This document shows positions 1-64,000 of a stretch of DNA of 64,000 nucleotides, piece by piece. Position numbers and translations under genes: made by a program. The stretch lies in the NCBI RefSeq assembly GCF_024298765.1, contig NZ_CP101210.1. One strand, given 5' to 3'. A model generated the notes under the pieces. That model did not search any database. It was given only the letters and a program-made list of their open reading frames with translations, and had not been told where the DNA came from. This DNA comes from Escherichia coli (GTDB lineage Bacteria; Pseudomonadota; Gammaproteobacteria; Enterobacterales; Enterobacteriaceae). Numbering within the stretch: position 1 is the first letter of the stretch; every line of letters begins with the position of its first letter.

Positions 1-573
1 GCCACGGGGAAAACGGGTGCTGCCGGAGGTGTACTGGAGGTAGGCGATATCGTTCGGAACTGGACGCTGGAGCGCAACATCGGCTTCCGGTAATGCCTTA
101 AACCAGGCGTGGCTTAAAACATGTAATTCGGGGTTGTTGTTATGCGTCGCGGCATTGACCAGCGGTAACCACTCATCACCAGTGATAATGGCTGCGGGCT
201 GGCAACTTGCCAGTAAACCCTGCAGTTTGGCGCTCCAGGAATCCCGCTGACCGACGCCCATTGGAATCGCCAACGGGACGGCGACTAAGCCGGCACACTG
301 GCAGGAAAAAAAAGCCTCTACAAACCCGCTACTCGTTTCGGCAATCAGCGCCACGCGATCGCCTTTTTTCAGGTTCAGCGATAACAACCGCTTCGCACCA
401 GCTTCGGCACGCGCTTTTAACGTCTGATATTCCAGTTGATCTTCAAGTTGGCAACGTCTGTCATAAAAATTCATTCCGGCGCTACTCAGAGCGGCGTAGT
501 CCAAAGCATCAACCAGCGTTGGAAAATCGGCATAGCGCATAGGTAGGGAATGCGTAAAGATTTTATTAGACAT
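1..573 (-). CDS. AMP-dependent synthetase/ligase (fatty-acyl-AMP ligase-like), N-terminal part; continues past window start
   Basis: Reverse-strand translation from ATG at 573 (or 540) reads MSNKIFTHSLPMRYADFPTLVDALDYAALSSAGMNFYDRRCQLEDQLEYQTLKARAEAGAKRLLSLNLKKGDRVALIAETSS..., typical acyl-AMP ligase N-terminus; frame open to position 1. Not in ORF track because no stop lies inside the window. Confidence 0.55.
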   Translation of the reverse strand, partial: MSNKIFTHSLPMRYADFPTLVDALDYAALSSAGMNFYDRRCQLEDQLEYQTLKARAEAGAKRLLSLNLKKGDRVALIAETSSGFVEAFFSCQCAGLVAVPLAIPMGVGQRDSWSAKLQGLLASCQPAAIITGDEWLPLVNAATHNNNPELHVLSHAWFKALPEADVALQRPVPNDIAYLQYTSGSTRFPRG

Positions 574-943
574 ATACACCACGAAAAAATTGGATATCAA
601 AAATAAAATGACAATAATGCGGTGGATTATATAGGCATAAAAGATAAATGAGATAGTATTTTCATCAGTGTGAAAATGAACATTGATTTAAATAATGAGT
701 TTGAGTTTTTTTGTTTTTATTGTGAATGATATTTAATTTATGAATATATTAAGAAGAAGCCTTGTCCGGTCGCCTTAAATCGACAAAAGGCATTGTGGCG
801 CTTCTGTGTAGTCTCTGACCTTATCGTAATCATTAATAATACTATTTATTCGTCGTTTGTATTCATTGGGTTGATTGTTAAGGTGCCGTTCGTTGCTGTT
901 GCAACCTGTTTGTCACCGTTAATTATTTGTTACCCACAGAACT

Positions 944-2086
944 ATGGAATGCGATCTGCTGATGATTAAAATTGAAAAAGTAATTAATAAAAATGACCTT
1001 AAGGCATTTATCGCTTTTCCGTCATCACTTTATCCCGACGATCCAAACTGGATACCCCCTTTATTCATTGAACGCAACGAGCATTTGTCTGCGAAAAATC
1101 CGGGGACGGACCATATCATCTGGCAGGCGTGGGTGGCAAAAAAAGCGGGGCAGATAGTTGGGCGTATTACCGCGCAAATCGATACCTTGCACCGCGAGCG
1201 TTACGGCAAAGATACCGGTCATTTCGGCATGATTGACGCCATTGATGATCCGCAGGTTTTTGCCGCGTTGTTTGGCGCAGCGGAAGCGTGGTTGAAGTCA
1301 CAAGGTGCAAGTAAGATCAGCGGTCCTTTCAGCCTGAATATCAATCAGGAAAGCGGATTACTGATTGAAGGTTTCGATACACCACCCAGTGCGATGATGC
1401 CACACGGTAAACCGTGGTATGCCGCGCATATTGAACAACTGGGTTATCACAAAGGCATTGATTTACTGGCGTGGTGGATGCAGCGAACCGATCTCACTTT
1501 CTCTCCGGCGCTAAAAAAACTGATGGATCAGGTGCGCAAAAAAGTGACCATTCGCTGCATCAATCGCCAGCGGTTTGCCGAAGAGATACAGATCCTGCGT
1601 GAGATTTTCAATTCTGGCTGGCAGCACAACTGGGGATTTGTGCCGTTTACCGAACATGAATTCGCGACCATGGGCGATCAACTTAAATATCTGGTGCCGG
1701 ACGATATGATCTACATCGCTGAGATTGATTCTGCACCCTGCGCGTTTATTGTTGGCTTGCCGAACATCAACGAGGCGATTGCCGATCTGAACGGATCGCT
1801 CTTTCCCTTCGGCTGGGCAAAATTGCTGTGGCGTTTGAAAGTCAGCGGTGTGCGAACTGCGCGAGTGCCGCTGATGGGCGTGCGGGACGAGTATCAGTTC
1901 AGCCGCATCGGCCCGGTAATTGCGCTGTTATTGATTGAAGCCTTACGCGATCCGTTTGCCCGTCGGAAGATCGATGCGCTGGAGATGTCATGGATCCTCG
2001 AAACCAATACAGGCATGAATAACATGCTGGAACGCATTGGGGCGGAGCCGTACAAGCGTTACCGATTGTATGAAAAGCAGATTTGA
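944..2086 (+). CDS. yghO: YghO-like protein (380 aa), intact
   Basis: 380-aa ORF convergent with glcC, in the position yghO occupies next to glcC in E. coli; identity assigned from position and recollection, not from a search. Confidence 0.55.
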   Translation: MECDLLMIKIEKVINKNDLKAFIAFPSSLYPDDPNWIPPLFIERNEHLSAKNPGTDHIIWQAWVAKKAGQIVGRITAQIDTLHRERYGKDTGHFGMIDAIDDPQVFAALFGAAEAWLKSQGASKISGPFSLNINQESGLLIEGFDTPPSAMMPHGKPWYAAHIEQLGYHKGIDLLAWWMQRTDLTFSPALKKLMDQVRKKVTIRCINRQRFAEEIQILREIFNSGWQHNWGFVPFTEHEFATMGDQLKYLVPDDMIYIAEIDSAPCAFIVGLPNINEAIADLNGSLFPFGWAKLLWRLKVSGVRTARVPLMGVRDEYQFSRIGPVIALLLIEALRDPFARRKIDALEMSWILETNTGMNNMLERIGAEPYKRYRLYEKQI

Positions 2087-2092
2087 TGGCAG

Positions 2093-2857
2093 TCACCCCT
2101 GCTTCATCTCCAGCGGCACCGCCGAGCGAATCAAATGGTGGCCTTCCAGCTCGATATCGTGGAGATTCTTTTTCACGGTCCGCACATGATCACGTGCTGC
2201 GCGCTGGGCGACGTGCGGCAGCCGCTGCAACACCGCGTTGTAGATCCGCGCATGCTGGCGATCGATCTGCTTTTTTTGCTGTGGTCGATGGTAGAGATTA
2301 TTTACGCTGGCAAACACTGAATTAAACATCAGATCGGTCAATGATTGCAGCGTAAACACCAGCACCTGATTGTGAGAAGCCTGACAAATGGCGAGATGGA
2401 AAGCGTGATCCAACTGCGCATGTTCGATCAGCGAAATCTCTTTGTTGTTCTCACTGGCGGCGAGCATTTTTTCATAACAGCGGGTTATCACAACAAAATC
2501 AGCCTGGGTTCCCAGCGTTGCCGCCAGCCTTGCCGATTCGCCCTCCAGTAATGCGCGAACGTCGAGCAGATCGTACAGCGTTCGCGGCTGCGTACTGAAC
2601 AGATGGATCAGCGGGCTGGCGTCCTGCACCCGATTAAGCCGTGCGACACGAGAATCGCGACCCTGCGCCGTTTCAATAATCCCGCGCCCGCGCAGCACGG
2701 TCAGCCCTTCACGCAGTGCGGAGCGTGAGAAGCCGAGCTTTTCACACAGTCGACGTTCCGAGGGAAGCGGCTGACCGACCTTCAACACGCCGTCGATAAT
2801 TAACCGTTCGATACTCTCTGCAACCACTTCGCAAATAGGGCGACGTTCATCTTTCAT
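2093..2857 (-). CDS. glcC: GntR/FadR-family transcriptional activator of the glycolate operon
   Basis: Translation from internal Met MKDERRPICEVVAESIERLIIDGVLKVGQPLPSERRLCEKLGFSRSALREGL... gives ~254 aa with N-terminal winged HTH; divergent from glcD. Confidence 0.9.
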   Translation of the reverse strand: MKDERRPICEVVAESIERLIIDGVLKVGQPLPSERRLCEKLGFSRSALREGLTVLRGRGIIETAQGRDSRVARLNRVQDASPLIHLFSTQPRTLYDLLDVRALLEGESARLAATLGTQADFVVITRCYEKMLAASENNKEISLIEHAQLDHAFHLAICQASHNQVLVFTLQSLTDLMFNSVFASVNNLYHRPQQKKQIDRQHARIYNAVLQRLPHVAQRAARDHVRTVKKNLHDIELEGHHLIRSAVPLEMKQG

Positions 2858-3107
2858 TCCCGGACCTCGTGCACAGGTAGGACCAATTTTTCTGTTCTTA
2901 ACTCGCAAAACACGCACATCACGCAAGTGATTATGTTACATCAATTTAACATTAAGTTAACCAAGGCAAGGTCACAGAGCTGGAAAAAAAATGGTCTGAC
3001 CGGTAGCTAAAGAGATAGACGAAAACGAAAAGCCCGCTTAATAACTGTTCACAGAAGCAGCGCGCAAAAATCAGCTGCCACACAACACAACAAAGCGAAG
3101 CCTATTC
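2858..3107. promoter_or_regulatory. Divergent glcC / glcDEFGB control region
   Basis: 250-bp intergenic spacer between divergently oriented glcC and glcD; no individual promoter elements called. Confidence 0.45.
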
Positions 3108-4607
3108 ATGAGCATCTTGTACGAAGAGCGTCTTGATGGCGCTTTACCCGATGTCGACCGCACATCGGTACTGATGGCACTGCGTGAGCATGTCCCTGGA
3201 CTTGAGATCCTGCATACCGATGAGGAGATCATTCCTTACGAGTGTGACGGGTTGAGCGCGTATCGCACGCGTCCATTACTGGTTGTTTTGCCAAAGCAGA
3301 TGGAACAGGTGACGGCGATTCTGGCTGTCTGCCACCGCCTGCGTGTACCGGTCGTGACCCGTGGTGCAGGCACCGGGCTTTCTGGTGGCGCGCTGCCTCT
3401 GGAAAAAGGTGTGTTGTTGGTGATGGCGCGCTTTAAAGAGATCCTCGACATTAACCCCGTTGGTCGCCGCGCGCGCGTGCAGCCGGGCGTGCGTAACCTG
3501 GCGATCTCCCAGGCCGTTGCGCCGCATAATCTCTATTACGCGCCGGATCCTTCCTCACAAATCGCCTGTTCAATTGGCGGCAATGTGGCGGAAAATGCCG
3601 GTGGCGTTCACTGCCTGAAATATGGTCTGACCGTACAGAACCTGCTGAAAATTGAAGTGCAAACGCTGGACGGCGAGGCGCTGACGCTGGGATCGGATGC
3701 GCTGGATTCGCCTGGTTTTGACCTGCTGGCGCTGTTCACCGGATCGGAAGGTATGCTCGGCGTGACCACCGAAGTGACGGTAAAACTGCTGCCGAAGCCG
3801 CCCGTGGCGCGGGTTCTGTTAGCCAGCTTTGACTCGGTAGAAAAAGCCGGACTTGCGGTTGGTGACATCATCGCCAATGGCATTATCCCCGGCGGGCTGG
3901 AGATGATGGATAACCTGTCGATTCGCGCGGCGGAAGATTTTATTCATGCCGGTTATCCCGTCGATGCCGAAGCGATTTTGTTATGCGAACTGGACGGCGT
4001 GGAGTCTGACGTACAGGAAGACTGCGAGCGAGTTAACGACATCTTGTTGAACGCGGGTGCGACTGACGTCCGTCTGGCACAGGACGAAGCAGAGCGAGTA
4101 CGTTTCTGGGCCGGTCGCAAAAATGCGTTCCCGGCGGTAGGACGTATCTCCCCGGATTACTACTGCATGGATGGCACCATCCCGCGCCGCGCCCTGCCTG
4201 GCGTACTGGAAGGCATTGCCCGTTTATCGCAGCAATATGATTTACGCGTTGCCAACGTCTTTCATGCCGGAGACGGCAACATGCACCCGTTAATCCTTTT
4301 CGATGCCAACGAACCCGGTGAATTTGCCCGCGCGGAAGAACTGGGCGGGAAGATCCTCGAACTCTGCGTTGAAGTTGGCGGCAGCATCAGTGGGGAACAT
4401 GGCATCGGGCGCGAAAAAATCAATCAAATGTGCGCCCAGTTCAACAGCGATGAAATCACGACCTTCCATGCGGTCAAGGCGGCGTTTGACCCCGATGGTT
4501 TGCTGAACCCAGGAAAAAACATTCCCACGCTACACCGCTGTGCTGAATTTGGTGCCATGCATGTGCATCACGGTCATTTACCTTTTCCTGAACTGGAGCG
4601 TTTCTGA
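3108..4607 (+). CDS. glcD: Glycolate oxidase FAD-linked subunit
   Basis: 499-aa ORF MSILYEERLDGALPDVDRTS...; FAD-binding oxidase signature; first gene of glc operon. Confidence 0.95.
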   Translation: MSILYEERLDGALPDVDRTSVLMALREHVPGLEILHTDEEIIPYECDGLSAYRTRPLLVVLPKQMEQVTAILAVCHRLRVPVVTRGAGTGLSGGALPLEKGVLLVMARFKEILDINPVGRRARVQPGVRNLAISQAVAPHNLYYAPDPSSQIACSIGGNVAENAGGVHCLKYGLTVQNLLKIEVQTLDGEALTLGSDALDSPGFDLLALFTGSEGMLGVTTEVTVKLLPKPPVARVLLASFDSVEKAGLAVGDIIANGIIPGGLEMMDNLSIRAAEDFIHAGYPVDAEAILLCELDGVESDVQEDCERVNDILLNAGATDVRLAQDEAERVRFWAGRKNAFPAVGRISPDYYCMDGTIPRRALPGVLEGIARLSQQYDLRVANVFHAGDGNMHPLILFDANEPGEFARAEELGGKILELCVEVGGSISGEHGIGREKINQMCAQFNSDEITTFHAVKAAFDPDGLLNPGKNIPTLHRCAEFGAMHVHHGHLPFPELERF

Positions 4608-5659
4608 TGCTACGCGAGTGTGATTACAGCCAGGCGCTGCTGGAGCAGGTGAATCAGGCGATTAGCGATAAAACGCCGCTGGTGATTCAGGGCAGCAATA
4701 GCAAAGCCTTTTTAGGTCGCCCTGTCACCGGGCAAACGCTGGATGTGCGTTGTCATCGCGGCATTGTTAATTACGACCCGACCGAGCTGGTGATAACCGC
4801 GCGTGCCGGAACGCCGCTGGTGGCGATTGAAGCAGCGCTGGAGAGCGCCGGGCAAATGCTCCCCTGCGAGCCGCCGCATTATGGTGAAGAAGCCACCTGG
4901 GGCGGGATGGTCGCTTGCGGGCTGGCGGGGCCGCGTCGCCCGTGGAGTGGTTCGGTCCGCGATTTTGTCCTCGGCACGCGCATCATTACCGGCACTGGAA
5001 AACATCTGCGTTTTGGTGGCGAAGTGATGAAAAACGTTGCCGGATACGATCTCTCACGGTTAATGGCCGGAAGCTACGGTTGTCTTGGCGTGCTCACTGA
5101 AATCTCGATGAAAGTGTTACCGCGACCACGCGCCACCCTGAGTCTGCGTCGGGAAATCAGCCTGCAAGAAGCCATGAATGAAATCGCCCAGTGGCAACTC
5201 CAGCCATTACCCATTAGTGGCTTATGTTACTTCGACAATGCGTTGTGGATCCTCCTTGAGGGCGGCGGTGGATCGGTAAAAGCAGCGCGTGAACTGCTGG
5301 GGGGCGAAGAGGTTGCGGGTCAGTTCTGGCAGCAATTGCGTGAACAACAACTGCCGTTCTTCTCGTTACCAGGTACCTTATGGCGCATTTCCTTACCCAG
5401 CGATGCGCCGATGATAGATTTACCCGGCGAGCAACTGATCGACTGGGGCGGGGCGCTACGCTGGCTGAAATCGACAGCCGATGACAATCAAATCCATCGC
5501 ATCGCCCGCAACGCTGGCGGTCATGCGACCCGCTTTAGTGCCGGAGATGGTGGTTTTGCCCCGCTACCGGCTCCTTTATTCCGCTATCACCAGCAGCTTA
5601 AACAGCAGCTCGACCCTTGCGGCGTGTTTAACCCCGGTCGCATGTACGCGGAACTTTGA
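4607..5659 (+). CDS. glcE: Glycolate oxidase FAD-binding subunit
   Basis: 350-aa ORF; start overlaps glcD stop (ATGA-type overlap at 4605-4609). Confidence 0.93.
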   Translation: MLRECDYSQALLEQVNQAISDKTPLVIQGSNSKAFLGRPVTGQTLDVRCHRGIVNYDPTELVITARAGTPLVAIEAALESAGQMLPCEPPHYGEEATWGGMVACGLAGPRRPWSGSVRDFVLGTRIITGTGKHLRFGGEVMKNVAGYDLSRLMAGSYGCLGVLTEISMKVLPRPRATLSLRREISLQEAMNEIAQWQLQPLPISGLCYFDNALWILLEGGGGSVKAARELLGGEEVAGQFWQQLREQQLPFFSLPGTLWRISLPSDAPMIDLPGEQLIDWGGALRWLKSTADDNQIHRIARNAGGHATRFSAGDGGFAPLPAPLFRYHQQLKQQLDPCGVFNPGRMYAEL

Positions 5660-5669
5660 GGAGCAGGCT

Positions 5670-6893
5670 ATGCAAACCCGATTAACAGAAGAGATGCGGC
5701 AGAACGCGCGCGCGCTGGAAGCCGACAGCATCCTGCGCGCCTGTGTTCACTGCGGATTTTGTACCGCAACCTGCCCAACCTATCAGCTTCTGGGCGATGA
5801 ACTGGACGGGCCGCGCGGGCGCATCTATCTGATTAAACAGGTACTGGAAGGCAACGAAGTCACGCTTAAAACACAGGAGCATCTCGATCGCTGTCTCACT
5901 TGCCGCAATTGTGAAACCACCTGTCCTTCTGGTGTGTGTTATCACAATTTGCTGGATATCGGGCGTGATATTGTCGAGCAGAAAGTGAAACGCCCACTGC
6001 CGGAGCGAATGCTGCGCGAAGGATTGCGCCAGGTAGTGCCGCGTCCGGCGGTCTTCCGTGCGCTGACGCAGGTAGGGCTGGTGCTGCGACCGTTTTTACC
6101 GGAACAGGTCAGAGCAAAACTGCCTGCTGAAACCGTGAAAGCTAAACCGCGTCCACCGCTGCGCCATAAGCGTCGGGTTTTAATGCTGGAAGGCTGCGCC
6201 CAGCCTACGCTTTCGCCCAACACCAACGCGGCAACTGCGCGAGTGCTGGATCGTCTGGGGATCAGCGTCATGCCAGCTAACGAAGCAGGCTGTTGTGGCG
6301 CGGTGGACTATCATCTTAATGCGCAAGAGAAAGGGTTAGCGCGGGCGCGCAATAATATTGATGCCTGGTGGCCCGCGATTGAAGCAGGTGCCGAGGCAAT
6401 TTTGCAAACCGCCAGCGGTTGCGGCGCGTTCGTTAAAGAGTATGGGCAGATGCTGAAAAACGATGCGTTGTATGCCGATAAAGCGCGTCAGGTCAGTGAG
6501 CTGGCGGTCGATTTAGTCGAACTTCTGCGCAAGGAACCACTGGAAAAACTGGCAATTCGCGGTGATAAAAAACTGGCCTTCCACTGCCCGTGTACCCTAC
6601 AACATGCGCAAAAGCTGAACGGCGAAGTGGAAAAAGTGTTATTTCGTCTTGGATTTACCTTAACGGACGTTCCCGACAGCCATCTGTGCTGCGGTTCAGC
6701 GGGAACATATGCGTTAACGCATCCCGATCTGGCACGCCAGCTGCGGGATAACAAAATGAATGCGCTGGAAAGCGGCAAACCGGAAATGATCGTCACCGCC
6801 AACATTGGTTGCCAGACGCATCTGGCGAGCGCCGGTCGTACCTCTGTGCGTCACTGGATTGAAATTGTAGAACAAGCCCTTGAAAAGGAATAA
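5670..6893 (+). CDS. glcF: Glycolate oxidase iron-sulfur subunit
   Basis: ATG at 5670 preceded by GGAG; protein MQTRLTEEMRQNARALE... with two CxxCxxCxxxCP ferredoxin-like motifs (CVHCGFCTATCP, CLTCRNCETTCP). The longer ORF from 5481 is an in-frame upstream extension overlapping glcE. Confidence 0.9.
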   Translation: MQTRLTEEMRQNARALEADSILRACVHCGFCTATCPTYQLLGDELDGPRGRIYLIKQVLEGNEVTLKTQEHLDRCLTCRNCETTCPSGVCYHNLLDIGRDIVEQKVKRPLPERMLREGLRQVVPRPAVFRALTQVGLVLRPFLPEQVRAKLPAETVKAKPRPPLRHKRRVLMLEGCAQPTLSPNTNAATARVLDRLGISVMPANEAGCCGAVDYHLNAQEKGLARARNNIDAWWPAIEAGAEAILQTASGCGAFVKEYGQMLKNDALYADKARQVSELAVDLVELLRKEPLEKLAIRGDKKLAFHCPCTLQHAQKLNGEVEKVLFRLGFTLTDVPDSHLCCGSAGTYALTHPDLARQLRDNKMNALESGKPEMIVTANIGCQTHLASAGRTSVRHWIEIVEQALEKE

Positions 6894-6897
6894 CAAA

Positions 6898-7302
6898 ATG
6901 AAAACTAAAGTCATTCTTAGCCAGCAAATGGCGAGTGCAATTATTGCCGCAGGTCAGGAAGAGGCGCAGAAAAACAACTGGTCTGTTTCCATTGCTGTTG
7001 CCGATGACGGCGGTCATCTGCTGGCGTTAAGTCGCATGGACGATTGCGCGCCGATTGCGGCTTACATCTCCCAGGAGAAAGCGCGTACCGCCGCGCTGGG
7101 GCGTCGTGAAACTAAGGGCTATGAAGAGATGGTGAACAACGGACGTACCGCGTTCGTGACTGCGCCGTTACTGACGTCGCTGGAAGGCGGCGTACCGGTT
7201 GTTGTTGATGGGCAAATTATTGGTGCCGTGGGCGTTTCTGGTTTAACCGGAGCACAGGATGCGCAGGTCGCGAAAGCGGCAGCAGCGGTGTTGGCGAAAT
7301 AA
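6898..7302 (+). CDS. glcG: GlcG protein (heme-binding-like, DUF336)
   Basis: ATG at 6898 with AAGGAA SD; MKTKVILSQQMASAIIAAGQEEAQKNNWSVSIAVADDGGHLLALSRMD... Confidence 0.9.
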   Translation: MKTKVILSQQMASAIIAAGQEEAQKNNWSVSIAVADDGGHLLALSRMDDCAPIAAYISQEKARTAALGRRETKGYEEMVNNGRTAFVTAPLLTSLEGGVPVVVDGQIIGAVGVSGLTGAQDAQVAKAAAAVLAK

Positions 7303-7323
7303 GCGAAAACGAGGAGAGAAACA

Positions 7324-9495
7324 ATGAGTCAAACCATAACCCAGGGCCGTTTACGCATTGACGCCAATTTTAAACGTTTTGTGGATGAAGAAGTTTTGCC
7401 GGGCGTGGAACTGGACGCTGCCGCGTTCTGGCGCAATGTTGATGAGATCGTTCACGATCTGGCGCCAGAGAATCGTCAGTTGCTGGCAGAGCGTGATCGC
7501 ATTCAGGCGGCGCTTGATGAGTGGCATCGCAGCAATCCGGGGCCGGTAAAAGATAAAGCGGCCTATAAATCTTTCCTGCGTGAACTGGGCTACCTGGTGC
7601 CACAGCCTGACCACGTTACGGTGGAAACCACGGGCATCGACAGCGAAATCACCAGTCAGGCGGGGCCACAGCTGGTGGTTCCGGCGATGAACGCCCGCTA
7701 CGCGCTGAACGCGGCGAACGCTCGCTGGGGCTCACTGTACGATGCGTTATACGGCAGTGACATCATCCCGCAGGAAGGGGCGATGGTCAGCGGCTACGAT
7801 CCGCAGCGTGGTGAGCAGGTTATCGCCTGGGTTCGGCGTTTCCTCGATGAATCACTACCGCTGGAAAACGGCAGCTATCAGGATGTGGTGGCGTTTAAGG
7901 TGGTCGATAAACAATTACGCATCCAGTTGAAAAATGGTAAAGAAACCACGTTACGTACTCCAGCACAGTTTGTCGGTTACCGTGGCGATACTGCTGCGCT
8001 GACCTGCATTTTGCTGAAAAATAACGGCCTGCATATTGAGCTACAAATCGATGCCAACGGGCGGATTGGCAAAGACGATTCGGCGCACATCAACGATGTT
8101 ATCGTCGAAGCGGCCATCAGTACCATTCTCGACTGCGAAGATTCGGTTGCGGCGGTTGATGCGGAAGATAAAATCCTGCTGTACCGCAACCTGCTGGGCC
8201 TGATGCAGGGGACTCTGCAAGAGAAAATGGAGAAGAACGGTCGGCAAATCGTGCGTAAACTGAATGACGATCGTCAGTACACTGCCGCCGATGGATCTGA
8301 AATTTCTCTGCACGGACGCTCGTTGCTGTTTATCCGCAACGTGGGTCATTTGATGACCATTCCTGTGATTTGGGACAGCGAAGGCAATGAAATCCCGGAA
8401 GGCATTCTTGATGGCGTCATGACTGGCGCGATTGCCCTCTATGATTTAAAAGTGCAGAAAAACTCGCGCACTGGCAGCGTCTATATTGTGAAACCGAAAA
8501 TGCACGGTCCGCAGGAAGTGGCGTTCGCCAACAAACTGTTTTCCCGCGTTGAGACAATGCTCGGTATGGCACCGAATACCCTGAAAATGGGCATTATGGA
8601 TGAAGAACGCCGGACCTCGCTGAACTTGCGTAGCTGTATCGCTCAGGCGCGCAACCGCGTGGCGTTCATCAATACCGGTTTCCTCGACCGTACCGGCGAT
8701 GAAATGCATTCGGTGATGGAAGCGGGCCCGATGCTGCGTAAAAACCAGATGAAATCGACGCCGTGGATCAAAGCCTACGAACGTAATAACGTGCTTTCCG
8801 GTCTGTTCTGTGGGCTACGTGGAAAAGCGCAAATCGGTAAAGGCATGTGGGCAATGCCGGACCTGATGGCAGACATGTACAGCCAGAAGGGCGACCAATT
8901 GCGTGCCGGGGCAAACACGGCCTGGGTTCCGTCGCCAACTGCCGCTACGCTCCATGCGCTACACTACCACCAAACCAACGTACAGAGCGTGCAAGCCAAC
9001 ATTGCCCAGACCGAGTTCAATGCTGAATTTGAACCGCTGCTGGACGATCTGCTGACTATTCCGGTTGCTGAAAACGCTAATTGGTCGGCGCAAGAGATCC
9101 AACAAGAGCTGGATAACAACGTGCAGGGGATTCTGGGGTACGTGGTGCGTTGGGTGGAGCAGGGGATTGGTTGTTCAAAAGTGCCGGATATTCACAACGT
9201 GGCGTTGATGGAAGACCGCGCAACGCTGCGTATTTCCAGCCAGCATATCGCCAACTGGTTACGTCACGGTATTCTGACCAAAGATCAGGTGCAGGCGTCG
9301 CTGGAGAATATGGCGAAAGTGGTTGATCAGCAAAACGCTGGCGATCCGGCTTATCGTCCAATGGTGGAGAATTTCGCTAACTCGTGTGCTTTTAAAGCTG
9401 CCTGCGATTTGATCTTCCTCGGAGTGAAACAGCCAAACGGCTATACCGAACCGTTATTACACGCATGGCGTTTACGCGAAAAAGAAAATCATTAA
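7324..9495 (+). CDS. glcB: Malate synthase G
   Basis: 723-aa [30 protein letters not shown]..., size and sequence typical of malate synthase G. Confidence 0.95.
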
Positions 9496-9850
9496 TAGCG
9501 TCAAAAAAAGCCCCGGCAAGATTTATTGTCGGGGCTATGATAGTAACTGCGGTAGTACATTTATCCCGGAAATAACCGGAGCGATTATCAGGGGTTAACA
9601 ATATTAAATACCCGTAGCGCATCACTAGCGGGATTAAAACAACAATATGGACATCTTAACGATACTCTGCGCCTGCGTGTGCGGAACAGAAACCCTTACC
9701 CGATATACTTGTTATGCCAGAGGTAGCAATTGCGTTAGCGGCGTACTGTTGCTGTAAAGTATAACGCCTATATTTTACAGTTCAGTCCTCTTTTGCTTAT
9801 TACAACCTTAAGTATATCAAGCATATAAAGATAATAAGAGACTGAACAAT

Positions 9851-11533
9851 ATGGTTACCTGGACCCAAATGTATATGCCGATGGGAGGACTGGGGCTATC
9901 CGCTCTGGTCGCCCTGATCCCAATAATATTCTTCTTCGTTGCACTCGCGGTATTACGTCTGAAAGGACATGTCGCTGGAGCAATAACCCTTATATTATCT
10001 ATTCTGATTGCGATATTCGCCTTTAAAATGCCGATTGATATGGCATTTGCTGCTGCGGGCTATGGCTTTATTTATGGTTTATGGCCTATTGCGTGGATTA
10101 TTGTCGCGGCGGTATTCCTGTATAAATTAACCGTTGCCAGCGGCCAGTTCGATATTATCCGCAGCTCGGTTATCTCCATCACCGACGATCAGCGTTTGCA
10201 GGTGTTACTGATTGGTTTCTCCTTTGGTGCGCTGCTGGAAGGGGCGGCTGGCTTTGGCGCGCCGGTGGCGATTACCGGTGCGCTGCTGGTGGGCCTGGGC
10301 TTCAAACCGTTATACGCGGCGGGGCTGTGTCTGATTGCCAATACTGCGCCGGTGGCGTTTGGTGCGTTGGGCGTGCCGATTCTGGTCGCCGGTCAGGTAA
10401 CGGGAATCGATCCGTTCCACATTGGCGCAATGGCGGGACGTCAGTTACCGTTCCTGTCGGTTCTTGTACCGTTCTGGCTGGTAGCAATGATGGACGGCTG
10501 GAAAGGGGTGAAAGAGACGTGGCCAGCGGCGCTGGTTGCTGGGGGAAGCTTCGCTGTCACGCAGTTCTTTACCTCTAACTATATTGGTCCGGAACTGCCG
10601 GATATTACTTCGGCGCTGGTGAGTATCGTCTCACTCGCTTTATTCCTTAAAGTCTGGCGGCCGAAAAATACCGAAACGGCAATCAGCATGGGACAATCCG
10701 CAGGAGCGATGGTGGTGAATAAACCATCTTCTGGCGGTCCCGTGCCTTCAGAATATAGTCTGGGGCAAATCATTCGTGCGTGGTCACCGTTTTTAATCTT
10801 AACGGTGCTGGTCACCATCTGGACCATGAAGCCGTTTAAAGCGTTATTTGCTCCGGGCGGCGCGTTTTATTCACTGGTGATTAATTTCCAGATCCCTCAT
10901 TTGCATCAACAAGTGTTGAAAGCGGCACCCATTGTCGCCCAACCAACGCCAATGGATGCGGTGTTTAAATTCGACCCTCTCTCGGCTGGCGGCACCGCTA
11001 TTTTTATTGCGGCGATTATCTCTATCTTCATCCTCGGCGTGGGCATCAAGAAAGGGATTGGCGTCTTTGCCGAAACGCTAATTAGTCTGAAGTGGCCGAT
11101 ATTGTCGATTGGCATGGTGCTGGCGTTCGCCTTCGTCACCAACTATTCCGGTATGTCCACCACGCTGGCGCTGGTACTGGCAGGTACAGGCGTGATGTTC
11201 CCGTTCTTTTCGCCATTCCTCGGCTGGCTGGGGGTATTCCTTACCGGCTCGGACACCTCCTCTAACGCCCTGTTTGGTTCACTGCAATCGACCACGGCGC
11301 AGCAAATCAACGTCTCTGACACACTGCTGGTGGCAGCAAATACCAGCGGCGGCGTAACTGGCAAGATGATCTCCCCGCAATCTATCGCCGTGGCCTGCGC
11401 CGCGACGGGCATGGTGGGCCGGGAATCTGAACTGTTCCGCTACACCGTGAAGCACAGTCTGATTTTTGCCAGCGTTATCGGCATTATCACGCTGTTGCAG
11501 GCGTATGTGTTTACTGGGATGTTAGTCTCGTAA
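9851..11533 (+). CDS. glcA: Glycolate/lactate permease (LctP family)
   Basis: 560-aa polytopic membrane protein [35 protein letters not shown]... Confidence 0.9.
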
Positions 11534-12017
11534 ATCAATAATGCCGGATGATCGTTAATATCATCCGGCTTCATTTACATTATTCTGTCTTATTAATTGA
11601 AAATTATTTCTCGCTTTATTATCCATGCGGCAATAATATTTTGTGTTTAGATAACCTGCTAAATAATTAAGATCGTGAGAACATCTATTTTTTATCACGC
11701 AAAACAAGTCTGTACTAATTATGTTCGCTTGATGAGCAAACACCGTTCTATCTGTTGCTTTTGCAATCTTAATCGTTAAAACTACCAACAAATTTATATA
11801 GTTACGTTGTGAATGGTTGTTAATTTTTTGTTTATTGAAATTTCGTAAAAATAACCATCCAGACATCGAATAGGGGTTATTCTTATAAATTTTACCTGTT
11901 TTTCTATCAATGATGCCGTTTTCTTAAGAATGGAGGAAGTTATTAAAGAAGATAAAGCATAAAACTATTTCTCCCAGTTACGAATTTTTTAACATTGTTT
12001 TGTCACTTGCGTTATTA

Positions 12018-15000
12018 ATGAATAAGAAATTTAAATATAAGAAATCGCTTTTAGCGGCTATTTTGAGCGCAACCCTGTTAGCCGGTTGTGATGGCGGTGG
12101 CTCCGGATCTTCCTCCGATACGCCGCCTGTAGATTCTGGAACAGGGTCTTTGCCGGAAGTGAAACCTGATCCAACACCAAACCCGGAGCCGACGCCTGAG
12201 CCAACGCCGGACCCAGAACCAACGCCGGAACCGACACCTGATCCAGAGCCAGAACCGGAGCCAGAACCTGTTCCTACGAAAACGGGTTATCTGACCCTGG
12301 GCGGAAGCCAGCGGGTAACTGGTGCTACCTGTAATGGTGAATCCAGCGATGGCTTTACATTTACACCTGGTGAGGACGTTACTTGCGTGGCGGGTAACAC
12401 GACAATTGCCACCTTCAACACTCAGTCAGAAGCTGCGCGTAGCCTGCGTGCGGTTGAAAAAGTGTCGTTTAGTCTTGAGGACGCGCAAGAACTGGCGGCT
12501 TCCGATGACAAGAAAAGCAATGCGCTCTCGCTAGTCACCTCCATGAACAGTTGCCCGGCGGATACAGAACAGGTGTGCCTGGAGTTCTCCTCAGTGATCG
12601 AGAGTAAACGCTTCGACTCGCTGTATAAGCAAATCGATCTGGCACCGGAAGAGTTCAAAAAGCTGGTCAATGAAGAGGTGGAAAACAATGCCGCGACCGA
12701 TAAAGCGCCATCCACTCATACTTCACCGGTCGTGCCCGTCACCACTCCGGGAACAAAACCGGATCTGAACGCTTCCTTCGTGTCGGCTAACGCGGAACAG
12801 TTTTATCAGTATCAACCTACGGAAATCATTCTCTCTGAAGGCCGACTGGTAGATAGCATGGGCAATGGTGTGGTTGGCGTAAATTACTACACCAGCTCAG
12901 GCCGTGGCGTAACTGGCGAAAACGGCAAATTCAACTTCAGCTGGGGCGAAACCATCTCCTTTGGTATCGACACCTTTGAACTGGGCTCAGTACGCGGCAA
13001 TAAGTCGACCATTGCGTTGACTGAGCTGGGCGACGAAGTTCGCGGCGCGAATATTGATCAGCTTATTCATCGCTATTCGACGACCGGGCAAAATAATACC
13101 CGTGTTGTGCCGGACGATGTACGCAAGGTCTTTGCCGAATATCCCAACGTGATCAACGAGATTATCAATCTCTCGTTATCCAACGGTGCGACGCTGGATG
13201 AAGGTGAGCAAGTTGTTAATCTGCCAAACGAATTTATTGAGCAGTTTAAGACGGGTCAAGCCAAAGAGATCGATACCGCGATTTGTGCGAAAACCGACGG
13301 TTGTAACGAGGCTCGCTGGTTCTCGCTGACGACGCGCAATGTTAATGACGGCCAGATTCAGGGCGTTATCAACAAGCTGTGGGGTGTGGATACAAGTTAC
13401 AAATCTGTCAGCAAGTTCCACGTCTTCCATGACTCTACCAACTTCTATGGCAGCACCGGTAACGCGCGCGGTCAGGCGGTGGTAAATATCTCCAACTCGG
13501 CATTACCGATTCTGATGGCGCGTAATGATAAAAACTACTGGCTGGCGTTTGGCGAAAAACGCGCCTGGGATAAAAATGAGCTGGCGTACATTACGGAAGC
13601 GCCTTCCATTGTGCAGCCAGAGAACGTTACGCGCGATACTGCGACTTTCAACCTGCCGTTTATTTCGCTGGGGCAAGTCGGTGAAGGCAAACTGATGGTT
13701 ATCGGTAACCCGCACTACAACAGCATCCTGCGTTGCCCGAACGGTTACAGTTGGGGCGGTGGTGTTAATAGTAAAGGTGAGTGTACGCTCAGCGGTGATT
13801 CTGATGACATGAAGCACTTTATGCAGAACGTCCTGCGCTACTTGTCAAATGACATCTGGCAGCCAAATACCAAGAGCATCATGACTGTCGGCACCAACCT
13901 GGAGAACGTTTATTTCAAAAAAGCGGGCCAGGTATTGGGAAATAGTGCACCATTTGCTTTCCATGAGGATTTCACTGGTATCACGGTTAAACAGTTGACC
14001 AGCTATGGCGATCTGAATCCGGAAGAGATTCCGTTGCTGATCCTCAACGGCTTTGAATATGTGACTCAGTGGTCTGGCGATCCCTATGCTGTGCCTCTGC
14101 GTGCAGATACCAGCAAACCGAAGCTGACTCAGCAGGATGTGACCGATCTGATCGCTTATCTGAACAAAGGTGGCTCGGTGCTGATCATGGAAAACGTGAT
14201 GAGCAATCTTAAGGAAGAGAGCGCGTCCAGTTTTGTGCGTCTGCTGGATGCCGCGGGTCTGTCAATGGCTCTGAACAAATCGGTGGTGAACAACGATCCG
14301 CAAGGGTATCCGGATCGCGTTCGTCAGCGTCGCGCGACTGGCATTTGGGTTTATGAACGTTATCCTGCTGCAGACGGCGCGCAACCGCCGTACACCATCG
14401 ACCCAAATACAGGGGAAGTGACCTGGAAATACCAGCAAGACAACAAGCCTGATGACAAGCCGAAACTGGAAGTTGCGAGCTGGCAGGAGGAAGTTGAGGG
14501 CAAACAGGTAACGCGTTATGCCTTTATTGATGAAGCGGAATACACAACAGAAGAATCTCTGGAAGCGGCAAAGGCAAAAATCTTTGAGAAGTTTCCTGGG
14601 TTACAGGAGTGTAAGGACTCGACTTACCATTACGAGATTAACTGTTTGGAGCGCCGCCCAGGCACGGATGTTCCGGTAACAGGTGGCATGTATGTTCCGC
14701 GCTATACGCAACTGAATCTTGACGCCGACACCGCGAAAGCGATGGTGCAGGCGGCGGATTTAGGCACCAACATTCAGCGCCTGTATCAGCATGAGCTTTA
14801 TTTCCGTACCAAAGGCAGTAAAGGTGAGCGTCTGAACAGTGTTGATCTGGAACGTCTGTACCAGAACATGTCGGTCTGGCTGTGGAACGATACGAAATAT
14901 CGTTACGAAGAGGGCAAGGAAGATGAGCTGGGCTTTAAAACGTTCACCGAGTTCCTGAACTGCTACGCCAATGATGCCTATGCAGGCGGCACCAAGTGCT

Positions 15001-16574
15001 CTGCAGATCTGAAAAAATCGCTGGTCGATAACAACATGATCTACGGTGACGGTAGCAGCAAAGCGGGCATGATGAACCCAAGCTATCCGCTCAACTATAT
15101 GGAAAAACCGCTGACGCGTCTGATGCTGGGCCGTTCCTGGTGGGATCTGAACATTAAGGTTGATGTGGAGAAGTACCCAGGATCCGTATCGGCAAAGGGT
15201 GAGAGCGTTACGGAAAACATCAGCCTGTACTCGAATCCGACCAAATGGTTTGCGGGTAACATGCAGTCAACCGGCCTGTGGGCACCGGCCCAGCAGGACG
15301 TCACCATTAAGTCTTCGGCGTCAGTCCCAGTGACTGTTACCGTGGCGCTGGCTGACGACCTGACTGGACGTGAGAAGCATGAAGTTGCGCTGAACCGTCC
15401 GCCAAGAGTGACTAAAACGTATACTCTGGAGGCTAACGGTGAAGTGACCTTCAAGGTGCCTTATGGTGGTCTGATTTATATCAAGGGCGACAGTAAGGAT
15501 GATGTTTCTGCTAACTTCACCTTTACCGGTGTAGTAAAAGCGCCGTTCTATAAAGACGGCGAATGGAAAAACGATCTGGACTCACCGGCGCCGCTGGGCG
15601 AGCTGGAGTCTGCGTCGTTCGTCTATACCACGCCGAAGAAGAACCTTGAGGCCAGCAATTTCACTGGTGGTGTAGCAGAATTCGCTAAAGATCTGGATAC
15701 CTTTGCCAGCTCGATGAATGATTTCTACGGTCGTAATGATGAAGACGGTAAGCACCGGATGTTTACCTATAAAAACTTGACGGGCCACAAGCATCGTTTC
15801 ACCAACGATGTGCAGATCTCCATCGGTGATGCGCATTCGGGTTATCCGGTAATGAACAGCAGCTTCTCGACGAACAGCACCACGCTGCCGACGACGCCGC
15901 TGAACGACTGGCTGATCTGGCACGAAGTTGGTCACAACGCCGCCGAAACGCCGCTGACTGTTCCTGGCGCAACTGAAGTAGCGAACAACGTGCTGGCGCT
16001 GTACATGCAGGATCGCTATCTCGGCAAGATGAACCGTGTCGCTGACGATATTACTGTCGCGCCGGAATATCTGGAGGAGAGCAACGGTCAGGCATGGGCG
16101 CGCGGCGGTGCGGGTGACCGTCTGCTGATGTACGCACAGTTGAAGGAGTGGGCAGAGGAAAACTTTGATATCACGAAGTGGTATCCAGATGGCAAGCTGC
16201 CAGCGTTCTACAGCGAGCGTGAAGGGATGAAAGGCTGGAACCTGTTCCAGTTGATGCATCGTAAAGCACGCGGCGATGATGTTGGTAACAGCACCTTTGG
16301 TGGCAAGAATTACTGTGCTGAATCCAATGGTAACGCTGCCGACACGCTGATGCTGTGTGCCTCCTGGGTCGCCCAGACGGATCTTTCGGAGTTCTTTAAG
16401 AAATGGAATCCGGGTGCAAGTGCTTACCAGTTGCCGGGAGCAACGGAGATGAGTTTCCAGGGCGGTGTGAGCTCTTCGGCTTACAGCACGCTGGCGTCAC
16501 TCAAGCTGCCGAAACCGGAAAAAGGGCCGGAAACCATTAACAAGGTTACCGAGCATAAGATGTCTGCCGAGTAA
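12018..16574 (+). CDS. yghJ: SslE/YghJ secreted lipoprotein, M60-like zinc metalloprotease (mucinase)
   Basis: ~1518 aa; signal peptide with lipobox LLAGC; Pro/Glu-rich PEPTPEP repeats; HEVGH zinc-binding motif ([14 protein letters not shown]); immediately upstream of pppA and the T2SS genes. ATG at 12018 chosen over the TTG at 12000. Confidence 0.9.
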
Positions 16575-16715
16575 GCCTGTAGGCCGGATAAGGCGTTCAC
16601 GCCGCATCCGGCATGATATAAGGCGCATCGGGTCAACACATATGCCCGATGCGCCAGCTTATCGGGCCTGGAGGAAAGCCATATGGCATACACCCGCAGG
16701 CCCGCATCCGGCAAG
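16575..16715. repeat. REP/BIME-type extragenic palindromic repeats
   Basis: gcctgtaggccggataaggcgttcacgccgcatccggca and further gccgcatccggc / cccgcatccggc palindromic units between yghJ and pppA. Confidence 0.6.
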
Positions 16716-16737
16716 TTACAACAAACAACCTTTAACC

Positions 16738-17547
16738 ATGCTTTTTGATGTTTTTCAGCAATACCCCGCGGCGATGCCCATACTGGCAACCGTCGGAGGA
16801 TTGATCATCGGCAGTTTTTTGAATGTGGTGATTTGGCGTTACCCCATCATGCTGCGCCAACAAATGGCGGAGTTTCATGGTGAAACGCCGAGTACGCAGT
16901 CAAAAATAAGCCTGGCGCTGCCACGCTCGCACTGTCCGCATTGCCAGCAGACTATCCGCGTTCGTGACAATATTCCGCTGCTCTCCTGGTTGATGCTCAA
17001 AGGGCGCTGCCGCGACTGTCAGGCGAAAATCAGCAAGCGTTATCCGCTGGTGGAGTTATTGACGGCACTCGCTTTTTTGCTGGCGAGCCTGGTGTGGCCG
17101 GAAAGTGGATGGGCGCTGGCGGTGATGATATTATCCGCCTGGCTGATTGCCGCGAGCGTCATTGACCTCGATAACCAATGGCTGCCCGATGTTTTTACTC
17201 AGGGCGTATTGTGGACGGGACTAATTGCGGCATGGGCGCAGCAGAGTCCGCTCACGCTACAAGACGCAGTCACCGGCGTACTGGTGGGATTTATCACTTT
17301 TTACTCCCTGCGCTGGATAGCCGGAATAGTTCTGCGTAAAGAAGCATTAGGCATGGGCGATGTATTACTCTTCGCCGCTTTAGGTGGCTGGGTGGGGGCG
17401 TTATCACTGCCCAACGTTGCTTTAATCGCCTCATGCTGCGGCCTGATATATGCCGTTATTACAAAAAGAGGATCAACCACACTGCCTTTTGGACCGTGTT
17501 TAAGTCTGGGCGGTATAGCAACACTTTATCTACAGGCATTGTTTTAA
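16738..17547 (+). CDS. pppA: Prepilin peptidase (A24 family)
   Basis: 269 aa from [36 protein letters not shown]...; CxxC...CxxC zinc motif (CPHCQQ...CRDCQA) and polytopic membrane body. The longer ORF from 16642 would run through the REP repeats. Confidence 0.85.
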
Positions 17548-17612
17548 TGATAACAACGTCATTATCAAAGTGACATTTTAACTCTTATTAATAACCTTAG
17601 AGATTATTTACC

Positions 17613-18023
17613 ATGTCGATAAAACAAATGCCAGGGAGGGTATTAATATCGCTATTGTTGAGCGTTACAGGATTATTAAGTGGCTGCGCCAGCCATAATG
17701 AAAACGCCAGTTTACTGGCGAAAAAACAGGCGCAAAATATCAGCCAAAACCTGCCGATTAAATCTGCGGGATATACCTTAGTGCTGGCGCAAAGTAGTGG
17801 CACGACGGTAAAAATGACCATTATCAGCGAATCGGGTACTCAGACCACGCAGACACCTGACGCCTTTTTAACCAGCTATCAACGACAAATGTGCGCTGAC
17901 CCAACGGTGAAATTAATGATCACCGAGGGAATTAATTACAGCATAACGATTAATGATACACGTACAGGTAACCAGTATCAGCGGAAACTGGATCGTACCA
18001 CCTGTGGAATAGTCAAAGCATAA
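17613..18023 (+). CDS. yghG: T2SS pilotin lipoprotein (YghG/GspS-beta-like)
   Basis: 136 aa, signal peptide with lipobox LLSGC, positioned between pppA and gspC. Confidence 0.75.
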   Translation: MSIKQMPGRVLISLLLSVTGLLSGCASHNENASLLAKKQAQNISQNLPIKSAGYTLVLAQSSGTTVKMTIISESGTQTTQTPDAFLTSYQRQMCADPTVKLMITEGINYSITINDTRTGNQYQRKLDRTTCGIVKA

Positions 18024-18157
18024 CGTCGGGTAGATATAAATTGGCGCGGGTTGTTTTTCGTGACGCACGAATTTATCTCATTCAATGGCTGACTAAAATT
18101 CGTCACATTCTTAGCCAGAGACAATCTCTTAATACAGACAAAGAGCATCTGCGAAAA

Positions 18158-19000
18158 ATGGTGCGCGGGATGTTCTGGCTCATGCTGCTTATTATTTCTG
18201 CAAAAATGGCGTATTCACTCTGGCGCTATTTCTCCTTTTCTGCGGAATATACGGTGGTTTCCTCATCGGCGAATAAACCGCTCCGTGCGGATGCAAAACC
18301 GTTCGATAAAAATGACGTGCAATTAGTCAGCCAACAAAACTGGTTTGGCAAATATCAACCCGTCGCCGCACCGGTAAAACAACCTGAATCTGCGCCTGTG
18401 GCAGAAACGCGTCTTAATGTGGTGCTGCGTGGGATCGCCTTTGGTGCCAGACCCGGCGCGGTGATTGAAGAAGGCGGCAAACAGCAGGTCTATTTGCAGG
18501 GTGAACGGCTTGGCTCTCACAACGCAGTGATTGAGGAAATCAACCGCGACCATGTGATGCTGCGCTATCAGGGGAAAATGGAACGTCTGAGTCTGGCAGA
18601 GGAGGAACGCCCCCCTGTGGCGGTCACCAGCAAAAAAGCCGTCAGCGACGAAGCAAAGCAAGCTGTTGCTGAGCCTGCTGCCAGTGCGCCAGTTGAGATC
18701 CCGGCTGCCGTGCGTCAGGCACTGGCGAAAGATCCGCAGAAAATTTTTAACTATATCCAGCTTACGCCTGTGCGTAAGGAGGGAATTGTCGGTTATGCAG
18801 TGAAGCCGGGGGCAGATCGTTCTCTGTTCGATGCCAGCGGTTTCAGGGAAGGCGATATCGCCATTGCACTAAATCAGCAGGATTTCACTGATCCACGAGC
18901 AATGATTGCTCTGATGCGGCAGTTACCTTCAATGGATTCCATTCAACTTACGGTTTTACGCAAGGGTGCGCGCTACGACATTTCCATCGCACTGCGCTAA
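18158..19000 (+). CDS. gspC: Type II secretion system protein C
   Basis: N-terminal TM helix (MFWLMLLIISAKMAYSLW) and C-terminal PDZ-like region; start uncertain (TTG at 18041 versus ATG at 18158). Confidence 0.7.
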   Translation: MVRGMFWLMLLIISAKMAYSLWRYFSFSAEYTVVSSSANKPLRADAKPFDKNDVQLVSQQNWFGKYQPVAAPVKQPESAPVAETRLNVVLRGIAFGARPGAVIEEGGKQQVYLQGERLGSHNAVIEEINRDHVMLRYQGKMERLSLAEEERPPVAVTSKKAVSDEAKQAVAEPAASAPVEIPAAVRQALAKDPQKIFNYIQLTPVRKEGIVGYAVKPGADRSLFDASGFREGDIAIALNQQDFTDPRAMIALMRQLPSMDSIQLTVLRKGARYDISIALR

Positions 19001-19029
19001 CCGCATTTAATCCAGGAGAATCATTCATC

Positions 19030-21090
19030 GTGTTTTGGCGTGATATGACGTTGTCTATCTGGCGTAAGAAGACAACTGGCCTCAAAACAAAAAAGCGTTT
19101 ACTGCCGCTGATGCTGGCAGCGGCATTGTGTAGTTCACCGGTCTGGGCGGAAGAAGCCACTTTCACCGCTAATTTTAAAGATACTGACCTGAAATCGTTC
19201 ATCGAAACCGTCGGCGCTAACCTTAATAAAACCATCATTATGGGGCCGGGCGTTCAGGGGAAAGTGAGTATTCGCACTATGACTCCGCTCAATGAACGCC
19301 AGTATTACCAGTTATTCCTTAACCTGCTGGAAGCACAGGGGTATGCGGTCGTACCGATGGAAAACGACGTGCTGAAGGTGGTGAAATCAAGCGCCGCGAA
19401 AGTCGAGCCGCTGCCGCTGGTCGGTGAAGGCAGCGACAACTACGCGGGCGATGAAATGGTTACCAAAGTCGTGCCGGTACGCAATGTGTCGGTACGCGAG
19501 CTGGCACCGATTCTGCGCCAGATGATTGACAGCGCAGGCTCAGGCAACGTTGTTAATTACGATCCCTCCAACGTGATTATGCTTACCGGACGCGCCTCCG
19601 TTGTGGAGCGCCTGACGGAAGTGATCCAGCGCGTGGATCACGCGGGTAATCGCACCGAAGAGGTGATCCCGCTGGATAACGCCTCAGCCTCGGAAATTGC
19701 CCGCGTGCTGGAAAGCCTGACCAAAAACAGCGGCGAGAACCAGCCAGCAACGCTGAAGTCTCAAATTGTCGCCGATGAACGCACCAACAGCGTGATTGTC
19801 AGTGGTGACCCCGCCACGCGAGACAAAATGCGCCGCCTGATCCGTCGGCTGGATTCAGAAATGGAGCGCAGCGGCAACAGCCAGGTGTTCTATCTCAAAT
19901 ACAGCAAAGCGGAAGATCTGGTCGATGTGCTGAAGCAGGTCAGCGGTACGCTCACGGCGGCTAAAGAAGAGGCGGAAGGCACGGTCGGTAGCGGGCGTGA
20001 GGTTGTCTCCATCGCTGCCAGCAAACACAGTAATGCCCTGATTGTTACTGCGCCGCAGGACATTATGCAGTCGCTGCAAAGCGTGATTGAACAACTGGAT
20101 ATTCGCCGTGCTCAGGTGCATGTCGAGGCGTTAATCGTGGAAGTTGCCGAAGGTAGCAATATCAATTTCGGCGTGCAGTGGGGGTCAAAAGATGCTGGAT
20201 TAATGCAGTTTGCCAACGGTACGCAAATCCCTATTGGTACGCTGGGGGCAGCGATTTCTGCAGCCAAGCCGCAGAAAGGTTCCACGGTGATCAGCGAAAA
20301 CGGTGCTACCACCATAAATCCGGATACTAACGGCGATCTCTCCACGCTCGCTCAGCTCCTTTCTGGCTTTAGTGGTACGGCGGTTGGCGTGGTGAAAGGC
20401 GACTGGATGGCGCTGGTACAGGCGGTCAAAAACGACTCCAGCTCGAACGTGCTCTCCACGCCGAGTATCACCACGCTGGACAACCAGGAAGCCTTCTTCA
20501 TGGTGGGCCAGGACGTTCCGGTATTAACCGGCTCTACCGTTGGTTCCAATAACAGCAATCCTTTCAATACGGTAGAGAGGAAAAAAGTCGGCATCATGCT
20601 GAAAGTCACGCCGCAGATTAACGAAGGTAACGCGGTACAGATGGTGATTGAGCAGGAAGTCTCGAAAGTGGAAGGGCAGACCAGCCTCGATGTCGTGTTT
20701 GGCGAGCGCAAACTGAAAACCACCGTGCTGGCTAACGATGGTGAGCTGATCGTGCTTGGCGGTCTGATGGACGACCAGGCGGGAGAAAGCGTGGCGAAAG
20801 TGCCGCTGCTGGGTGATATCCCGTTGATTGGTAACCTGTTTAAATCGACGGCGGATAAAAAAGAAAAACGTAACCTGATGGTGTTTATCCGCCCGACCAT
20901 TTTGCGTGACGGTATGGCGGCAGACGGCGTGTCGCAGCGCAAATATAACTACATGCGCGCTGAGCAAATCTACCGCGATGAGCAAGGCTTAACCCTGATG
21001 CCGCACACCGCGCAGCCGATATTGCCAGCGCAAAATCAGGCCTTACCGCCGGAAGTACGCGCGTTCCTCAATGCCGGGAGAACGCGTTAA
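19030..21090 (+). CDS. gspD: Type II secretion system secretin
   Basis: 686 aa with signal peptide, N-domains and secretin C-domain ([16 protein letters not shown]); GTG start with upstream AGGAG. Confidence 0.9.
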
Positions 21091-22583
21091 TGGTGCCTGT
21101 AGCACAGGAAACCACCGCTAACACCGTGCGTCTGCCCTACAGTTTCAGCCGTCGGTTTGGCCTGGTGGCATGGTGCGAAGCGTCGCTGGAGATCCTCCAT
21201 GTTCATCCGTTGTCGCTCTCTGTTTTACAGGAGCTACAGCGGGGGCTGAATGCGCCCTTTACACTGCGGCAAATCGACGAGGCTGAATTTGAACAGCGGC
21301 TGAATGCGGTCTGGCAGCGGGACTCTTCCGAAGCTCGCCAGCTGATGGAAGATCTCGGTTCCGCCGAGGACTTTTTTACCCTCGCTGAAGAACTGCCGGA
21401 AACGGAAGATCTGCTGGAAAGTGACGACGATGCGCCGATCATCAAACTGATCAACGCCATGCTGGCAGAGGCAATCAAAGAAGGCGCTTCGGATATCCAC
21501 ATCGAGACGTTTGAAAAGAGTCTGGTGATCCGTTTTCGTGTTGACGGCACATTACATGAAATGTTGCGCCCCGGTCGTAAACTGGCCTCGCTGCTGGTCT
21601 CGCGTATCAAGGTGATGGCGCGGCTGGATATCGCCGAAAAGCGCGTACCGCAGGATGGCCGTATTGCGCTGCTGCTGGGCGGTCGGGCGATTGACGTCCG
21701 TGTATCTACCATGCCTTCCGCCTGGGGGGAACGGGTGGTGCTGCGACTGCTGGACAAAAACCAGGCTCGCCTGACGCTGGAGCGTCTGGGTTTAAGTCTT
21801 GAACTGACTGCGCAGTTGCGCCAGCTGTTACACAAACCGCACGGCATTTTTCTGGTGACGGGGCCGACCGGTTCCGGCAAAAGCACCACGCTGTACGCTG
21901 GATTGCAGGAGCTGAACAACCACTCGCGTAACATTCTCACGGTTGAAGACCCTATCGAATACATGATTGAAGGGATCGGTCAGACGCAGGTTAACACCCG
22001 CGTCGGCATGACATTCGCCCGTGGCCTGCGCGCGATTTTGCGTCAGGACCCGGATGTGGTGATGGTCGGTGAAATCCGCGATACCGAAACCGCAGAAATC
22101 GCTGTTCAGGCTTCACTGACCGGACACCTGGTACTTTCCACGCTGCATACCAACACAGCGGTGGGGGCGATCACGCGTTTGCAGGATATGGGCGTGGAGC
22201 CTTTCCTGCTCTCTTCCAGTCTGACGGGCGTGATGGCGCAGCGACTGGTTCGCACGCTGTGTCCCGATTGCCGCCAGTCCGTGCCTGCCACTGACGAAGA
22301 AAAACGCCTGCTGGGGATTACCGATGCGCGTACCGTCACGCTGTACCATCCGCAGGGCTGCCCCGCCTGTAATCACAAAGGTTTTCGCGGACGCACCGCT
22401 ATCCATGAACTGATTGTGGTGGACGCCACATTGCGTGATTTGATCCACCGTCAGGCCGGGGAACTGGAGCTGGAACGTTATGTCCGGCAACACTCTGCGG
22501 GTATCCGCAGCAACGGCATTGAGAAAGTGCTCGCCGGAGAAACCTCTCTCGATGAAGTTCTGCGGGTAACCATGGAGGCGTAA
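21090..22583 (+). CDS. gspE: Type II secretion ATPase
   Basis: 497 aa; Walker [10 protein letters not shown]; tetracysteine motif CPDC...CPAC; start overlaps gspD stop. Confidence 0.95.
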
Positions 22584-23806
22584 TGGCACTGTTTTACTAT
22601 CAGGCGCTGGAGCGTAATGGTCGCAAAACCAAAGGCATGATTGAGGCGGATTCCGCGCGTCATGCCCGTCAATTGTTGCGTGGTAAAGACCTCATTCCCG
22701 TGCACATTGAAGCCCGGATGAATGCATCGGCAGGGGGAATGTTGCAGCGTCGGCGGCACGCACATCGTCGCGTGGCGGCGGCAGATCTTGCGCTGTTCAC
22801 TCGTCAACTGGCAACGCTGGTGCAGGCAGCAATGCCGCTGGAAACCTGCTTACAGGCGGTCAGTGAGCAAAGCGAAAAACTGCATGTAAAAAGCCTCGGA
22901 ATGGCGCTGCGCAGCCGGATTCAGGAAGGTTATACCCTGTCGGACAGCCTGCGCGAACATCCCCGCGTCTTTGACTCCCTGTTTTGTTCGATGGTCGCTG
23001 CCGGAGAAAAATCCGGACATCTCGACGTGGTGCTCAATCGCCTGGCGGATTACACCGAACAGCGGCAGCGTCTGAAATCACGCCTGCTGCAGGCCATGCT
23101 CTACCCGCTGGTACTGCTGGTGGTGGCAACGGGCGTGGTCACTATTTTGCTGACGGCAGTAGTGCCGAAAATTATCGAACAGTTTGATCATCTCGGACAC
23201 GCGCTGCCCGCCTCCACCCGAATGCTCATCGCCATGAGCGACACGTTACAGACCAGCGGCGTGTACTGGCTGGCGGGTTTGCTGGGGCTTCTGGTGCTGG
23301 GGCAACGGCTACTCAAAAATCCTGCGATGCGCCTGCGCTGGGATAAAACCTTGCTGCGTTTGCCCGTGACGGGGCGTGTTGCGCGCGGGCTGAATACGGC
23401 GCGTTTTTCCCGCACGTTAAGCATCCTCACCGCCAGCAGTGTTCCGCTACTGGAAGGCATTCAGACCGCTGCCGCCGTGTCGGCAAATCGCTATGTCGAA
23501 CAACAACTGCTGCTGGCGGCAGATCGCGTCCGCGAAGGAAGCAGTCTGCGCGCCGCGCTGGCGGAGTTGCGGCTGTTCCCGCCAATGATGCTGTACATGA
23601 TCGCTTCCGGCGAACAGAGCGGCGAACTGGAAACCATGCTTGAGCAAGCCGCAGTTAACCAGGAACGAGAATTTGATACCCAGGTGGGGCTGGCGTTGGG
23701 GCTGTTTGAGCCTGCGCTGGTGGTGATGATGGCGGGCGTGGTGCTGTTTATTGTCATCGCCATCCTCGAGCCGATGCTGCAACTGAATAATATGGTTGGA
23801 ATGTAA
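22583..23806 (+). CDS. gspF: Type II secretion inner-membrane platform protein
   Basis: 407 aa, GspF-type repeat domains; overlaps gspE stop. Confidence 0.9.
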   Translation: MALFYYQALERNGRKTKGMIEADSARHARQLLRGKDLIPVHIEARMNASAGGMLQRRRHAHRRVAAADLALFTRQLATLVQAAMPLETCLQAVSEQSEKLHVKSLGMALRSRIQEGYTLSDSLREHPRVFDSLFCSMVAAGEKSGHLDVVLNRLADYTEQRQRLKSRLLQAMLYPLVLLVVATGVVTILLTAVVPKIIEQFDHLGHALPASTRMLIAMSDTLQTSGVYWLAGLLGLLVLGQRLLKNPAMRLRWDKTLLRLPVTGRVARGLNTARFSRTLSILTASSVPLLEGIQTAAAVSANRYVEQQLLLAADRVREGSSLRAALAELRLFPPMMLYMIASGEQSGELETMLEQAAVNQEREFDTQVGLALGLFEPALVVMMAGVVLFIVIAILEPMLQLNNMVGM

Positions 23807-23822
23807 TTTACGGAGTTATCAC

Positions 23823-24278
23823 ATGAATTCGTTATCCCGCACACAAAAACCACGGGCAGGTTTTACCCTGCTGGAAGTGATGGTGGTGATTGTTATTCTT
23901 GGCGTCCTGGCAAGTCTGGTGGTGCCTAACCTGTTGGGCAACAAAGAGAAAGCGGATCGGCAAAAAGCCATCAGCGATATCGTGGCGCTGGAGAATGCGC
24001 TGGATATGTACCGACTGGATAACGGGCGTTATCCGACCACAGAACAGGGGCTTGAGGCGCTGATCCAGCAACCGGCCAATATGGCGGATTCCCGTAACTA
24101 CCGTACCGGTGGATACATTAAACGACTGCCAAAAGATCCGTGGGGCAATGATTATCAGTATCTCAGTCCGGGTGAAAAAGGACTGTTTGATGTTTACACC
24201 CTGGGGGCGGATGGTCAGGAAAACGGGGAAGGCGCTGGCGCAGATATCGGTAACTGGAATTTGCAGGAGTTTCAGTAA
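23823..24278 (+). CDS. gspG: Major pseudopilin
   Basis: Prepilin leader and processing site in MNSLSRTQKPRAGFTLLEVMVVIVILGVLASL; GGAG SD before ATG 23823. Confidence 0.9.
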   Translation: MNSLSRTQKPRAGFTLLEVMVVIVILGVLASLVVPNLLGNKEKADRQKAISDIVALENALDMYRLDNGRYPTTEQGLEALIQQPANMADSRNYRTGGYIKRLPKDPWGNDYQYLSPGEKGLFDVYTLGADGQENGEGAGADIGNWNLQEFQ

Positions 24279-24281
24279 GCA

Positions 24282-24845
24282 GTGCCTGAACGCGGATTCA
24301 CTCTTCTGGAAATCATGCTGGTGATTTTCCTTATCGGCCTTGCCAGTGCGGGCGTGGTACAGACGTTTGCGACCGATTCTGAATCGCCCGCGAAAAAAGC
24401 GGCGCAGGATTTTCTGACTCGCTTTGCGCAGTTTAAAGACAGGGCAGTGATCGAAGGGCAGACACTCGGTGTACTAATCGACCCGCCGGGATACCAGTTT
24501 ATGCAGCGTCGTCAGGGGCAGTGGTTGCCCGTTTCTGCGACCCGGTTATCGGCACAGGTTACGGTGCCGAAACAGGTGCAGATGCTGTTACAACCCGGAA
24601 GTGATATCTGGCAGAAGGAATATGCGCTGGAGCTGCAGCGTCGCCGCCTGACGCTGCACGATATTGAACTGGAGCTGCAAAAAGAGGCGAAAAAGAAGAC
24701 ACCGCAGATCCGTTTTTCGCCTTTTGAACCCGCCACGCCGTTTACGCTGCGCTTCTACTCGGCGGCGCAAAACGCATGTTGGGCGGTAAAGCTGGCGCAC
24801 AATGGCGTGTTATCCCTCAATCAATGTGATGAGAGGATGCCATGA
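24282..24845 (+). CDS. gspH: Minor pseudopilin
   Basis: GFTLLEIMLVIFLIGL prepilin N-terminus; GTG start. Confidence 0.8.
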   Translation: MPERGFTLLEIMLVIFLIGLASAGVVQTFATDSESPAKKAAQDFLTRFAQFKDRAVIEGQTLGVLIDPPGYQFMQRRQGQWLPVSATRLSAQVTVPKQVQMLLQPGSDIWQKEYALELQRRRLTLHDIELELQKEAKKKTPQIRFSPFEPATPFTLRFYSAAQNACWAVKLAHNGVLSLNQCDERMP

Positions 24846-25213
24846 AGCGCGGATTTACCTTGCTGGAAGTGATGCTCGCGCTGGCGATTTTTGCGTTGGC
24901 CGCCATGGCGGTGTTACAGATTGCCAGCGGTGCGCTGAGTAATCAGCAGATTCTTGAGGAGAAAACGGTAGCGGGCTGGGTAGCTGAAAACCAGACCGCG
25001 CTGCTTTACCTGATGACCCGTGAACAACGAGCGGTCAGGCACCAGGGCGAGAGTGATATGGCAGGAAGCCGCTGGTACTGGCGAACCACACCGCTGAGTA
25101 CAGGCAACGCGCTGCTCCAGGCGGTGGATATTGAAGTCAGCCTTCACGAAGACTTTTCGCCGGTGATTCAGTCACGACGCGCCTGGTTTAGCGCCGTGGG
25201 AGGCCAACAGTGA
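24842..25213 (+). CDS. gspI: Minor pseudopilin
   Basis: MKRGFTLLEVMLALAIFALA prepilin N-terminus; overlaps gspH stop. Confidence 0.8.
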   Translation: MKRGFTLLEVMLALAIFALAAMAVLQIASGALSNQQILEEKTVAGWVAENQTALLYLMTREQRAVRHQGESDMAGSRWYWRTTPLSTGNALLQAVDIEVSLHEDFSPVIQSRRAWFSAVGGQQ

Positions 25214-25815
25214 GAAGGACTCGCGCTGGTTTCACGTTACTGGAAATACTGGTGGCGATAGCCATTTTTGCCTCGCTGGCACTGATGGCGCAGCAGGTGA
25301 CTAACGGCGTCGCACGCGTGAATAGCGCCGTCGCCGATCACGATCAAAAACTAAACCTCATGCAGCAAACGATGAGTTTTCTGACCCACGATCTGACCCA
25401 AATAATGCCGCGTCCGGTAAGAAGCGATCAGGGCCAGCGTGAACCAGCGTTACTGGCTGGCCCTGGCGTGCTGGCGTCTGAGAGTGGAGGAATGCGTTTT
25501 GTGCGCGGCGGTGTGGTTAACCCGTTGATGCGTCTGCCACGCAGCAATCTGCTCACCGTCGGTTACCGCATTCATGACGGCTATCTCGAACGGTTAGCCT
25601 GGCCGCTGACCGACGCAGCAGGCAGCGTGAAGCCGACAATGCAAAAGTTGATTCCGGCGGATTCGCTCCGCTTGCAGTTCTACGACGGCACGCGCTGGCA
25701 GGAGAGCTGGTCGTCAGTACAGGCGATCCCTGTGGCAGTGCGCATGACCCTGCATTCGCCGCAATGGGGCGAGATTGAACGCATCTGGTTGTTACGCGGG
25801 CCGCAATTATCATGA
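25210..25815 (+). CDS. gspJ: Minor pseudopilin
   Basis: RAGFTLLEILVAIAIFASLA prepilin N-terminus; GTG start overlapping gspI stop. Confidence 0.8.
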   Translation: MRRTRAGFTLLEILVAIAIFASLALMAQQVTNGVARVNSAVADHDQKLNLMQQTMSFLTHDLTQIMPRPVRSDQGQREPALLAGPGVLASESGGMRFVRGGVVNPLMRLPRSNLLTVGYRIHDGYLERLAWPLTDAAGSVKPTMQKLIPADSLRLQFYDGTRWQESWSSVQAIPVAVRMTLHSPQWGEIERIWLLRGPQLS

Positions 25816-26789
25816 TCACCTCACCACCAAAACGCGGAATGGCACTGGTCGTGGTGCTGGTATTGCTGGCGGTTATGATGCTGGTGACCATCACGCTTTC
25901 CGGGCGAATGCAGCAACAACTTGGGCGAACGCGCAGCCAGCAGGAGTACCAGCAGGCGCTGTGGTACAGCGCCAGTGCGGAAAGCCTGGCGTTGAGCGCA
26001 CTCAGTCTGAGCCTGAAAAATGAAAAGCGCGTGCATCTGGCGCAGCCGTGGGCTTCCGGCCCTCGTTTTTTCCCACTGCCGCAGGGGCAAATTGCCGTCA
26101 CCCTGCGTGACGCCCAGGCCTGCTTTAACCTGAATGCCCTCGCTCAGCCGACAACGGCGTCGCGTCCTATCGCGGTACAACAACTGATTGCCCTGATCTC
26201 GCGCCTGGATGTGCCTGCTTATCGGGCCGAACTGATAGCCGAAAGCCTGTGGGAGTTTATTGACGAGGACCGCAGCGTGCAGACGCGTCTGGGGCGTGAA
26301 GACAGCGAGTATCTCGCCCGCTCGGTGCCGTTCTACGCCGCCAATCAACCGCTGGCCGATATCAGTGAGATGCGCGTGGTACAGGGAATGGACGCCGGAC
26401 TTTATCAAAAACTGAAACCGCTGGTCTGTGCGCTGCCGATGACCCGCCAGCAAATCAACATCAATACCTTAGACGTCACGCAAAGTGTGATTCTTGAGGC
26501 GCTGTTTGACCCGTGGTTAAGCCCTGTTCAGGCGCGGGCGTTATTACAACAACGTCCGGCGAAGGGCTGGGAAGATGTCGATCAGTTTCTTGCTCAGCCG
26601 CTACTTGCAGACGTCGATGAGCGTACTAAAAAACAGCTAAAAACCATCCTGAGCGTGGACAGCAATTACTTCTGGCTGCGTTCAGATATCACCGTGAATG
26701 AGATTGAACTGACGATGAATTCGTTAATTGTCCGCATGGGCCCACAACACTTTTCTGTTCTCTGGCATCAGACAGGAGAAAGTGAGTGA
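25812..26789 (+). CDS. gspK: Minor pseudopilin
   Basis: 325 aa, N-terminal hydrophobic segment GMALVVVLVLLAVMMLV; overlaps gspJ. Confidence 0.8.
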   Translation: MITSPPKRGMALVVVLVLLAVMMLVTITLSGRMQQQLGRTRSQQEYQQALWYSASAESLALSALSLSLKNEKRVHLAQPWASGPRFFPLPQGQIAVTLRDAQACFNLNALAQPTTASRPIAVQQLIALISRLDVPAYRAELIAESLWEFIDEDRSVQTRLGREDSEYLARSVPFYAANQPLADISEMRVVQGMDAGLYQKLKPLVCALPMTRQQININTLDVTQSVILEALFDPWLSPVQARALLQQRPAKGWEDVDQFLAQPLLADVDERTKKQLKTILSVDSNYFWLRSDITVNEIELTMNSLIVRMGPQHFSVLWHQTGESE

Positions 26790-27964
26790 GTTCCATGCTT
26801 GAGATTTTTTTCCCGCTTTGCGCCGCTGATCCCATCCGTTGGCAGCGCCATACACCCGACGTGGAGCACGGTATCTGGCCTGACGTTGCTGACGAACGTC
26901 TCCAGCAATGGCTGCAAACTGATGCGATTCGACTCTACATTCCCGGCGAATGGATCAGCGTCTGGCAGGTTGAACTGCCTGATGTGCCCCGCAAGCAGAT
27001 ACCGACGATTCTGCCCGCCTTGCTGGAAGAAGAGCTGAACCAGGATATCGATGAACTGCATTTCGCCCCGTTGAAAATCGACCAGCAACTGGCAACCGTA
27101 GCTGTGATTCACCAGCAGCATATGCGCAACATTGCGCAGTGGTTGCAGGCAAACGGCATCGCCCGCGCTACCGTCGCGCCGGACTGGATGTCCATTCCTT
27201 GTGGGTTTATGGCTGGCGATGCGCAACGGGTTATCTGCCGTATCGATGAATGCCGGGGATGGAGCGCCGGGCGGGCGCTGGCTCCGGTCATGTTCCGCGC
27301 ACAGCTCAATGAGCAGAATTTACCGATTTCACTAACTGTGGTCGGCATTGCACCGGAAGAACTGTCTGCATGGGCTGGTGCGGACGCCGAACGCCTGACC
27401 GTTACGGCTCTGCCCGCCATTACCACTTATGGCGAACCGGAAGGGAACCTGCTAACAGGGCCGTGGCAGCCTCGTGTTAGCTACCGAAAACAGTGGGCGC
27501 GCTGGCGGGTGATGATTCTGCCGATATTGCTGATTCTGGTTGCGCTGGTAGTGGAACGGGGCGTGACGTTATGGAGCGTCAGCGAACAGGTGGCGCAAAG
27601 CCGCACCCAGGCGGAGAAACAGTTCTTAACGCTATTCCCGGAGCAGAAGCGGATTGTGAATTTACGCTCGCAGGTGACGATGGCGCTGAAAAAATATCGC
27701 CCACAGGCTGATGATACCGATCTGCTTGCCGAGTTGTCTGCGATCGCCAGTACCCTGAAATCCGCATCACTTTCCGACATTGAGATGCGTGGTTTCACCT
27801 TTGATCAAAAACGCCAGACGCTTCACCTCCAGCTACGGGCTGCGAACTTTGCCAGCTTCGACAAACTGCGTAGCGCACTGGCGGTAGATTATGTTGTGCA
27901 ACAGGACGCGTTACAGAAAGAGGGTGATGCGGTTTCCGGCGGCGTAACGTTGCGGAGGAAATAA
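26786..27964 (+). CDS. gspL: Type II secretion system protein L
   Basis: 392 aa with cytoplasmic domain, single TM (VMILPILLILVALVV) and periplasmic domain; start uncertain (GTG 26786 or ATG 26795). Confidence 0.8.
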   Translation: MSSMLEIFFPLCAADPIRWQRHTPDVEHGIWPDVADERLQQWLQTDAIRLYIPGEWISVWQVELPDVPRKQIPTILPALLEEELNQDIDELHFAPLKIDQQLATVAVIHQQHMRNIAQWLQANGIARATVAPDWMSIPCGFMAGDAQRVICRIDECRGWSAGRALAPVMFRAQLNEQNLPISLTVVGIAPEELSAWAGADAERLTVTALPAITTYGEPEGNLLTGPWQPRVSYRKQWARWRVMILPILLILVALVVERGVTLWSVSEQVAQSRTQAEKQFLTLFPEQKRIVNLRSQVTMALKKYRPQADDTDLLAELSAIASTLKSASLSDIEMRGFTFDQKRQTLHLQLRAANFASFDKLRSALAVDYVVQQDALQKEGDAVSGGVTLRRK

Positions 27965-27965
27965 C

Positions 27966-28502
27966 ATGTTACGCGATAAATTTATTCACTATTTTCAGCA
28001 ATGGCGTGAACGCCAGTTAAGCCGTGGCGAACACTGGCTGACACAACACCTGGCGGGGCGTTCGCCGCGTGAAAAGGGCATGTTACTGGCAGCGGCGGTG
28101 TTTCTGTTTAGCGCCGGATATTACGTCCTCATCTGGCAGCCTTTGAGCGAACGGATTGAGCAACAGGAGACGATGTTGCAACAGATGGTGGCGATGAACG
28201 CGCGACTGAAGAGCGCCGCGCCGGATATTATTGCGGCGCGAAAATCCGCCACAACAACGCCTGCACAGGTATCGCGGGTCATCAGCGATAGTGCTTCTGC
28301 GCACTCAGTGGTTATCAAGCGGATAGCCGAGCGCGGGGAGAATATTCAGGTCTGGATAGATCCGGTGGTGTTTAATGACCTGCTGAACTGGTTAAAAGCA
28401 CTGGATGAAAAGTATGCGCTGCGGGTGACACAAATTGATGTCAGCGCAGGTGAGAAGCCTGGAATGGTGAATGTGCAGCGGCTGGAATTTGGACGGGGAT
28501 AA
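27966..28502 (+). CDS. gspM: Type II secretion system protein M
   Basis: 178 aa with single N-terminal TM (GMLLAAAVFLFSAGYYVLIW); last gene of the cluster. Confidence 0.8.
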   Translation: MLRDKFIHYFQQWRERQLSRGEHWLTQHLAGRSPREKGMLLAAAVFLFSAGYYVLIWQPLSERIEQQETMLQQMVAMNARLKSAAPDIIAARKSATTTPAQVSRVISDSASAHSVVIKRIAERGENIQVWIDPVVFNDLLNWLKALDEKYALRVTQIDVSAGEKPGMVNVQRLEFGRG

Positions 28503-28613
28503 AGTATCAGGAGATTAATATCAATAAAATTACTCTCGTTAACGTGGCGAGAGTAATTCCCCCAGACTTTATAAGCTAATTTTTTTCGTGAAGGTTATTG
28601 TCAGAGCCAAAAG

Positions 28614-28640
28614 CAAAAACCCGCCTTGTGGCGGGTTCTT
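28614..28640 (-). terminator. Rho-independent terminator-like hairpin
   Basis: Minus-strand reading cccgccacaaggcggg stem-loop followed by TTTTTGCTTTTGG; lies just 3' of the tRNA-Phe remnant and downstream of gspM. Confidence 0.5.
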
Positions 28641-28649
28641 AAGAATTAG

Positions 28650-28668
28650 TGGTGCCCGGACTCGGAAT
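28650..28668 (-). other. tRNA-Phe 3'-end remnant (19 nt, island attachment-site repeat)
   Basis: TGGTGCCCGGACTCGGAAT is the reverse complement of the 3' end of E. coli tRNA-Phe (…ATTCCGAGTCCGGGCACCA); sequence diverges immediately after, so no tRNA body is present here. Confidence 0.7.
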
Positions 28669-28915
28669 GAAACTGGTTATATAACCAATTGTTTTGTATC
28701 GACTGTTTTATCCTTGTTCTTTTTGAGGCCACCAATGAGGCCCCCATGTGCAATTCGAATTCTTTTGACGCTATAATCCCTCTTTCTTGTGGTTTGTTGT
28801 AATCATTTTGTCTGGTTCGATATGCTGAATCGCGGAATCGAAGTGACAACAAAATACAGAGATTTATAAAATACCTGGCTACCTGTGTTAGGGAGCGTTA
28901 ACGCACAGATTTTGT

Positions 28916-29242
28916 TTATGGCTGCCAGAAATGATCTGATGGTTTGTCGTCTGGCTCTGCAAGTACCCTGTTGATATCCCGGGAACCATGAACGATACGT
29001 TCGATACGAACTTCAGTATCCAGTACCCTGAACAGCAGAAGGTAACGACCATACGAACAACCTCTGATCCCAGCCCCTAACTCGGGTCTTTCTCTGTAGA
29101 GTACTGGCGATTCGGCTATCAACAGACATTGTTGGTAAAGCTCTTCGGTAAAACTGATTGCACGGACAGGATTATCCTGAGCGATCCAGTCACCTATAGC
29201 TTCAAGATCGTGTTCTGCTAATGGTGAAACAGTCAGTTTCAT
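28916..29242 (-). CDS. parE: ParE/RelE-family type II toxin
   Basis: 108 aa MKLTVSPLAEHDLEAIGDWIAQDNPVRAISF...RIVHGSRD; overlaps upstream antitoxin gene by 4 nt. Confidence 0.75.
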   Translation of the reverse strand: MKLTVSPLAEHDLEAIGDWIAQDNPVRAISFTEELYQQCLLIAESPVLYRERPELGAGIRGCSYGRYLLLFRVLDTEVRIERIVHGSRDINRVLAEPDDKPSDHFWQP

Positions 29243-29502
29243 ATTGGCTGTTCACCTTCTGCCATCTTTTTGTATTTGTGCGTCAGTCGCCCGAATACCT
29301 CTTCAGCACTTTTACTTTCACCGCTGTTGATGCCTGCGGCCACGGCGCTCTGGAGTGATTCAAGCTTTATCTGCTGTTCCCGTTCTTCCAGAGCACGAAG
29401 TCCGGCACGAATGACTTCACTTGTATTGTTGTACCGACCACTTTCTATTTGTTCGCGGATAAACGTTTCAAAGTAAGGACTGAGGGATACACTGGTAGGC
29501 AT
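29239..29502 (-). CDS. parD: ParD-family (RHH) type II antitoxin
   Basis: 87 aa MPTSVSLSPYFETFIREQIESGRYNNTSEVIRAGLRALEEREQ..., ribbon-helix-helix antitoxin pattern. Confidence 0.75.
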   Translation of the reverse strand: MPTSVSLSPYFETFIREQIESGRYNNTSEVIRAGLRALEEREQQIKLESLQSAVAAGINSGESKSAEEVFGRLTHKYKKMAEGEQPI

Positions 29503-29573
29503 GGTTATTTTCTCGCCGATTGATTACTATCAATTAATAATAGTTAATATTCGCGAATTGTAAAATACCTCTT

Positions 29574-30440
29574 TTATGCCTTGCGGCTTTTGTTCACTGT
29601 GCTTGCCAGGGCTTCCGGGTAGTGTCTGGCAATAATATCATTAAGCCTGTCAACCAGCTCTGGTTTCCTGAACGTGATGTGCGCGGAGCCCTTCTTAAAG
29701 TATCTGATGCTGAACATCTCATCTTCATAGTCCTCTTTACCCTGAACAGACTGGATGTGATCATCCAGATGAATGGTGATGTTTTCCCGGTTGTCGGGGA
29801 TCGGTTTGCCGCTGAACAGGTGCAGCATTCTTTCCAGATCGGCAAGTCGATCGGCCTGTTGTCCGGTGATAAGATGAAACCCCCACCGGTCCCACCTCAC
29901 CAGATTGTTGACGATAATTTTACTGCCAAATTTGCAGGGTGAATTGGTTTTGTAATTCCAGCTCAGTCCTCTGAAAACGTTGAGCACCCCTCGCTCAAAC
30001 ACTTCATCTTTGTTCTGGTGCAGTTGTTCAAACGTGCTCAGGATATTTGCTTCGCTGATTTCCGGAAAATTATCGTACTCCAGTGACCGGTACCATGTAT
30101 CACGGGCTTGTGCATCCATTAATGACAGCATCCCTGAACGTTGCATCAGATCACGCCAGATTTCGCGGTCAAGGTTGCGGGTGATGGCTTTCATTGCGGT
30201 TTCCGGTTTTTCCATCAGCCAGCAACCGCAGCGAAAATCCTGTTTCATGGCCCAGTCCAGTGCAGTTTTACCTCCGATGCTTTCCGTCAGCACCGAGATT
30301 TCTGCCAGTTGCCGGATAAGTGTGTCGATTTGCAGCAGCGCACTCTTTCGTACAGCCAGAATGTGGCGGATGCTGGTTGAGCCGATAACGTCCGTATGCC
30401 CGTTGACCACTTCCGGACGGGGGGCTGTGATTTCAGACAT
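29574..30440 (-). CDS. Hypothetical protein (DUF4942-like, CP4-type island cargo)
   Basis: 288-aa ORF with no recognisable catalytic motif; family assignment from recollection of genes adjacent to cbtA/cbeA modules. Confidence 0.45.
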   Translation of the reverse strand: MSEITAPRPEVVNGHTDVIGSTSIRHILAVRKSALLQIDTLIRQLAEISVLTESIGGKTALDWAMKQDFRCGCWLMEKPETAMKAITRNLDREIWRDLMQRSGMLSLMDAQARDTWYRSLEYDNFPEISEANILSTFEQLHQNKDEVFERGVLNVFRGLSWNYKTNSPCKFGSKIIVNNLVRWDRWGFHLITGQQADRLADLERMLHLFSGKPIPDNRENITIHLDDHIQSVQGKEDYEDEMFSIRYFKKGSAHITFRKPELVDRLNDIIARHYPEALASTVNKSRKA

Positions 30441-30524
30441 AATCGATATTCCTTTTTGCAGATAAATGAAAACGCCAGCCCTGTTCAGGCTGGCGTCAGT
30501 GGAATGAAGTCTGGTGAGTAAGAC

Positions 30525-30722
30525 TCACCGGTTCTGTTGCAGAAGCTGCAACTGGCGCAGGATACGGATATCCTCCCTGGCCTGTTCGATACAGGGCAAC
30601 AGTGCTGCCGAATCCGTTCTATCCTCATCGTTGTCAAAGATAATTCCCGATTCGCAGTCGATATTGTCCTGTAGCCACGCAATCAGAATATCCAGTGCGG
30701 TTTCCGTGGTTAATGATTTCAT
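30525..30722 (-). CDS. Small hypothetical protein (CP4-like island)
   Basis: 65 aa from MKSLTTETALDILIAWLQDNIDCESGIIFDNDEDRTDSAALLPCIEQ...; resembles small conserved ORFs near cbtA modules. Confidence 0.4.
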   Translation of the reverse strand: MKSLTTETALDILIAWLQDNIDCESGIIFDNDEDRTDSAALLPCIEQAREDIRILRQLQLLQQNR

Positions 30723-30733
30723 GTTGTTCCTGG

Positions 30734-31225
30734 TTACCAGTCGAAAGTGGGCAGGTCCGGCAGACATTCAGCGCTGGCATCCAGATGAATGAGACTGACG
30801 CCATAACGTCGGGTAAGTGTGACAACCAGACGACGGAACGTTTTTGACAGGCCCAGGCGCTTAAGCCGCAGAACCGGGTATGACCACGCATCGGTACGTA
30901 ACAGATATCCGCTACCTGTGAAATGAATCCATTCTGATTCGCCGGTGCCATTCGTCTGATGTGACAGCGAGTACAGCCAGGCGTTGTCCTTTGCCGTGAT
31001 ATGCGCGGTACTGCAGCGTATGCCGGTAAGGGCCGCCGCAGATGATGGCGTGCGCTCTGCTGATGTCCGGTCAGATTCATCAACAACACGAAGGGAGTAA
31101 CCGTTATCGCAGACCACGTTAATCAGTTCAGCGAGAGTAACACCATCGACGTCAACGACAATGCGCCCCATGTTCAGTGCCTGCACGTTAATGCTGTCGG
31201 CTTCCAGCGTCAGGGCCAGTTTCAT
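30734..31225 (-). CDS. Hypothetical protein downstream of cbtA (YeeW-like position)
   Basis: 163-aa ORF whose start overlaps the cbtA stop; no motif recognised. Confidence 0.4.
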   Translation of the reverse strand: MKLALTLEADSINVQALNMGRIVVDVDGVTLAELINVVCDNGYSLRVVDESDRTSAERTPSSAAALTGIRCSTAHITAKDNAWLYSLSHQTNGTGESEWIHFTGSGYLLRTDAWSYPVLRLKRLGLSKTFRRLVVTLTRRYGVSLIHLDASAECLPDLPTFDW

Positions 31226-31599
31226 TGTTTCGCCCCCGGATGTTTACCCAGGGTAATGTTATTTACCGTTCTGTAATTGTCGCGGGCCATCAGGCCGGTT
31301 GCCCGGCGGGCCCGGAGGATATCAATACTGTTTATTAACTGAGAACGGGTACAGGCGCTGAATCCTGGCTGGTCGGTACGTACCAGTGCGTATTTTTCAA
31401 CGAGAAAGTTCACCGCATCGCACAGTGAAATGCCTGCCTCAATATGCTGCTCAATCACACGTTCATCAGCGAACGGTGTGTCATTCAGTGTGAGGCCGTA
31501 ATGCTGGTCCAACAGTCGGGTGAGCAGTGTCTGCCAGATGGTGACGGGAGACGGGCAGCGCGATGCCTCCCGTACGTGTGTGTCAGGTAATGTTTTCAT
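31222..31599 (-). CDS. cbtA: CbtA/YeeV-family type IV toxin
   Basis: From MKTLPDTHV...; ...WQTLLTRLLDQHYGLTLNDTPFADERVIEQHIEAGISLCDAVNFLVEKYALVRTDQPGFSACTRSQLINSIDILRARRATGLM is near-identical to CbtA/YkfI/YpjF toxins as I recall them. Confidence 0.85.
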   Translation of the reverse strand: MKTLPDTHVREASRCPSPVTIWQTLLTRLLDQHYGLTLNDTPFADERVIEQHIEAGISLCDAVNFLVEKYALVRTDQPGFSACTRSQLINSIDILRARRATGLMARDNYRTVNNITLGKHPGAKQ

Positions 31600-31645
31600 C
31601 TTAAGTTCTCTGTAACTGGTAGTGCTAAAGGTGAGATATTCGGGG

Positions 31646-32020
31646 TTATGAGGTGGTTGCGGGTGCCAGTGTCGGATAAACAGCCATATAAACGTAACCA
31701 CAGCTGCCGAGGGTGTCGGCTTCGCAGGTCAGCCCTCTGGCATACAGCGTGACGGTATGCTGATGGCGGGGATTCAGTTCACCGCTGGTGAGCATGAGTT
31801 CCAGTTGTTTCATCAGCAGCGGAAAGGCCTGGTCCAGATGATACGCATCCGCGTCGCTAAACTGCCCCCTGATACCGGCGCGGTCGGCAAGGTAATGCAA
31901 CCGGTTACCCTCCTGCACCAGACGTGCCCCGAAACAGGGCGTCACGGTGCAGGGGAGCCCCCACCAGGGGCGGTCGTTGTTGTTGTCGGGATGCGTTGTC
32001 CCGGGGTGTGTGTCTGACAC
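31646..32020 (-). CDS. cbeA: CbeA/YeeU-family type IV antitoxin
   Basis: MSDTHPGTTHPDNNNDRPWWGLPCTVTPCFGARLVQEGNRLHYLADRAGIRGQFSDADAYHLDQAFPLLMKQLELMLTSGELNPRHQHTVTLYA... Confidence 0.85.
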   Translation of the reverse strand: MSDTHPGTTHPDNNNDRPWWGLPCTVTPCFGARLVQEGNRLHYLADRAGIRGQFSDADAYHLDQAFPLLMKQLELMLTSGELNPRHQHTVTLYARGLTCEADTLGSCGYVYMAVYPTLAPATTS

Positions 32021-32099
32021 GATAAAATCCTCACAGAAAATCGGTTAAGAATGCTCCGATGGTGGCGATAATTCGGCTCATCAGAATGCCCTTTCTGAT

Positions 32100-32321
32100 T
32101 CAGTTCAGGGTAACGCTCATCAGACGGACATACGGACCAAAACTGTCCTTACGGCGTTCAGCAAACACGGCCAGCACACCGGGAATATCCTGCACTTCAC
32201 GGCCGGTATACGTATCCGTGCTACCGTGCCAGCGGTATTTACCGGTACAGAACGGAAAAAGACGGGATGCAGGATGCTGTTGGTGAATACGCATGGCTTC
32301 ACCACGGGTGATGATTTTCAT
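32100..32321 (-). CDS. yeeT: YeeT-like protein (DUF987)
   Basis: 73 aa MKIITRGEAMRIHQQHPASRLFPFCTGKYRWHGS... Confidence 0.8.
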   Translation of the reverse strand: MKIITRGEAMRIHQQHPASRLFPFCTGKYRWHGSTDTYTGREVQDIPGVLAVFAERRKDSFGPYVRLMSVTLN

Positions 32322-32383
32322 AATGGGATACCTCTGAAGACAGAAGATAAAAGTGAAAACAGGTGTGATGTGGTTGTGACGGG

Positions 32384-32860
32384 TTAAAGCAGACCGTGTT
32401 CGGCAAAGGAGAATACCTGGTTGCCACCGACTATCAGATGGTCCGGCACCCGGATATCCACCAGGGCCAGCGCCTGTACCAGACGTTCAGTGATAAGCCG
32501 GTCTGCCTTACTGGGGGTGACTTCACCGGACGGGTGATTGTGCGCCAGCACCACGGCAGCGGCATTGTGGTACAGGGCACGTTTAATCACCTCCCGGGGA
32601 TGGACTTCTGTGCGGTTGATGGTGCCTGTGAAGAGGGTTTCACCCGCAATCAGCTGATTCTGGTTGTTCAGATACAGCACCCGGAACTCTTCCCGCTCCA
32701 GTCCTGCCATGTTCAGAATCAGCCATTCCCGTGCCGCATGCGTGGAGGTGAAGGCCACGCCGGGCTCATGAAGATGACGGTCCAGGGTTTTCAGGGCCCG
32801 CTGAATGAGGCTGCGCTCGCCGGGCGTCATCTCTCCGGGCAGAAAGGAAAGCTGTTGCAT
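32384..32860 (-). CDS. yeeS: RadC-like JAB-domain protein
   Basis: JAMM-like motif in VVLAHNHPSGEVTPSKADRLITERL; start placed at MQQLSFLPGE. Confidence 0.8.
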   Translation of the reverse strand: MQQLSFLPGEMTPGERSLIQRALKTLDRHLHEPGVAFTSTHAAREWLILNMAGLEREEFRVLYLNNQNQLIAGETLFTGTINRTEVHPREVIKRALYHNAAAVVLAHNHPSGEVTPSKADRLITERLVQALALVDIRVPDHLIVGGNQVFSFAEHGLL

Positions 32861-32875
32861 TGTGCTTCTCTCCAT

Positions 32876-33361
32876 TCAGTCGATGATGCGCATAATGGCG
32901 TTGCATTCCGGATGCTGCAGGGCGTAATCCCGCAACCGATAATAATGGACCGTCATGGCATAATTCTCTGTACGACAGGCGTGATGACTGTACGCCATCA
33001 GACAGGCGGCAATGCCGGCGGCTTCCGGGCTCATTTCAGCGCGGTTGCCGTTCATGGCATTGAACAGTACCCATGTTTCGTCATCATCGTCATCCGGTTC
33101 GGGTACCATAAATGCCCCACCGTTGTTCAGGGTGTACAGATTCCAGATACCACCGCAGTAGTCTTCGCAAAGACGGTCCATCCAGCCGAAGACACGGGGC
33201 TCCAGGGTCACCCACTGTGGAATGAGGCCAAAATGTTGCGGCCAGAAACTGATGCGCTGTTCATCAGGGACGGGAGTGGCAACCAGTTGAGACTGGTTAT
33301 TCCCTGGTGCAGTGGTTACGGAAACAGAAGGCGTGGTGGAGCTATGCGAAAAGGTTGTCAT
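32876..33361 (-). CDS. Antirestriction protein (ArdB/KlcA-like, YfjX family)
   Basis: 161 aa with acidic stretch PEPDDDDDETW and WVTLEPRVFGWMDRLCEDYCGGIWNLYTLNNGGAFMVP motif region recalled from YfjX/YafX proteins. Confidence 0.65.
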   Translation of the reverse strand: MTTFSHSSTTPSVSVTTAPGNNQSQLVATPVPDEQRISFWPQHFGLIPQWVTLEPRVFGWMDRLCEDYCGGIWNLYTLNNGGAFMVPEPDDDDDETWVLFNAMNGNRAEMSPEAAGIAACLMAYSHHACRTENYAMTVHYYRLRDYALQHPECNAIMRIID

Positions 33362-33452
33362 GAGATGATTCCTTATAAAAAGTAAATGAATGGAAGAATG
33401 CCCGGGGACTGGTACAGACGTGAGTCAGGGTTGCACTTTCAGGGAAACAGCA

Positions 33453-34271
33453 TCAGCGCATGCTCTCCAGCAGCGTTTCTGCCATCACCCACAATGCGCG
33501 ATTGAGCTTAATGTCCGTGTCGATGCTGTGAATGGCACGGGTGTGGATACGTTTTCCTTTAGCGCTGCGACCAGAAATCCCGCCTTTCAGCATATTTTCC
33601 TGGATGGTCTGATAAGCACTCCACAGGTCCTTACCGTAATCCTCCCGGCGTCGTGGCGTCAGAATGTCGGCGGTGGTGACGGGCTGATGTTCGTCACCAT
33701 AACGGTAAGTCAGTGCCGCCTGTGCCAGCGCCTGGCGTGCCGGTGGCGGCAGGACCAGCGACTGCATGGCATCACGCTTTTCCTCAATCCGGTCAAAAAC
33801 GCCCACCACTTCGTAAGCCCCTTCAATGACTCTGTCCACCACATTTCCCCGGTGCGGAACACGCACTTCCCCCAGAGACTGACCACAGACGCAGCCGTTC
33901 TGGCAGACGAACCTGAAGTAACCCGGCAGCATCTGGTAGCTGGAGGTACCGTCATGGGAGTTCAGCAGGATGATTTCAGGGACATGTTGTCCGTTTATCT
34001 CCCCGTCACGGCGCAGACGCAGCATGTGTTTGGTATACCCCCGGCGGCCCGGGTCACGTACGCGGGTCTGGCAGGCAAAGAAGGGCTGAAAGCCTTCCCG
34101 CTGCAGGCTTTCCAGCACGGTGATGGTGGGGATCCAGGTATAGTTCTCGCTTCTGGATGTGTGCTTATCTTCCCCGAATACGCTGGGGACGACCTGCATC
34201 AGTTCTTCGCGAGTTAAGGGGCGGTCACGGCGTATCTGGTTCGCATAACCAAAACGACTTGCTAATCGCAT
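33453..34271 (-). CDS. DUF932-family protein (YfjQ/YafZ-like)
   Basis: 272 aa; position and sequence typical of CP4-type islands. Confidence 0.65.
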   Translation of the reverse strand: MRLASRFGYANQIRRDRPLTREELMQVVPSVFGEDKHTSRSENYTWIPTITVLESLQREGFQPFFACQTRVRDPGRRGYTKHMLRLRRDGEINGQHVPEIILLNSHDGTSSYQMLPGYFRFVCQNGCVCGQSLGEVRVPHRGNVVDRVIEGAYEVVGVFDRIEEKRDAMQSLVLPPPARQALAQAALTYRYGDEHQPVTTADILTPRRREDYGKDLWSAYQTIQENMLKGGISGRSAKGKRIHTRAIHSIDTDIKLNRALWVMAETLLESMR

Positions 34272-34361
34272 GATTTGCTCCTTATGAATGAGTTAGCGAT
34301 ATAAATGAAAAAGCCGCGCCTCCCGGAGAAGACGCGGCCTGATGGATGAAATGAATGACGT

Positions 34362-34571
34362 TTATTGTCTGAGAAGCCCTTCACTGGCGAGCCACACATT
34401 AAGCTGTTTTCCGGCATCGGATTCAAAATTCCAGTACCGCCAGCGCAACTGACCTTCAGCATTACGGATAACCAGCCGGAAATGCGTTCCCTGGTCATCT
34501 TCAATAAGCACATTGCGGTAAGCTGTTGTGACGGCAACCGCCTGTTCGCGTGAGAAAGGGCCTTCGGGCAA
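34362..34571 (-). CDS. Small DUF905-like protein
   Basis: 69 aa [49 protein letters not shown]... Confidence 0.45.
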
Positions 34572-34600
34572 TTAAACAGGGTGACAGTCCGACATACCGG

Positions 34601-35278
34601 CTATTTTCCGATAAATTCAACGCTGGCACCGGTGGCATTACCGTCAGCACCAACCGTGACGGTCACTTTGTCGTACGCACGGTCTTCAGGATTGAACACT
34701 TCAAACTCAACCTTATTGCCTTTTACTTCGTAAGAGCCAAAATCAGCGGTTTCTGTTGTTTCCTCGTCATATTCCCGGGCGTATGCCAGCCGGGCAGCCT
34801 GCAGGACGGAATCTTTATTAATGGCGGGTGTCTGTTTCGGGGAAAAACCGGCAAGTGATGTGACAAATTTCGGACAGACCTTCAGCATATCACCGCGGGT
34901 GAATTCCATTCGTACACCAAATGCCTGTAAAACGGACACATCACGCTCTGCTATGGAGTGAACGGCTTTTTTGACCATTTCCGGCGCCTGTCCGATTTCC
35001 ACCTCAACAGCCCTGAATCCCGTCTGCTGATTACACATTTGTGATGTGGGGATCAGGTTACCGTTAATACTGATACGGCTGCCCAGGAGCGTCTGTACAC
35101 CATTCGGGCATCCCTGCATCAGGCCGGTAATACCAATCGTGCCATTTTTCAGCATTACCAGCGCCTGACCATCTTCCGTCATGGTCTGACACCAGCCGTT
35201 TTTGACAGCCCAGTTGCCGGCGGAGGCGGAGAATGATGCCACAGTGAACAGCAGGGGAAAAAGAGCTCTGGTATTCAT
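34601..35278 (-). CDS. Exported hypothetical protein (signal peptide)
   Basis: From MNTRALFPLLFTVASFSASAG...; cleavable-looking signal peptide; no functional motif recognised. Confidence 0.45.
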   Translation of the reverse strand: MNTRALFPLLFTVASFSASAGNWAVKNGWCQTMTEDGQALVMLKNGTIGITGLMQGCPNGVQTLLGSRISINGNLIPTSQMCNQQTGFRAVEVEIGQAPEMVKKAVHSIAERDVSVLQAFGVRMEFTRGDMLKVCPKFVTSLAGFSPKQTPAINKDSVLQAARLAYAREYDEETTETADFGSYEVKGNKVEFEVFNPEDRAYDKVTVTVGADGNATGASVEFIGK

Positions 35279-35425
35279 GACTGACCTCTGAAATGAACGT
35301 ACGGTGTTATTGATAATGATGGAAGGTATGCAGTGACTGTTCAGGGAATGACGTAGCCGTATATTTAGTTTTCTGTTCAACATATTGTCTCCATACCTGT
35401 CGGGACGGCTTTGGCAGGCCGGCGA

Positions 35426-36106
35426 TCACAGGTTAAAGGTGTTGATAAGTTTATGGATGAAAGAGAAATGTGGCAGGGCGGAGATAAAACGCTCTTCAGC
35501 GACCAGACTGTGGATGTGGCCTCTCCGTTCAAACCGTTCTGATGTCAGGCTGACTGATTTGATATCTGCCAGAGGAAAGACCTGCAGTTTTCCCTTCTGT
35601 AACGCGATCAGATACCAGCTACCGCTGTAATAAATGAGCCGGCAGGGCTCCAGTGACGGATACCATCGCTCAGTCATCAGAGAGATGTGGATACACTGTC
35701 TTATTGCCAGGATGAGTTGCGAGAAACACTCGGGGAACGTTGCAGTGATATCCGGCGCCGGTAGCCAGATAAGGCAGGGAGAGGGCTCCTGGTTGTCGGT
35801 AAGACAGGTTATCAGTCGTCCGTTCCGGAGCGGAAGTATCCGTGCGATCCCGGTATTCTGTATAAAAGAAAGCATTTCAGGGATCGCACCTGGGCTGCTC
35901 TGTCGTCTGAGGCTGTACCTGCCATTTCTGTACTCTAAATCCAGGTGAACCAGACGCTGATGAAAATCGCGCTGTAAAGTACGTTCTGTAACGCCAAATT
36001 CATCTGACAGTGTTTTTAGTGACAGAGATTCTCCGGCCATCAGTCGGCTGATAATGAGTGATAAGCGAACCGCCAGGCGATCATGCCGGGAACGATTATC
36101 AGACAT
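35426..36106 (-). CDS. HTH + WYL-domain transcriptional regulator (YfjR-like)
   Basis: MSDNRSRHDRLAVRLSLIISRLMAGESLSLKTLSDEFGVTERTLQRDF... N-terminal HTH, C-terminal ...GSWYLIAL... WYL-like segment. Confidence 0.7.
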   Translation of the reverse strand: MSDNRSRHDRLAVRLSLIISRLMAGESLSLKTLSDEFGVTERTLQRDFHQRLVHLDLEYRNGRYSLRRQSSPGAIPEMLSFIQNTGIARILPLRNGRLITCLTDNQEPSPCLIWLPAPDITATFPECFSQLILAIRQCIHISLMTERWYPSLEPCRLIYYSGSWYLIALQKGKLQVFPLADIKSVSLTSERFERRGHIHSLVAEERFISALPHFSFIHKLINTFNL

Positions 36107-36308
36107 AGATGTGCACTCCGTAAGAAAACATCTTTTATTTCATGATGTTATTATGCATCATGATGTTGAAAGGATGTGTCGCATCCGAATAATCAGAAAT
36201 AAAATGCAGCAGAAAAAATATTCCTTTAATTATCTGATTTTTAAGCAGGGTTTCATAAAAAGAAGAATGCTTGTTAATCCAGCGACACATCCTGTCGGCG
36301 TGAGTGTG

Positions 36309-37193
36309 TCAGAACAGACGATCCCACAGTGTGACCAGCAAGTGGATAATGCGGTCCCGGGCCTTACGCAGAAGCTGTAACATCCAGGCCGGAAAGCTGA
36401 ATTGGGCAACGGCAGCGTCAAAGCTTTTCCCGATGGCGTCACCAAAAGTTTGTTGTGCGTGTTTCCGGGCCTGTTCAGAGCGGTTTTCCCCCCGGATATG
36501 TGAATAAACTGCGCTGGTTGCCTGTGGTGGCAGTGCGTGGATCATCAGCGACACCAGTGCCGGAAGATTCCAGCCGACAGGTGCGGCAACGGAGAGTACC
36601 GGAAATGATGACGGGAACAGGGGTGCCACCCGGGCTGTTACTGTCGCCAGTGAGAGTTCCTGCTGACGGGACGGGCATTTTTCTGTGTCGTTCCATTCTT
36701 CAGCAGGAAACACGCGATCGGCATGGCTGAGAACAAACAGAAAACGCGAGGGATCTGCACCTTCATTCAGTAAAAACTGATGCATGGCAATATCAGCAGC
36801 ATACGCACGTTCATCAGCCCGCAGGATCCAGATAATCAGATCCAGTTCCGGCAGTAACTGACGGTAAAGCTCCCGGTATTCCTGATCATGCTGCGGTGTC
36901 TCACCAATGCCGGGCATATCGACCAGCGTCATTCTGCGTTCACCGAGCTGCAGGGTAAGACGATGAGCCTGGCGGGTGCAGCCGTTCAGGGGATGCGTGG
37001 CGCAGATACGGGACTGAAAAATGGCATTACACAGACTGCTTTTGCCGGTGCCGGATTTACCCATAATGCCAATTACGGGCTCGTAATGAATAACACCGTG
37101 GAGATGTTCAAGGATTTTCTGGCGAATTTCTTCAGGAAGAAACGTCAGATATGATTTTACTTGTGCAGAGAGGGAAGAATGGCTGAATGACAT
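36309..37193 (-). CDS. GTP-binding protein (YfjP/YkfA/YeeP family)
   Basis: G1 motif GIMGKSGTGKSS, G3-like DMPGIGE; 294 aa. Confidence 0.8.
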   Translation of the reverse strand: MSFSHSSLSAQVKSYLTFLPEEIRQKILEHLHGVIHYEPVIGIMGKSGTGKSSLCNAIFQSRICATHPLNGCTRQAHRLTLQLGERRMTLVDMPGIGETPQHDQEYRELYRQLLPELDLIIWILRADERAYAADIAMHQFLLNEGADPSRFLFVLSHADRVFPAEEWNDTEKCPSRQQELSLATVTARVAPLFPSSFPVLSVAAPVGWNLPALVSLMIHALPPQATSAVYSHIRGENRSEQARKHAQQTFGDAIGKSFDAAVAQFSFPAWMLQLLRKARDRIIHLLVTLWDRLF

Positions 37194-37377
37194 ACCGGTA
37201 TCCTGTTGATTTCGCTGAACCGGATCACACTAATCCGGTTTATCATTCAGGTAATATGGACGTGAAAAATGATGGAATGTCTGAATTACGGACATGATTG
37301 TTAAAGTGTAATGGAGTATGAAGTGAGTTTTTCCGAACGGGAACTAATGACATACTGCGGTTTCAGGAGATGAGAGG

Positions 37378-38508
37378 ATGACCGGACGTAAAAACAAATG
37401 TGTCAGAAAAAATTGTAACAATCAGGTTTTCTCAGTAAAAATGGCAGTGGAGAAAAGACTGTGCAGAAAACATTATGAGAGGTTTTGTGAGCTCAAAAAA
37501 AGAAGAGAGCAAAATCCTGTTCACAGATTAAATGAAGCATTGCCAAGAAAGATAAAAGGACCAAAAAGTAAGAAAAAATTAGTAAAAGAAAGAGAAATCA
37601 TTAACAGCAGAAAAAAACATAAACAGGAGCAGGGACCATCGCTGACTGAACTTAATAAAAAAGTTCGTGAGATACTGAAAACTCCTGCATGGAGAACGCT
37701 GGAAACGAGAATTCGAAGAAACGGAATCACATTTAACTCAAAAGCAGAGTTAGATGCGCTTTCTGAACTTTATGCAATTTATTCATGGGTTTCATATTGC
37801 AAACGGGGCGATAATTATTCTGTGTGGTTTTTGAATTGTCCGGATGTAAATATAAACCTTCATGTGTGCGAATGCCGGTCTTCTGAAAGCGATTGTTATC
37901 TGCCATCTCGTTTTATTATTCTTCCAGCTCCATTAAGGCAAAAAGTAAAAAGAAAATACTCGGCTAATTCGTCTGGGGTACCAGGACATAATGATTCAAA
38001 AAGTCTTTATAAGACAGTTTTGTCTGTTTGTGGTGGGAAAAGAGAAACCGAAATGTTCTTTTATTCATTGCCAGTAAAGACTAATCATCATCCTTACTGG
38101 ATTAAAAGTGGTGTGGTTAAAAGATTCCCTCCTGTTTTTGGTTTGTTGTTTTATGAACAGGAAAGATTAACAGGAGGTGTTTTTCGTTATGTGTTGATAA
38201 GATTTTATAATACTTTTAAAGAGAATTTGTTTTTTGTTGAGATTGTATCGTGCTGTTTTCTTGTTGAGCTTTTTCATGATATTGATTCATTTTTTATAAA
38301 TCAACGATTAAGTAAGCTGGAAAGTTTTATAGATAAGTGGAGGGAGGGTAAAGAAATCTGGATAAAAGTATATTTACAACTGATACATACTATATTGGGA
38401 ATAACTGAAACAGAAAAACTCGTCAATCTATATAATTCATTTTTTACTGATAAAGTGGTTCTCTGGGATGAATCAGTAAAAAAAGTTAAGTGGATTTATG
38501 AGAAATAG
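37378..38508 (+). CDS. Hypothetical Lys-rich protein with Cys-rich N-terminus (orphan)
   Basis: 376-aa ORF, strongly AT-rich by eye; N-terminus CVRKNCNNQ...CRKHYERFC; no recognisable homolog. Confidence 0.45.
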   Translation: MTGRKNKCVRKNCNNQVFSVKMAVEKRLCRKHYERFCELKKRREQNPVHRLNEALPRKIKGPKSKKKLVKEREIINSRKKHKQEQGPSLTELNKKVREILKTPAWRTLETRIRRNGITFNSKAELDALSELYAIYSWVSYCKRGDNYSVWFLNCPDVNINLHVCECRSSESDCYLPSRFIILPAPLRQKVKRKYSANSSGVPGHNDSKSLYKTVLSVCGGKRETEMFFYSLPVKTNHHPYWIKSGVVKRFPPVFGLLFYEQERLTGGVFRYVLIRFYNTFKENLFFVEIVSCCFLVELFHDIDSFFINQRLSKLESFIDKWREGKEIWIKVYLQLIHTILGITETEKLVNLYNSFFTDKVVLWDESVKKVKWIYEK

Positions 38509-40013
38509 TACCATTTAACTGAAAGCCACCATAACGTCTTTTTGACTACATTTATGATAATGCGTCTCATTTTGTTTTCGTTTTTTTGTTCAGGGAAATT
38601 TTCCGAACATCAGTGATAATGAGGGTTTTGTTGTTTTTGTTTCTGCAATGTTTGAGGACTGTTCCTGGAGACGATTCGTTGCTTGTGAGCAAGAGGTGGT
38701 CCGCTTTACTGGACAAGTTTTGCATTTGTTGAGTGGTGAAATGGAAGTAAAAAGAGCCCCTTTCTGGCAATGGTTGAAAAAGTCAGTAGCGTGTGACAGT
38801 AAAAGCTAACATAAAGTGATTATCGTATGATTATGACAATGACTTATAACTTTTATGAAAAGAACAACAGAAACTACGAAGCCATAGCAGATTCCTGAGA
38901 CCATGTTTTCTGAGGTAGAGAAAATAATTCCAGAGTAAATCTGTTCTGTTTTTAGGACAGAAAACTCCATGCTGGCTGTAAAAGTGAAAAATTAACACCC
39001 AGTATGTATGGAAGTCTGAAGATGTTGAGAATGTCGGTATGATACTATATACACATATTTTACTAAGTATTTTTACTAAGCATTTCAGTAAGTGTTATAC
39101 ACGTATTTTCATAAACACTTCTACAATTGTTTTCGTTAAGCATTGCTATACACATCCAGTTTAGTAAATCTTTACGTTAACTAAATCAGTTTAATGCTGC
39201 TGTAAAACCTTTCTGCTTCAGCAATCAATCTGCTATTCGATTTTACTGATGTTACGTTTAACCTTTCCTGAGATTTCGAGTTTCGACGTTAGCATGAGAA
39301 AAGTATCTTTACGCTAAATCAACCCGAACTTTCCTGAAGTAATCTGACGTTCTTTTCGATGTGCTTACAACGATTCTGTTAAATGACTTTCTGGATGTTT
39401 TGATAACAATCAGATTTAGGCATTAACGATTCCTGACGTTTTTCTTTTCCGTGTAAGGTCATTGTTTTCGTCATGAGGTTTCTTCTTGCATTGCGAAAGT
39501 GTGATGAACGGTTTTGGTGTTTTGATTCAGATGAAGTTTACGTTATCGATGGTTAATCGTTTTTATGGTGCGTAGTGAAACGTAACGCTTTCAGGAAGGG
39601 AAAATCGATTCTGATGGGGATGATCGTGTAACGGCGTTATCTGTAAACAGGTTTTAAACATGTCATTCGCATCCGTGATTGAGTTGTGTGATTAAGCTGT
39701 AGGTTTTGGGGTTGTTGTTGATTTGCATTACCAGGAAGCGTTCTGGTTGCGTTTCTGGTGTTTTGTTTGAATGTTCTGTGGATCCTTTTCCCTTCTGACT
39801 TTTCTCGTTGTCTATGTCGTTTTTAAATCCATTCGCTGTTCTTGAGTGTTTTTACCCTGTGTGTAGAATTATCTTTTCGTTCCGGGATGGTTTGTTCCGT
39901 TTCAATCACTCTTAATCAGAAAGTTGTAGCATTGCTCAATGCCGGATGCCGTAAAGTTTTACCGCGGTGATTAATGATGTGAAGTCAATCCAAATCAACG
40001 GAGATCTCTCATC

Positions 40014-40745
40014 ATGAATCAACCAATACACAATGCTTACTGGTTATCCCGTTTTGACAGCCTTCTCGACAGTGCCCTGGCGCAGCACCGTGCCGTCTCG
40101 TTAATCCGGGTGGATTTACGTTTCCCTGAGTATATGCCTGTCACCATCATGGATCCCGATCCGGATTCAGCGGTGATTTCTCGTTTTTTTGCATCCCTGA
40201 AAGCCAAAATTCAGGCTTACCAGCGGAAAAAAAGATGTGCCAATCAGCGTGTGCATGCAACCAGCCTGGGTTATTTCTGGTGCCGGGAGTTCGGCAAGAT
40301 GTATGGCAGGAAACATTATCACGTGATATTACTGCTCAACAAAGATACCTGGTGCTCGCTCGGGGATTTCAGCGAACCGTCTTCGCTGGCGACGATGATC
40401 CAGGAGGCATGGTGCAGCGCCCTGCATCTTGAGCCCTGGCAGGGTAATGGACTGGTTCATTTTTCCAGGCGGACGCCTTTCCGTAAACCGACATCATCTG
40501 ATGCTCGCCCTTCTTCCGATGATACGCCTTTGTCGGGTGGATGTTCTGAAACCAGGAAGGTTTCAGACAAAAAGTCTGGTGAAGCCGCTGTTCTCTGGAT
40601 CAAGCGTGGTGATGTGGAAGCGATGCAGAAAGCCCGGAACAGAGCCAGTTATCTCGTGAAAAATGAAACGAAGTTGCATGATGGTTCAGGTCAACGTAAT
40701 TATGGTTGCAGTCGTGGGCCGGGGCGTCTACTGGATGGCAGGTGA
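40014..40745 (+). CDS. YfjJ/YagK-like (inovirus Gp2-family) protein
   Basis: 243 aa MNQPIHNAYWLSRFDSLLDSALAQHRAVSLIRVDLRFPEY...; resembles prophage-island YagK/YfjJ proteins. Confidence 0.6.
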   Translation: MNQPIHNAYWLSRFDSLLDSALAQHRAVSLIRVDLRFPEYMPVTIMDPDPDSAVISRFFASLKAKIQAYQRKKRCANQRVHATSLGYFWCREFGKMYGRKHYHVILLLNKDTWCSLGDFSEPSSLATMIQEAWCSALHLEPWQGNGLVHFSRRTPFRKPTSSDARPSSDDTPLSGGCSETRKVSDKKSGEAAVLWIKRGDVEAMQKARNRASYLVKNETKLHDGSGQRNYGCSRGPGRLLDGR

Positions 40746-41111
40746 ACCCTGTAAAACAGCATCTGGTGCCTGAGTGTATACCACGGTAAGGGCGTTGGAT
40801 GATGTCTTTAAATAATACAGTGCATTTTCATTCGTTTCCGCACTTTATGTTTTCACTAATCATAATAGGAAAAGTGACCACTAGCCTTGATAAATTGTAT
40901 TCACGGCCATTTCAGGAGTGGATTGTTGTGAATAACACGATGAGATCAGGGGGCTGAAGATTTTTTCTTTATCCGTTCAGACTTCAGTAACTGGAAAAAG
41001 CTTTCTGTAACCGCATTATAGTGGCAGTTACCGCGATGGTCGTGTTATTTCAGGAACGACTGACGCTCATGGCTTGTACACTAAAGAGTGAACTTAGGTA
41101 ATGACTCCAAC

Positions 41112-41615
41112 TTATTGATAGTGTTTTATGTTCAGATAATGCCCGATGACTTTGTCATGCAGCTCCACCGATTTTGAGAACGACAGCGACTTCCGTCCCA
41201 GCCGTGCCAGGTGCTGCCTCAGATTCAGGTTATGCCGCTCAATTCGCTGCGTATATCGCTTGCTGATTACGTGCAGCTTTCCCTTCAGGCGGGATTCATA
41301 CAGCGGCCAGCCATCCGTCATCCATATCACCACGTCAAAGGGTGACAGCAGGCTCATAAGACGCCCCAGCGTCGCCATAGTGCGTTCACCGAATACGTGC
41401 GCAACAACCGTCTTCCGGAGACTGTCATACGCGTAAAACAGCCAGCGCTGGCGCGATTTAGCCCCGACATAGCCCCACTGTTCGTCCATTTCCTCGCAGA
41501 CGATGACGTCACTGCCCGGCTGTATGCGCGAGGTTACCGACTGCGGCCTGAGTTTTTTAAGTGACGTAAAATCGTGTTGAGGCCAACGCCCATAATGCGG
41601 GCAGTTGCCCGGCAT
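41112..41615 (-). CDS. insB: IS1 InsB (expressed as InsAB by frameshift)
   Basis: ...[64 protein letters not shown]... Confidence 0.9.
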
Positions 41616-41809
41616 CCGACGCCATTCATGGCCATATCAATGATTTTCTGGTGCGTACCGGGTTGAGAGGCGGTGTAAGTGAACTGTAGTTGCCATGTTT
41701 TACGGCAATGAGAGCAGAGATAGCGCTGATGTCCGGCAGTGCTTTTGCCGTTACGCACCACGCCTTCAGGAGCGGAGCAGGAAGGACATCTGATGGAAAT
41801 GGAAGCCAC
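41534..41809 (-). CDS. insA: IS1 InsA
   Basis: [43 protein letters not shown]... Confidence 0.9.
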
Positions 41810-42072
41810 GCAAGCACCTTAAAATCACCATCATACACTAAATCAGTAAGTTGGCACCATTACCTGACCAAGCTTCCTCTATTGCGGCACCTGATTGCAT
41901 CAATATCGAAAGTGATAAGATCCTCTCACTAGCAGGGCATGACAAGTGTAACTGCTGATTTGTTAGCCTGTTTTAAGTTTTTTAAGATCAATTATTTCTC
42001 ATTTTTTGACTTTATTGCTAGCCGTGAAAATGCAAAGCCTATAGGATACAAAAATTACAATTTGTAGGTTTT

Positions 42073-42579
42073 GTGAGTCATATGAAGGCAACCAATATAG
42101 ACCCTCAACTGCTTGAAAAAGCCACGAGTATCTTTGCTGAGTTGGGCTTACCTATTGAGCAGGCTATTAACGTCTTTTTAGCTAAATCCGTTCAAGCCAA
42201 AGGTTTTCCGTTTTCTGTTGCTCTTGAAAATGAAGTAGAGACACGGGAAGTTGCACAAACGCAACACAATATCAGCAATGCAGAGATAACCGAAGCTATC
42301 CAAGACTTGGTTGAACATGCTCTACCACTGAGTGAAATAGAAAACCTCACGCAGCTAACCTATTGTCGCAACATTTTTGGGTTGTCATTCCCCGTGCTCA
42401 AACTGGCTAAATCATCACGGCCAGAAGACATTCGCAGTGCAGCCAAAGATGCCAAAGAGCGAAACCGCTACTCCACCACTAAAGTGGCCCAGCGAGATGA
42501 AAAAACCTATGTTATTTGCACCCAATGGACCGACAGACATCGTTCTGCATTTTGCCGTTGGCAAGCCATCTTTAGCTAG
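42073..42579 (+). CDS. RelB/DinJ-like antitoxin-domain protein with C-terminal extension
   Basis: N-terminus MKATNIDPQLLEKATSIFAELGLPIEQAINVFLAKSVQAKGFPF resembles DinJ/RelB RHH antitoxins; ~90-aa C-terminal extension unrecognised; no adjacent toxin ORF. Confidence 0.5.
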   Translation: MSHMKATNIDPQLLEKATSIFAELGLPIEQAINVFLAKSVQAKGFPFSVALENEVETREVAQTQHNISNAEITEAIQDLVEHALPLSEIENLTQLTYCRNIFGLSFPVLKLAKSSRPEDIRSAAKDAKERNRYSTTKVAQRDEKTYVICTQWTDRHRSAFCRWQAIFS

Positions 42580-42645
42580 AACGCAAAATAATAACCAAAC
42601 AATACACTGATTTTTTAACGATTTAACTTCATTTAGGTAGTATCA

Positions 42646-44625
42646 ATGAACTTACAAGACAAAGAACAAAGCGCCAAACTCTCCAGTGCTATTTGGCGTA
42701 TGGCAGATGATTTATGGGGTGATTTCAAACACACCGATTTTGCGCGGATTATCCTGCCATTTTTGCTACTGCGTCGTATTGAATGCGTGTTAGAACCCAC
42801 CCGTGAGGAAGTTCGTAAGTTCTATCTGGCCGAAAAACAATCCGGCATAGACCTTGGTTTAGTGTTGCCAGAAATTGCGGGATTCGCCTTTTACAACACC
42901 AGTGAATATAGCCTAGAAACCTTAGGCGCGTCAGACACCGGCGACAACCTAGAACACTACATCAGCCAGTTCAGCAAAAACGTTCGTACCATCTTTGATG
43001 AGTTTAAATTTGGTCAAACCATAGAAGATCTGGAAAAAGCCAAGTTGCTGTATCGCATGGTAAACCATTTTGCCAACCTCGACTTGCATCCTGATGTAGT
43101 GTCTGACCGCGTATTATCAGATGCTTATGAAGAGCTGATTCTAAAGTTCGCCAGTTCGGTTAATGAAAAGGCCGGGGAATTTATGACCCCGCGTGATGCC
43201 GTGCGTCTTGCCACCAAACTGGTGCTGGCGGCGGATGAAGATATCTTTAGTGAAAAGGGTGTGATCCGCACCATCTATGACCCAACCTGTGGCACGGGCG
43301 GTTTCCTTTCCGATGCCATTAGCCAAATTGAAGAAATGGGCAGCAGCGCTAAAGTCGTGCCTTTTGGTCAAGAGCTCGACCCCGCGACCCATGCCATGGC
43401 GCTGACCAATATGATGATCCGCGGTTTTGATGCCAATAACATCAAGCAAGGCAACACCTTATCAGACGATCAGTTACGTGCCGACAAGTTTCACTACGGC
43501 CTTGCCAACCCGCCATTTGGCATTAAGTGGGAAAAAGCCAAGAAAGAAGTAGAACGTGAGCACAAACAGCTCAAATACGCCGGACGCTTTGGGCCAGGCC
43601 TGCCGAGTATTTCTGATGGTTCAATGCTGTTTTTACTGCACTTGGTATCAAAAATGGAAACGCCGGAAAATGGTGGTGGCCGAGTGGGTATAGTCCTTTC
43701 TGGCTCGCCACTGTTTAATGGCGATGCAGGCTCAGGCCCATCAGAAATCCGCCGTTGGCTGCTAGAACAAGACTTAGTCGAAGCGATTGTTGCCCTGCCA
43801 ACCGATATGTTCTTCAACACCGGCATTGGCACCTACATCTGGATTTTGACTAACCATAAAGAGCCAAGACGCAAGAATCAGGTGCAACTGATTAACTTGG
43901 CAGATATTTGGACTCCCATGCGTAAATCGCAAGGCGATAAGCGCAAGTACCTGAGTGATGAACAGATTGACGATATTGTCCGTGCGTACGATGGCTTTGA
44001 AGCCAGTGACAACTGTAAGATCTTCCAGACTACTGATTTTGCCTACCGTAAAGTCACCATTCAGCGTCCACTGCGTGCCAAACTAGATATTACCGCTGCG
44101 GGCATTGCTGCATTTGTGCAGCAAGATACGTTTAAAAAACTCAAACCAGAGCAACAAGCGGCATGGGTACAATACCTCACCGATAACCTTGGCCTTCAGC
44201 CTTATGAATGGGCACGTTTGGCGGTTAAGAAGAATAACAATAAGGGTGACTTTGGTAAGTGCTCAAAAGCACTGGCTACGGCCTTAACTGCGCACTTTGT
44301 AAAAATTGATCCGCAATTTGAGCCTGCACTGGATGAAAAAGGCCAAGTGATCGCCGACCCTAAACTCAAAGACACCGAAAGCATTCCTTTTGACCGCGAC
44401 GTTGAAGATTACTTCGCACAAGAGGTGCTGCCACATGTACCGGATGCCTTTATTGATCACTCAGTGCGTGATGAAAAAGACGGCGAAGTGGGCATTGTCG
44501 GTTATGAAATTAACTTTAACCGCTATTTCTACCAATACGTGCCACCACGCGAGTTGAGTGTGATTGATCGTGAGCTAAAAGCATGTGAAGCGCGCATTCA
44601 GGCTCTGCTGAATGAGGTGGCGTAA
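42646..44625 (+). CDS. hsdM: Type I restriction-modification system, DNA methyltransferase subunit
   Basis: AdoMet motif DPTCGTGGFL and catalytic NPPF (GLANPPFGIKWEK); 659 aa. Confidence 0.9.
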   Translation: MNLQDKEQSAKLSSAIWRMADDLWGDFKHTDFARIILPFLLLRRIECVLEPTREEVRKFYLAEKQSGIDLGLVLPEIAGFAFYNTSEYSLETLGASDTGDNLEHYISQFSKNVRTIFDEFKFGQTIEDLEKAKLLYRMVNHFANLDLHPDVVSDRVLSDAYEELILKFASSVNEKAGEFMTPRDAVRLATKLVLAADEDIFSEKGVIRTIYDPTCGTGGFLSDAISQIEEMGSSAKVVPFGQELDPATHAMALTNMMIRGFDANNIKQGNTLSDDQLRADKFHYGLANPPFGIKWEKAKKEVEREHKQLKYAGRFGPGLPSISDGSMLFLLHLVSKMETPENGGGRVGIVLSGSPLFNGDAGSGPSEIRRWLLEQDLVEAIVALPTDMFFNTGIGTYIWILTNHKEPRRKNQVQLINLADIWTPMRKSQGDKRKYLSDEQIDDIVRAYDGFEASDNCKIFQTTDFAYRKVTIQRPLRAKLDITAAGIAAFVQQDTFKKLKPEQQAAWVQYLTDNLGLQPYEWARLAVKKNNNKGDFGKCSKALATALTAHFVKIDPQFEPALDEKGQVIADPKLKDTESIPFDRDVEDYFAQEVLPHVPDAFIDHSVRDEKDGEVGIVGYEINFNRYFYQYVPPRELSVIDRELKACEARIQALLNEVA

Positions 44626-45911
44626 TGAATGCTGGCAACATAGTAGATGCTTTCGTATCTGACTCGAAATGGAACTCAGTACCAGCTAAACGTTTATTTA
44701 CGAGTAGCAAAGAAATCAATCAAGGAATGAAAGAATCTAATCGTCTTGCACTAACAATGAAAGGTGTCATAAACCGCTCGTTAGACGATTTACAAGGACT
44801 TCAATCTTCTGATTACTCTGTTTATCAGATTTTTGAAAAAGATGACTTAGTTTTTAAGCTCATAGATCTTGAAAATATAAAGACTAGCCGAGTGGGGATT
44901 GTGCATGAACGAGGAATAATGAGCCCTGCATACATCCGTGTTTCAGCGAGTTCAAATAGCATCTACCCAAGGTTCTATTACTGGTACTTTTTTGCTCTAT
45001 ACCTAACCAATATTTATAACAAACTGGGTGGAGGAGTTCGTCAGAACCTAACAGCTGGTGATCTTTTAGAAATACCTGTTCCACTGATTGATATTTCATT
45101 ACAGAAGCAGGTTAGCACATTCCTTGATCGCGAAACCCAGCGCATCGACAGTCTGATCGAGGAAAAGCAGACCTTTATTAAGCTGCTCAAAGAAAAACGC
45201 CAAGCACTGATCAGCCATGTGGTCACAAAGGGGCTCTATCCCAATGTGGAGATGCAGGACTCTGGCATCGAGTGGATTGGGCAAGTGCCGAAGCATTGGG
45301 AAGTCAAAAAGATAAAGCATATTTGCTCCAACTTTATGTATGGAACCTCTCAAGACTGTAACCAGTCTGATGTTGGCTATCCTGTTCTCAGGATACCAAA
45401 CATCAAGAGTACCAATGTTGATTTTGAAGATCTCAAATATGCAAATATCAGTGATGTTGATGCTTTAACTTATCTTTTATCAAGAGGCGACATTTTAGTC
45501 ATCAGAACTAACGGTAACCCTAATCTGGTCGGCCAAAGCGCGCTTTTTGATTCAAATGGGCAGTATTTATTTGCGTCGTACCTAATAAAGTTAACACCAA
45601 AGCAAGGAGTGGATACTAGCTTCTTAGTGGAAGCGATGAACTCACTATCTGTTCGTCAAGCATTAACATTTCAGTCAAGAACATCGGTAGGTAACTACAA
45701 CCTGAGCATTCCTTCACTAGCTAATACAAGTATTGCTATCCCACCAATTGATGAGCAAAAGACAATAACGAATTACTTGAGTGCAGCAACGATAAACATT
45801 GATTTACTGATTCAAGAGACTGATAAATCGATTGATCTTCTAAAAGAACACCGCACATCGCTGATCAACGCGGCTGTCACAGGAAAAATAGACGTCAGGG
45901 AGGCGGTGTAA
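44625..45911 (+). CDS. hsdS: Type I restriction-modification system, specificity subunit
   Basis: 428 aa with two target-recognition domains separated by conserved repeats (LIEEKQTFIKLLKEKRQALISHVVTKGL / LLIQETDKSIDLLKEHRTSLINAAVTGKIDV); start overlaps hsdM stop (TAATG). Confidence 0.85.
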   Translation: MNAGNIVDAFVSDSKWNSVPAKRLFTSSKEINQGMKESNRLALTMKGVINRSLDDLQGLQSSDYSVYQIFEKDDLVFKLIDLENIKTSRVGIVHERGIMSPAYIRVSASSNSIYPRFYYWYFFALYLTNIYNKLGGGVRQNLTAGDLLEIPVPLIDISLQKQVSTFLDRETQRIDSLIEEKQTFIKLLKEKRQALISHVVTKGLYPNVEMQDSGIEWIGQVPKHWEVKKIKHICSNFMYGTSQDCNQSDVGYPVLRIPNIKSTNVDFEDLKYANISDVDALTYLLSRGDILVIRTNGNPNLVGQSALFDSNGQYLFASYLIKLTPKQGVDTSFLVEAMNSLSVRQALTFQSRTSVGNYNLSIPSLANTSIAIPPIDEQKTITNYLSAATINIDLLIQETDKSIDLLKEHRTSLINAAVTGKIDVREAV

Positions 45912-48900
45912 TGGCTGCACATCATGAAGTGCATTTTGAACAATATATTACCGAGCAGTTGGTGAACAATGGCTGGAAAGAAGGCCATTCCTGCCACTAT
46001 GACCAGCAACGCGCCCTTTACCCGCAAGATGTCATGGATTGGGTAAAGGCCACCCAGCCAGATGCCTGGCACAAACTGAATAAACTGCATGGTGTGAATG
46101 CCGAGCAGGTGCTGTTGGAGCGTTTGGAAAAAGCCCTCTCTTCCCACAAAGCTGGCAGTAAAACAGGTGGCACCATTAATGTGCTGCGTAAAGGCTTTAC
46201 CATTGCAGGTTGCGGCACGATTGCCATGGGCCAACGCAAACCCGAAGATGCGCGCAATGAAGAGCGTATAGCCCGTTATGAGCACAACATTTTGCGCGTG
46301 GTGCGCCAACTGAAATATTGCCCGACTCGCGAGTGGGAAATTGACTTGGTGTTCTTTATCAACGGTCTACCCGTTGCCACCGCCGAGCTAAAAACCGATT
46401 TTACCCAGTCGCTAGAATCGGCGATTGCGCAGTACAAAGAGGATCGTCTGCCCGTTGACCCAAAAACCAAGCGTAAAGAGCCGCTGTTAACCTTTAAACG
46501 CGGTGCAGTGGTACATTTTGCCATGTCTGATACAGAAATCGCCATGGCGACCAAACTGGCGGGAGAAAATACCTATTTTCTGCCCTTCAATAAAGGCCAT
46601 GATGGTTCTACCTCTGATTTGCCCGTACACATCAACTTGCCGGGTGAAGATGGAGAGTATCCGGTCAGCTATTTTTGGCAAGAAATTGCCCAAAAAGATA
46701 ATTGGCTACGCATTTTCTACAGCTTTGTGTATGTCGAAACCAAAGAGGTTGCCGATAGCAATGGCAAGGTTGAGCGTAAGGAAACACAGATTTTTCCGCG
46801 TTATCATCAGTTAGCCGCAGTCAACAAGATGATTGATGATGCCCGCCAGAACGGCGCAGGCATGCAGTATCTTTGTGAGCACAGCGCCGGTTCGGGAAAA
46901 ACCTCTACCATAGCCTGGACGGCCCATGATTTGATTCGTTTACGCAGCACCGATGGTAAAGCGGTCTTTAAATCAGTGATCATTGTGACCGACCGCACCG
47001 TGCTGGATTCGCAGTTGCAAGATGCGGTGCAACAGCTGGATCATCAATATGGGGTGATTAAGGCGATTGATCGCGAAAAGAGCAGCGAGTCGAAATCAAA
47101 ACAGCTGACTGAAGCGCTATTGACTGGCACGCCGATCATTGTAGTGACGATTCAAACCTTCCCATATGCGTTAGAAGCGATTCTGACCAATCAATCTTTG
47201 GCACAAAGTAACTTTGCGGTGATCATCGATGAAGCACACACCTCGCAAACAGGCTCTACAGCCAAAGGGTTACGCGCAGCGCTTACTCTAAACCTTAGCC
47301 CTCAAGAGTTGGAGCAAATGAGCATTGAGGACATTCTTACTAAGGTGCAAGAAGCGCGCGCCATGCCCAAGAACGTTTCGCACTTTGCTTTTACGGCAAC
47401 ACCCAAGCACAGCACCAAGATGTTGTTTGGCCGCCCGAAAGACCCTAACCAACCAGTGTCAGATGACAATCTTCCTGAATCGTTCCACCTCTACACCCAA
47501 CGTCAGGCCATTGATGAGGGTTTTATTCTTGATGTGCTGGAGAATTACACCCACTACGATACAGCCTACAAAATTGGTGAGAACAATCTGGATGAGAAGC
47601 GCGTAGACAGCAAACAAGCTCGCCGCGCGTTGGCGCGCTGGATGTCACTGCACCCAACCACGGTCAGCCAAAAAGTCGAATTTATTATTAAGCACTTCAA
47701 GGCCAATATCGCTCACCTACTGGAAGGTGAAGCCAAAGCCATGGTGGTCACATCGGGCAGGCCACAGGCGGTGAAATACAAGCTTGCTTTTGATAAATAC
47801 ATTAAAAAGCATGGTATTGAAGGTATCCAAGCCTTGGTTGCCTTCTCGGGCAAAGTCCCCGGCAAAGATTTGGGTGATGAAGACAGCCAAGACCCGCTAG
47901 AAATTGATTTCGATAAAGAGTACACCGAGTACAACTTAAACCCAGACACGCACGGGGCTGACCTGCGCCATGAGTTTGAGAAAACCGAATATCGCGTCAT
48001 GTTAGTCGCCAACAAGTTCCAAACGGGCTTTAATCAACCAAAACTGGTTGCCATGTATTTGGATAAGAAAATATCCGATGTAGAAGCGGTGCAAACGCTG
48101 TCTCGCCTAAACCGCACCTATCCAGGCAAAGACACAACCTTCGTGATTGATTTTGTTAACGATCCACAAACCATTCTCAATGCGTTCAAAAAGTACGACA
48201 AAGGCGCGCAGCTTAATGAAGTGCAAGATGTGAACGTCATCTATGACATCAAAGATATTTTGGATGAACAGAACATATACAACCATCAAGATTTAGAGTT
48301 GTTTAAGCAAGCGCGTGGTAAATCGATTCTCGGCCAATCACCTGACAAAAAGCCACACGCGCACAAGAAACTGCTAGCTGCCACACAACGCCCTACCGAT
48401 GTGTTCAACGTTAAGCTCAAAGAGCTGGTTGATGCTGCAAACCATTGGGATCAGCAATACAACAAAGCGCACCTTGCGGGTGATGAAAAAGCGGCGAACT
48501 ACGCAGAATCTCAGCGCAGTGATTTCACCAAGCAGCGCGAAGCACTAATGCGTTTTAAGTCAGATTTAGCTCGATTTGTGAAGCACTATAGCTATATGGC
48601 GCAATTGATTGAGTTTGGTGATCCTGAACTGGAAAACTTTGCCGCGTTTGCTCATTTGCTATCACGTCGATTGAAAGGGGTAACACCAGAAAACATCGAT
48701 CTCAGTGCACTGGTACTAGAAAAATTCAAAATCAAATACGACAAAGAGCCGCTTCCAGAAGCGTTTAATCAGGTACTTGAACCTATCCGCCCCAACTATA
48801 ACGACCCTGCGGATCGTGAACAGGCATTTCTTGCCGATATCATTCGCCGCCTAAACGAACTGTTTGGCGATGTCGGCGACGAACCCGGTCGCCGAAACTT

Positions 48901-49147
48901 TGCCAACGGTACTATTACGCGTGTCACCCAAAATCCAATTGTGGTTGAGCAGATAGAAAAGCACGACAAGTCGATTGCCCTCAAAGGCGACTTGCCGCAA
49001 GCGGTGAAGCAAGCCGTTGTGCAGGCTCTGCTGAAAGAAGGTGATATAGCCCGAACGCTACTCAAAGACCCACAAGTTATGGCAAGTTATGTTGAGTTGA
49101 TTTTTGACATGATGAAGCAAGGTGCAGAACAGGCGGCGGTGAAATAA
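45911..49147 (+). CDS. hsdR: Type I restriction-modification system, restriction/helicase subunit
   Basis: 1078 aa; Walker A SAGSGKTST, DEAH box (IIDEAHTSQ); start overlaps hsdS stop (TAATG). Confidence 0.9.
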   Translation: MAAHHEVHFEQYITEQLVNNGWKEGHSCHYDQQRALYPQDVMDWVKATQPDAWHKLNKLHGVNAEQVLLERLEKALSSHKAGSKTGGTINVLRKGFTIAGCGTIAMGQRKPEDARNEERIARYEHNILRVVRQLKYCPTREWEIDLVFFINGLPVATAELKTDFTQSLESAIAQYKEDRLPVDPKTKRKEPLLTFKRGAVVHFAMSDTEIAMATKLAGENTYFLPFNKGHDGSTSDLPVHINLPGEDGEYPVSYFWQEIAQKDNWLRIFYSFVYVETKEVADSNGKVERKETQIFPRYHQLAAVNKMIDDARQNGAGMQYLCEHSAGSGKTSTIAWTAHDLIRLRSTDGKAVFKSVIIVTDRTVLDSQLQDAVQQLDHQYGVIKAIDREKSSESKSKQLTEALLTGTPIIVVTIQTFPYALEAILTNQSLAQSNFAVIIDEAHTSQTGSTAKGLRAALTLNLSPQELEQMSIEDILTKVQEARAMPKNVSHFAFTATPKHSTKMLFGRPKDPNQPVSDDNLPESFHLYTQRQAIDEGFILDVLENYTHYDTAYKIGENNLDEKRVDSKQARRALARWMSLHPTTVSQKVEFIIKHFKANIAHLLEGEAKAMVVTSGRPQAVKYKLAFDKYIKKHGIEGIQALVAFSGKVPGKDLGDEDSQDPLEIDFDKEYTEYNLNPDTHGADLRHEFEKTEYRVMLVANKFQTGFNQPKLVAMYLDKKISDVEAVQTLSRLNRTYPGKDTTFVIDFVNDPQTILNAFKKYDKGAQLNEVQDVNVIYDIKDILDEQNIYNHQDLELFKQARGKSILGQSPDKKPHAHKKLLAATQRPTDVFNVKLKELVDAANHWDQQYNKAHLAGDEKAANYAESQRSDFTKQREALMRFKSDLARFVKHYSYMAQLIEFGDPELENFAAFAHLLSRRLKGVTPENIDLSALVLEKFKIKYDKEPLPEAFNQVLEPIRPNYNDPADREQAFLADIIRRLNELFGDVGDEPGRRNFANGTITRVTQNPIVVEQIEKHDKSIALKGDLPQAVKQAVVQALLKEGDIARTLLKDPQVMASYVELIFDMMKQGAEQAAVK

Positions 49148-49701
49148 TGAATACTGCGTTTCGGGTTTTACTTACGTTCAATGCAACATCACTACTAGTG
49201 ATTATCTTTGCGGTACAAAAAGGGTACTCACTCGGATATTTCTTTGGTGGTTTCGCTTGCTTCGATTGGATAGCAGCACTTCCGAACGCAGTATCATATT
49301 TACTCTATTTTCTTATCCCTGTTTTATCGACTGGATTGAGTATTTGGCTGAGTAAGTATTTGGGTAAAGACGATTTTAAGGCGGGTGAAGTAGCGAGTAT
49401 TGAGCATGCCAATAACAGCTTCCTACCAAGTTATTTGGGTTACTTTTTCGTGGCGTTGAGCATTGGTAACTGGGAGACATTGTGGTTTGTTTATGGCGTT
49501 TTGTTTGTTTTTACTCTCTTATCGCAAGCACTCTACTTTAACCCATTGTTTTTACTGTTTGGTTATGAGTTTTATAACATTACAACCAAAAACGGAACGG
49601 CCATTTTCCTTATTAGCCGAGAGCGCTACAAGAAGCCAGATGACATCGAAATATCATTGGCTTATCGAATCAATAATTACACATTTATCGAGCGAGGATA
49701 A
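49147..49701 (+). CDS. Small polytopic membrane protein (about 4 predicted TM helices), candidate defense component (KwaA-like architecture)
   Basis: 184 aa with hydrophobic segments LLVIIFAV, WIAALPNAVSYLLYFLIPVLSTGLSIWL, YFFVALSIGNW, LWFVYGVLFVFTLLSQALYF; ATG overlaps hsdR stop (TAATG); AT-rich. Confidence 0.55.
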   Translation: MNTAFRVLLTFNATSLLVIIFAVQKGYSLGYFFGGFACFDWIAALPNAVSYLLYFLIPVLSTGLSIWLSKYLGKDDFKAGEVASIEHANNSFLPSYLGYFFVALSIGNWETLWFVYGVLFVFTLLSQALYFNPLFLLFGYEFYNITTKNGTAIFLISRERYKKPDDIEISLAYRINNYTFIERG

Positions 49702-50543
49702 TGATGGACCATGTACTGGCACATATAAAAACTAGAGCAAAAAAACGCATTTTCAAATTGGTTTCTGATCAATCTCTTTTTGATACCGTCACAATCGACT
49801 TAAATGCCTGTATTCCATACAATCCAGACCATAACCTTGACGAAGACTCATGGTTTAAAATTGAAGACTTTAGTCAAAAAGAGTTTTGTATTGAACTGCT
49901 AAAAAAAGACTATGATTCAAAAGACTACGATGACTTAACCAAAGATAACTTCGCCAAGATCGCCTACTTATTTGCAATTCAAGGTAATGATTTTTACTTT
50001 CAAAAAATCACTCCAAGCCTATTCGTAAAACGCAAAACGCTTGTTTTTGGTGAAGCCGCAGAAATTGAGAAGAGCCAAACACGTTTAGTAATAAACGCCT
50101 TACCTGATGCAGTGTACTTCAAAGTGGCCGATACCTTGATATTCAAAAATCTGGCAACGATCTCGAGCATTTTTAAAGGTATCGATGAGTTGTACAAGGA
50201 AGCAACAAAAGAAGAAGTTGAGCAGTTTTTAGATGCACAGTTTATAGAGTTGGGTAATGACTACAACGTAGATAGCGTCTCAAAACCTAATAGAAAACGT
50301 ATTGGCCTTGCTATGGCAACACTTGATGCGATGTCTGCTGACGATAAAGCTAACATGCTTGATTATATCGACGGTTACTGCGGTGAACAGAAGCTGAAAT
50401 TCGATAAAGAAAATCAGAAGTTTGAAATATCTAATGACGATGAGTTGAAGTTACTGCTTTATGGCATTGAACAACGCTTCTATACGACCCCGTTTGGCAA
50501 AGAAAAAAGGCTCGCTAACTCTGTAACCGCTATGGATAAATAA
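49701..50543 (+). CDS. Soluble acidic protein, partner of the membrane protein (KwaB-like position)
   Basis: 280-aa ORF, no TM segment, no recognised catalytic motif; ATG overlaps preceding stop (TAATG), GAGG SD. Confidence 0.55.
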   Translation: MMDHVLAHIKTRAKKRIFKLVSDQSLFDTVTIDLNACIPYNPDHNLDEDSWFKIEDFSQKEFCIELLKKDYDSKDYDDLTKDNFAKIAYLFAIQGNDFYFQKITPSLFVKRKTLVFGEAAEIEKSQTRLVINALPDAVYFKVADTLIFKNLATISSIFKGIDELYKEATKEEVEQFLDAQFIELGNDYNVDSVSKPNRKRIGLAMATLDAMSADDKANMLDYIDGYCGEQKLKFDKENQKFEISNDDELKLLLYGIEQRFYTTPFGKEKRLANSVTAMDK

Positions 50544-50578
50544 TAGCCCATTATCAGTAACATATGAAGGTTGATTCA

Positions 50579-51613
50579 ATGGCCGATAACATCCCACAAG
50601 CTCCTCAAGGTGAGTTTGTTCTTTTCACCAGTGCTGATGGTCAAACCCGCGTTGAGTGTCGTTTTGAGTCTGACACCTTGTGGCTTTCTCAGGCTGCAAT
50701 GGCAGAGCTTTATCAAGTTAGCTCTCAAGCAATCACCCAACACGTAAAAGCTGTCTATTCTGAAGAAGAGCTTGAGCAAATTTCAACTTGTAAGGATTAC
50801 TTACAAGTTCAACTGGAAGGTGGCAGAGAAGTAAAGCGAAGCATTCGTCACTACAGTCTTCCGGTTATTCTTGCAGTAGGATACCGAGTTCGCTCAACAC
50901 GTGGCACCCAGTTCCGCCAATGGGCAACCAGAATGTTGCAAGAATACCTAATCAAAGGATTCGTCATGGATGACGAGCGCCTGAAAAATCCGCCCATTGG
51001 CCATTCTGCTGTGCCAGATTACTTTGATGAAATGCTGGAACGCATTCGTGATATCCGAGCTAGTGAGCGTCGCGTTTATCTGCGAGTCAAAGAAATCTTT
51101 ACCATGGCTGCTGATTACGAGCCATCTAACCAAGAGACCAACCGCTTCTTCCAAACCATTCAGAATAAGCTGCATTATGCTTGTACGCATATGACGGCTG
51201 CTGAGCTTATCGCCAGCCGTGTGGATGCCAGTAAGCCGGATATGGGCTTAACCAGCTATAAAGGCGATGAAGTGCGCAAGACAGACGTTACTGTTGCCAA
51301 GAACTATTTGCGTGAAGACGAAATCAAAGAGCTTAATCGCATCGTCAATATGTGGCTCGACTTTGCTGAAGACCAAGCACTGCGTCGCAAGCAGGTATTT
51401 TTACAGGACTGGGCCGATAAGCTTGACCAGTTCTTGAGTTTTAACGATAGAGATGTATTAAACGGTGCAGGAAAAATCTCCAAGAAAGACGCTGATGACA
51501 AAGCGAAATTGGAGTTTGACCGCTTTGCCCAGCAGCGCCGTCGTTTAAAAGAAGCCGAAGGCGCACGGGCCAATATCGCAGCCCTCAAGGCCATACTAAA
51601 AAAAGATAAATAG
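50579..51613 (+). CDS. rhuM: RhuM-family virulence-associated protein
   Basis: ...RHYSLPVILAVGYRVRSTRGTQFRQWATRMLQEYLIKGFVMDDERL... matches the conserved RhuM core as I recall it. Confidence 0.7.
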   Translation: MADNIPQAPQGEFVLFTSADGQTRVECRFESDTLWLSQAAMAELYQVSSQAITQHVKAVYSEEELEQISTCKDYLQVQLEGGREVKRSIRHYSLPVILAVGYRVRSTRGTQFRQWATRMLQEYLIKGFVMDDERLKNPPIGHSAVPDYFDEMLERIRDIRASERRVYLRVKEIFTMAADYEPSNQETNRFFQTIQNKLHYACTHMTAAELIASRVDASKPDMGLTSYKGDEVRKTDVTVAKNYLREDEIKELNRIVNMWLDFAEDQALRRKQVFLQDWADKLDQFLSFNDRDVLNGAGKISKKDADDKAKLEFDRFAQQRRRLKEAEGARANIAALKAILKKDK

Positions 51614-51670
51614 CCGATATAGTACAGCCCTGATCTCTAATGAGTTGAGGGCTGTGTTGTAAGATCATAA

Positions 51671-52057
51671 CTATAAAGGATTATCCATCTTAAAATCGTC
51701 GATATCGCCTGTCATTTTGAATAGATTGGTGTCATTCCAACGGCACAGTTGTCTAACCCGCATTAGATTTGAGTTGGCTCTGCGGATTATTGAGAAAGCA
51801 TCTTCAACAGCAGTAATCACCGATTTTTCCCAATCTTGTGCTCGGGTAAAGGTGCTTTGTGAATAGCGATAATTGCCCTCACGGGGGAGGTAATGGCTGA
51901 TCACCTGGTATTTGTCAGAATTCTTTTTAGGTTTAAACTCGTTGTAAACCCAGAAAATTTCGAGTTTTTTGTTTCTTTGCCTTACACGACAACCAAAATG
52001 ACCTGGGTAGCCTTCAGAGTTTTTACCTCTATGTGCAACGTTGTTCAGCCAGAACAA
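51671..52057 (-). CDS. Hypothetical protein (possible gene fragment, TTG start)
   Basis: 128-aa ORF with non-ATG start; no homolog recognised; upstream in-frame sequence closed by a stop. Confidence 0.25.
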   Translation of the reverse strand: MFWLNNVAHRGKNSEGYPGHFGCRVRQRNKKLEIFWVYNEFKPKKNSDKYQVISHYLPREGNYRYSQSTFTRAQDWEKSVITAVEDAFSIIRRANSNLMRVRQLCRWNDTNLFKMTGDIDDFKMDNPL

Positions 52058-52399
52058 GTCTGCAATTTTTTGTGCTATGTAGAAGTAGCGGAGCTGTTCT
52101 ATTTCGGTTGATTTATGGGTGTAGTGTAGATATTGCTCTGATATGGTTAAGGAAAAAGCATTGCGTCGTCTTGATTAACATTTGTGCTATTGACAATAAA
52201 GGTTTCCCAAATATTAATTTGTGTTTCTAGTCCTTTAAATGATTTTGAGAAGGCTTCTATGTACTCAGATTGCGGTTGATTTCCCCCATTTAGTGCTGCA
52301 CCAAATGTAGCTATCTATTGTTCTAAAAATGAATGATTTTTGGTCATTACATAATCCTCTGTGTGGTTGATACTGCGTATTTTCATGAAAGGAGATCAC

Positions 52400-54050
52400 T
52401 CAATAACCCCCCTGTGTCAGCATAGTTGTCGCCTCAATTTTTTAAGGAGATAACAATGCCAGGACAACCAATACCAAATGAGCTCAAAGAAAAAGGACTG
52501 ATATGGCTTTTGCCACCATACTGTTGGTCACACCGTCAGATAGCCCGGAAGCTGAAGATCAGTGCCTCAGTTGTATCAAAATGGAGATGTGAGTTAGTGG
52601 AGCAAGGACTTTTACCTGAAAATGAAAAGATTACCTCCGTTGATGTTGAAGACTGGACACCGGAGCGTCGATTCTCAGTTGTTCTTGAGACGGCTACGCT
52701 GTCTGTCACGAACGGTGCAATAGTGGATCACTTTTCATCCGTCGTTGACACTGTCAGAAATGGAGCTTGCCGATTATTGCCGACGCATGGGATTGTTTGT
52801 TGAACAGGTTAAAGAATGGCGGGCTATCTCAATTCAGGCGCATGAAAAAAATTGACGGAAAATATTCGAACAGACAGGGCATTGCGTGACGCAAAAAATA
52901 AGTTACGAGAACTGGAGAAAGAGCTTAAGCGCAAAGATAAAGCTCTGGCGGAAGCTGCGGCCCTGCTTATATTAAGGGAAAAGTTCAATGCCCTCTGGGA
53001 CAACAGCGAGGAAGACTGCCCCCTCTCCTGGAGCGGCATAAAATTATTTCTCTTGTCCGTGAGGCCGTCGCCAACGGCGCCCGGAAAGGTCAGGCTTGTA
53101 GGTGTATCGGTATTTCTATTCGGACACTTCAGCGCTGGACTAATGGCAACATCATCACCACGGACCGAAGATCCGATACTGTAAACAGCTCTCCCCGAAA
53201 TAAGCTGTCAGAAGCGGAAAGATTGCGAATACTGGAGTTGTGCAACTCTCCAGAGTTTGCATCCTTGCCTCCAAATGTGATCGTACCAACTCTGGCAGAC
53301 AGAGGTATTTATATTGCTTCTGAATCAAGTTTTTATCGTGTACTGAAATCAGCCAAGCAGTTGAAGAAACGATCCCGTGAATGCCAGTATAAACTGGCCT
53401 GATGTACTCAGGGCCGTTGCACCGAATCAAGTCTGGAGTTGGGACATCAGCTATTTGCCGTCCTGGGTCAGAGGCCAGCATTTTTACCTCTATATGATCG
53501 TCGATATTTACAGTCGCAAAATTATTGCTGCTGAGGTATTTGCCAGCGAATCTGGAAAACATGCAGCAGAACTACTCCAGCGTGCAGTATGGAATGAAAA
53601 ATGTTCATCCAACAATCTGGTACTCCATTCTGATAACGGTGGTCCCATGCGCAGTGACACGTTGTTGGCGAAAATGTATGCGCTTGGTGTGCTAAGTTCT
53701 TATTCCCGGCCAAGAGTCAGTAATGATAATCCTTACTCAGAATCTTTGTTCCGGACTCTCAAATATTGTCCCTGGTGGCCTGAGAACGGTTTTCGCACTA
53801 TTGATGATGCCAGAGTATGGGTAAACCAGTTTTGTAAACTGGTACAACTTTGAACATAAGCACAGCGGGATCAAATACGTCACGCCAGCCGAGCGTCATC
53901 AAGGTAATGACATGAAAATACTGGCAGCCTGAAAAGCGGTATACCAGCTAGCTCGCGAGCAACATCCTGAACGTTGGGGCAAGTATCTACGTAACTGGAA
54001 CTACATATCAGAAGTCTACCTGAATCCAGAAAAAGAGGCTGCATAACGTA
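52400..54050 (+). mobile_element. Degenerate IS3-family insertion sequence (frameshifted orfA/orfB)
   Basis: OrfA-like HTH segment (52456-52803), leucine-zipper segment in another frame (LRELEKELKRKDKALAEAAALLILREKFNALW), and DDE-domain pieces (VWSWDISYLP...LHSDNGGPMRS...SNDNPYSESLFRTLKY) spread over three frames. Boundaries approximate. Confidence 0.7.
52456..53853 (+). pseudogene. IS3-family transposase orfAB, disrupted by frameshifts
   Basis: Transposase domains recognisable but distributed over three reading frames with internal stops. Confidence 0.65.
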
Positions 54051-54180
54051 ATTTTATTACAAAAAGCGACAACTACCTTGAAAAACACCGCCAAATCATG
54101 ATCGATTCGAATGCCAAACTGCGATCGATTCAGATGCCATTTTGCATGCTGCCAGAGCAATATTCCCCCTGATGGTTGTA

Positions 54181-54855
54181 TCAGAGATGGTATGCCGGTA
54201 CTTTGCGGGTTGTTCCTGTCAGGTTATCGTGCACCTCCACATTCGTTGTCACTACCGGCATTCCGTTCTGTCTTAGTCTCAGGACATCAGCCGCAATACG
54301 CTGACTGCCAGACCAGAACAGGCCGTCCAGCGCAGTCACCAGCAATCCCGCCTCCAGCGCATACTTCAGCCGTTCACGGGGCACTTTCACTTCCCGGGCA
54401 ATCTGCTGATAGGGTGATGATGTATTTTCATTCCCAACCATCCGGCGAATACGGTGAGACAGATGATACCGGAATGTATCCGGCACACCGGAAAGACTGG
54501 CCTTCAGGCTGTACACGCAGCCAAATCGCTTATCGTTGAACACCACATTTTTCTGGCTGATATCCCATTCTTCTCGAAGCGCAGCAATCAGCTGTGGCGT
54601 GCGGGTTAAAAGCAGACGAAAAGGCAGTTCAAAACTGGTGACGTAATCCACATTCAGCAGGGCAATACGCAGCCGTTCTTCTGGTCCGGCCTCTGTCTGC
54701 CGACACTCCTCCAGAACATCCTGCCACTGCTGGCAAAGGCGTGGAGATTCATTCAGTTCTGTAAAACAATATTTATCCGCAAGATAGTCAATTTGTGCAG
54801 GCATACTGAAGAGAATTCCGTATAAAGATTCAGCAGACAAAACTTTATCAGTCAA
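54181..54855 (-). CDS. Hypothetical protein (224 aa)
   Basis: Intact ORF between two IS elements; no motif recognised. Confidence 0.35.
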   Translation of the reverse strand: MTDKVLSAESLYGILFSMPAQIDYLADKYCFTELNESPRLCQQWQDVLEECRQTEAGPEERLRIALLNVDYVTSFELPFRLLLTRTPQLIAALREEWDISQKNVVFNDKRFGCVYSLKASLSGVPDTFRYHLSHRIRRMVGNENTSSPYQQIAREVKVPRERLKYALEAGLLVTALDGLFWSGSQRIAADVLRLRQNGMPVVTTNVEVHDNLTGTTRKVPAYHL

Positions 54856-54986
54856 TAAGAATCAACGGAAGCACAGAAGGTTCATACGTCCATCACCAAC
54901 TGATTGTTGTCATAACGGGTAACATAAAGGACTGAACGACTGTTTGAACCGCCCCGGGTTTCCTGGAGAGTGTTTTATCTGTGAAC

Positions 54987-57729
<2,743 letters not shown>

Positions 57730-58237
57730 CGTAAGTAAAATCAGCCACCCACAGCTGGTCAGGTCGTTCTGCCACGAACTGACGGTTTACGCGGTCGCCT
57801 GCGGCAACGGCTTTCCGGCTGATGGTCGTACGGACCTTTTTACCCCGGAGAACACCGGCAAGTCCCATAACCGCCATGAGACGTGCCACTGTACATCTGG
57901 CCACCCTGATTCCTTCCCGTAACAACTGACGCCAGACTTTACGCACACCGTACACCTGATGATTTTCATCGTATACGCGCTGTATCTCTCTCTTCAGCCA
58001 GTCGTCGTGCTGCGCACGGGCACTGCGTTTATCCGGATGATGTCGCTGTTGCTGACAATGGTAATACGTTGACGGGGCAATATGCAGTTCGCTGCATACC
58101 GGTCCGACCCCGTACTGCTCACGCAGCTTATCCAGCAGTGGCATCATTTTTCCAGAGGCGGTCGAACTCCGCCTTCGCAAAATAAGCGGAAGCCTGGCGA
58201 AGGATATCGTTACTGCGGCGCAGTTCACGATTTTCAC
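57730..58237 (-). CDS. IS3 transposase OrfB, 5' exon (upstream of intron)
   Basis: ...[73 protein letters not shown]...[10 protein letters not shown] then intron. Confidence 0.8.
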
Positions 58238-58469
58238 GTTCCAGCTCTTTCAGACGCTGACGTTCAGCGCTGGTGAGCCCACCATCACCGCCCCCGGTAT
58301 CCCGCTCATGCTGGCGAACCCAGACACGCAGAGTCTCCGGCGTACAGCCAATCTTTGGAGCAATGGAACAAATTGCCGCCCACTGTGAGTCATATTCATC
58401 CTGACTTTCCAGAACCATACGAATCGCCCGCTGACGGACTTCGGGGGAAAAACGAGTATTTTTAGTCAT
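58128..58469 (-). CDS. IS3 transposase OrfA
   Basis: [107 protein letters not shown]. Confidence 0.9.
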
Positions 58470-58922
58470 CCTGTTTACCTCTTTCTCAGGGAGTTTAGTC
58501 TCCAGGATTTCCGGGGCGGTTCAAATACTGGGCGAAGGGAGATGTTATTGCGAAGCGCGCGCCAATTGGTCAGTGGGAACCTTATTCGGAAGAGTCACTA
58601 CTTGGCATCATCGTCACCAGCGTCTGTCGTATTAAAGTCGCGATGCTAAAACCTGAACCTCCCAGAGATCCCCATATCCCGCTGATGGGGGATTTTAACT
58701 AAAACTTAGCGCTATCGCTGCGTATCGTAACTATCCCGTATTACGTAGCGTAAATTATGACGCCATACGGGGAACAAATACACAGAGGAAGAAAAAGATT
58801 AGATTGGTTTTAAGGGATGTTTTTATCATAAATGGCACTGCTAAAATTATGAGATTATCGAAGATAAAATTCTTGATCATACATAAAAGGCCTCCTGAAT
58901 TAAATCAAGAGGCGTATAGTTT

Positions 58923-60041
58923 TTACATTACTGATGTATGTTTAATGATCTCACTGATTTTCACTTTCCTGTCCTGCGATCTTGAAAGAGTGGCAGCATC
59001 AGCAGTAGCAATCGCCGACATGGCCGCCTCACCATTGAGAAGGTCAATATAATCTTCTTCAGGTTTTGCACCACAGAGGATATTATGGAGGAATAACGTC
59101 TCCTTTCTTATTAAACTGGCAAGCCATAATGGTGTTTTTTTTCCTGGATGACCATATGCTATAGCGCCATCCATTTCTGAGGTCATATTGCCTTTCCGAC
59201 GATCATCATCTTCTTCTTGTGTTTCATGGACCAAAAAATGCTTTGTCTGACCGCCAATCCTAAGTGACCCTGCTGTTTCTTGCATATCAATTTTAATAGA
59301 GCCTTTAGTTCCATTGATGATGACATAATGTTCCGGCCAGTTAAATGCACTCCCCCACTCTAAGGTTGCTAGTTTTCCTGACGGGAATTCCAAGGTCATA
59401 AATAACATATCATCTTCATTGCCAAATCCTGGACCAGAATGGGCCAAATTTCCACCAATCATAGTAACCGTCTCTGGTATTTCTCCAAGTAAATGCTGAA
59501 CACAATCTAACTCATGTATATGATGATATAGATGTCCACCAGATTTTTCTTTCATCTTTTTCCAGGAAAGTCTCTCTTGTTTGTTTTCCCAGCCATTTCT
59601 CTTAGTATGACATGATAATATTTCGCCGATAACACCTTCTTTAATTAACTTCCGTGCATATTGAACCCCATTGAAAAAATTCATAATATGCCCGGCCATA
59701 AAGGTCACACCAGCTTCTTTACACGCTTTGACCATATCCACACAATCTTCATAACTTAATGCAATTGGTTTTTCACAAAAAACATGCTTCTTATTCTTTG
59801 CTGCTTTAATTACTGGTTCTTTATGCAGATAATTTGGGGTGGCTACGATCACGCAATCGACTAATTTACTTGAGACTAAAGCATCCAAGCTTGACATATT
59901 GATACACTGCAATTCACGGGCAATATTTTCTCCATTTTCAGGATCGTATACACATGTAATTTTTGCATTATCATGCATATTCATAAAACGAGCTAATTCA
60001 GCGCCAAAGTATCCAACACCAACAACGCCATAATTAATCAT
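58923..60041 (-). CDS. yjhC: Gfo/Idh/MocA-family NAD-dependent oxidoreductase (YjhC/NanY-like)
   Basis: MINYGVVGVGYFGAELARFMNMHDNAKITCVYDPENGENIAR... Rossmann N-terminus; paired with the upstream MFS transporter. Confidence 0.8.
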   Translation of the reverse strand: MINYGVVGVGYFGAELARFMNMHDNAKITCVYDPENGENIARELQCINMSSLDALVSSKLVDCVIVATPNYLHKEPVIKAAKNKKHVFCEKPIALSYEDCVDMVKACKEAGVTFMAGHIMNFFNGVQYARKLIKEGVIGEILSCHTKRNGWENKQERLSWKKMKEKSGGHLYHHIHELDCVQHLLGEIPETVTMIGGNLAHSGPGFGNEDDMLFMTLEFPSGKLATLEWGSAFNWPEHYVIINGTKGSIKIDMQETAGSLRIGGQTKHFLVHETQEEDDDRRKGNMTSEMDGAIAYGHPGKKTPLWLASLIRKETLFLHNILCGAKPEEDYIDLLNGEAAMSAIATADAATLSRSQDRKVKISEIIKHTSVM

Positions 60042-60052
60042 AAAGCCTCCAA

Positions 60053-61270
60053 TTATTTAGCCACGGATAGTTTATAAATTTTACCTGGAATATCAAAACC
60101 AACTAACAAAATTAATAAGGCAGAGAATGCAACCGTAACAATGAATAATGAAACACCTAAGCCATAATATCCTGAAATGTATGTAGCTAATACAGGTGCG
60201 GCCATTCCTCCAGTTGCCCCTAAGTTATAAATAAGACCGGTCCCTAATCCTCTTAATTTTGTTGGAAAGTAATCATATATAAATTTTGGAACCAACCCTG
60301 CAATACCTAAATTTGTAAACATTAATCCAAAGAGACATAATCCTATAAGAGAAGAGTTTTTCACAGAAATAAAAAAAAGAGGACAAAGGAAAACAAATGA
60401 AGTTATTAGACCGACTACAAAGGCTTTTTTTACACCAATCTTATCACCAACAAAACCAAAAAATATTGTACCTGTCAGTGTTCCTAAACCTGCTATTGTC
60501 ATCAGAGTTGAAATAACCACTGTATTAACTCCATTATCTGCCAGGTAGGAAGGAAGTAGTCCGTTTATCGGCCAGTTTGCACCAAATAGACAAAAACAGA
60601 CGAGGAAAACGATCATAGAGATTGAAAGATGTGGTTTTCTGAAGACAGACAAAAAAGTTGATTTATCCTTATATTTATCTTCAATCCACTCCTGACTTTC
60701 TGGAGCACTTTTTCTGATCCAAAGAACTAGTAAAACTGGTAACAGGCCTATAAAAAAAGAGTTTCTCCATCCATATACTTCAGCAAACTGAGGGATTATT
60801 TGTGCCGCAATAATATTTCCAACAGAAAAACCACTTACCAAAAAAGCACTAGCTTTAGATTGAAGATTTTTAGGCCAACTTTCTACCGCATAAGTTGAAG
60901 CACATGCATATTCACCAGACATCCCTAAGCCAACAATAAAACGGCAAACTGCGAGCATATATAAGTTTGTAGCAATACCGCTAAGGCCTGTTCCGACTGA
61001 GTAAATGATAATTGCCCACATCATCATTGGCTTACGACCATATTTATCAGCCATGGCACCAAAAAAACCACCTCCAATAGGTCTGGCTATGAAGGCCACT
61101 GTCCCTATTAAAGTAGCCTGAATATCCGTAATGCCAAGATCTGCTTTTATAATATGAAGAATGTAAAATATCATCATAAAATCAAAGCCATCAAATACAT
61201 ATCCAAGCCATGCGGAAAAAAGAGCTTTCCGTTGTGGTGGATTAACTTGTTTATACCATGCTGTTGCCAT
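60053..61270 (-). CDS. yjhB: MFS transporter (YjhB/NanX-like, sialic-acid-derivative uptake)
   Basis: 405 aa from MATAWYKQVNPPQRKALFSAWLGYVFDGFDFMMI...; 12-TM MFS pattern. Confidence 0.8.
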   Translation of the reverse strand: MATAWYKQVNPPQRKALFSAWLGYVFDGFDFMMIFYILHIIKADLGITDIQATLIGTVAFIARPIGGGFFGAMADKYGRKPMMMWAIIIYSVGTGLSGIATNLYMLAVCRFIVGLGMSGEYACASTYAVESWPKNLQSKASAFLVSGFSVGNIIAAQIIPQFAEVYGWRNSFFIGLLPVLLVLWIRKSAPESQEWIEDKYKDKSTFLSVFRKPHLSISMIVFLVCFCLFGANWPINGLLPSYLADNGVNTVVISTLMTIAGLGTLTGTIFFGFVGDKIGVKKAFVVGLITSFVFLCPLFFISVKNSSLIGLCLFGLMFTNLGIAGLVPKFIYDYFPTKLRGLGTGLIYNLGATGGMAAPVLATYISGYYGLGVSLFIVTVAFSALLILLVGFDIPGKIYKLSVAK

Positions 61271-61680
61271 ATTTGTTTCCTGTGTTATTCTAATATAGCC
61301 CTTAAAGTAAATATTAGGGAGCCTCAACAATATCCAGAAATAATTATATTGTCTTCAAATACGCCAGTACTATTGATGGTTATCAATACCTAATCAGTAC
61401 AATCTTTTCCTCCATTTCTTCTTAACATATTTCACTCTATGAAAGATAAAACTGATACCCACCTACAGTTTTGGGTCACCAACAAAAAACAATGTTCGCC
61501 AGATATTCCACCACTGGCACAGTTCAACCCTGCTTCAAAAATTGACTTATTCATTGTGCTCATTTTCGTAGTCCGTTCAGGTTGAATAAAACTCCCTTAG
61601 TCAAATGAGGAAAGACTGAGAGGTTATTACTTTAGCTTACGTTATAGCTGTTTTCCTTTGCAGTATTTCCTTGCTTTTCT

Positions 61681-61705
61681 GTATACCTTTATACCTGTTA
61701 TACCA
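61681..61705 (-). promoter_or_regulatory. NanR operator (Nan box, three GGTATA repeats)
   Basis: Minus strand reads TGGTATAACAGGTATAAAGGTATAC = GGTATA-N3-GGTATA-N2-GGTATA, upstream of yjhB. Confidence 0.65.
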
Positions 61706-62300
61706 GATCAAAAAACAAGCAATCCACATAACAAAACGCGTTTTGTTACTGATGTCACAAATTGAGCATATTTTTGTAGCTGATAGTTTGTTACAAACAC
61801 CAGAACCAAGATGCCTATTTCGTTTCAGCATCAACTGTTAAATTATCTGGTTGCCAACGAGAATACTGAGCTTTTTTGTCCCCAAGACTGACCGTCAACG
61901 CCACAATCTTTGACTGTTTGACATTGTCATGCCCGCAGGCCAGCGGATCTAAAGACATTAGACTGCTTGCATCAGCCAGTTGCGTATCTGGCTATGTCCC
62001 TTAATTGGTAAGGGTTCGAGGAACTCAACATTAACGCATTTTTCAGCGCATCACCGACAGTGTATATGAACGATTGCACTCTGACGATGGTTGATTTATT
62101 TGGTTGCGTAGGGGCTAGCTAGTCTGGTACCGGAGGCTGGATCTGAAGTACTGACCCCAGGAATAACGCCGGGCTGACTCATATTCTGACCCATTGTCAG
62201 CCCGCGTGTTTACTGCTCTAGCTCATTTCCTGTTGTCAGGCGTTCAATTCCCAACTGCAGGTTATGGCCCGGTGCACAAACACCTGACGGCAGGTATCAC

Positions 62301-62630
62301 TTACCCGAAGAAGGTAAAGCCCTCAAGAGGCAGTAACTCAGCCAACCTCTCCTCCGGCCACTCCGGCAGACGCGTCAGGACGTCCGTCAGCCAAGCATGT
62401 GGCTCCAGACTGCGGTTCCCAGAAGGCTCATTATCTGTGCCGCGCGGTTCCCGGCCATCAGTGAACCAGCGAACAACCAGGCCTTTCGTCCCATAACGAC
62501 CAGACGGATAGCACGCTCGCAGATATTGTTGTGTGTGCCTTGAAATGCACGATCTTTCCGTCGGTGAAAGTCCGCCCCGGCTAACTCTCGCTCCGACTGG
62601 AAGGACAAGAAGCGGTCCAGGAGGTAACAA
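62301..62630 (-). pseudogene. IS66-family transposase C-terminal fragment (frameshifted)
   Basis: Two overlapping frames carry ...NNICERAIRLVVMGRKAWLFAGSLMAGNRAAQIMSLL... and ...HAWLTDVLTRLPEWPEERLAELLP..., matching the conserved C-terminus of IS66 TnpC as I recall it. Confidence 0.5.
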
Positions 62631-63098
62631 AAGGGCTGAATCTCTCCCTGAAACGACTTCTTCAGGAAGTCAACGGGTTATGCGGGCCGTAATGTGAGTG
62701 AACACTGAGCAGCCATCGAAATGCCGTCGAGGGTGCTGACACGCCACAATAACGGGGAAGGCCGACGATGACCGGGAAGAGAGTGAGAAAGGCATCGGTC
62801 ATACCCACCGGGGTTGTGGTGTCAGCATGCATAACAATTGATCGATCGTGCAACAAGAGAAGTCCATAACGATGTCTGTCCGGGTGACGGGCAACAACGC
62901 CTCGCGAGGGGGTGAATCGGTTGTTATGGATGGCAGATGGGGTGTAGTAGTGAAAATACTGAGTAATGTCAGAGGAGCGAAGGCCCCCTCTTGCAGTACC
63001 AGTGTAACATGCAGGAAGAGCCCGGGGATTGCCATCAGCCTCACAACCCCGCTCGAACCGGTTCAGAACCTACAGAAAACACTACAGGAGAAAGCAAA

Positions 63099-64000
63099 GT
63101 GAACCGCCCCGTGTTTCCTGTTTATCATTTTCTGGTCAGTGCCGCGATTCTGGTATTCGTGGTGATTTTCTGGCGGACACACCATCGCGACCACCGTAAC
63201 TGGCTGGCTCTACGGCTATTCGTATTATGCTCTGTAAACCGTTGGCCATTGCGGATGGTTAAAGGAACAGTTGTGGGGACAACTGACACATTACGTGAAA
63301 TGCAGCGTTATGAACAACTGAGTCAGCACGGGGCTGACAACTGGAAAATCCAGCCGGGAGCACCGTTATATGATACGATTGTTATTGTCACTGGTGAGAA
63401 TGTGCGCAGGGATTATATGTCAGTGTATGGCTATCTCGTACCAACCACACCGTGGCTGAATACGGCACCCGGTTTATTTATTGACGATTATACCTTGACA
63501 GCCTCCAGTACAGTGTCTTCCCTGAGCCGGACACTGATTTATGACTATGAGCAGAACCCTGATTCCGGCAACAATGTGGTGGCGCTGGCAGCAAAAGCAG
63601 GATACAGCACATGGTGGATATCCAATCAAGGAAAACTGGGGGAGCATGACACACGCATCTCTGTTATTGCTTCTGATGCGGAGCATGCCACTTTCCTCAA
63701 GAAAGGCAGCTTCGCTTCCCGTAAAACAGATGACAAACTGTTGTTACAGGAAACAGAACGTGCGCTGGCGGATACATCCTCTCCGAAGATAATTTTCCTG
63801 CACATGATGGGTTCTCATCCAAATCCGTGTGACAGCCTTAACTCCTGGCCGAATAATTACCTGGAGCAGTATCCCCGAAAAATTGCCTGTTACCTCGCCA
63901 GCATCAGTAAACTGGATAACTTTCTTGGCCAGCTTGATGGTATCCTTCGCCGGTACTCACATCATTTCGCCATGCTTTACTTTTCTGGCCTTGGGCTGTC
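63099..64000 (+). CDS. Sulfatase/phosphoethanolamine-transferase-family protein (YjgX-like), partial; continues past window end
   Basis: Frame from GTG 63099 open to the window end (MNRPVFPVYHFLVSAAILVFVVIFW...DTIVIVTGENVRRDYMSVYGY...KIIFLHMMGSHPNPCDSLNSWP...); only one N-terminal TM, so probably N-terminally truncated relative to EptA-type enzymes. Absent from ORF track because no stop lies in the window. Confidence 0.5.
   Translation, partial: MNRPVFPVYHFLVSAAILVFVVIFWRTHHRDHRNWLALRLFVLCSVNRWPLRMVKGTVVGTTDTLREMQRYEQLSQHGADNWKIQPGAPLYDTIVIVTGENVRRDYMSVYGYLVPTTPWLNTAPGLFIDDYTLTASSTVSSLSRTLIYDYEQNPDSGNNVVALAAKAGYSTWWISNQGKLGEHDTRISVIASDAEHATFLKKGSFASRKTDDKLLLQETERALADTSSPKIIFLHMMGSHPNPCDSLNSWPNNYLEQYPRKIACYLASISKLDNFLGQLDGILRRYSHHFAMLYFSGLGL

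Follow-up and report, generated by a model that had tools for sequence, protein, structure and literature searches.

The first 2,086 nucleotides of the analysed Escherichia coli DNA (64,000 nucleotides of contig NZ_CP101210.1, assembly GCF_024298765.1, hereafter the window) hold the 5' part of aasR, which runs off the left edge, an AT-rich intergenic region, and a divergently transcribed yghO (Table 1). A reading of the sequence alone had placed the N-terminus of an AMP-dependent ligase on the minus strand of the first 573 bp next to a full-length yghO of 380 aa. Both genes are found as described, and the ligase can be specified further as a fatty acyl-AMP ligase (FAAL).

Table 1. Features at the left edge of the window
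Feature	Position in window	Strand	Remarks
aasR 5' part, codons 1-191 of 574	1..573	minus	open frame, with Pfam and NCBIfam matches
divergent aasR/yghO intergenic region	574..943		370 bp, AT-rich
IS5 junction position of K-12, absent here	983..984		K-12 keeps yghO from window 984 on
yghO (aca, cerS, bcerS)	944..2086	plus	380-codon ORF; tandem-GNAT N-acyltransferase, predicted bacterial ceramide synthase

The ligase fragment, the intergenic region and YghO

The aasR frame consists of 191 stop-free codons starting from the ATG at 573 (translation of window 1-573, minus strand, beginning MSNKIFTHSLPMRYADF), and the two remaining frames over the same stretch are interrupted by many stops. The 191-aa fragment matched Pfam AMP-binding (E 3.4e-20) and the NCBIfam model NF006624 'fatty acyl-AMP ligase' (E 3.7e-70, model positions 4-188 of 567), which is far beyond chance. 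Its NF006624 score of 236.9 bits lies under the cut-off of 600 with only one third of the protein inside the window, and the full-length product of strain 104 reaches 861 bits on the same model. The fragment has the ANL-superfamily adenylation domain with its Ser/Thr/Gly-rich AMP-binding signature, and direct reading places the window edge inside this adenylate-forming signature (YTSGSTRFPRG). The encoded product is the N-terminus of the fatty acyl-AMP ligase AasR.

The locus left of the window was read from strain 104, which differs from the window at 4 positions in the 28 kb compared, and is taken to apply to the window's own strain. In strain 104, aasR is 1,725 bp long and encodes a ligase of 574 aa that carries no pseudogene flag and whose first 191 aa are identical to those in the window. 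Extended leftward in this way, the frame stays open to 574 codons and does not close immediately upstream, the outcome that would have spoken against the sequence-only reading. The 'partial' aasR is an artefact of the window edge, and the gene was indeed missed by the ORF track, because the ORF lister skips ORFs that run off an end. An alternative start is annotated at Met12 (window 540), from which aasR is annotated in BL21(DE3), where the longer frame is open as well. In FAALs, the N-terminal domain contains an insertion that keeps them from forming CoA thioesters. Full-length AasR of strain 104 aligned end to end (residues 1-574, ~98% identity, E = 0) with PDB 3PBK, the solved E. coli 'Fatty Acyl-Adenylate Ligase', with few substitutions and one Asn deleted in an NNN run. 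The 191 residues of the window correspond to chain residues 3-193, and the identity with 3PBK leads us to expect the FAAL-specific insertion beyond residue 191, outside the window.

The intergenic region has a GC content of 32% vs. 50-53% in both flanking genes and is ~99% identical to that of BL21(DE3), two small indels aside. Its counterparts in Serratia and at three distant loci span 504-1,286 bp, likewise with a GC content below that of their loci. The 370 bp presumably hold the promoters of both aasR and yghO. A scan of window 450-2250 for sigma-70-like promoters and terminators gave sites no more frequent than in shuffled sequence, so that neither promoter is assigned a position, and an Rfam search of 1-2086 returned nothing.

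The yghO gene is intact. A cryptic disruption, sought as a possible refutation, is absent: the protein has all invariant residues of the family alignment (69 sequences) and is identical to ECD_02850 of BL21(DE3) at 378/380 positions. RefSeq labels the same ORF in matching genomes 'protein YghO'. The conserved start probably lies at the second ATG (962), which would yield a protein of 374 aa, the length of homologues from other genera; the Serratia start MIHIEQV... aligns to MIKIEKV... of E. coli, and alignments of distant homologues begin at query residue 7-10. As Pfam and NCBIfam scans returned no match, the family was approached via homologue searches, structure prediction and synteny. It comprises 1,131 representatives at E<=1e-30 with lengths of 374-392 aa. 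The AlphaFold2 model (mean pLDDT 96.3, pTM 0.92) had the tandem-GNAT structures 5KF1, 2WPW, 7Q3A and MshD as top Foldseek matches in PDB (E 1e-15 to 1e-12), and the fold comparison points to a tandem-GNAT acyltransferase in which a DNA-binding domain is absent. A search of the family profile against PDB sequences gave marginal GNAT matches only (best E 0.015); the family is without a solved structure and only the fold comparison is informative. YghO is confidently modelled as a tandem-GNAT acyltransferase, and its predicted GNAT fold and its length match bacterial ceramide synthases (bCerS), soluble acyltransferases of about 375-390 aa.

Orthology between YghO and the Caulobacter protein was taken from this near-identity to ECD_02850 together with a published BLAST comparison ('aca: CC_1154, yghO ECD_02850'; 44% identity, E 1e-107, 98% coverage; PMC9386255, Table S2). 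Look-ups among the representatives of YghO clusters at 50% identity returned metagenome proteins, few of them named, and no named Caulobacter homologue. In Caulobacter, ceramide-synthase activity has been assigned by genetics and lipid analysis, and we infer the same activity for YghO in E. coli. It is extremely improbable that YghO acts outside the lipid pathway and merely adjoins the operon, its function being lysine acetylation of proteins or regulation through DNA binding. Such a role might be read from homologues named 'DNA-binding protein' or 'N-acetyltransferase' in some sources, from the presence of a K-12 YghO clone in a lysine acetyltransferase screen and from the empty domain scans. 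However, the modelled fold lacks a DNA-binding domain, one homologue is named 'Hypothetical protein associated with Serine palmitoyltransferase', the published list of five genes needed for making ceramide includes the Caulobacter orthologue, and YghO homologues stay linked to aasR/cerR/acpR/spt and LptF/G paralogues from Enterobacterales to distant Proteobacteria-like loci.

Organization and distribution of the locus

The locus sits between yghRST and glcC in the order yghQ, a hypothetical gene, a ytfJ-like gene, lptF2, lptG2, spt, acpR, cerR, aasR, and then yghO. In strain 104, the neighbours of aasR encode an NAD-dependent epimerase/dehydratase-family protein, an 82-aa acyl carrier protein (ACP) of the PP-binding type, Spt and the LptF/LptG pair, and neither there nor in BL21(DE3) is any ORF of the locus flagged. 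An E. coli sphingolipid (dihydroceramide) locus has been published (PMC9386255; bioRxiv 10.64898/2026.04.12.717747), and BL21(DE3) ECD_02850-ECD_02854 (yghO/aca, aasR, epi/cerR, acpR, spt; Padilla-Gomez et al. 2022, PMC9386255) represent the same locus at the same position beside glcC, which identifies the cluster that the sequence-only reading had left unnamed. The differences from BL21(DE3) are allelic only: besides the two intergenic indels, AasR differs by about 15 substitutions and a single-residue indel (~97% identity across the 562 residues annotated in BL21) and YghO by two substitutions.

Caulobacter crescentus shares the same five biosynthetic genes as well as the LptF/G paralogue pair, i.e. 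CC_1154 (cerS/aca = CCNA_01212), CC_1162-CC_1165 (spt, acpR, cerR, aasR) and lptF2/lptG2 (CC_1156/CC_1155), with reported protein identities between the two species of 44% for CerS, 42% for AasR, 53% for Spt, 34% for CerR and 41% for AcpR. The arrangement differs, however, since cerS lies ~8 genes from aasR in Caulobacter, whereas in E. coli, in Serratia and at three distant loci the two genes lie directly side by side and diverge. In Serratia liquefaciens, the YghO homologue is divergent from an AMP-binding/Epimerase/PP-binding/Aminotran_1_2 operon, so that the association with spt, ACP, acyl-ACP synthetase and a CerR-type reductase seen in strain 104 and BL21(DE3) is present there, too. A YghO homologue divergent from an AMP-binding operon also occurs in three distant metagenome loci (L008, L009, L010). 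All four partners are found in L009 and L010, while in L008 AMP-binding and Epimerase genes are present and PP-binding/Aminotran_1_2 were not called in the stretch read. An Aminotran_1_2 gene lies near the homologue in L007, and one locus of the six (L006, where the contig ends 2.5 kb upstream) contains only LptF/G, DAGK_cat and other lipid genes. At five distant loci, an LptF/LptG pair lies beside the YghO homologue.

At least 80% of the 25-kb region was found in 4042 of the 5426 complete E. coli genomes (about 75%), across phylogroups and including Nissle 1917, UTI89, HS and ETEC, although the locus was cast as an 'E. coli B' feature in PMC9386255. Intact loci predominate in E. coli, and K-12 is the exception. 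This prevalence, together with the synteny in Serratia and more distant bacteria, marks the intact arrangement as the older one and bears out the suggestion that this strain retains an ancestral cluster that K-12 has lost.

Losses in K-12 and other lineages

The yghO and yghQ remnants of K-12 occupy the same chromosomal position as the locus in the window. Aligned with strain 104 by BLAST, the K-12 locus has 1,194 bp of IS5 in place of 8,385 bp (L003 8599-16983). The deletion runs from about codon 357 of yghQ to codon 13 of yghO and removed aasR, cerR, acpR, spt, lptG2, lptF2, the ytfJ-like gene and an unknown gene. The sequence-only reading was correct in regarding yghO as disrupted in K-12: in the K-12 derivative NEB Turbo, IS5 abuts window 984 and the match to the window begins only there. 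K-12 yghO is without the promoter region and codons 1-13 of the 380-codon ORF, and from codon 15 to the end it is identical to the window gene except for two substitutions. The tetranucleotides flanking IS5 in K-12 differ (TTAG vs. TTAA, the latter found at window 984). The window itself reads through 944-1000 without IS5 and on into the intergenic region and aasR, and does not carry the K-12-type allele. The K-12 state is derived, the product of an IS5-associated deletion whose junction sequence occurs in 351 of the 5426 complete genomes.

There was no match to window 1-12000 in ~840 genomes; a search artefact was ruled out as the cause by an O157-like genome with a real replacement, in which the region from within pitB rightward is replaced by IS elements and an island. 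Further truncated forms of the locus exist in other E. coli, and yghS is frameshifted in strain Z135-5. Several independent losses, in K-12, in the O157-like lineage and in others, imply that the locus is dispensable. Where yghO and aasR are present, they are under continuing purifying selection, with dN/dS of 0.04-0.09 for both genes within E. coli; the value for yghO against Serratia is 0.04, with dS saturated.

Proposed pathway and final product

Taken together, the gene content, synteny and published biochemistry make it highly probable that this stretch is the right-hand boundary of a chromosomal E. coli locus for biosynthesis and export of sphingolipids (dihydroceramide), operating as follows. 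The minus-strand operon aasR-cerR(epi)-acpR-spt would be headed by aasR, whose product would adenylate a long-chain fatty acid and pass the acyl group to the dedicated carrier AcpR and not to CoA, after which Spt would condense acyl-AcpR and serine to 3-oxo-sphinganine. YghO, transcribed divergently from the region presumably shared with aasR, would add the second, amide-linked acyl chain as does its proposed Caulobacter orthologue CerS/Aca, and CerR, a putative NAD-dependent epimerase-family reductase, would reduce the 3-keto group to give dihydroceramide. Export would likely fall to the adjacent LptF/LptG paralogues and to YghQ, which resembles MOP flippases.

The AasR-AcpR-Spt chemistry has been demonstrated for both Caulobacter and E. 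coli (PMC9386255), while native lipid production has been demonstrated for Caulobacter only. Co-overexpressed AasR, AcpR and Spt of BL21(DE3) produced 3-oxo-sphinganine, and E. coli AasR supports this only with E. coli AcpR (PMC9386255). According to the literature, E. coli AcpR bears 4'-phosphopantetheine, and E. coli Spt favours acylated AcpR (with Caulobacter AcpR as substrate) over acyl-CoA. Caulobacter AasR acylates AcpR in vitro, not CoA or AcpP (PMC9386255). Transport of sphingolipids in Caulobacter needs LptF2/G2, and the UTI89 locus of E. coli has been drawn as homologous; we infer both the roles of the E. coli transport genes and the native expression of the locus. The Rossmann motif of the E. 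coli CerR homologue begins at residue 9 and leaves no room for a signal peptide, whereas Caulobacter CerR was reported to be periplasmic.

Could the operon and yghO make another amino-lipid, e.g. an alpha-hydroxyketone-type signal or an N-acyl amino alcohol, with a BioF/Kbl/CqsA-like enzyme instead of a true Spt? The Spt-like protein does match BioF, Kbl and CqsA-type autoinducer synthase models, which is explained by the membership of Spt in the alpha-oxoamine synthase superfamily. However, in strain 104 only the NCBIfam serine palmitoyltransferase equivalog NF047599 was passed (598.6 bits, cut-off 500), with BioF (335.8 vs. 426), Kbl (299 vs. 460) and the CqsA-type model (226 vs. 428) all under their cut-offs, and formation of 3-oxo-sphinganine from serine by the E. 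coli enzyme has been shown both in vitro and in vivo. Head-group genes unlike those of Caulobacter and a native product that has not been observed so far would be compatible with another amino-lipid, which we nevertheless regard as very unlikely.

The literature examined contained no report of a native E. coli sphingolipid, and BL21(DE3) empty-vector controls, in which the chromosomal locus is present, contained no 3-oxo-sphinganine (PMC9386255); expression in the laboratory is therefore undetectable or absent. One explanation would be a silent, decaying relic in which the E. coli genes are still recognizable but the lipid is no longer made, with K-12 as the end state. The repeated losses described above, from the IS5-associated deletion to the O157-like replacement of everything right of pitB, the other truncated forms and the yghS frameshift, could be read in the same way as the BL21(DE3) controls. 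Decay is nonetheless improbable given the low dN/dS of aasR and yghO, the unflagged ORFs in strain 104 and BL21(DE3), the activity of AasR, AcpR and Spt cloned from E. coli, and the retention of the region in most complete genomes across phylogroups.

A more far-reaching possibility, less likely than not, is that most natural E. coli and relatives such as Serratia can produce a so far unseen ceramide-type lipid of the outer membrane, as K-12, the standard laboratory strain, is without the genes and the AT-rich aasR/yghO promoter region may be silent in ordinary culture. Its head group might be unlike that of the Caulobacter ceramide phosphoglycerate. Compared with Caulobacter, E. coli has neither cpgABC-type head-group genes nor the DAGK_cat-type ceramide kinase that occurs in the distant loci; present instead are yghR, yghS and yghT, which are P-loop kinase-like, yghQ, a YtfJ-family gene and a gene for an unknown protein of 274 aa without family match. 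The prediction of a differing head group follows from this gene content.

The locus is real but ordinary in that the genes, their arrangement, the 3PBK structure and the first three biochemical steps are already known from published work, and spt, the FAAL and yghO are already named in RefSeq. What is added here are the fold model of YghO, the recurring divergent arrangement, the distribution across genomes, the K-12 breakpoint and the dN/dS values. The locus is also a reminder that K-12 is exceptional here: through an IS5-associated deletion of 8.4 kb it has lost a lipid pathway that is still present, and under purifying selection, in about three quarters of complete E. coli genomes.

The ligase gene at the window edge and its neighbour yghO

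The left end of the window carries the 5' part of aasR, a fatty acyl-AMP ligase (FAAL) gene, arranged head-to-head with yghO (aca/cerS), a predicted ceramide synthase gene. The aasR frame begins with MSNKIFTHSLPMRYADFPTLV and leaves the window within the adenylate-forming signature (...YLQYTSGSTRFPRG), while the remaining two minus-strand frames are full of stops. It matches Pfam AMP-binding (E 3.4e-20) and, much more specifically, NCBIfam NF006624 'fatty acyl-AMP ligase' (E 3.7e-70, model positions 4-188 of 567), in line with the sequence-only reading of these 573 bp as the N-terminus of an AMP-dependent ligase; the ORF track had missed it because the ORF lister omits ORFs running off an end. 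Followed leftward in E. coli strain 104 (NZ_CP029164; locus record L003), which shows 4 mismatches to the window across the 28 kb compared, the frame continues to a gene of 1,725 bp and 574 aa without a pseudogene flag, and residues 1-191 are identical to the window fragment. The "partial" state of aasR is an artefact of the window edge; what lies left of the window in the source strain we infer from such near-identical genomes. The full-length ligase scores 861 bits on NF006624 (cut-off 600) and aligns over residues 1-574 with PDB 3PBK 'Fatty Acyl-Adenylate Ligase' at ~98% identity, so a crystal structure already exists for this enzyme. In BL21(DE3) the aasR start is annotated 12 codons later (Met12, window 540), but the longer frame is likewise open in that strain, and the 3PBK chain contains the longer N-terminus.

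Features of the window
Feature	Position	Strand	Remarks
aasR, 5' part	1-573	minus	single open frame, 191 codons, ATG at 573
aasR-yghO intergenic region	370 bp between the two genes		32% G+C versus 50-53% in genes
yghO	944-2086	plus	380-codon ORF; named yghO by RefSeq in matching genomes
glcC	2093-2857	minus	directly right of yghO, followed by the glcDEFGBA operon
C0719 sRNA	9551-9772	minus	glcB-glcA intergenic region; Rfam RF00117, 294 bits, full length
HsdM	42646-44625	plus	type I restriction-modification system
HsdS	44625-45911	plus	type I restriction-modification system
HsdR	45911-49147	plus	type I restriction-modification system
ORF	49147-49701	plus	no Pfam match
ORF	49701-50543	plus	no Pfam match
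RhuM-family gene	50564-51613	plus	
Group II intron	55460-57073	minus	includes an Rfam Intron_gpII match (55460-55546) directly 3' of the maturase ORF
Reverse transcriptase/maturase ORF	55550-57073	minus	RVT_1 and GIIM
190-aa ORF	57665-58237		
ALIL pseudoknot	58073-58188	minus	IS3-family transposase programmed-frameshift element
GFO/IDH/MocA oxidoreductase and MFS transporter pair	58923-61330		
Group II D1-D4 match	62558-62697	plus	

The neighbouring yghO is intact, as had been read from the sequence. Its product is identical to the BL21(DE3) protein at 378 of 380 positions and aligns over its full length with homologues; a search for cryptic disruption found none, and all positions invariant in a 69-sequence alignment are conserved. 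The second ATG (window 962), which gives 374 aa, is probably the conserved start, because homologues from Serratia, Citrobacter, Pluralibacter, Pantoea and Erwinia all have this length, the Serratia N-terminus (MIHIEQVLDKRDLK) aligns with E. coli MIKIEKVINKNDLK, and alignments with distant homologues begin at query residues 7-10. By sequence, no solved structure was found for the family in the PDB (best E 0.015). A model built from the 69-sequence alignment (mean pLDDT 96.3, pTM 0.92) has tandem-GNAT acyltransferases as its best PDB fold matches (E 1e-15 to 1e-12), namely a Clostridium glucosamine N-acetyltransferase, a clavulanate-pathway tandem GNAT, MAB_4324 and mycothiol synthase.

The AT-rich region between the divergent genes presumably holds both promoters, and a simple sigma-70 scan of window 450-2250 gave nothing above shuffled background. 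We infer that its composition may attract H-NS-type silencing, which, if real, would fit the missing 3-oxo-sphinganine in BL21(DE3) empty-vector controls, which bear the chromosomal locus (PMC9386255). On the right-hand side, the mechanical ORF of glcC (2093-2926, minus strand) reaches a TTG at 2926 (277 aa); the 254-aa form starting at 2857 is backed by RefSeq and by the GlcC model, which aligns from residue 24 of the 277-aa frame onward.

Farther right, base-for-base identity with strain 104 ends from ~32 kb onward, and the island that holds the restriction-modification genes and the three ORFs after them (42646-51613) is absent at the same position from this otherwise near-identical strain. 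The group II D1-D4 match represents a second copy, possibly a partial one, since it is separate from the intron, on the opposite strand and 5.5 kb away. The ALIL pseudoknot adjoining the 190-aa ORF indicates an IS3-family element between the intron and the oxidoreductase-transporter pair.

The sphingolipid cluster and its predicted pathway

The cluster is a bacterial sphingolipid gene set already published for E. coli. In strain 104 and BL21(DE3) the order is yghT, yghS, yghR, yghQ (MOP-flippase-like, with Polysacc_synt matches), a 274-aa gene whose product had no family match in domain assignment, a YtfJ-family gene and LptF and LptG paralogues, followed on the opposite strand by spt, an 82-aa acyl carrier protein (acpR), an NAD-dependent epimerase/dehydratase-family reductase (epi, cerR) and the FAAL gene, with the divergent yghO next. 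Spt scores 598.6 bits on the NCBIfam serine palmitoyltransferase equivalog, above its cut-off of 500; on the BioF, Kbl and CqsA-type models it stays below each cut-off. Padilla-Gomez et al. 2022 named the BL21(DE3) genes aasR (ECD_02851), epi (ECD_02852), acpR (ECD_02853), spt (ECD_02854) and 'aca: ... yghO ECD_02850', with 42%, 34%, 41%, 53% and 44% identity, respectively, to the Caulobacter proteins (PMC9386255). In the same work, E. coli AcpR bears 4'-phosphopantetheine, AasR functions with its own AcpR and not with that of Caulobacter, Spt prefers acylated AcpR (assayed with that of Caulobacter) over acyl-CoA, and co-expression of AasR, AcpR and Spt yields 3-oxo-sphinganine, which is absent from the empty-vector controls (PMC9386255).

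In the proposed pathway, AasR adenylates a long-chain fatty acid and loads it on AcpR, and Spt joins acyl-AcpR and serine to 3-oxo-sphinganine; for both steps there is published work with the E. coli enzymes. The CerS orthologue YghO would add the amide-linked acyl chain, as orthology, fold and synteny suggest, and the epimerase-family reductase would reduce the 3-keto group; the order of these two steps is debated in Caulobacter. By analogy with Caulobacter, YghQ and the LptF/G paralogues may carry the lipid outward: the Caulobacter paralogues are needed for sphingolipid transport, and the UTI89 locus has been drawn as homologous (bioRxiv 10.64898/2026.04.12.717747). In the literature consulted, we found no report of a native E. 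coli sphingolipid.

The head-to-head arrangement of aasR and yghO recurs in Serratia liquefaciens (YghO 82% identical) and in three distant metagenome loci (43-49%), two of which have AMP-binding, Epimerase, PP-binding and Aminotran_1_2 genes all on one side, while in the third only the AMP-binding and Epimerase genes appear. LptF/LptG pairs lie on the other side in all three, and two further distant loci keep an LptF/G pair together with lipid head-group genes; in one source a YghO homologue bears the name 'Hypothetical protein associated with Serine palmitoyltransferase'. A DAGK_cat kinase is found in all five distant loci, in most of them alongside CDP-OH_P_transf, Tam41-like, NTP_transf_3 or Metallophos genes. 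The enterobacterial locus, in contrast, has no DAGK_cat ceramide kinase; left of the window (L003 5115-9703) it has three P-loop 'dTMP kinase-like' genes (yghT, yghS, yghR), yghQ, the gene for the 274-aa protein and the YtfJ-family gene. These differences in kinase and accessory genes suggest that the head group differs in Enterobacterales.

The E. coli CerR-type reductase (L003 13938-14852, minus strand, ~1.1 kb left of the window) begins with MNQTVAVTGATGFIGKY, and its Rossmann GxxGxxG motif at residues 9-15 leaves no space for an N-terminal signal peptide, whereas the Caulobacter enzyme is reported to reside in the periplasm. The E. coli enzyme would either be exported without a cleavable N-terminal signal or act in the cytoplasm.

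Loss in K-12 and prevalence in the species

The statement in the sequence-only reading that yghO is disrupted in K-12 was correct. In a K-12 derivative, similarity to the window starts only at position 984. Compared with strain 104 by BLAST, the K-12 locus lacks 8,385 bp (L003 8599-16983), from within yghQ (~codon 357) to yghO codon 13, and carries 1,194 bp of IS5 instead. An IS5-associated deletion fits better than a simple insertion, because the flanking tetranucleotides differ (TTAG left, TTAA right). The remaining 366 yghO codons are intact except for two substitutions, and in the 378-aa K-12 'YghO' of RefSeq the initial residues derive from the end of IS5.

Of the 5,426 complete E. coli genomes surveyed, 351 carry this K-12 IS5 junction, ~840 have no match to window 1-12000 (yghO through glcA), and further truncated forms exist. 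In the O157-like strain 110 (record 842732-852256), pitB is truncated and the sequence right of mid-pitB, spanning the sphingolipid locus, is replaced by IS elements (copies of IS3, IS66 and IS1203) and an island, with a pseudogene for a TcdA/TcdB-type glycosyltransferase.

With presence defined as at least 80% of a segment, window 1-2100 occurs in 4,090 of the 5,426 genomes, the 10.7-kb yghQ-to-yghO segment in 4,063 and the 25-kb hybG-to-glcB region in 4,042, among them HS, UTI89, Nissle 1917, ETEC and O111/O145 strains. The literature assigns the locus to 'E. coli B' strains (PMC9386255); it is in fact the majority state of the species, and the suggestion that an ancestral cluster lost in K-12 is kept here is supported. 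Within E. coli, yghO has a dN/dS of 0.04-0.05 and aasR one of 0.07-0.09; when yghO is compared with its Serratia homologue the value is 0.04, with dS saturated. The locus is published, annotated in RefSeq and structurally characterised, and its intact state is common in E. coli.

Follow-up and report, generated by a model that had tools for sequence, protein, structure and literature searches.

A gsp gene cluster that very probably forms a complete T2SS-beta operon in a non-K-12 Escherichia coli

Results

Gene content and reading frames

Is the gsp cluster in this stretch of E. coli DNA a complete type II secretion system (T2SS), what known system is it, and what could it export? We find that positions 12018-28502 of the window (the whole stretch of 64,000 nucleotides analysed) hold 14 genes on the plus strand, all in one direction, running from sslE, pppA and yghG (gspS-beta/aspS) through gspC to gspM. 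They lie between glcA (9851-11533, upstream of sslE) and a pheV-associated island, in synteny with MG1655. We conclude with high confidence that the region is a complete chromosomal T2SS-beta ("Vibrio-type") operon, sslE-pppA-yghG-gspCDEFGHIJKLM, in its ancestral form. The genes, their predicted products and the matches behind each assignment are as follows.

sslE (yghJ), 12018-16574, plus strand: secreted/surface lipoprotein M60 zinc metalloprotease (mucinase), the system's substrate (NCBIfam NF037973 SslE)
pppA, 16738-17547, plus strand: prepilin peptidase (A24 family) that processes pseudopilins (Pfam A24_N_bact and Peptidase_A24; PGAP on identical DNA)
yghG (gspS-beta/aspS), 17613-18023, plus strand: outer-membrane lipoprotein pilotin for the secretin (Pfam T2SSS_2; PDB 5zdh_P)
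gspC, 18041-19000, plus strand: inner-membrane protein linking assembly platform to secretin (NCBIfam NF007242, 727 bits, 1-319 of 319)
gspD, 19030-21090, plus strand: Vibrio-type outer-membrane secretin (TIGR02517, 552.5 bits; PDB 5zdh_A)
gspE, 21090-22583, plus strand: cytoplasmic secretion ATPase (TIGR02533, 705 bits; motifs)
gspF, 22583-23806, plus strand: polytopic inner-membrane platform protein (TIGR02120, 491 bits, 4-405 of 407)
gspG, 23823-24278, plus strand: major pseudopilin, start codon as in PGAP (TIGR01710, 192 bits; prepilin motif)
gspH, 24282-24845, plus strand: minor pseudopilin, GFTLLE (TIGR01708, 188 bits; motif)
gspI, 24842-25213, plus strand: minor pseudopilin, GFTLLE (TIGR01707, 90 bits; motif)
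gspJ, 25210-25815, plus strand: minor pseudopilin, GFTLLE (TIGR01711, 172 bits; motif)
gspK, 25812-26789, plus strand: minor pseudopilin at the pseudopilus tip (NF037980, 286 bits; PDB 3ci0_K, 642 bits)
gspL, 26786-27964, plus strand: inner-membrane protein that docks GspE (TIGR01709, 182 bits, 10-385 of 392)
gspM (yghD), 27966-28502, plus strand: inner-membrane partner of GspL (NF007274, 404 bits, 1-178 of 178; Pfam T2SSM)
Segment that E. coli K-12 MG1655 lacks, 19000-27001, no strand: 8,002 bp (blastn of MG1655 and a K-12-like record against the window; junction sequences)

The first-pass annotation had described a full gsp gene set downstream of yghJ/pppA, in overlapping or closely spaced frames and without frameshifts, and both statements hold: all genes are present on the plus strand and match curated families over their full length, each of the 14 has a length divisible by 3, and none contains an internal stop. 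The interval 19030-27964, which it labelled gspC-gspM, spans gspD through gspL exactly, start to stop, but leaves gspC (ending at 19000) and gspM (beginning at 27966) outside. Between gspC and gspM, neighbouring genes are spaced by -4 to +29 nt; overlaps of the ATGA/GTGA type occur at gspH/I, I/J, J/K and K/L, and 1-nt overlaps at D/E and E/F. Over 11900-28700 the window is 100% identical in DNA sequence to NZ_CP070071.1, in which PGAP calls every gene intact, without a pseudogene flag.

Components of the secretion machine

All parts of a type II secretion system (Gsp) are found, namely secretin GspD, ATPase GspE, platform proteins GspC/F/L/M, pseudopilins GspG-K and a prepilin peptidase, together with the marks of the T2SS-beta or Vibrio type: an AspS/YghG-type pilotin within the operon, an SslE/AcfD-family gene at its head and the glcA-pheV position. 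Along its full length, each protein from GspC to GspL matches its own NCBIfam equivalog model with a score above the curated threshold, SslE and GspM (YghD) match theirs full-length above cut-offs, and PppA, YghG and GspM have Pfam family matches. By group, the platform proteins GspC, F, L and M are full-length and above cut-offs against NF007242, TIGR02120, TIGR01709 and NF007274, and the pseudopilins GspG-K exceed the cut-offs of TIGR01710, TIGR01708, TIGR01707, TIGR01711 and NF037980.

The secretin scores 552.5 bits against TIGR02517 (cut-off 351), and mature GspD is identical to PDB 5zdh_A at 641 of 646 residues, leaving 5 substitutions; we take 5ZDH to be the ETEC GspD-AspS complex, and 5ZDH and 3CI0 both to derive from ETEC H10407. 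GspD also matches 5wq8 strongly (732 bits), presumably the V. cholerae secretin structure. GspE (705 bits against TIGR02533, cut-off 630) carries Walker A GPTGSGKS at residue 258, an Asp-box-like VVMVGEIRD at 323, and two CxxC pairs of the zinc-binding kind, CPDC at 391 and CPAC at 424. The prepilin cleavage motif G/FTLLE is present in GspG (at residue 13), GspH, GspI and GspJ; GspK has the GspK-typical GMALVV, without Glu at +5.

At the head of the operon, SslE matches NF037973 with 3474.6 bits (cut-off 3000) over 1-1518 of 1518, and PDB 23px_A with 3188 bits over its full length. Its frame is intact; residues 21-24 form the lipobox LAGC, HEVGH is at residue 1302, and the Pfam domains are Peptidase_M60 and DUF4092. 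YghG has its own lipobox (LSGC, residues 22-25) and matches PDB 5zdh_P over residues 25-136 with 232 bits.

The segment lost from K-12

The first-pass annotation also stated that a deletion in K-12 takes gspD through gspK and truncates gspL, the gspD-K deletion being described in the literature (PMC3707838), and our alignment of MG1655 (NC_000913.3, 3108000-3122000) to the window bears this out and maps the loss to 8,002 bp. The alignment falls into two blocks, the first ending at window position 18999 and the second resuming at 27000, and a K-12-like record has the same breakpoints; from these it follows that gspD to gspK are missing in K-12, together with the first 72 codons of gspL (its 5' 216 nt) and the gspC stop codon. 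Loss of that stop gives YghF 12 extra out-of-frame residues. The junction shows a 2-bp TA microhomology, at window 18998-18999 and 27000-27001. K-12 most probably represents the derived state, the 8,002 bp having been lost by illegitimate recombination. What remains in MG1655, yghJ-pppA-yghG-yghF-yghE-yghD, sits at the same position with the same flanks (glcA upstream, the pheV side downstream), and the retained parts are ~93-94% identical in nucleotide sequence to the window.

Flanking DNA and distribution

In K-12, pheV directly follows yghD, whereas in the window only ~19 nt of the pheV 3' end are found downstream of gspM (at ~28650-28668), followed by a genomic island. A tRNA scan of the window finds no intact tRNA, so that pheV itself lies beyond it, with only the 3' fragment inside. 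The annotation of FDAARGOS_1287 was rejected as a guide to the DNA downstream of gspM: its 100% match covers only 11900-28700, 87 mismatches occur over 27915-30715, and the arrangement differs beyond 30715. That DNA is described instead via strain CT282 and direct Pfam scans. In CT282, a close relative, the gsp genes are identical and sslE is a pseudogene.

At least 80% of gspC-M is found in 3,242 of 5,426 complete E. coli genomes (~60%). Among the matches listed, at least 34 complete genomes have a gspC-M that is 100% identical, and in all 60 the identity is at least 99.95%; the sources are human, poultry, pig, dog (one) and water. Such identity across isolates from varied sources argues for purifying selection. 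Chance can be set aside, given 16.5 kb of conserved coding sequence shared by thousands of genomes. B strains carry the extra T2SS as well (PMC3446290).

The gene order and content are the same as in the T2SS-beta of ETEC H10407 (yghJ-pppA-yghG-gspCDEFGHIJKLM), for which PDB sequences served as proxies for the genome: YghG, GspK and GspD match 5ZDH chain P, 3CI0_K and 5ZDH chain A, and the differences from that system are a few amino-acid substitutions. Unlike in ETEC, SslE is the sole visible substrate, the window holding no LT toxin genes. EPEC E2348/69 and E. coli W have the same operon next to pheV with allelic variation only, a likeness drawn from publications. The Eps T2SS of Vibrio cholerae, with AcfD and AspS, belongs to the same architecture class (Vibrio-type secretin S-domain, AspS pilotin, AcfD/SslE-family substrate; PMC3542185), but in another genus, with much lower identity and different substrates (cholera toxin and others).

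Discussion

Alternative readings

Gsp gene names and family-level HMM matches are shared with the other T2SSs of E. coli, T2SS-alpha (gspA-O, chitinase-secreting) and the plasmid-borne etp, yet there is next to no chance that the cluster is either of these. Its place between glcA and the pheV site is exactly that of yghJ-pppA-yghGFED in K-12; sslE and the AspS-type pilotin gene yghG stand directly upstream, with no gspA/B/O; and the secretin hardly differs from the ETEC GspD bound to AspS in 5ZDH. Synteny, the type of pilotin and the identity of the secretin lead us to reject both. It is also very improbable that intact frames conceal a machine disabled by missense changes or by loss of a component encoded elsewhere. 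Intact frames are no proof of activity, mature GspD differs from the ETEC structure by those 5 substitutions, and the sslE pseudogene of CT282, next to identical gsp genes, shows decay within the lineage; but sslE is intact in the window, the catalytic and processing motifs are all conserved, all models are matched full-length above curated cut-offs, and the operon brings its own peptidase, pilotin, substrate and C-M core.

An unlikely alternative is an operon that is intact and transcriptionally silent under ordinary conditions through repression by H-NS/StpA, cryptic like the T2SS-alpha gsp operon of K-12. The operon structure and its regulation by H-NS, StpA and Fis have been described: H-NS/StpA repress the sslE operon, and SslE levels vary strongly by strain, being low in EC958 and high in UTI89 at 37 °C (PMC5012682). 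The DNA upstream of sslE is AT-rich, as is typical of H-NS targets (GC 0.43 over 11000-11999, versus ~0.55 in the gsp genes). Against silence, the system is expressed and put to use at 37 °C in ETEC, EPEC, UPEC UTI89 and the non-pathogenic W, and selection seems to continue, given that gspC-M is 100% identical in many independent isolates. Silence would in any case concern regulation and leave the identity of the locus uncontradicted; intact reading frames indicate capacity, not expression. A simple sigma-70 consensus promoter and terminator scan of 11500-29000 gives no plus-strand promoter match upstream of sslE and 7 promoter-like matches in all, versus 13.5 expected from shuffles; it speaks neither for nor against the published sslE promoter.

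Secretion of SslE

With the locus read as T2SS-beta, we infer with good support, as the first-pass annotation did, that the intact operon would be able to export SslE. Experiments with the nearly identical orthologous loci of ETEC H10407, EPEC E2348/69 and E. coli W agree with this. In W, SslE secretion requires gspC-M and pppA (PMC3707838); in EPEC, AspS/YghG is the pilotin and SslE the main substrate (PMC3542185); and in EPEC E2348/69 and W alike, secretion depends on gspC-M, pppA and aspS/yghG (PMC3707838, PMC3542185). The steps of a likely mechanism can be taken from the literature on these orthologous loci. Transcription would start from the sslE promoter, under H-NS/StpA repression at low temperature and with Fis as activator. 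Sec would export SslE, with lipidation at the LAGC lipobox, while PppA would cleave and methylate the pseudopilins that carry GFTLLE, GspG to GspJ, and process GspK too. GspE, docked on GspL/M/F, would power assembly of the GspG pseudopilus beneath a GspK-I-J cap; GspC would join the platform to the GspD secretin, targeted to the outer membrane by the lipoprotein pilotin YghG/AspS. Folded SslE would then be driven across GspD to the surface of the cell and into the medium; there, the M60 metalloprotease domain of SslE may degrade mucin and promote biofilm maturation.

Published substrates of T2SS-beta include SslE (EPEC, E. coli W) and LT (ETEC). By analogy with LT export in ETEC, the intact system of this lineage might export further, uncharacterised substrates, possibly encoded in the adjacent pheV island; we regard this as quite improbable, as nothing in the sequence points to such a substrate and, to our knowledge, T2SS substrates are not predictable from sequence.

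Significance

The locus is already known: it is the published T2SS-beta, real but ordinary, since the well-known operon is carried by ~60% of E. coli strains sequenced. Its importance hardly goes beyond annotation, and the small addition made here, the exact K-12 junction with its 8,002 bp, TA microhomology and 12-residue GspC tail, refines the literature and is no discovery. What the locus shows is that the source of the window is an E. coli other than K-12 which retains the ancestral machinery for secreting SslE, a colonisation and biofilm factor and vaccine antigen.

An intact T2SS-beta operon

We find that window positions 11000-29000 hold an unbroken run of + strand reading frames in an ORF listing. 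With the start codons that PGAP assigned on identical DNA, these are:

Genes of the T2SS-beta operon
12018-16574, +, sslE (yghJ)
16738-17547, +, pppA
17613-18023, +, yghG (gspS-beta)
18041-19000, +, gspC
19030-21090, +, gspD
21090-22583, +, gspE
22583-23806, +, gspF
23823-24278, +, gspG
24282-24845, +, gspH
24842-25213, +, gspI
25210-25815, +, gspJ
25812-26789, +, gspK
26786-27964, +, gspL
27966-28502, +, gspM (yghD)

A script finds that each gene has a length that is a multiple of 3, a start and a stop codon and zero internal stops, and that the gaps from gspC to gspM range from a 4-nt overlap up to 29 nt. Because the frames are intact and tightly spaced, the first-pass annotation was correct in describing all T2SS genes as present, overlapping or closely spaced and free of frameshifts; the interval it labeled gspC-gspM, 19030-27964, runs from gspD to gspL, with gspC and gspM just outside. 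The observation as a whole is confirmed with this label corrected.

GspC, D, E, F, G, H, I, J, K and L match their own NCBIfam equivalog models nearly end to end and above curated cut-offs, as do SslE (3474.6 bits; cut-off 3000) and YghD/GspM (403.7 bits; cut-off 352). Domain matches comprise both A24 peptidase domains in PppA, T2SSS_2 pilotin in YghG, T2SSM in GspM and M60 peptidase in SslE, the last with an HEVGH motif. GspE carries Walker A (GPTGSGKS), VVMVGEIRD and two CxxC pairs, GspG to GspJ the prepilin motif G/FTLLE, and SslE and YghG the lipoboxes LAGC and LSGC, respectively.

Part of the locus is missing from K-12

In MG1655 (NC_000913.3, 3108000-3122000) the annotated order is yghJ, pppA, yghG, yghF (C-type), yghE (L-type), yghD (M-type), pheV. 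Comparing this stretch with the window by blastn yields a pair of collinear blocks: one ends at 18999 (92.7% identity) and the other starts at 27000 (94.4%). The breakpoints are identical in a K-12-like record. Given these breakpoints and the 2-bp TA common to both junctions (left, CTGCGC-TA-ACCGC; right, AGCAGA-TA-CCGAC), the segment absent from K-12 is 8,002 bp. With it go the last base of the gspC stop codon, the whole of gspD-gspK and the 5' 216 nt (72 codons) of gspL; because the stop codon is broken, K-12 YghF gains a tail of 12 out-of-frame residues (C-terminus ...ISIALR-YRLFCPPYWKKS, then stop). The first-pass statement on the K-12 deletion is right, in agreement with the literature (PMC3707838).

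Relation to characterized systems

Of the 646 positions of mature GspD (residues 41-686), all but 5 are shared with PDB 5ZDH chain A. YghG has its match in chain P of that entry, GspK in 3CI0 chain K and SslE in the 1520-residue chain of 23px; the PDB table supplies molecule names only. Both 5ZDH and 3CI0 come from ETEC H10407. Synteny, the AspS-type pilotin and the identity of the secretin rule out a T2SS-alpha or etp system.

In E. coli W, SslE is secreted via this T2SS-beta, gspC-M and pppA are required, and the genes adjoin pheV (PMC3707838). This Vibrio-type secretin has YghG/AspS as its pilotin, and in EPEC SslE is the main substrate (PMC3542185); B strains have this system as an additional T2SS (PMC3446290). 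The analysis establishes the gene set, the motifs and a near-identity to orthologues studied by experiment, and from the literature on these we infer that Sec would export SslE, which would be lipidated, and that PppA would process the pseudopilins. A GspG pseudopilus tipped by GspK-I-J would be driven by GspE on a GspL/M/F platform, itself coupled through GspC to the GspD secretin, which YghG/AspS would pilot to the outer membrane; SslE would then arrive at the surface and in the medium.

The sslE-to-gspM region is a single transcript, repressed by H-NS/StpA at low temperature and activated by Fis, and SslE levels vary among strains (PMC5012682). The operon could be intact yet silent under H-NS repression; this is a matter of regulation that leaves the identity of the locus unchanged. 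Cryptic missense inactivation is unlikely, as the motifs are conserved and identical alleles occur in many isolates.

Flanking regions

The glc operon (glcC, glcD, glcB, glcA) is located upstream and has an Rfam C0719 sRNA match (294 bits; 9551-9772, -) in its glcB-glcA spacer. The sslE-pppA spacer (16575-16737) consists of REP/BIME-like palindromes, e.g., GCCGGATAAGGCGTTCACGCCGCATCCGGC, and for this reason the 16.8-kb query matches at 30 sites in the median genome.

On the 3' side of gspM, homology to K-12 extends through ~19 nt of the pheV 3' end (tRNA-Phe; window ~28650-28668) and stops there; a genomic island comes next. Since a tRNA scan found no intact tRNA in the window, this fragment appears to be the distal direct repeat of a pheV island that has its tRNA and integrase end past 64000. 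The island is a mosaic of a ParDE toxin-antitoxin pair, a CP4-57-like module, a type I restriction-modification system and RhuM (together 42646-51613, +), a group II intron, remnants of IS elements and genes resembling nanXY. FDAARGOS_1287 (NZ_CP070071.1) matches the window perfectly across the T2SS but diverges here.

Features of the downstream island
28916-29502 and 29574-30440, -, ParE toxin/ParD antitoxin pair and DUF4942 protein, at the island edge
42646-44625, +, hsdM
44625-45911, +, hsdS
45911-49147, +, hsdR
49147-49701 and 49701-50543, +, two translationally coupled ORFs
50564-51613, +, RhuM-family gene
55460-57073, -, group II intron (reverse transcriptase/maturase ORF, 55550-57073; Rfam Intron_gpII domain, 55460-55546)
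58073-58188, -, Rfam ALIL pseudoknot (IS3-family frameshift signal)
58923-61330, -, GFO/IDH/MocA oxidoreductase and MFS transporter (nanY and nanX, 2,7-anhydro-sialic acid use, per the annotation of strain CT282)

Genes near ParDE/DUF4942 resemble a CP4-57-type module (CbtA/CbeA, RadC, antirestriction, DUF932) annotated in CT282. The two coupled ORFs have no Pfam matches; the pseudoknot indicates an IS3-type element or remnant. A separate group-II D1-D4 match lies on the opposite strand (62558-62697, +).

Prevalence and variation

When gspC-M is the query, 3,242 of the 5,426 complete E. coli genomes carry 80% or more of it; the intact locus is the majority state and K-12 the exception. Among the best 60 records, isolated from humans, poultry, pigs, dog and water, 34 score 19320 bits, the value for a full-length match with no mismatch; the others round to 100.0% identity but fall a few bits short of this, and so carry one to a few differences. 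With sslE in the query, identity is 90-95% for most genomes versus 95-99% for gspC-M alone, consistent with sslE (12018-16574) varying more within E. coli than the gsp genes (18041-28502) do. In CT282 (L004, NZ_CP095798.1; 1-75 and upstream), the gsp genes are 100% identical to the window and sslE carries a pseudogene flag (internal stop), so the substrate gene can degenerate in a strain whose machinery remains intact. The operon in the window is an already known, ordinary feature, and the analysis supports the first-pass reading that it would encode a functional T2SS able to export SslE.

Follow-up and report, generated by a model that had tools for sequence, protein, structure and literature searches.

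The window analysed here is a stretch of 64,000 nt of Escherichia coli DNA, which carries on its plus strand, at 28650–28668, the 19-mer TGGTGCCCGGACTCGGAAT. The left flank of this 19-mer is the T2SS-beta cluster, with gspL and then yghD as its terminal genes, and the features from yghD to the right end of the window are listed below.

27966–28502, plus strand: yghD (gspM family), last gene of the T2SS-beta cluster and backbone gene beside the pheV site (ORF list; annotated in RefSeq in strains 104 and E166, whose DNA is 100% identical here; 94% identical to K-12 yghD).
28614–28641, minus strand: intrinsic terminator hairpin and T-run, downstream (in the tRNA sense) of the pheV remnant (terminator scan; also found after intact pheV in K-12).
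28650–28668, minus strand: 19-nt copy of the pheV 3' end, exact boundary between island and chromosome and probable attR (K-12 alignment, pheV match, comparator junctions).
28916–29502, minus strand: ParE toxin (28916–29242) and ParD antitoxin (29239–29502), the first island genes (100% protein identity to annotated ParE/ParD).
29574–37193, minus strand: CP4-44/CP4-57-like "yee" backbone module (annotations, Pfam, 500-bp identity scan, protein identities).
37378–41809: low-GC stretch with a gene for a 376-aa hypothetical protein (37378–38508, plus), ~1.5 kb without an annotated gene, a Gp2/YagK-YfjJ family gene (40014–40745, plus) and IS1 (~41112–41809, minus).
42073–51613, plus strand: defence cluster, with a RelB/DinJ-like gene first (RefSeq annotation of near-identical loci; PADLOC).
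42646–44625, 44625–45911 and 45911–49147, plus strand: hsdM, hsdS and hsdR of a type I restriction-modification (R-M) system.
49147–49701 and 49701–50543, plus strand: Kiwa, i.e., KwaA (E = 9e-16) and KwaB (E = 7e-14) (PADLOC).
~50579–51613, plus strand: RhuM/PDC-S05, end of the defence cluster.
51671–58469: mobI, degenerate IS3-family elements, a gene for a 224-aa hypothetical protein and an intron-split IS3 (Rfam; annotations).
~55469–57729, minus strand: complete group II intron inside an IS3-family element, with ltrA at 55550–57058 (Rfam Intron_gpII match at 55460–55546).
58923–64000: KpLE2-like segment with nanY (58923–60041, minus), nanX (60053–61270, minus), a transposase remnant and a yjgX-like phosphoethanolamine-transferase pseudogene that runs past the end of the window.

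Read from the ParDE side, the "yee" module has the order DUF4942, DUF957, DUF5983, CbtA, CbeA, DUF987, RadC, antirestriction protein, DUF932, DUF905, hypothetical protein, WYL/YafY and GTPase. The toxin-antitoxin and prophage-remnant genes that a preliminary description of this DNA, made from the letters alone, had placed just inside the boundary are therefore ParE/ParD, DUF4942 and a CP4-like module containing CbtA/CbeA. The two Kiwa genes, which directly follow the type I R-M genes, are labelled hypothetical in RefSeq. Genes of mobility or of a selfish character on the island are IS1, the IS3 elements, the group II intron, ParDE, CbtA/CbeA and R-M. The lowest GC of the window, 33–39%, is found at 37000–40000, and the 376-aa hypothetical protein encoded there (37378–38508) gave no PADLOC match. 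A second group II intron signal, an orphan D1-D4 match (Rfam, 67 bits) at 62558–62697 on the plus strand, has no reverse transcriptase adjacent to it and lies in DNA with 99% identity to the yjgZ-yjgX' region that K-12 has next to leuX.

Two other identities were considered for the whole of this DNA and rejected. An ICE was rejected since near-identical DNA over 28.7–64 kb is annotated with mobI only, without T4SS or relaxase genes; a functional prophage was rejected since only CP4-like remnants and the Gp2/YagK-YfjJ gene are present, without capsid, tail or lysis annotations.

Reverse-complemented, the 19-mer matches the final 19 nt of E. coli pheV exactly. In the tRNA sense it reads ATTCCGAGTCCGGGCACCA, i.e., nt 58–76 of K-12 pheV, the 3' end including CCA, and blastn-short aligns it to K-12 pheV on the minus strand with 19/19 matches (E = 1.4e-5). 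It occurs a single time in the 64 kb even if up to three mismatches are tolerated, against a chance expectation of 0.01. ARAGORN found no tRNA gene in the 64-kb window, indicating that the body of the pheV tRNA is absent; both the complementarity to the tRNA-Phe 3' end and the missing tRNA body had been noticed in the preliminary description, and both hold. Neither selC or leuX fragments nor further, degenerate copies of the pheV repeat were found when the window was searched for them. The terminator at 28614–28641 is the original chromosomal pheV terminator, retained beside the remnant.

Comparison with the empty site gives the boundary to the base. The distance between pheV and yghD in K-12 is 148 bp, the 3' end of pheV pointing to yghD, and the alignment of the window to K-12 is near-identical from yghD through the intergenic region and through the whole 19-mer, with divergence directly after. 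Past the 19-mer, K-12 enters the tRNA body (CGAACCAAGGACA...) and the window has the unrelated GAAACTGGTTATATAACC.... The comparison with genomes having an empty site, which had been proposed as a check, was run on K-12 and on complete genomes: yqgA, pheV and yghD are contiguous in K-12 and in 1509 of the 5426 complete E. coli genomes, so both the occupied and the empty state are common. The proposed check of composition likewise came out as anticipated, the GC content falling from 0.531 on the backbone side (1–28649) to 0.466 on the island side (28669–64000). On the backbone side itself, the gspD-K part of the T2SS-beta cluster is intact in the window (19000–27000); K-12 aligns in the gsp region only at 18090–18999 and 27000–28668, which reflects the known K-12 deletion. 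Further left of the gsp cluster, a full-length match to the C0719 sRNA (Rfam RF00117, 294 bits) lies at 9551–9772 on the minus strand.

The same island end recurs elsewhere. We collected nine comparator loci, which are contigs with the exact DUF5983 protein and the same ParD/ParE end, and found the 19-mer 248 bp past parE in all nine. The island-side sequence is alike across these loci, with scattered substitutions in one gspM-side locus (L013). The sequence after CCA, on the other hand, varies by locus: it is the gspM flank at pheV, the cadC-cadBA flank at pheU or, in tandem arrays, the beginning of a further integrase-led island. The pheU tRNA gene likewise ends in the same 19-mer. Because the 19-mer stays at a fixed offset with its flank changing with the context, it is the exact boundary of an element and behaves as an attR. 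The 19-mer thus sits where K-12 has pheV beside yghD and forms a constant terminus in pheV islands, pheU islands and tandem arrays, as the earlier reading of it as a distal direct repeat would have it.

Several of these loci have features of their own. A P4-type integrase gene starts less than 200 bp after the 19-mer attR in L014, L015 and L017 (~12558–14040), and this arrangement indicates tandem island arrays at the tRNA-Phe site. In L011 (7015–9706) and L016 (7316–9706), beta-lactamase and DDE transposase genes lie beside a shortened (117-aa) cbtA in the same CP4-like/ParDE end. Please note that the exact DUF5983 and Gp2-family proteins are both very common (4456 and 1070 blocks, respectively).

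The window contains no integrase gene in its 64 kb; comparator genomes show the other end of the island. Between 26 kb and ~31.5 kb, a stretch that includes the junction, the window has 100% identity to strains 104 and E166; in E166, ~60 kb from the junction, a tyrosine integrase is followed by an intact tRNA-Phe, yqgA and speC. Among the 5426 complete E. coli genomes, which were compared with the junction, with window 26–46 kb and with 39–64 kb, none reproduces the entire mosaic, and the best genome over 26–46 kb is CT282 (96.8%). The order in CT282 is gspM, a repeat variant, the CP4-like module, the cargo of the window, an integrase remnant, tia, an eptA-like gene, an AAA protein gene, an integrase, tRNA-Phe, yqgA and speC. 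Its repeat is a 23-nt variant with a 1-nt deletion, and the equivalent of window base 64000 is located ~9 kb before pheV. The rebuilt pheV of CT282 is followed by a different hairpin (GGACCTCC...GGAGGTCC) than that of K-12 pheV, and this hairpin sequence also follows the 19-mer in the pheU-side and tandem loci. By analogy with the established P4-like integration model, on which this reading is based, the shared hairpin may derive from an attP that would carry the tRNA 3' end together with its own terminator. AR13438, which has the same cargo at pheV, also has an integrase and an intact tRNA-Phe at the proximal end; its distal part is different and larger (ICE remnants) and is no close analogue of the window. 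The integrase and intact tRNA-Phe that the preliminary description expected past the right end of the window have their counterparts in E166, with its identical junction, and in CT282, with its shared cargo.

To the right of the junction the closest relative of the window changes. In a 500-bp identity scan, 26.0–31.5 kb and 33.0–34.5 kb are 100% identical to 104/E166, 31.0–32.5 kb is 99–100% identical to FY10, and from 36 kb to the end the window is ~100% identical to FY10; the switch is located inside the repeated CP4-like module. The alternation of 104/E166-like and FY10-like patches at 31–36 kb suggests gene conversion between paralogous island backbones rather than a single crossover. The window at 59328–64000 (nanY, nanX, the yjgZ region and the yjgX-like pseudogene) is 99.3–99.6% identical to the K-12 DNA beside leuX-intB. 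Given the mixed relatives and this KpLE2-like tail, the island is composite, i.e., a distal end of the pheV/pheU type fused to a cargo block.

The cargo block was then defined by window 39.1–64 kb, and complete genomes carrying it at ≥83% coverage and ≥99% identity were taken as carriers (n = 10; loci L002, L003, L005 and L028–L034), with the tRNA anchor checked in each. The block is at selC in five of them (FY10, UID2309220015, STE15, ApSLC23 and CM2), at leuX in two (Z226-7 and EM10-18-28), at pheV in two (CT282 and AR13438) and at pheU in one (EC332). The presence of this ~25-kb block at four tRNA loci implies cargo exchange between islands with different tRNA anchors. FY10 (selC) and Z226-7 (leuX) have the group II intron, which the otherwise collinear CT282 (pheV) lacks. 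Over the last 500 bp of the window, CT282 and FY10 are both 100% identical to it and Z226-7 is 97.8% identical; past the window end, the collinearity of CT282 with FY10 extends for another 3.4 kb, after which they diverge toward their own integrases. The proteins encoded by nanY, nanX and hsdR do not differ between the selC-type and the pheV-type genomes. The earlier statement that everything from 28669 to 64000 is island DNA accordingly stands, with a refinement: this DNA is absent from the pheV-yghD interval of K-12 and has a lower GC content, as stated, but it is a mosaic, composite structure and not one element.

Taken together, we read the 19-mer as the attR, i.e., the distal direct repeat, of a composite GI-pheV genomic island whose pheV and integrase lie beyond the window, and we give this reading a probability of roughly 0.88. 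The integration mechanism and the position of pheV and the integrase past the window end are what we infer from the comparators. A P4-type tyrosine integrase would recombine the attP of the island, bearing a tRNA-Phe 3'-end copy, with the chromosomal pheV 3' end; integration would rebuild an intact pheV beside the integrase at the proximal end, and the original pheV 3' end, with its own terminator, would be displaced to the far end beside yghD. The DNA from 28669 to at least 64000 is accessory and constitutes an insertion when compared with the empty site. Homologous recombination between islands has shaped this composite, in which the ParDE and CP4-44-like end, which other pheV and pheU islands have as well, is joined to the cargo block within the CP4-like module.

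The right-hand anchor of the island lies beyond the window. A yghD-attR end could have been joined to an island at another tRNA gene (selC, leuX or pheU), either because crossover in the shared CP4-like module produced a large duplication or rearrangement or because the assembly is chimeric across that repeat. The window from 36 to 64 kb is, after all, nearly the same as FY10, where the block ends at int and tRNA-Sec; eight of the 10 complete genomes with the block carry it outside pheV, selC being the commonest site (5 of 10); the group II intron distribution sides with the selC and leuX carriers and not with CT282; and the switch of closest relative falls inside a repeated module. However, pheV, selC and leuX are all on the plus strand in K-12 and their islands share the same polarity relative to the tRNA, and a single reciprocal crossover would be expected to leave a deletion of ~0.7–1.4 Mb or an unstable duplication of that size. 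The identity at 31–36 kb is, moreover, patchy in the manner of gene conversion, with no single breakpoint, and the equality of CT282 and FY10 at the right end of the window, and for 3.4 kb on, leaves the window with no signal for selC. CT282 and AR13438 carry the same block in genuine pheV islands. We consider a non-pheV anchor unlikely on these grounds. That the anchor is pheV is, in our view, highly probable, because CT282 and AR13438 provide such genuine pheV islands and because a crossover to a selC or leuX island would presumably delete or duplicate 0.7–1.4 Mb.

It might also be asked whether an attachment site is needed at all, i.e., whether the 19-mer is simply the rest of a pheV gene destroyed by an insertion or deletion, with no rebuilt copy and with pheU as the sole tRNA-Phe gene. 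Just 19 nt of the tRNA are left, and no tRNA gene is found in the 35 kb to the right, as this explanation would have it; yet this island type also terminates in the 19-mer, with an unchanged offset, at pheU and where islands adjoin in tandem, which makes the 19-mer part of an att structure, genomes with the identical junction retain an intact pheV at the proximal end, and published GI-pheV islands have the same 19-bp attR class (PMC11537424). Destruction of pheV is thus very improbable, and the attR of a pheV island is the reading that we retain. A broader and rather speculative extension of that reading, to which we give little weight, is that a block of ~28 kb (defence plus KpLE2-like DNA) moves among selC, leuX, pheU and pheV by homologous recombination between conserved backbones, namely the CP4-like module and, at the opposite side, the int'-tia-eptA region; taken to its extreme, the pheV attR end would be joined directly to a selC- or leuX-anchored island.

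For annotation, the junction provides a base-exact boundary. Left of 28650 is the conserved backbone with the T2SS-beta cluster; right of the boundary are at least 35 kb of accessory island with toxin-antitoxin pairs and an anti-phage defence cluster. That one near-identical block of at least 25 kb is found at four tRNA loci in different strains is a mildly useful addition to what is known.

The closest known system is GI-pheV itself. A survey published in 2024 in PLoS Genetics found this island in 41 of 66 reference genomes, with an attR including part of pheV that is mostly a 23-bp (16 strains) or a 19-bp (10 strains) direct repeat (PMC11537424). The attR sequences listed there include TTTCATTCCGATTCCGGGCACCA (CFT073, ST131 and others) and TTTTATTCCGAGTCCGGGCACCA (SMS-3-5), and the 19-bp form is given as ATTCCGA(G/T)TCCGGGCACCA after TTTC or TTTT (PMC11537424). 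Among the modules described in that survey are a nan module and a "yee" module related to CP4-44, the latter with strong signals of recombination; islands of the intP4.3 type carry tia (PMC11537424). The window shares with these islands the site between pheV and the yghD side, and its TTTC+ATTCCGAGTCCGGGCACCA is a perfect member of the 19-bp class; the repeat of CT282 corresponds to the 23-bp class with the 1-nt deletion that is listed in PMC11537424. CP4-44-like "yee" and nan modules in a mosaic shaped by recombination are also common to both. The differences are that the window has the perfect 19-mer, whereas CFT073 and ST131 have a T-substituted form, and that its cargo is type I R-M, Kiwa, RhuM and KpLE2-like DNA instead of the pap, iuc and sat virulence modules.

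The right end of the window resembles KpLE2/PR-Y at leuX of K-12, with the same order nanY-nanX-yjgZ-yjgX' relative to the integrase side at the 99.3–99.6% identity given above for 59328–64000. The K-12 segment, however, follows leuX-intB and contains an IS4, whereas the segment in the window lies inside an insertion with a pheV attR at its other end and has no IS4. The islands at selC, leuX and pheU (e.g., in FY10, Z226-7 and EC332) share ≥99% identity with window 39–64 kb and the same gene order, but differ from the window in tRNA anchor, in integrase and in those distal ends that were examined; FY10, for example, has neither ParDE nor gspM beside DUF4942. In CP4-44 and CP4-57 of K-12, the gene families and their order (GTPase, WYL, DUF932, antirestriction, RadC, DUF987, CbeA/CbtA, DUF5983, DUF957 and DUF4942) are the same, but the module in the window forms the distal portion of a tRNA-Phe island, with ParDE and the pheV-derived repeat at its end. 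The feature is of an already known kind at a known hot spot; tRNA-Phe islands with 19- or 23-bp repeats and mosaic modules are textbook cases.

Follow-up and report, generated by a model that had tools for sequence, protein, structure and literature searches.

Two intact toxin–antitoxin operons, parDE and cbtA/cbeA, at the tRNA-Phe end of an Escherichia coli island

Why should a genomic island end in two toxin–antitoxin (TA) operons? We address this question in a 64,000-nt stretch of E. coli DNA (hereafter the window), in which an island bordered by a tRNA-Phe remnant carries a ParD/ParE pair and, further in, a CbtA/CbeA pair, both intact. Reasoning from characterised relatives, on which the expected toxicity, targets and autoregulation also depend, we consider stabilisation of the island to be their likeliest role, a reading that we favour with some reservation.

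Three features define the boundary of the island:

28614–28641, minus strand, core pheV terminator hairpin, a terminator-like site downstream of the tRNA remnant
28650–28672, minus strand, tRNA-Phe 3′-end remnant, an att-type repeat marking the island boundary
28673–28840, strand not applicable, conserved terminal stretch of the island, about 168 nt, common to ParDE-type and AbiE-type ends

The remnant matches the tRNA-Phe 3′ end at 21 of 23 nt, exactly so over its first 19 nt (28650–28668), and none of 100 shuffled sequences reproduced the match. In empty-site genomes, where tRNA-Phe is annotated beside yghD/gspM, homology to the window stops at 28671. Because island-free genomes match the window only up to this position, 28671 is the true island edge, and the TA modules do lie there, as had been proposed from the sequence. 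The terminator hairpin falls within the stretch common to empty-site genomes and is chromosomal, not part of the island. The element thus combines a direct repeat of a tRNA 3′ end with absence from empty-site genomes, as expected of a tRNA-integrated island; its host site is the tRNA-Phe gene pheV, beside gspM/yghD, and the element itself is a mosaic integrative island whose tRNA-remnant end is occupied by the TA pairs. ARAGORN detected no intact tRNA in the whole window, the remnant alone being present, and along the 35 kb of island that the window covers there is neither an integrase nor an intact tRNA. Of 5426 complete E. coli genomes, 1117 carry the island terminus; across 28603–28840, the window is 91.6% identical to ST131 strain 4224.

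The outer TA operon comprises the following:

28916–29242, minus strand, parE, type II toxin of 108 aa (PF05016, E = 8e-18; WP_000779483.1)
29239–29502, minus strand, parD, ribbon-helix-helix antitoxin of 87 aa (PF03693, E = 4.5e-17)
29519–29564, minus strand, putative parDE promoter and operator (consensus scan, 10/12 matches)

The preliminary description had named the pairs ParD/ParE and CbeA/CbtA and had placed the former within 250 bp of the remnant. Both statements hold: all four proteins match their own Pfam families far above threshold, and 243 nt separate the remnant from the parE stop. ParE scores 65.3 bits against PF05016 (cutoff 23), and ParD scores 62.7 bits against PF03693 (cutoff 21) and 96.8 bits against TIGR02606 (cutoff 46.2). 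The operon is antitoxin-first, with the parD stop and parE start sharing 4 nt (ATGA). Among solved structures, ParE matches ParE toxins only (6x0a, 7ycs, 3kxe, 5ceg and 5cw7), all distantly (E from 2.8e-13 to 5e-3), and ParD matches the ParD proteins 7b22, 3kxe_C and 8c24. Against the RelE_StbE model TIGR02385, ParE scores 24.3, under the cutoff of 27.9; on these model scores, the toxin belongs to the ParE family and not to the RelE mRNase branch.

Upstream of parD, the candidate promoter consists of a −35 element TTTACA (29564–29559) and a −10 element TATTAT (29542–29537). A perfect 10-nt palindrome, ATTCGCGAAT (29549–29558), lies within the spacer between them, and an inverted repeat, ATTGAT-N4-ATCAAT (29519–29534), follows immediately past the −10; from these palindromes we infer a putative operator. 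Promoter-like sites across the region show no excess over shuffles. Differences in parDE within E. coli are mostly synonymous, and comparison with an Erwinia amylovora pair gives dN of 0.20 for ParE and 0.18 for ParD with dS saturated; as judged from these substitutions, both genes evolve under strong purifying selection. In some E. coli genomes, ParE is truncated to 76 aa, and an orphan parD next to a truncated cbtA is also found.

The inner operon encodes the second pair:

31222–31599, minus strand, cbtA, toxin of 125 aa (PF06755, E = 4e-63)
31646–32020, minus strand, cbeA, type IV antitoxin of 124 aa (PF06154, E = 5e-55)

The 2 kb first given as its distance from the outer pair is approximately correct, the parD start being 1.7 kb from the cbtA stop and 2.5 kb from the cbeA start. 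The cbeA gene is upstream, separated from cbtA by 46 nt. The cbtA start is the ATG at 31599, in agreement with RefSeq; the listed open reading frame, 31222–31701, opens at an upstream GTG. CbtA shares 89% of its residues with the characterised K-12 toxin, and CbeA the same proportion with the K-12 antitoxin. CbeA has solved relatives in 2inw (E = 3e-77) and 2h28, YeeU (E = 5e-74), its structure matches being YeeU/YfjZ proteins only, and a search by sequence returned no solved relative of CbtA.

In K-12, CbtA binds FtsZ (through F65) and MreB, blocking division and elongation, and CbeA acts on the targets of the toxin, bundling FtsZ and MreB without binding the toxin itself (PMC5624674). The FtsZ-contact residue F65 is kept in the window CbtA and is invariant in our alignment; position 15 is a cysteine, not the R15 through which K-12 CbtA contacts MreB. 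YkfI and YpjF also have a cysteine at position 15, yet block elongation (PMC5624674), so Cys15 does not exclude membership of the CbtA family. The antitoxins CbeA, YafW and YfjZ act across pairs, neutralising all three toxins of K-12 (PMC5371832); the CP4-like arm in which this operon lies is present in a median of three copies per genome.

Around the cbeA-cbtA operon, the arm contains these features:

29574–30440, minus strand, DUF4942 gene, final conserved member of the arm (PF13708, E = 2e-69)
30471–30497, minus strand, terminator-like hairpin separating the DUF957 and DUF4942 genes (pattern match)
30525–30767, minus strand, DUF957-family small gene (RefSeq annotation of identical sequence)
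30734–31225, minus strand, DUF5983 (YeeW-like) gene (PF25638, PF19419)
32100–32321, minus strand, DUF987 gene (Pfam)
32384–32875, minus strand, RadC-like JAB protein gene (Pfam)
32876–33361, minus strand, ArdB-type antirestriction gene (Pfam)

The gene order of the conserved arm is ArdB-RadC-DUF987-CbeA-CbtA-DUF5983-DUF957-DUF4942, with the TA pairs as its fixed end; ArdB, RadC and DUF987 are ordered as in K-12 CP4-44, CP4-6 and CP4-57. The DUF5983 start and the cbtA stop share 4 nt (ATGA), and DUF5983 was a recurrent CbtA partner in a survey (PMC10790755). The DUF957 gene starts at 30767 (80 aa) or at 30722 (65 aa, the RefSeq choice), and its product has no Pfam match at E ≤ 0.01. The hairpin beyond it, an 11-pair stem (7 GC) followed by a T-run, may end a cbeA-cbtA-DUF5983-DUF957 transcription unit. 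The DUF4942 gene is kept across Enterobacterales arms. In the window, the arm alternates between stretches identical to one island lineage and stretches identical to another, changing over near 31500, 32750–33000 and 35750–36000. No complete genome contains this exact mosaic (best match 97.9%), and positions 36000–42000 are 100% identical to the strain FY10 island at selC, which has an integrase and whose arm is without ParDE.

Beyond the arm, the ParDE operon sits in a segment whose content differs between genomes:

28841–29616, minus strand, variable cassette slot, with parE, parD and their promoter here and abiEii and abiEi (DUF6088) elsewhere

The limits of this slot were set by homology breakpoints against L005, and the last ~14 codons of the DUF4942 gene fall within it. 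Between DUF4942 and the island terminus, 471 genomes have ParDE and 653 have AbiEi/AbiEii; set against the 1117 genomes with the terminus, this leaves the slot essentially never empty. This alternation at the outermost position is the one new detail of the locus; both TA pairs are already well annotated, the whole block identically so in ~454 of 5426 complete E. coli genomes, and nothing here is new in kind. We saw no repeats at either end of the slot that would indicate a site-specific cassette mechanism. At the left boundary (28833–28842) lies a second tRNA-like motif, CGGAATCGAA; a 10-nt match of this kind could be due to chance, and we treat it accordingly.

The company kept by the two operons raises the possibility that they are mainly anti-phage modules acting by abortive infection, in which ParE or CbtA, set free upon infection, would halt the cell before the phage cycle completes. 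The interior of the island is rich in defence genes, including a type I restriction-modification system (42646–49147), Kiwa KwaA/KwaB (49147–50543) and a RhuM/PDC-S05 gene (50564–51613), and the AbiEi/AbiEii that fills the ParDE slot in 653 genomes is a recognised abortive-infection TA pair (cf. PMC3985639). However, none of 10 arm proteins, ParE, ParD, CbtA, CbeA and six neighbours included, matches a PADLOC model, our literature search found no report of phage defence by CbtA/CbeA or this ParDE pair, and the AbiEii copy sampled in ST131 is frameshifted. On this circumstantial evidence, we regard a mainly anti-phage role as unlikely, if still the foremost of the alternatives.

The distribution of ParDE points to the island as its setting. 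It occurs in 472 of 5426 complete E. coli genomes (~9%), at a median of one place per genome, and in 471 of them it adjoins the same island terminus. In these genomes it never lies on a plasmid. A search of a plasmid collection with ParE returned Pantoea megaplasmids, one Salmonella plasmid and distant alphaproteobacterial matches, but no E. coli plasmid, and a search of a phage collection returned a single distant match, to a Ralstonia phage; these matches lend no support to recent acquisition from either source. Outside E. coli, a survey of 30 DUF4942 loci recovered the conserved arm, and none of the 22 other-Enterobacterales arms with readable downstream sequence is followed by ParDE or AbiE, with at least seven of them reaching an intact tRNA within about 80–250 nt. 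TA stacking as a general property of such arms is rejected on this basis.

These patterns could also be those of selfish passengers, hard to lose and spread among arms by recombination to the benefit of neither island nor host. Consistent with this are the patchwork of two island lineages, the exchange of ParDE and AbiE as cassettes, the decay visible in truncated ParE alleles and in the orphan parD beside a truncated cbtA, and the 22 arms of other Enterobacterales that lack ParDE/AbiE relatives, some with an intact tRNA soon after. Such a reading fits poorly, however, with strong purifying selection on both ParDE genes and with a slot filled in essentially every terminus carrier, above the expectation from drift, and we rank it somewhat below even the anti-phage role. 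Far less probable is that the modules serve the stress physiology of the host rather than the island, through oxidative-stress tolerance or biofilm formation. Triple deletion of the K-12 CbtA-type toxin genes cut oxidative-stress resistance, and deletion of the CbeA-type antitoxin genes raised early biofilm formation (PMC5371832), but these effects are modest and seen only in multi-gene deletions, and the presence of ParDE in so small a share of E. coli genomes, always with the island arm, is better suited to a mobile-element role.

Under island stabilisation, the role that we favour, ParD would bind and neutralise ParE and would act through the palindromes at 29519–29558 as a repressor of its own promoter. 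Loss of parDE or degradation of ParD would then leave free ParE, expected to poison DNA gyrase, the usual target of the family. CbtA would block division and elongation via FtsZ (F65) and MreB, and CbeA would counter it by stabilising FtsZ and MreB bundles, not by toxin binding. A growth penalty would fall on cells from which the excised island has been lost or in which its end has been deleted, and the island would in this way be stabilised. Gyrase is inhibited by most ParE toxins but not by E. coli O157 ParE2 (PMC8706911), so this target is not guaranteed.

The two operons would not contribute equally. Because antitoxins cross-neutralise and several copies of the arm share a genome, CbtA/CbeA alone should produce little island-specific addiction. 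ParDE, as a usually single-copy pair, would be specific to the island, and since the CbeA-type antitoxins of other islands can rescue CbtA, ParDE probably supplies most of the stabilising effect. More speculatively, and with considerable doubt, the position between DUF4942 and tRNA-Phe might be a dedicated slot for exchangeable TA modules, perhaps a private addiction or defence module that cannot be cross-neutralised and that offsets a CbtA/CbeA pair disarmed by other CP4-type arms.

There is precedent for stabilisation by such modules. After its excision, prophage CP4So is maintained by ParESO/CopASO (PMC8706911), SgiAT is the maintenance module of the island SGI1 according to a report cited in PMC10790755, and the K-12 CbtA-type modules are located near prophage attachment sites (PMC5371832). 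CP4-44 is no longer able to excise, yet retains cbtA/cbeA (PMC5371832). This retention counts against stabilisation, as do the 76-aa ParE alleles and the 35 kb of island without integrase or intact tRNA.

As a discovery, the locus carries little weight: the families are well studied and are named by the NCBI pipeline in hundreds of genomes. Depending on the strain, however, the island arm carries resistance, virulence or defence genes, and modules that hinder its loss would help this cargo persist. The alternation of ParDE and AbiE at one fixed slot offers a simple natural experiment on the contribution of TA modules to island retention, and the contrast between a usually single-copy ParDE and a multi-copy, cross-neutralising CbeA offers a second.

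Among known systems, the inner operon most resembles CbtA/CbeA of K-12 CP4-44 (YeeV/YeeU; paralogues YkfI/YafW and YpjF/YfjZ), with which both partners share the 89% identity given above. The two loci have in common DUF987 and RadC upstream, a YeeW/DUF5983 gene downstream, the conserved F65 and proximity to a P4-like element's attachment site. They differ in that the window CbtA has Cys15, like YkfI and YpjF, whereas K-12 CbtA needs Arg15 for MreB contact; in that the DUF5983 gene is full length in the window (163 aa) and YeeW is short in K-12 (195 nt); and in that the window arm, unlike CP4-44, continues with DUF957, DUF4942 and ParDE.

The AbiEi/AbiEii pair shares with ParDE its exact place, flanked by DUF4942 on one side and the tRNA-Phe terminus on the other. 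Its proteins are unrelated, a nucleotidyltransferase toxin and a DUF6088/AbiEi antitoxin forming a type IV system, and its cassette measures 1.4 kb compared with 0.8 kb for ParDE.

For ParDE itself, the solved systems Caulobacter crescentus ParDE1 (3KXE), 6X0A, 5CEG and Vibrio cholerae ParD2 (7B22/7R5A) belong to the same Pfam families, share the antitoxin-first operon with overlapping stop and start, and include the best structure matches of the window pair, whose ParD passes the cutoff of the CC2985-type model TIGR02606. Deposited as 'plasmid stabilization system', 6X0A and 5CEG are complexes that we take to be from Mesorhizobium. All are distant from the window pair, which is chromosomal and island-borne. 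ParESO/CopASO of CP4So in Shewanella oneidensis likewise joins a ParE-family toxin to a ribbon-helix-helix antitoxin on a P4-like integrative element, and the promoter of CopASO contains inverted repeats to which this antitoxin binds (PMC8706911); the antitoxin bears the family name CopA, and the likeness seen here is one of type rather than of close sequence relationship.

Closer in sequence is the E. amylovora pair, 76% (ParD) and 73% (ParE) identical to that of the window, although the window ParE has a C-terminal tail of ~17 residues missing from the Erwinia homologue. An E. amylovora ParE (EAMY_0403), a candidate for this homologue, is toxic in E. coli and neutralised by its RHH antitoxin (PMC6521040). 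In Table 1 of that study, CbeA/CbtA (EAMY_0399/0400) lies two locus tags from RHH/ParE (EAMY_0402/0403), and the E. amylovora CbtA showed no binding to FtsZ or MreB (PMC6521040). On the E. amylovora contigs that we retrieved, no CbtA, CbeA or DUF4942 relative is present (6.1 kb upstream on the longest); there, the homologous pair follows an integrase and a primase, a neighbourhood unlike that of the window and of EAMY_0403.

The genes of interest between 28916 and 32020 are all carried on the minus strand and form two pairs:

28916-29242, minus strand: parE, 108 aa (Pfam ParE_toxin, 65.3 bits; cutoff 23)
29239-29502, minus strand: parD, 87 aa (Pfam ParD_antitoxin, 62.7 bits; cutoff 21)
ATG start at 31599, minus strand: cbtA, 125 aa (Pfam family match, E = 4e-63)
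31646-32020, minus strand: cbeA, 124 aa (Pfam family match, E = 5e-55)

The stop codon of parD and the start codon of parE share the sequence ATGA, and 46 nt separate the cbeA stop from the cbtA ATG. A GTG at 31701, given as the cbtA start in the list of open reading frames, was replaced by this ATG following the RefSeq annotation of identical sequence. The gene identities, coordinates and distances of the preliminary description are borne out, and we regard the identity of all four genes as near certain. Both modules belong to known families and had been annotated before; the finding is correct but ordinary. Upstream of parD lies a promoter-like site (TTTACA-16-TATTAT) whose spacer holds a perfect 10-nt palindrome and whose -10 element is followed by a 6-N4-6 inverted repeat. 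As a pattern match, the arrangement is one that an autoregulated type II operon would be predicted to have.

The 3′ end of E. coli tRNA-Phe has a single site in the window, at 28650-28672 on the minus strand, with the first 19 nt exact; 100 shuffles produced no match, and ARAGORN predicts no intact tRNA in the whole window. In genomes with an empty site, where tRNA-Phe stands directly beside yghD/gspM, the match to the window stops at 28671. Position 28650-28672 is therefore the att-type repeat on the far boundary of a pheV-inserted island, with parE starting 243 nt inward, consistent with the earlier placement of the toxin-antitoxin modules at an island edge near a tRNA-Phe remnant. The island end with the integrase falls beyond the window. 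In the core region 5′ of the gsp operon, the small RNA C0719 is found at 9551-9772 (Rfam RF00117, 294 bits).

Of 5426 complete E. coli genomes, 472 contain the parDE segment, always on the chromosome, with a median of one location and a maximum of two per genome. In 471 genomes it borders the terminal sequence and tRNA-Phe repeat seen in the window, and the entire block 28500-32100 is found in 454. Every gene bears the same name in the NCBI pipeline as in the preliminary description. Sampled copies occur in three settings: pheV beside gspM, pheU beside cadC, and tandem arrays in which the integrase of another island follows the repeat. In strain YZMc3-1 (L042, a comparison locus; NZ_CP123244.1, 810500-860000), this same ParDE-ended arm closes an island of >49 kb carrying sul2, strAB, tet(A), floR, a TIR-domain protein, a dGTPase and a type I restriction-modification system. 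Another locus (L006; NZ_CP095823.1, ~4700-5300), with tandem arms at a tRNA-Ile gene, holds an orphan parD directly beside a 5′-truncated cbtA, parE being deleted; its many frameshifts make the assembly quality doubtful.

Both pairs form the end of a conserved arm with the order GTPase, WYL regulator, DUF905, DUF932, antirestriction protein, RadC, DUF987, CbeA, CbtA, DUF5983, DUF957 and DUF4942, which K-12 has in CP4-44, CP4-6 and CP4-57. When the window is compared with ST131 strain 4224, identity is 91.6% over the terminus (28603-28840) and 90.5% from 29617 on along the arm; between the two, strain 4224 has abiEii and a DUF6088 gene that PADLOC assigns to AbiEi (E = 2e-51) in place of parE-parD. 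This AbiE version occurs in 653 of the 5426 genomes, and 471 ParDE and 653 AbiE genomes account for essentially all of the 1117 with this terminus. Thus 28841-29616 is a cassette slot that holds either of two unrelated toxin-antitoxin pairs. No repeats were found at the slot boundaries. The sequence CGGAATCGAAGTG at 28833-28845 coincides with the left boundary and shares 10 nt with the tRNA-Phe T-arm (CGGAATCGAA), which may reflect either a decayed second att repeat or coincidence.

Other Enterobacterales contributed 22 loci with at least part of the arm 5′ of DUF4942. Unlike the E. coli tRNA-Phe terminus, the 22 arms from other species whose downstream sequence is readable yielded no relative of ParDE or AbiE, and in at least 7 of them an intact tRNA follows DUF4942 within ~80-250 nt. 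In Hafnia alvei (L017, 3268-6114), a three-gene cluster 3′ of DUF4942 encodes a 438-aa protein whose only Pfam matches, to coiled-coil-type families, are weak and below threshold, a 234-aa protein carrying an OmpA-like domain and a 281-aa protein of unknown type; the cluster may serve as cargo or in defence.

The arm itself is a mosaic. The pheV arm of strain 104 is identical to the window over 28000-31500 and 33000-35750, and the selC-island arm of strain FY10 over 31500-32750 and 36000-37689; one of the switches falls at the cbtA 5′ end or in the cbtA-cbeA spacer (31500-31650). As judged from these identities, the pattern across 28000-37689 indicates gene conversion between paralogous arms; the exact combination is found in no complete genome. 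The FY10 arm ends in DUF4942, a hypothetical gene, IS1 and yicL, without ParDE. From 36000 to 42000 the window is 100% identical to the FY10 island (NZ_CP095816.1; L040 and L041), which lies at selC with tRNA-Sec and an integrase. As this island is at selC and not pheV, the same cargo occurs at two tRNA sites.

A patchwork of two lineages, together with the decayed copies found elsewhere, would also suit purely selfish modules, a reading that fits some of the data. The main rival is that the pairs act in defence, and the island interior speaks for it:

42646-49147: type I restriction-modification system hsdM/S/R
49147-50543: Kiwa genes KwaA (E = 9e-16) and KwaB (E = 7e-14) by PADLOC, directly after hsdR and without a Pfam match
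50564-51613: RhuM/PDC-S05 gene

With Kiwa set between the restriction-modification system and the RhuM/PDC-S05 gene, the interior is a defence cluster, and AbiE is the alternative occupant of the ParDE slot. No arm protein, however, matched a PADLOC model. Our best reading, favored at slightly below an even chance, is that the pairs would penalize island loss, most of the island-specific effect coming from ParDE. The arm has a median of three copies per genome, so CbtA/CbeA could provide little island-specific addiction, whereas ParDE, usually single-copy, could provide it. The ParDE/AbiE slot and this copy-number contrast are modest additions that merit a targeted experiment.

Several further features accompany the island. 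Directly 5′ of hsdM, a 168-aa protein (42073-42579) has an N-terminal RelB-antitoxin domain (PF04221, E = 2.6e-5) and no PADLOC match. A 376-aa open reading frame (37378-38508) within a low-GC stretch (37000-40000, 34-39% GC) has no Pfam or PADLOC match and is hypothetical in related genomes. Mobile-element debris (55460-57073, 62558-62697, 41112-41615, 58073-58188) comprises a group II intron (Rfam domain and reverse transcriptase/maturase ORF), a second group II intron fragment, an IS1 transposase and an IS3-type ALIL frameshift pseudoknot.

By sequence comparison with solved structures, ParE matches ParE toxins only (6X0A, E = 2.8e-13; 7YCS, 3KXE, 5CEG, 5CW7) and ParD matches ParD antitoxins (7B22, 3KXE, 8C24); in NCBIfam, ParD exceeds the TIGR02606 cutoff and ParE falls under that of RelE/StbE. 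Most ParE toxins poison gyrase, while ParD neutralizes the toxin and represses the operon, and ParESO/CopASO retains the CP4So prophage in the cell after excision (PMC8706911). An Erwinia amylovora ParE/RHH pair is toxic and neutralized in E. coli (PMC6521040); it may or may not be the 73%-identical homolog from that species. Identity to the E. amylovora pair is 73% for ParE and 76% for ParD, with dN of 0.20 and 0.18, respectively, and saturated dS; within E. coli, ParDE differences are few and mostly synonymous. By these sequence comparisons, purifying selection is evident on both genes. ParE relatives are widespread on Enterobacterales chromosomes and also occur on Pantoea megaplasmids; plasmid and phage searches returned none on E. 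coli plasmids and nearly none in phages.

CbtA and CbeA each share 89% identity with their K-12 counterparts (YeeV and YeeU), compared with 59-67% for YkfI/YafW and YpjF/YfjZ. CbeA matches the solved structures 2INW (E = 3e-77) and 2H28 (E = 5e-74); no solved relative of CbtA was found by sequence. In some Enterobacterales arms (L011, L021, L023) a 0.7-1.2 kb insertion separates cbeA from cbtA, and Serratia and Yersinia arms (L019, L020, L029) place the toxin first, in the order DUF5983, cbtA, cbeA. CbtA inhibits FtsZ and MreB via separable contacts, and CbeA does not bind the toxin but protects by bundling their filaments (PMC5624674). F65, whose replacement by Ser stops each of the three K-12 toxins from interacting with FtsZ (PMC5624674), is kept in the window CbtA; at position 15 this protein has Cys, like YkfI and YpjF, where K-12 CbtA has Arg. 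The K-12 CbtA-type modules are close to prophage attachment sites, and each of CbeA, YafW and YfjZ neutralizes all three K-12 toxins (PMC5371832).

Follow-up and report, generated by a model that had tools for sequence, protein, structure and literature searches.

The antirestriction gene ardB of the analysed DNA, a stretch of 64,000 nucleotides from Escherichia coli (the window), is a standard chromosomal-island ArdB gene, and we consider it probable, at roughly four chances in five, that it acts as a generic establishment aid and that its proximity to the type I restriction-modification (R-M) system hsdMSR is incidental, having come about by capture at an IS1 element and subsequent rearrangement. 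The occurrence of ardB beside an R-M system in E. coli islands is not to be read as a functional pairing, because ardB is a near-universal backbone gene and the neighbourhood was made by IS-mediated capture and rearrangement. A preliminary description of this DNA had suggested that the island may carry both a weapon and a potential modulator; of that suggestion the identity of the ArdB protein and the general activity of its family stood, while a functional coupling of the two loci did not, given the backbone position of ardB, the separate origin of the hsd genes and a proximity produced by IS elements. The weapon-plus-modulator idea as a whole is unlikely. The family, the structure, the activity against type I systems and the presence in E. 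coli islands of ArdB had all been published in 2010.

The gene at the centre of the analysis is the following.

32876-33361, minus strand: ardB, encoding an ArdB/KlcA-family antirestriction protein of 161 aa with the acidic loop DDDDDE at residues 90-95

The open reading frame is intact, with an ATG start codon and the Shine-Dalgarno sequence AAGGA 8 nt upstream. The preliminary description had taken this frame, with its DDDDDE stretch, for a gene of the ArdB/KlcA type and had left its relatedness to a profile search, which now places it in that family over the full profile: the product matches Pfam PF03230 ('Antirestrict') at positions 1-92 of 92 with 126.6 bits (E 4e-37; curated cut-off 25 bits). 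Among solved structures it matches PDB entry 2WJ9 with 321 bits over residues 12-161 and KlcA (2KMG) with 73 bits over residues 24-161. Entry 2WJ9 is labelled 'intergenic-region protein' only, its code is not mentioned in the study of the CFT073 protein (PMC2836571), and we take it to be ArdB of E. coli CFT073 (PAI-II ORF14); its chain differs from the window protein at 6 positions over residues 24-161 (~96% identity in the core) and carries the identical acidic loop PEPDDDDDETW. With 19 D+E as compared to 8 K+R residues, the product shows the ArdB/KlcA trait of a small acidic protein of ~135-160 aa encoded on a mobile element. A total of 1575 homologues of ardB was collected, and every one that carries a name in its source is called 'antirestriction protein', which is also the RefSeq name at all homologous loci, in thousands of genomes. 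Across the window protein and its enterobacterial homologues, which are 67-93% identical overall, 82 positions are invariant. A tblastn search of the window revealed no second ardB and no other antirestriction gene, and ArdB matched no PADLOC or NCBIfam model, a result that is uninformative as these are defence and naming libraries.

The DDDDDE stretch was considered as a defining antirestriction or DNA-mimic feature and was rejected, as it varies in close homologues (DENSDE, EEGSNE and NENDE), is absent from KlcA, where 2KMG has DLAG and a 3-residue gap at the position of the poly-Asp loop, and belongs to a family of non-mimics. Within the acidic stretch of ArdB homologues only E88 and E95 are conserved, and D94 mostly so. 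Residues 1-23 of the protein are Ser/Thr-rich, vary widely among alleles that are otherwise 90-95% identical and lie outside the region aligned with KlcA; they have the appearance of a tail that is hypervariable and probably disordered.

The window gene belongs to the subgroup of ArdB_CFT073, YafX and YfjX. ArdB_CFT073 shares with it the fold family and the setting on a tRNA-linked pathogenicity island, but differs in the N-terminal ~23 residues and in length, the CFT073 protein studied previously being 157 aa long (NP_752219; PMC2836571). YfjX (CP4-57) and YafX (CP4-6) of E. coli K-12 occupy the same position in a CP4-type module, beside radC-like and cbtA/cbeA-like genes, although both are 152 aa in length and reside in cryptic prophage-like elements of K-12 rather than in a pheV island. 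KlcA of the IncP-1 plasmid pBP136 and the ArdB proteins of pKM101 and R64 share the PF03230 family and align over the full length, and they likewise inhibit type I restriction, spare modification and are non-mimics; they differ from the window protein in being plasmid-borne and of low overall identity.

The general statement of the preliminary description that ArdB-type proteins inhibit type I restriction agrees with published work, in which ArdB_CFT073, YafX and YfjX, expressed at a low level from plasmids, were found to relieve restriction of lambda in vivo by EcoKI (type IA), EcoAI (type IB), EcoR124I (type IC) and StySBLI (type ID) by ~10- to 9000-fold (PMC2836571). In the same study this effect was independent of ClpXP, the anti-modification exerted by the three proteins was mostly below 3-fold (Table 2), purified ArdB proteins failed to inhibit EcoKI in vitro, and KlcA was found to have a fold that does not mimic DNA (PMC2836571). 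The ArdB protein of R64 inhibits type I systems, including two from Bacillus, independently of the recognition site, leaves BREX and type III systems unaffected and partly inhibits EcoR124I and EcoAI in vitro (PMC10149784), and BlihIA is directly inhibited by it in vitro (PMC12429846). The best-supported mechanism of ArdB is a broad block of the HsdR-dependent restriction reaction, exerted without DNA mimicry and leaving M2S methylation intact, with a direct action on the enzyme being suggested for some type I systems. By analogy with ArdB_CFT073 the window protein would be expected to be active in antirestriction, with the caveat that the allele differs from the tested protein by the six core substitutions and by its N-terminal tail. 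An assay in which the antirestriction gene is expressed and restriction efficiency is scored, as proposed in the preliminary description, has in effect been published for ArdB_CFT073, YafX and YfjX. When expressed, ardB would switch off type I restriction but not modification, and its role is likely to be that of a generic entry or establishment aid directed against the type I systems of the recipient on transfer.

To 28.5 kb the window consists of E. coli chromosome, with glcA, yghJ/sslE, pppA and the type II secretion genes gspC to gspM, and adjoining gspM lies a degenerate repeat of the pheV 3' end, which occurs once in the window as compared to 0 expected from 100 shuffles. Beyond it ardB is embedded in two collinear gene sets, assigned from Pfam or other domain matches together with the annotation of collinear loci (for the distal set, the RefSeq annotation of locus L001).

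28650-28672, minus strand: degenerate copy of the pheV tRNA 3' end with 2 of its 23 nt mismatched, forming the distal boundary of the island beside gspM
29574-32321, minus strand: distal CP4-like module
29574-30440, minus strand: DUF4942 gene of the distal module
30525-30767, minus strand: DUF957-like open reading frame of the distal module
30734-31225, minus strand: DUF5983 gene of the distal module
31222-31701 (longest open reading frame), minus strand: CbtA toxin gene of the distal module
31646-32020, minus strand: CbeA antitoxin gene of the distal module
32100-32321, minus strand: DUF987 gene of the distal module
32384-32875, minus strand: gene with a RadC-like JAB domain, following ardB directly, PF04002 153.5 bits
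33453-34271, minus strand: DUF932 gene directly upstream of ardB, in a YafZ/YfjQ-like position, PF06067 175 bits
34362-37193, minus strand: proximal CP4-like module
34362-34571, minus strand: DUF905 gene of the proximal module
34601-35383, minus strand: conserved hypothetical gene of the proximal module
35426-36106, minus strand: WYL/HTH YafY-like regulator gene of the proximal module
36309-37193, minus strand: YeeP/YfjP-like GTPase gene of the proximal module

The DUF932 gene is separated from ardB by 91 bp, and the order on this one strand is GTPase, WYL/YafY regulator, DUF905, DUF932, ArdB, RadC-JAB, DUF987, CbeA, CbtA, DUF5983 and DUF4942, which makes the neighbourhood of ardB a classic module of the CP4-44/CP4-57/CP4-6 type. 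Two frames of this region are of separate note. The first, at 34601-35383 on the minus strand, encodes up to 260 aa and gave no family match though it is conserved in the CP4-like module, and in other genomes it is annotated as a 225-aa hypothetical protein. The second, at 37378-38508 on the plus strand (376 aa), was matched by no model of Pfam, NCBIfam or PADLOC. Most of the related islands examined conserve it beside the gene for the island GTPase, in divergent orientation, and in the O111:H8 strain a longer hypothetical frame takes its place.

The prevalence of ardB bears on its status within the module. Of 5426 complete E. coli genomes, 4455 (82%) contain DNA closely similar to ardB, at 12501 places in all (median 3, at most 13 per genome) and with nearly all best matches at least 90% identical, whereas hsdMSR was detected in just 76 of the 5426 (1.4%), always as a single copy and at an identity of at least 99%. 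Elsewhere the CP4-like half of our query adjoins other cargo, such as a type II Zorya system, an HNH endonuclease or adhesins. From these frequencies and from the varied cargo beside the module it follows that ardB belongs to the fixed backbone of the CP4-like module, and that hsdMSR is one rare cargo among many.

Alternatively, the ardB copy might be silent and without present function in the strain, as the leftover of an island that has decayed under IS insertion, and some features of the locus fit such a relic: the island is a mosaic heavily broken up by IS1, IS3 and a group II intron, the window holds neither an integrase of the ardB island nor a tRNA gene (sought as an island anchor), and genomes may carry as many as 13 redundant ardB copies. 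This explanation is nevertheless improbable, as the frame is intact and has a good ribosome-binding site, the invariant positions persist among homologues of considerable divergence, and retention in thousands of genomes suggests purifying selection rather than decay.

On the other side of the module, on the opposite strand from ardB, lies the type I system with its neighbouring genes.

42073-42579, plus strand: orphan RelB/DinJ-like gene upstream of hsdM, PF04221 24.5 bits, TIGR02384 41 bits (below cut-off)
42646-44625, plus strand: hsdM, 659 aa, with HsdM_N (PF12161) and N6_Mtase (PF02384), PADLOC MTase_I PDLC03029 807.8 bits over the full length
44625-45911, plus strand: hsdS, 428 aa, with PF01420 (Methylase_S) in two stretches, PADLOC Specificity_I 324 bits over the full length
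45911-49147, plus strand: hsdR, 1078 aa, with HSDR_N (PF04313), SWI2_SNF2/ResIII (PF18766/PF04851) and a T1R_D3-like domain (PF22679)
49147-49701, plus strand: KwaA-like gene, 184 aa, PADLOC KwaA E 9e-16 at near full-length coverage
49701-50543, plus strand: KwaB-like gene, 280 aa, PADLOC KwaB E 7e-14 at near full-length coverage
50564-51613, plus strand: RhuM family gene, PF13310 379 bits
51671-52057, minus strand: mobI(A/C), PF19456 MobI 97 bits, right-hand part of a mobilizable-island remnant

No internal stop was found in hsdM, hsdS or hsdR, and the functional motifs are in place: HsdM carries motif I as DPTCGTGG and motif IV as NPPF, HsdS has two target-recognition domains, and HsdR combines a D...ELK nuclease motif in its N-terminal domain with an SF2 motor carrying GSGKT (residue 327) and DEAH (residue 440). 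The start of ardB (33361) and that of hsdM (42646) are 9,285 bp apart, and the preliminary description was therefore right in placing a full hsdMSR system about 10 kb from ardB; its statement that the two share an island holds in a positional sense, as both lie in non-core DNA past the pheV repeat.

The affiliation of hsdMSR within the type I systems was approached through solved structures. HsdM found its best structure match in 7VRU (118 bits), followed by HsdM of EcoR124II (95 bits) and of EcoKI (53 bits), and the scores of HsdM and HsdR against the TIGR hsdM and hsdR models were under the cut-offs. Placement of the system in a classical type I family by this route was abandoned as HsdR is too divergent, matching HsdR of the type IC enzyme EcoR124I with 23 bits only. 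As judged from these similarity scores hsdMSR probably lies outside types IA and IC, and, owing to the divergence of HsdR, its sensitivity to ArdB is not inferable by family; the distance of this HsdR from the IA-ID archetypes is a further caveat to our reading.

Downstream of hsdR the two small Kwa-like frames continue the gene cluster, with TAATG stop/start overlaps at all four junctions between hsdM, hsdS, hsdR, the KwaA-like and the KwaB-like gene, an arrangement which suggests a single operon of five translationally coupled genes at 42646-50543. In some RefSeq records the frame at 49147-49701 is called 'KwaA family protein'. The PADLOC matches of the pair are weak despite their coverage: NCBIfam KwaA gave 25 bits, the cut-off of which is 100, Pfam DUF4868, the domain of KwaB, was not matched in the frames at 49147-50543, and BLASTP detected no similarity of the pair to canonical E. 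coli kwaAB. The two may represent a divergent Kiwa-like pair joined to a type I R-M operon.

The separate origin of the hsd block was apparent from strain 1585m1, in which the block sits between tnaA and mnmE in an intact island devoid of ardB. The order there is recombinase, relB-like gene, hsdM, hsdS, hsdR, two small open reading frames, rhuM, mobI(A/C), HTH gene, DUF927 gene, HTH gene and integrase, and the window has the same rhuM-mobI order; window positions 42073-52057, from the relB-like gene to mobI, correspond to positions 2987-20142 of locus L006. The same architecture has been described for trmE-integrating, IncA/C-mobilised islands of the MGIVchHai6/GIVchHai7 family, in which mobI and pinE enclose a type I hsd cluster (PMC4958241), and as the 1585m1 island has that architecture and lacks ardB, the hsd block must have an origin separate from that of ardB. 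The block is the mobI-to-pinE interior of an IncA/C-mobilizable island of the MGIVchHai6/GIVchHai7 type, with mobI(A/C) followed by the type I hsd cluster reaching to a pinE-type recombinase. Whereas the intact E. coli relative at mnmE has int and DUF927, the window retains the relB-like to mobI segment only and has it inside a pheV island: the window lacks int, xis, DUF927 and pinE as well as the mnmE site. Of the features that define membership of the MGIVchHai6 type (int/xis at the 3' end of trmE, DUF927, mobI and cargo extending to pinE), mobI and the hsd cargo alone were found, and the window block is an island remnant, not a member element. It is stranded inside the pheV island with IS1 having cut one side and IS3 the other.

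Where the CP4-like half meets the hsd block there is an insertion sequence.

41112-41615, minus strand: IS1 transposase open reading frame, PF03400 257.8 bits, marking this junction

Alignments with other genomes that cover one half of the query or the other start or stop near query positions 12698-13469, equivalent to window positions 41097-41868. In all six island-borne copies examined (FY10, 201609, 254D-1, 2009C-3133, JCH8249 and O111:H8 7-58 72A) the relB-like gene is preceded, at 272-273 bp, by IS1, while the intact element of 1585m1 has its recombinase at this place. The presence of IS1 at the same point in all six copies points to one capture of the hsd block into a CP4-type island. 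According to our proposal, an hsd fragment of an IncA/C-mobilizable mnmE/trmE island would have been captured once, at IS1, into a CP4-type island.

The spacing between the two loci proved to be variable. In strains 201609, 2009C-3133, JCH8249 and O111:H8 7-58 72A ardB is located past hsdR at a distance of 22.6-26.3 kb and has the opposite relative orientation, three of these four layouts being known to be at selC (201609, 2009C-3133 and JCH8249); 254D-1 is left out of these distances as the stretch taken from it stops short of the module. In strain 201609 a 624-bp gene annotated as 'DNA-binding protein' or 'ECs1377 family protein' lies on either side of the hsd segment, the two copies being inverted. 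In the window, on the other hand, the order is CP4 module, Gp2-like gene, IS1, relB and hsdMSR, and this layout with its 9-kb spacing recurs in only 4 genomes at a coverage of at least 80% of the query. The window order is explained by an inversion between such repeats together with a deletion beside IS1, and, as the layout is confined to 4 genomes and can be derived in this manner, the 9-kb spacing is a recent, derived accident. In the window lineage, inversion and deletion beside IS1 would have moved the hsd block from ~24 kb to 9 kb of ardB.

Against this background an alternative has to be weighed in which ArdB is dedicated to the co-resident hsdMSR, as its modulator or establishment factor, and on transfer of the island restrains the incoming HsdR while HsdM and HsdS methylate the new chromosome; it could in addition tune restriction in the resident host. 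The property that such an establishment helper needs, to block restriction and spare modification, is that of ArdB-type proteins, and six of the seven sampled hsd-positive genomes have ardB and hsdMSR in the same island. This co-occurrence, which by distribution alone would be compatible with a benefit of co-carriage and which we also regard as a caveat to our own explanation, traces back to one capture in all six, as every island-borne copy has the same IS1 junction. The hsd block moreover exists intact in 1585m1, with its own integrase and mobI and without ardB, and ardB is found in 82% of genomes whatever the cargo. The two loci are on opposite strands, with IS1 and unrelated genes between them, and their distance varies from 9 to 26 kb. 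Type I systems, furthermore, have intrinsic establishment control, by ClpXP-dependent restriction alleviation for types IA and IB and by assembly tuning for type IC (PMC12707154). Finally, E. coli K-12 carries yafX and yfjX and yet restricts by EcoKI, and since unmodified lambda is still restricted by ~four orders of magnitude in K-12 backgrounds, we infer that resident chromosomal copies of ArdB are expressed too little to disarm a resident type I system. Given the broad action of ArdB proteins, modulation of the resident hsdMSR is possible in principle, but taken together these observations make a dedicated modulator very improbable and argue for the absence of a dedicated tie between the two loci.

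Fainter still is the likelihood that the island ardB acts as a trans-acting safety catch, by its property of blocking restriction and sparing modification, and so allows the divergent type I system and its coupled Kiwa-like genes to establish in naive hosts on transfer of the composite island; if this were true, their co-carriage would be selected and not an accident. The reading that we prefer is that of a standard island ArdB whose task in situ would be generic and whose nearness to hsdMSR was brought about by IS1 capture and rearrangement.

Some further observations concern the surroundings of the two loci. The RelB/DinJ-like protein, of 168 aa, has an N-terminal RelB/DinJ-like domain and no adjoining toxin gene; its gene directly precedes hsdM at all loci that were examined, the intact 1585m1 island at mnmE among them, and the product may regulate the hsd operon instead of acting as an antitoxin. 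Related composite islands, combining the CP4 module, the hsd block and nanXY, are located at selC in FY10, 201609, 2009C-3133 and JCH8249, and related islands show 97-99% nucleotide identity over the 25-kb query; as the site is selC in those strains and pheV in the window, the tRNA site differs among related islands. A disrupted IS3-family element located between the hsd block and nanY/nanX of the window contains a group II intron reverse transcriptase/maturase gene (RVT_1 and GIIM domains) at 55550-57073 on the minus strand.
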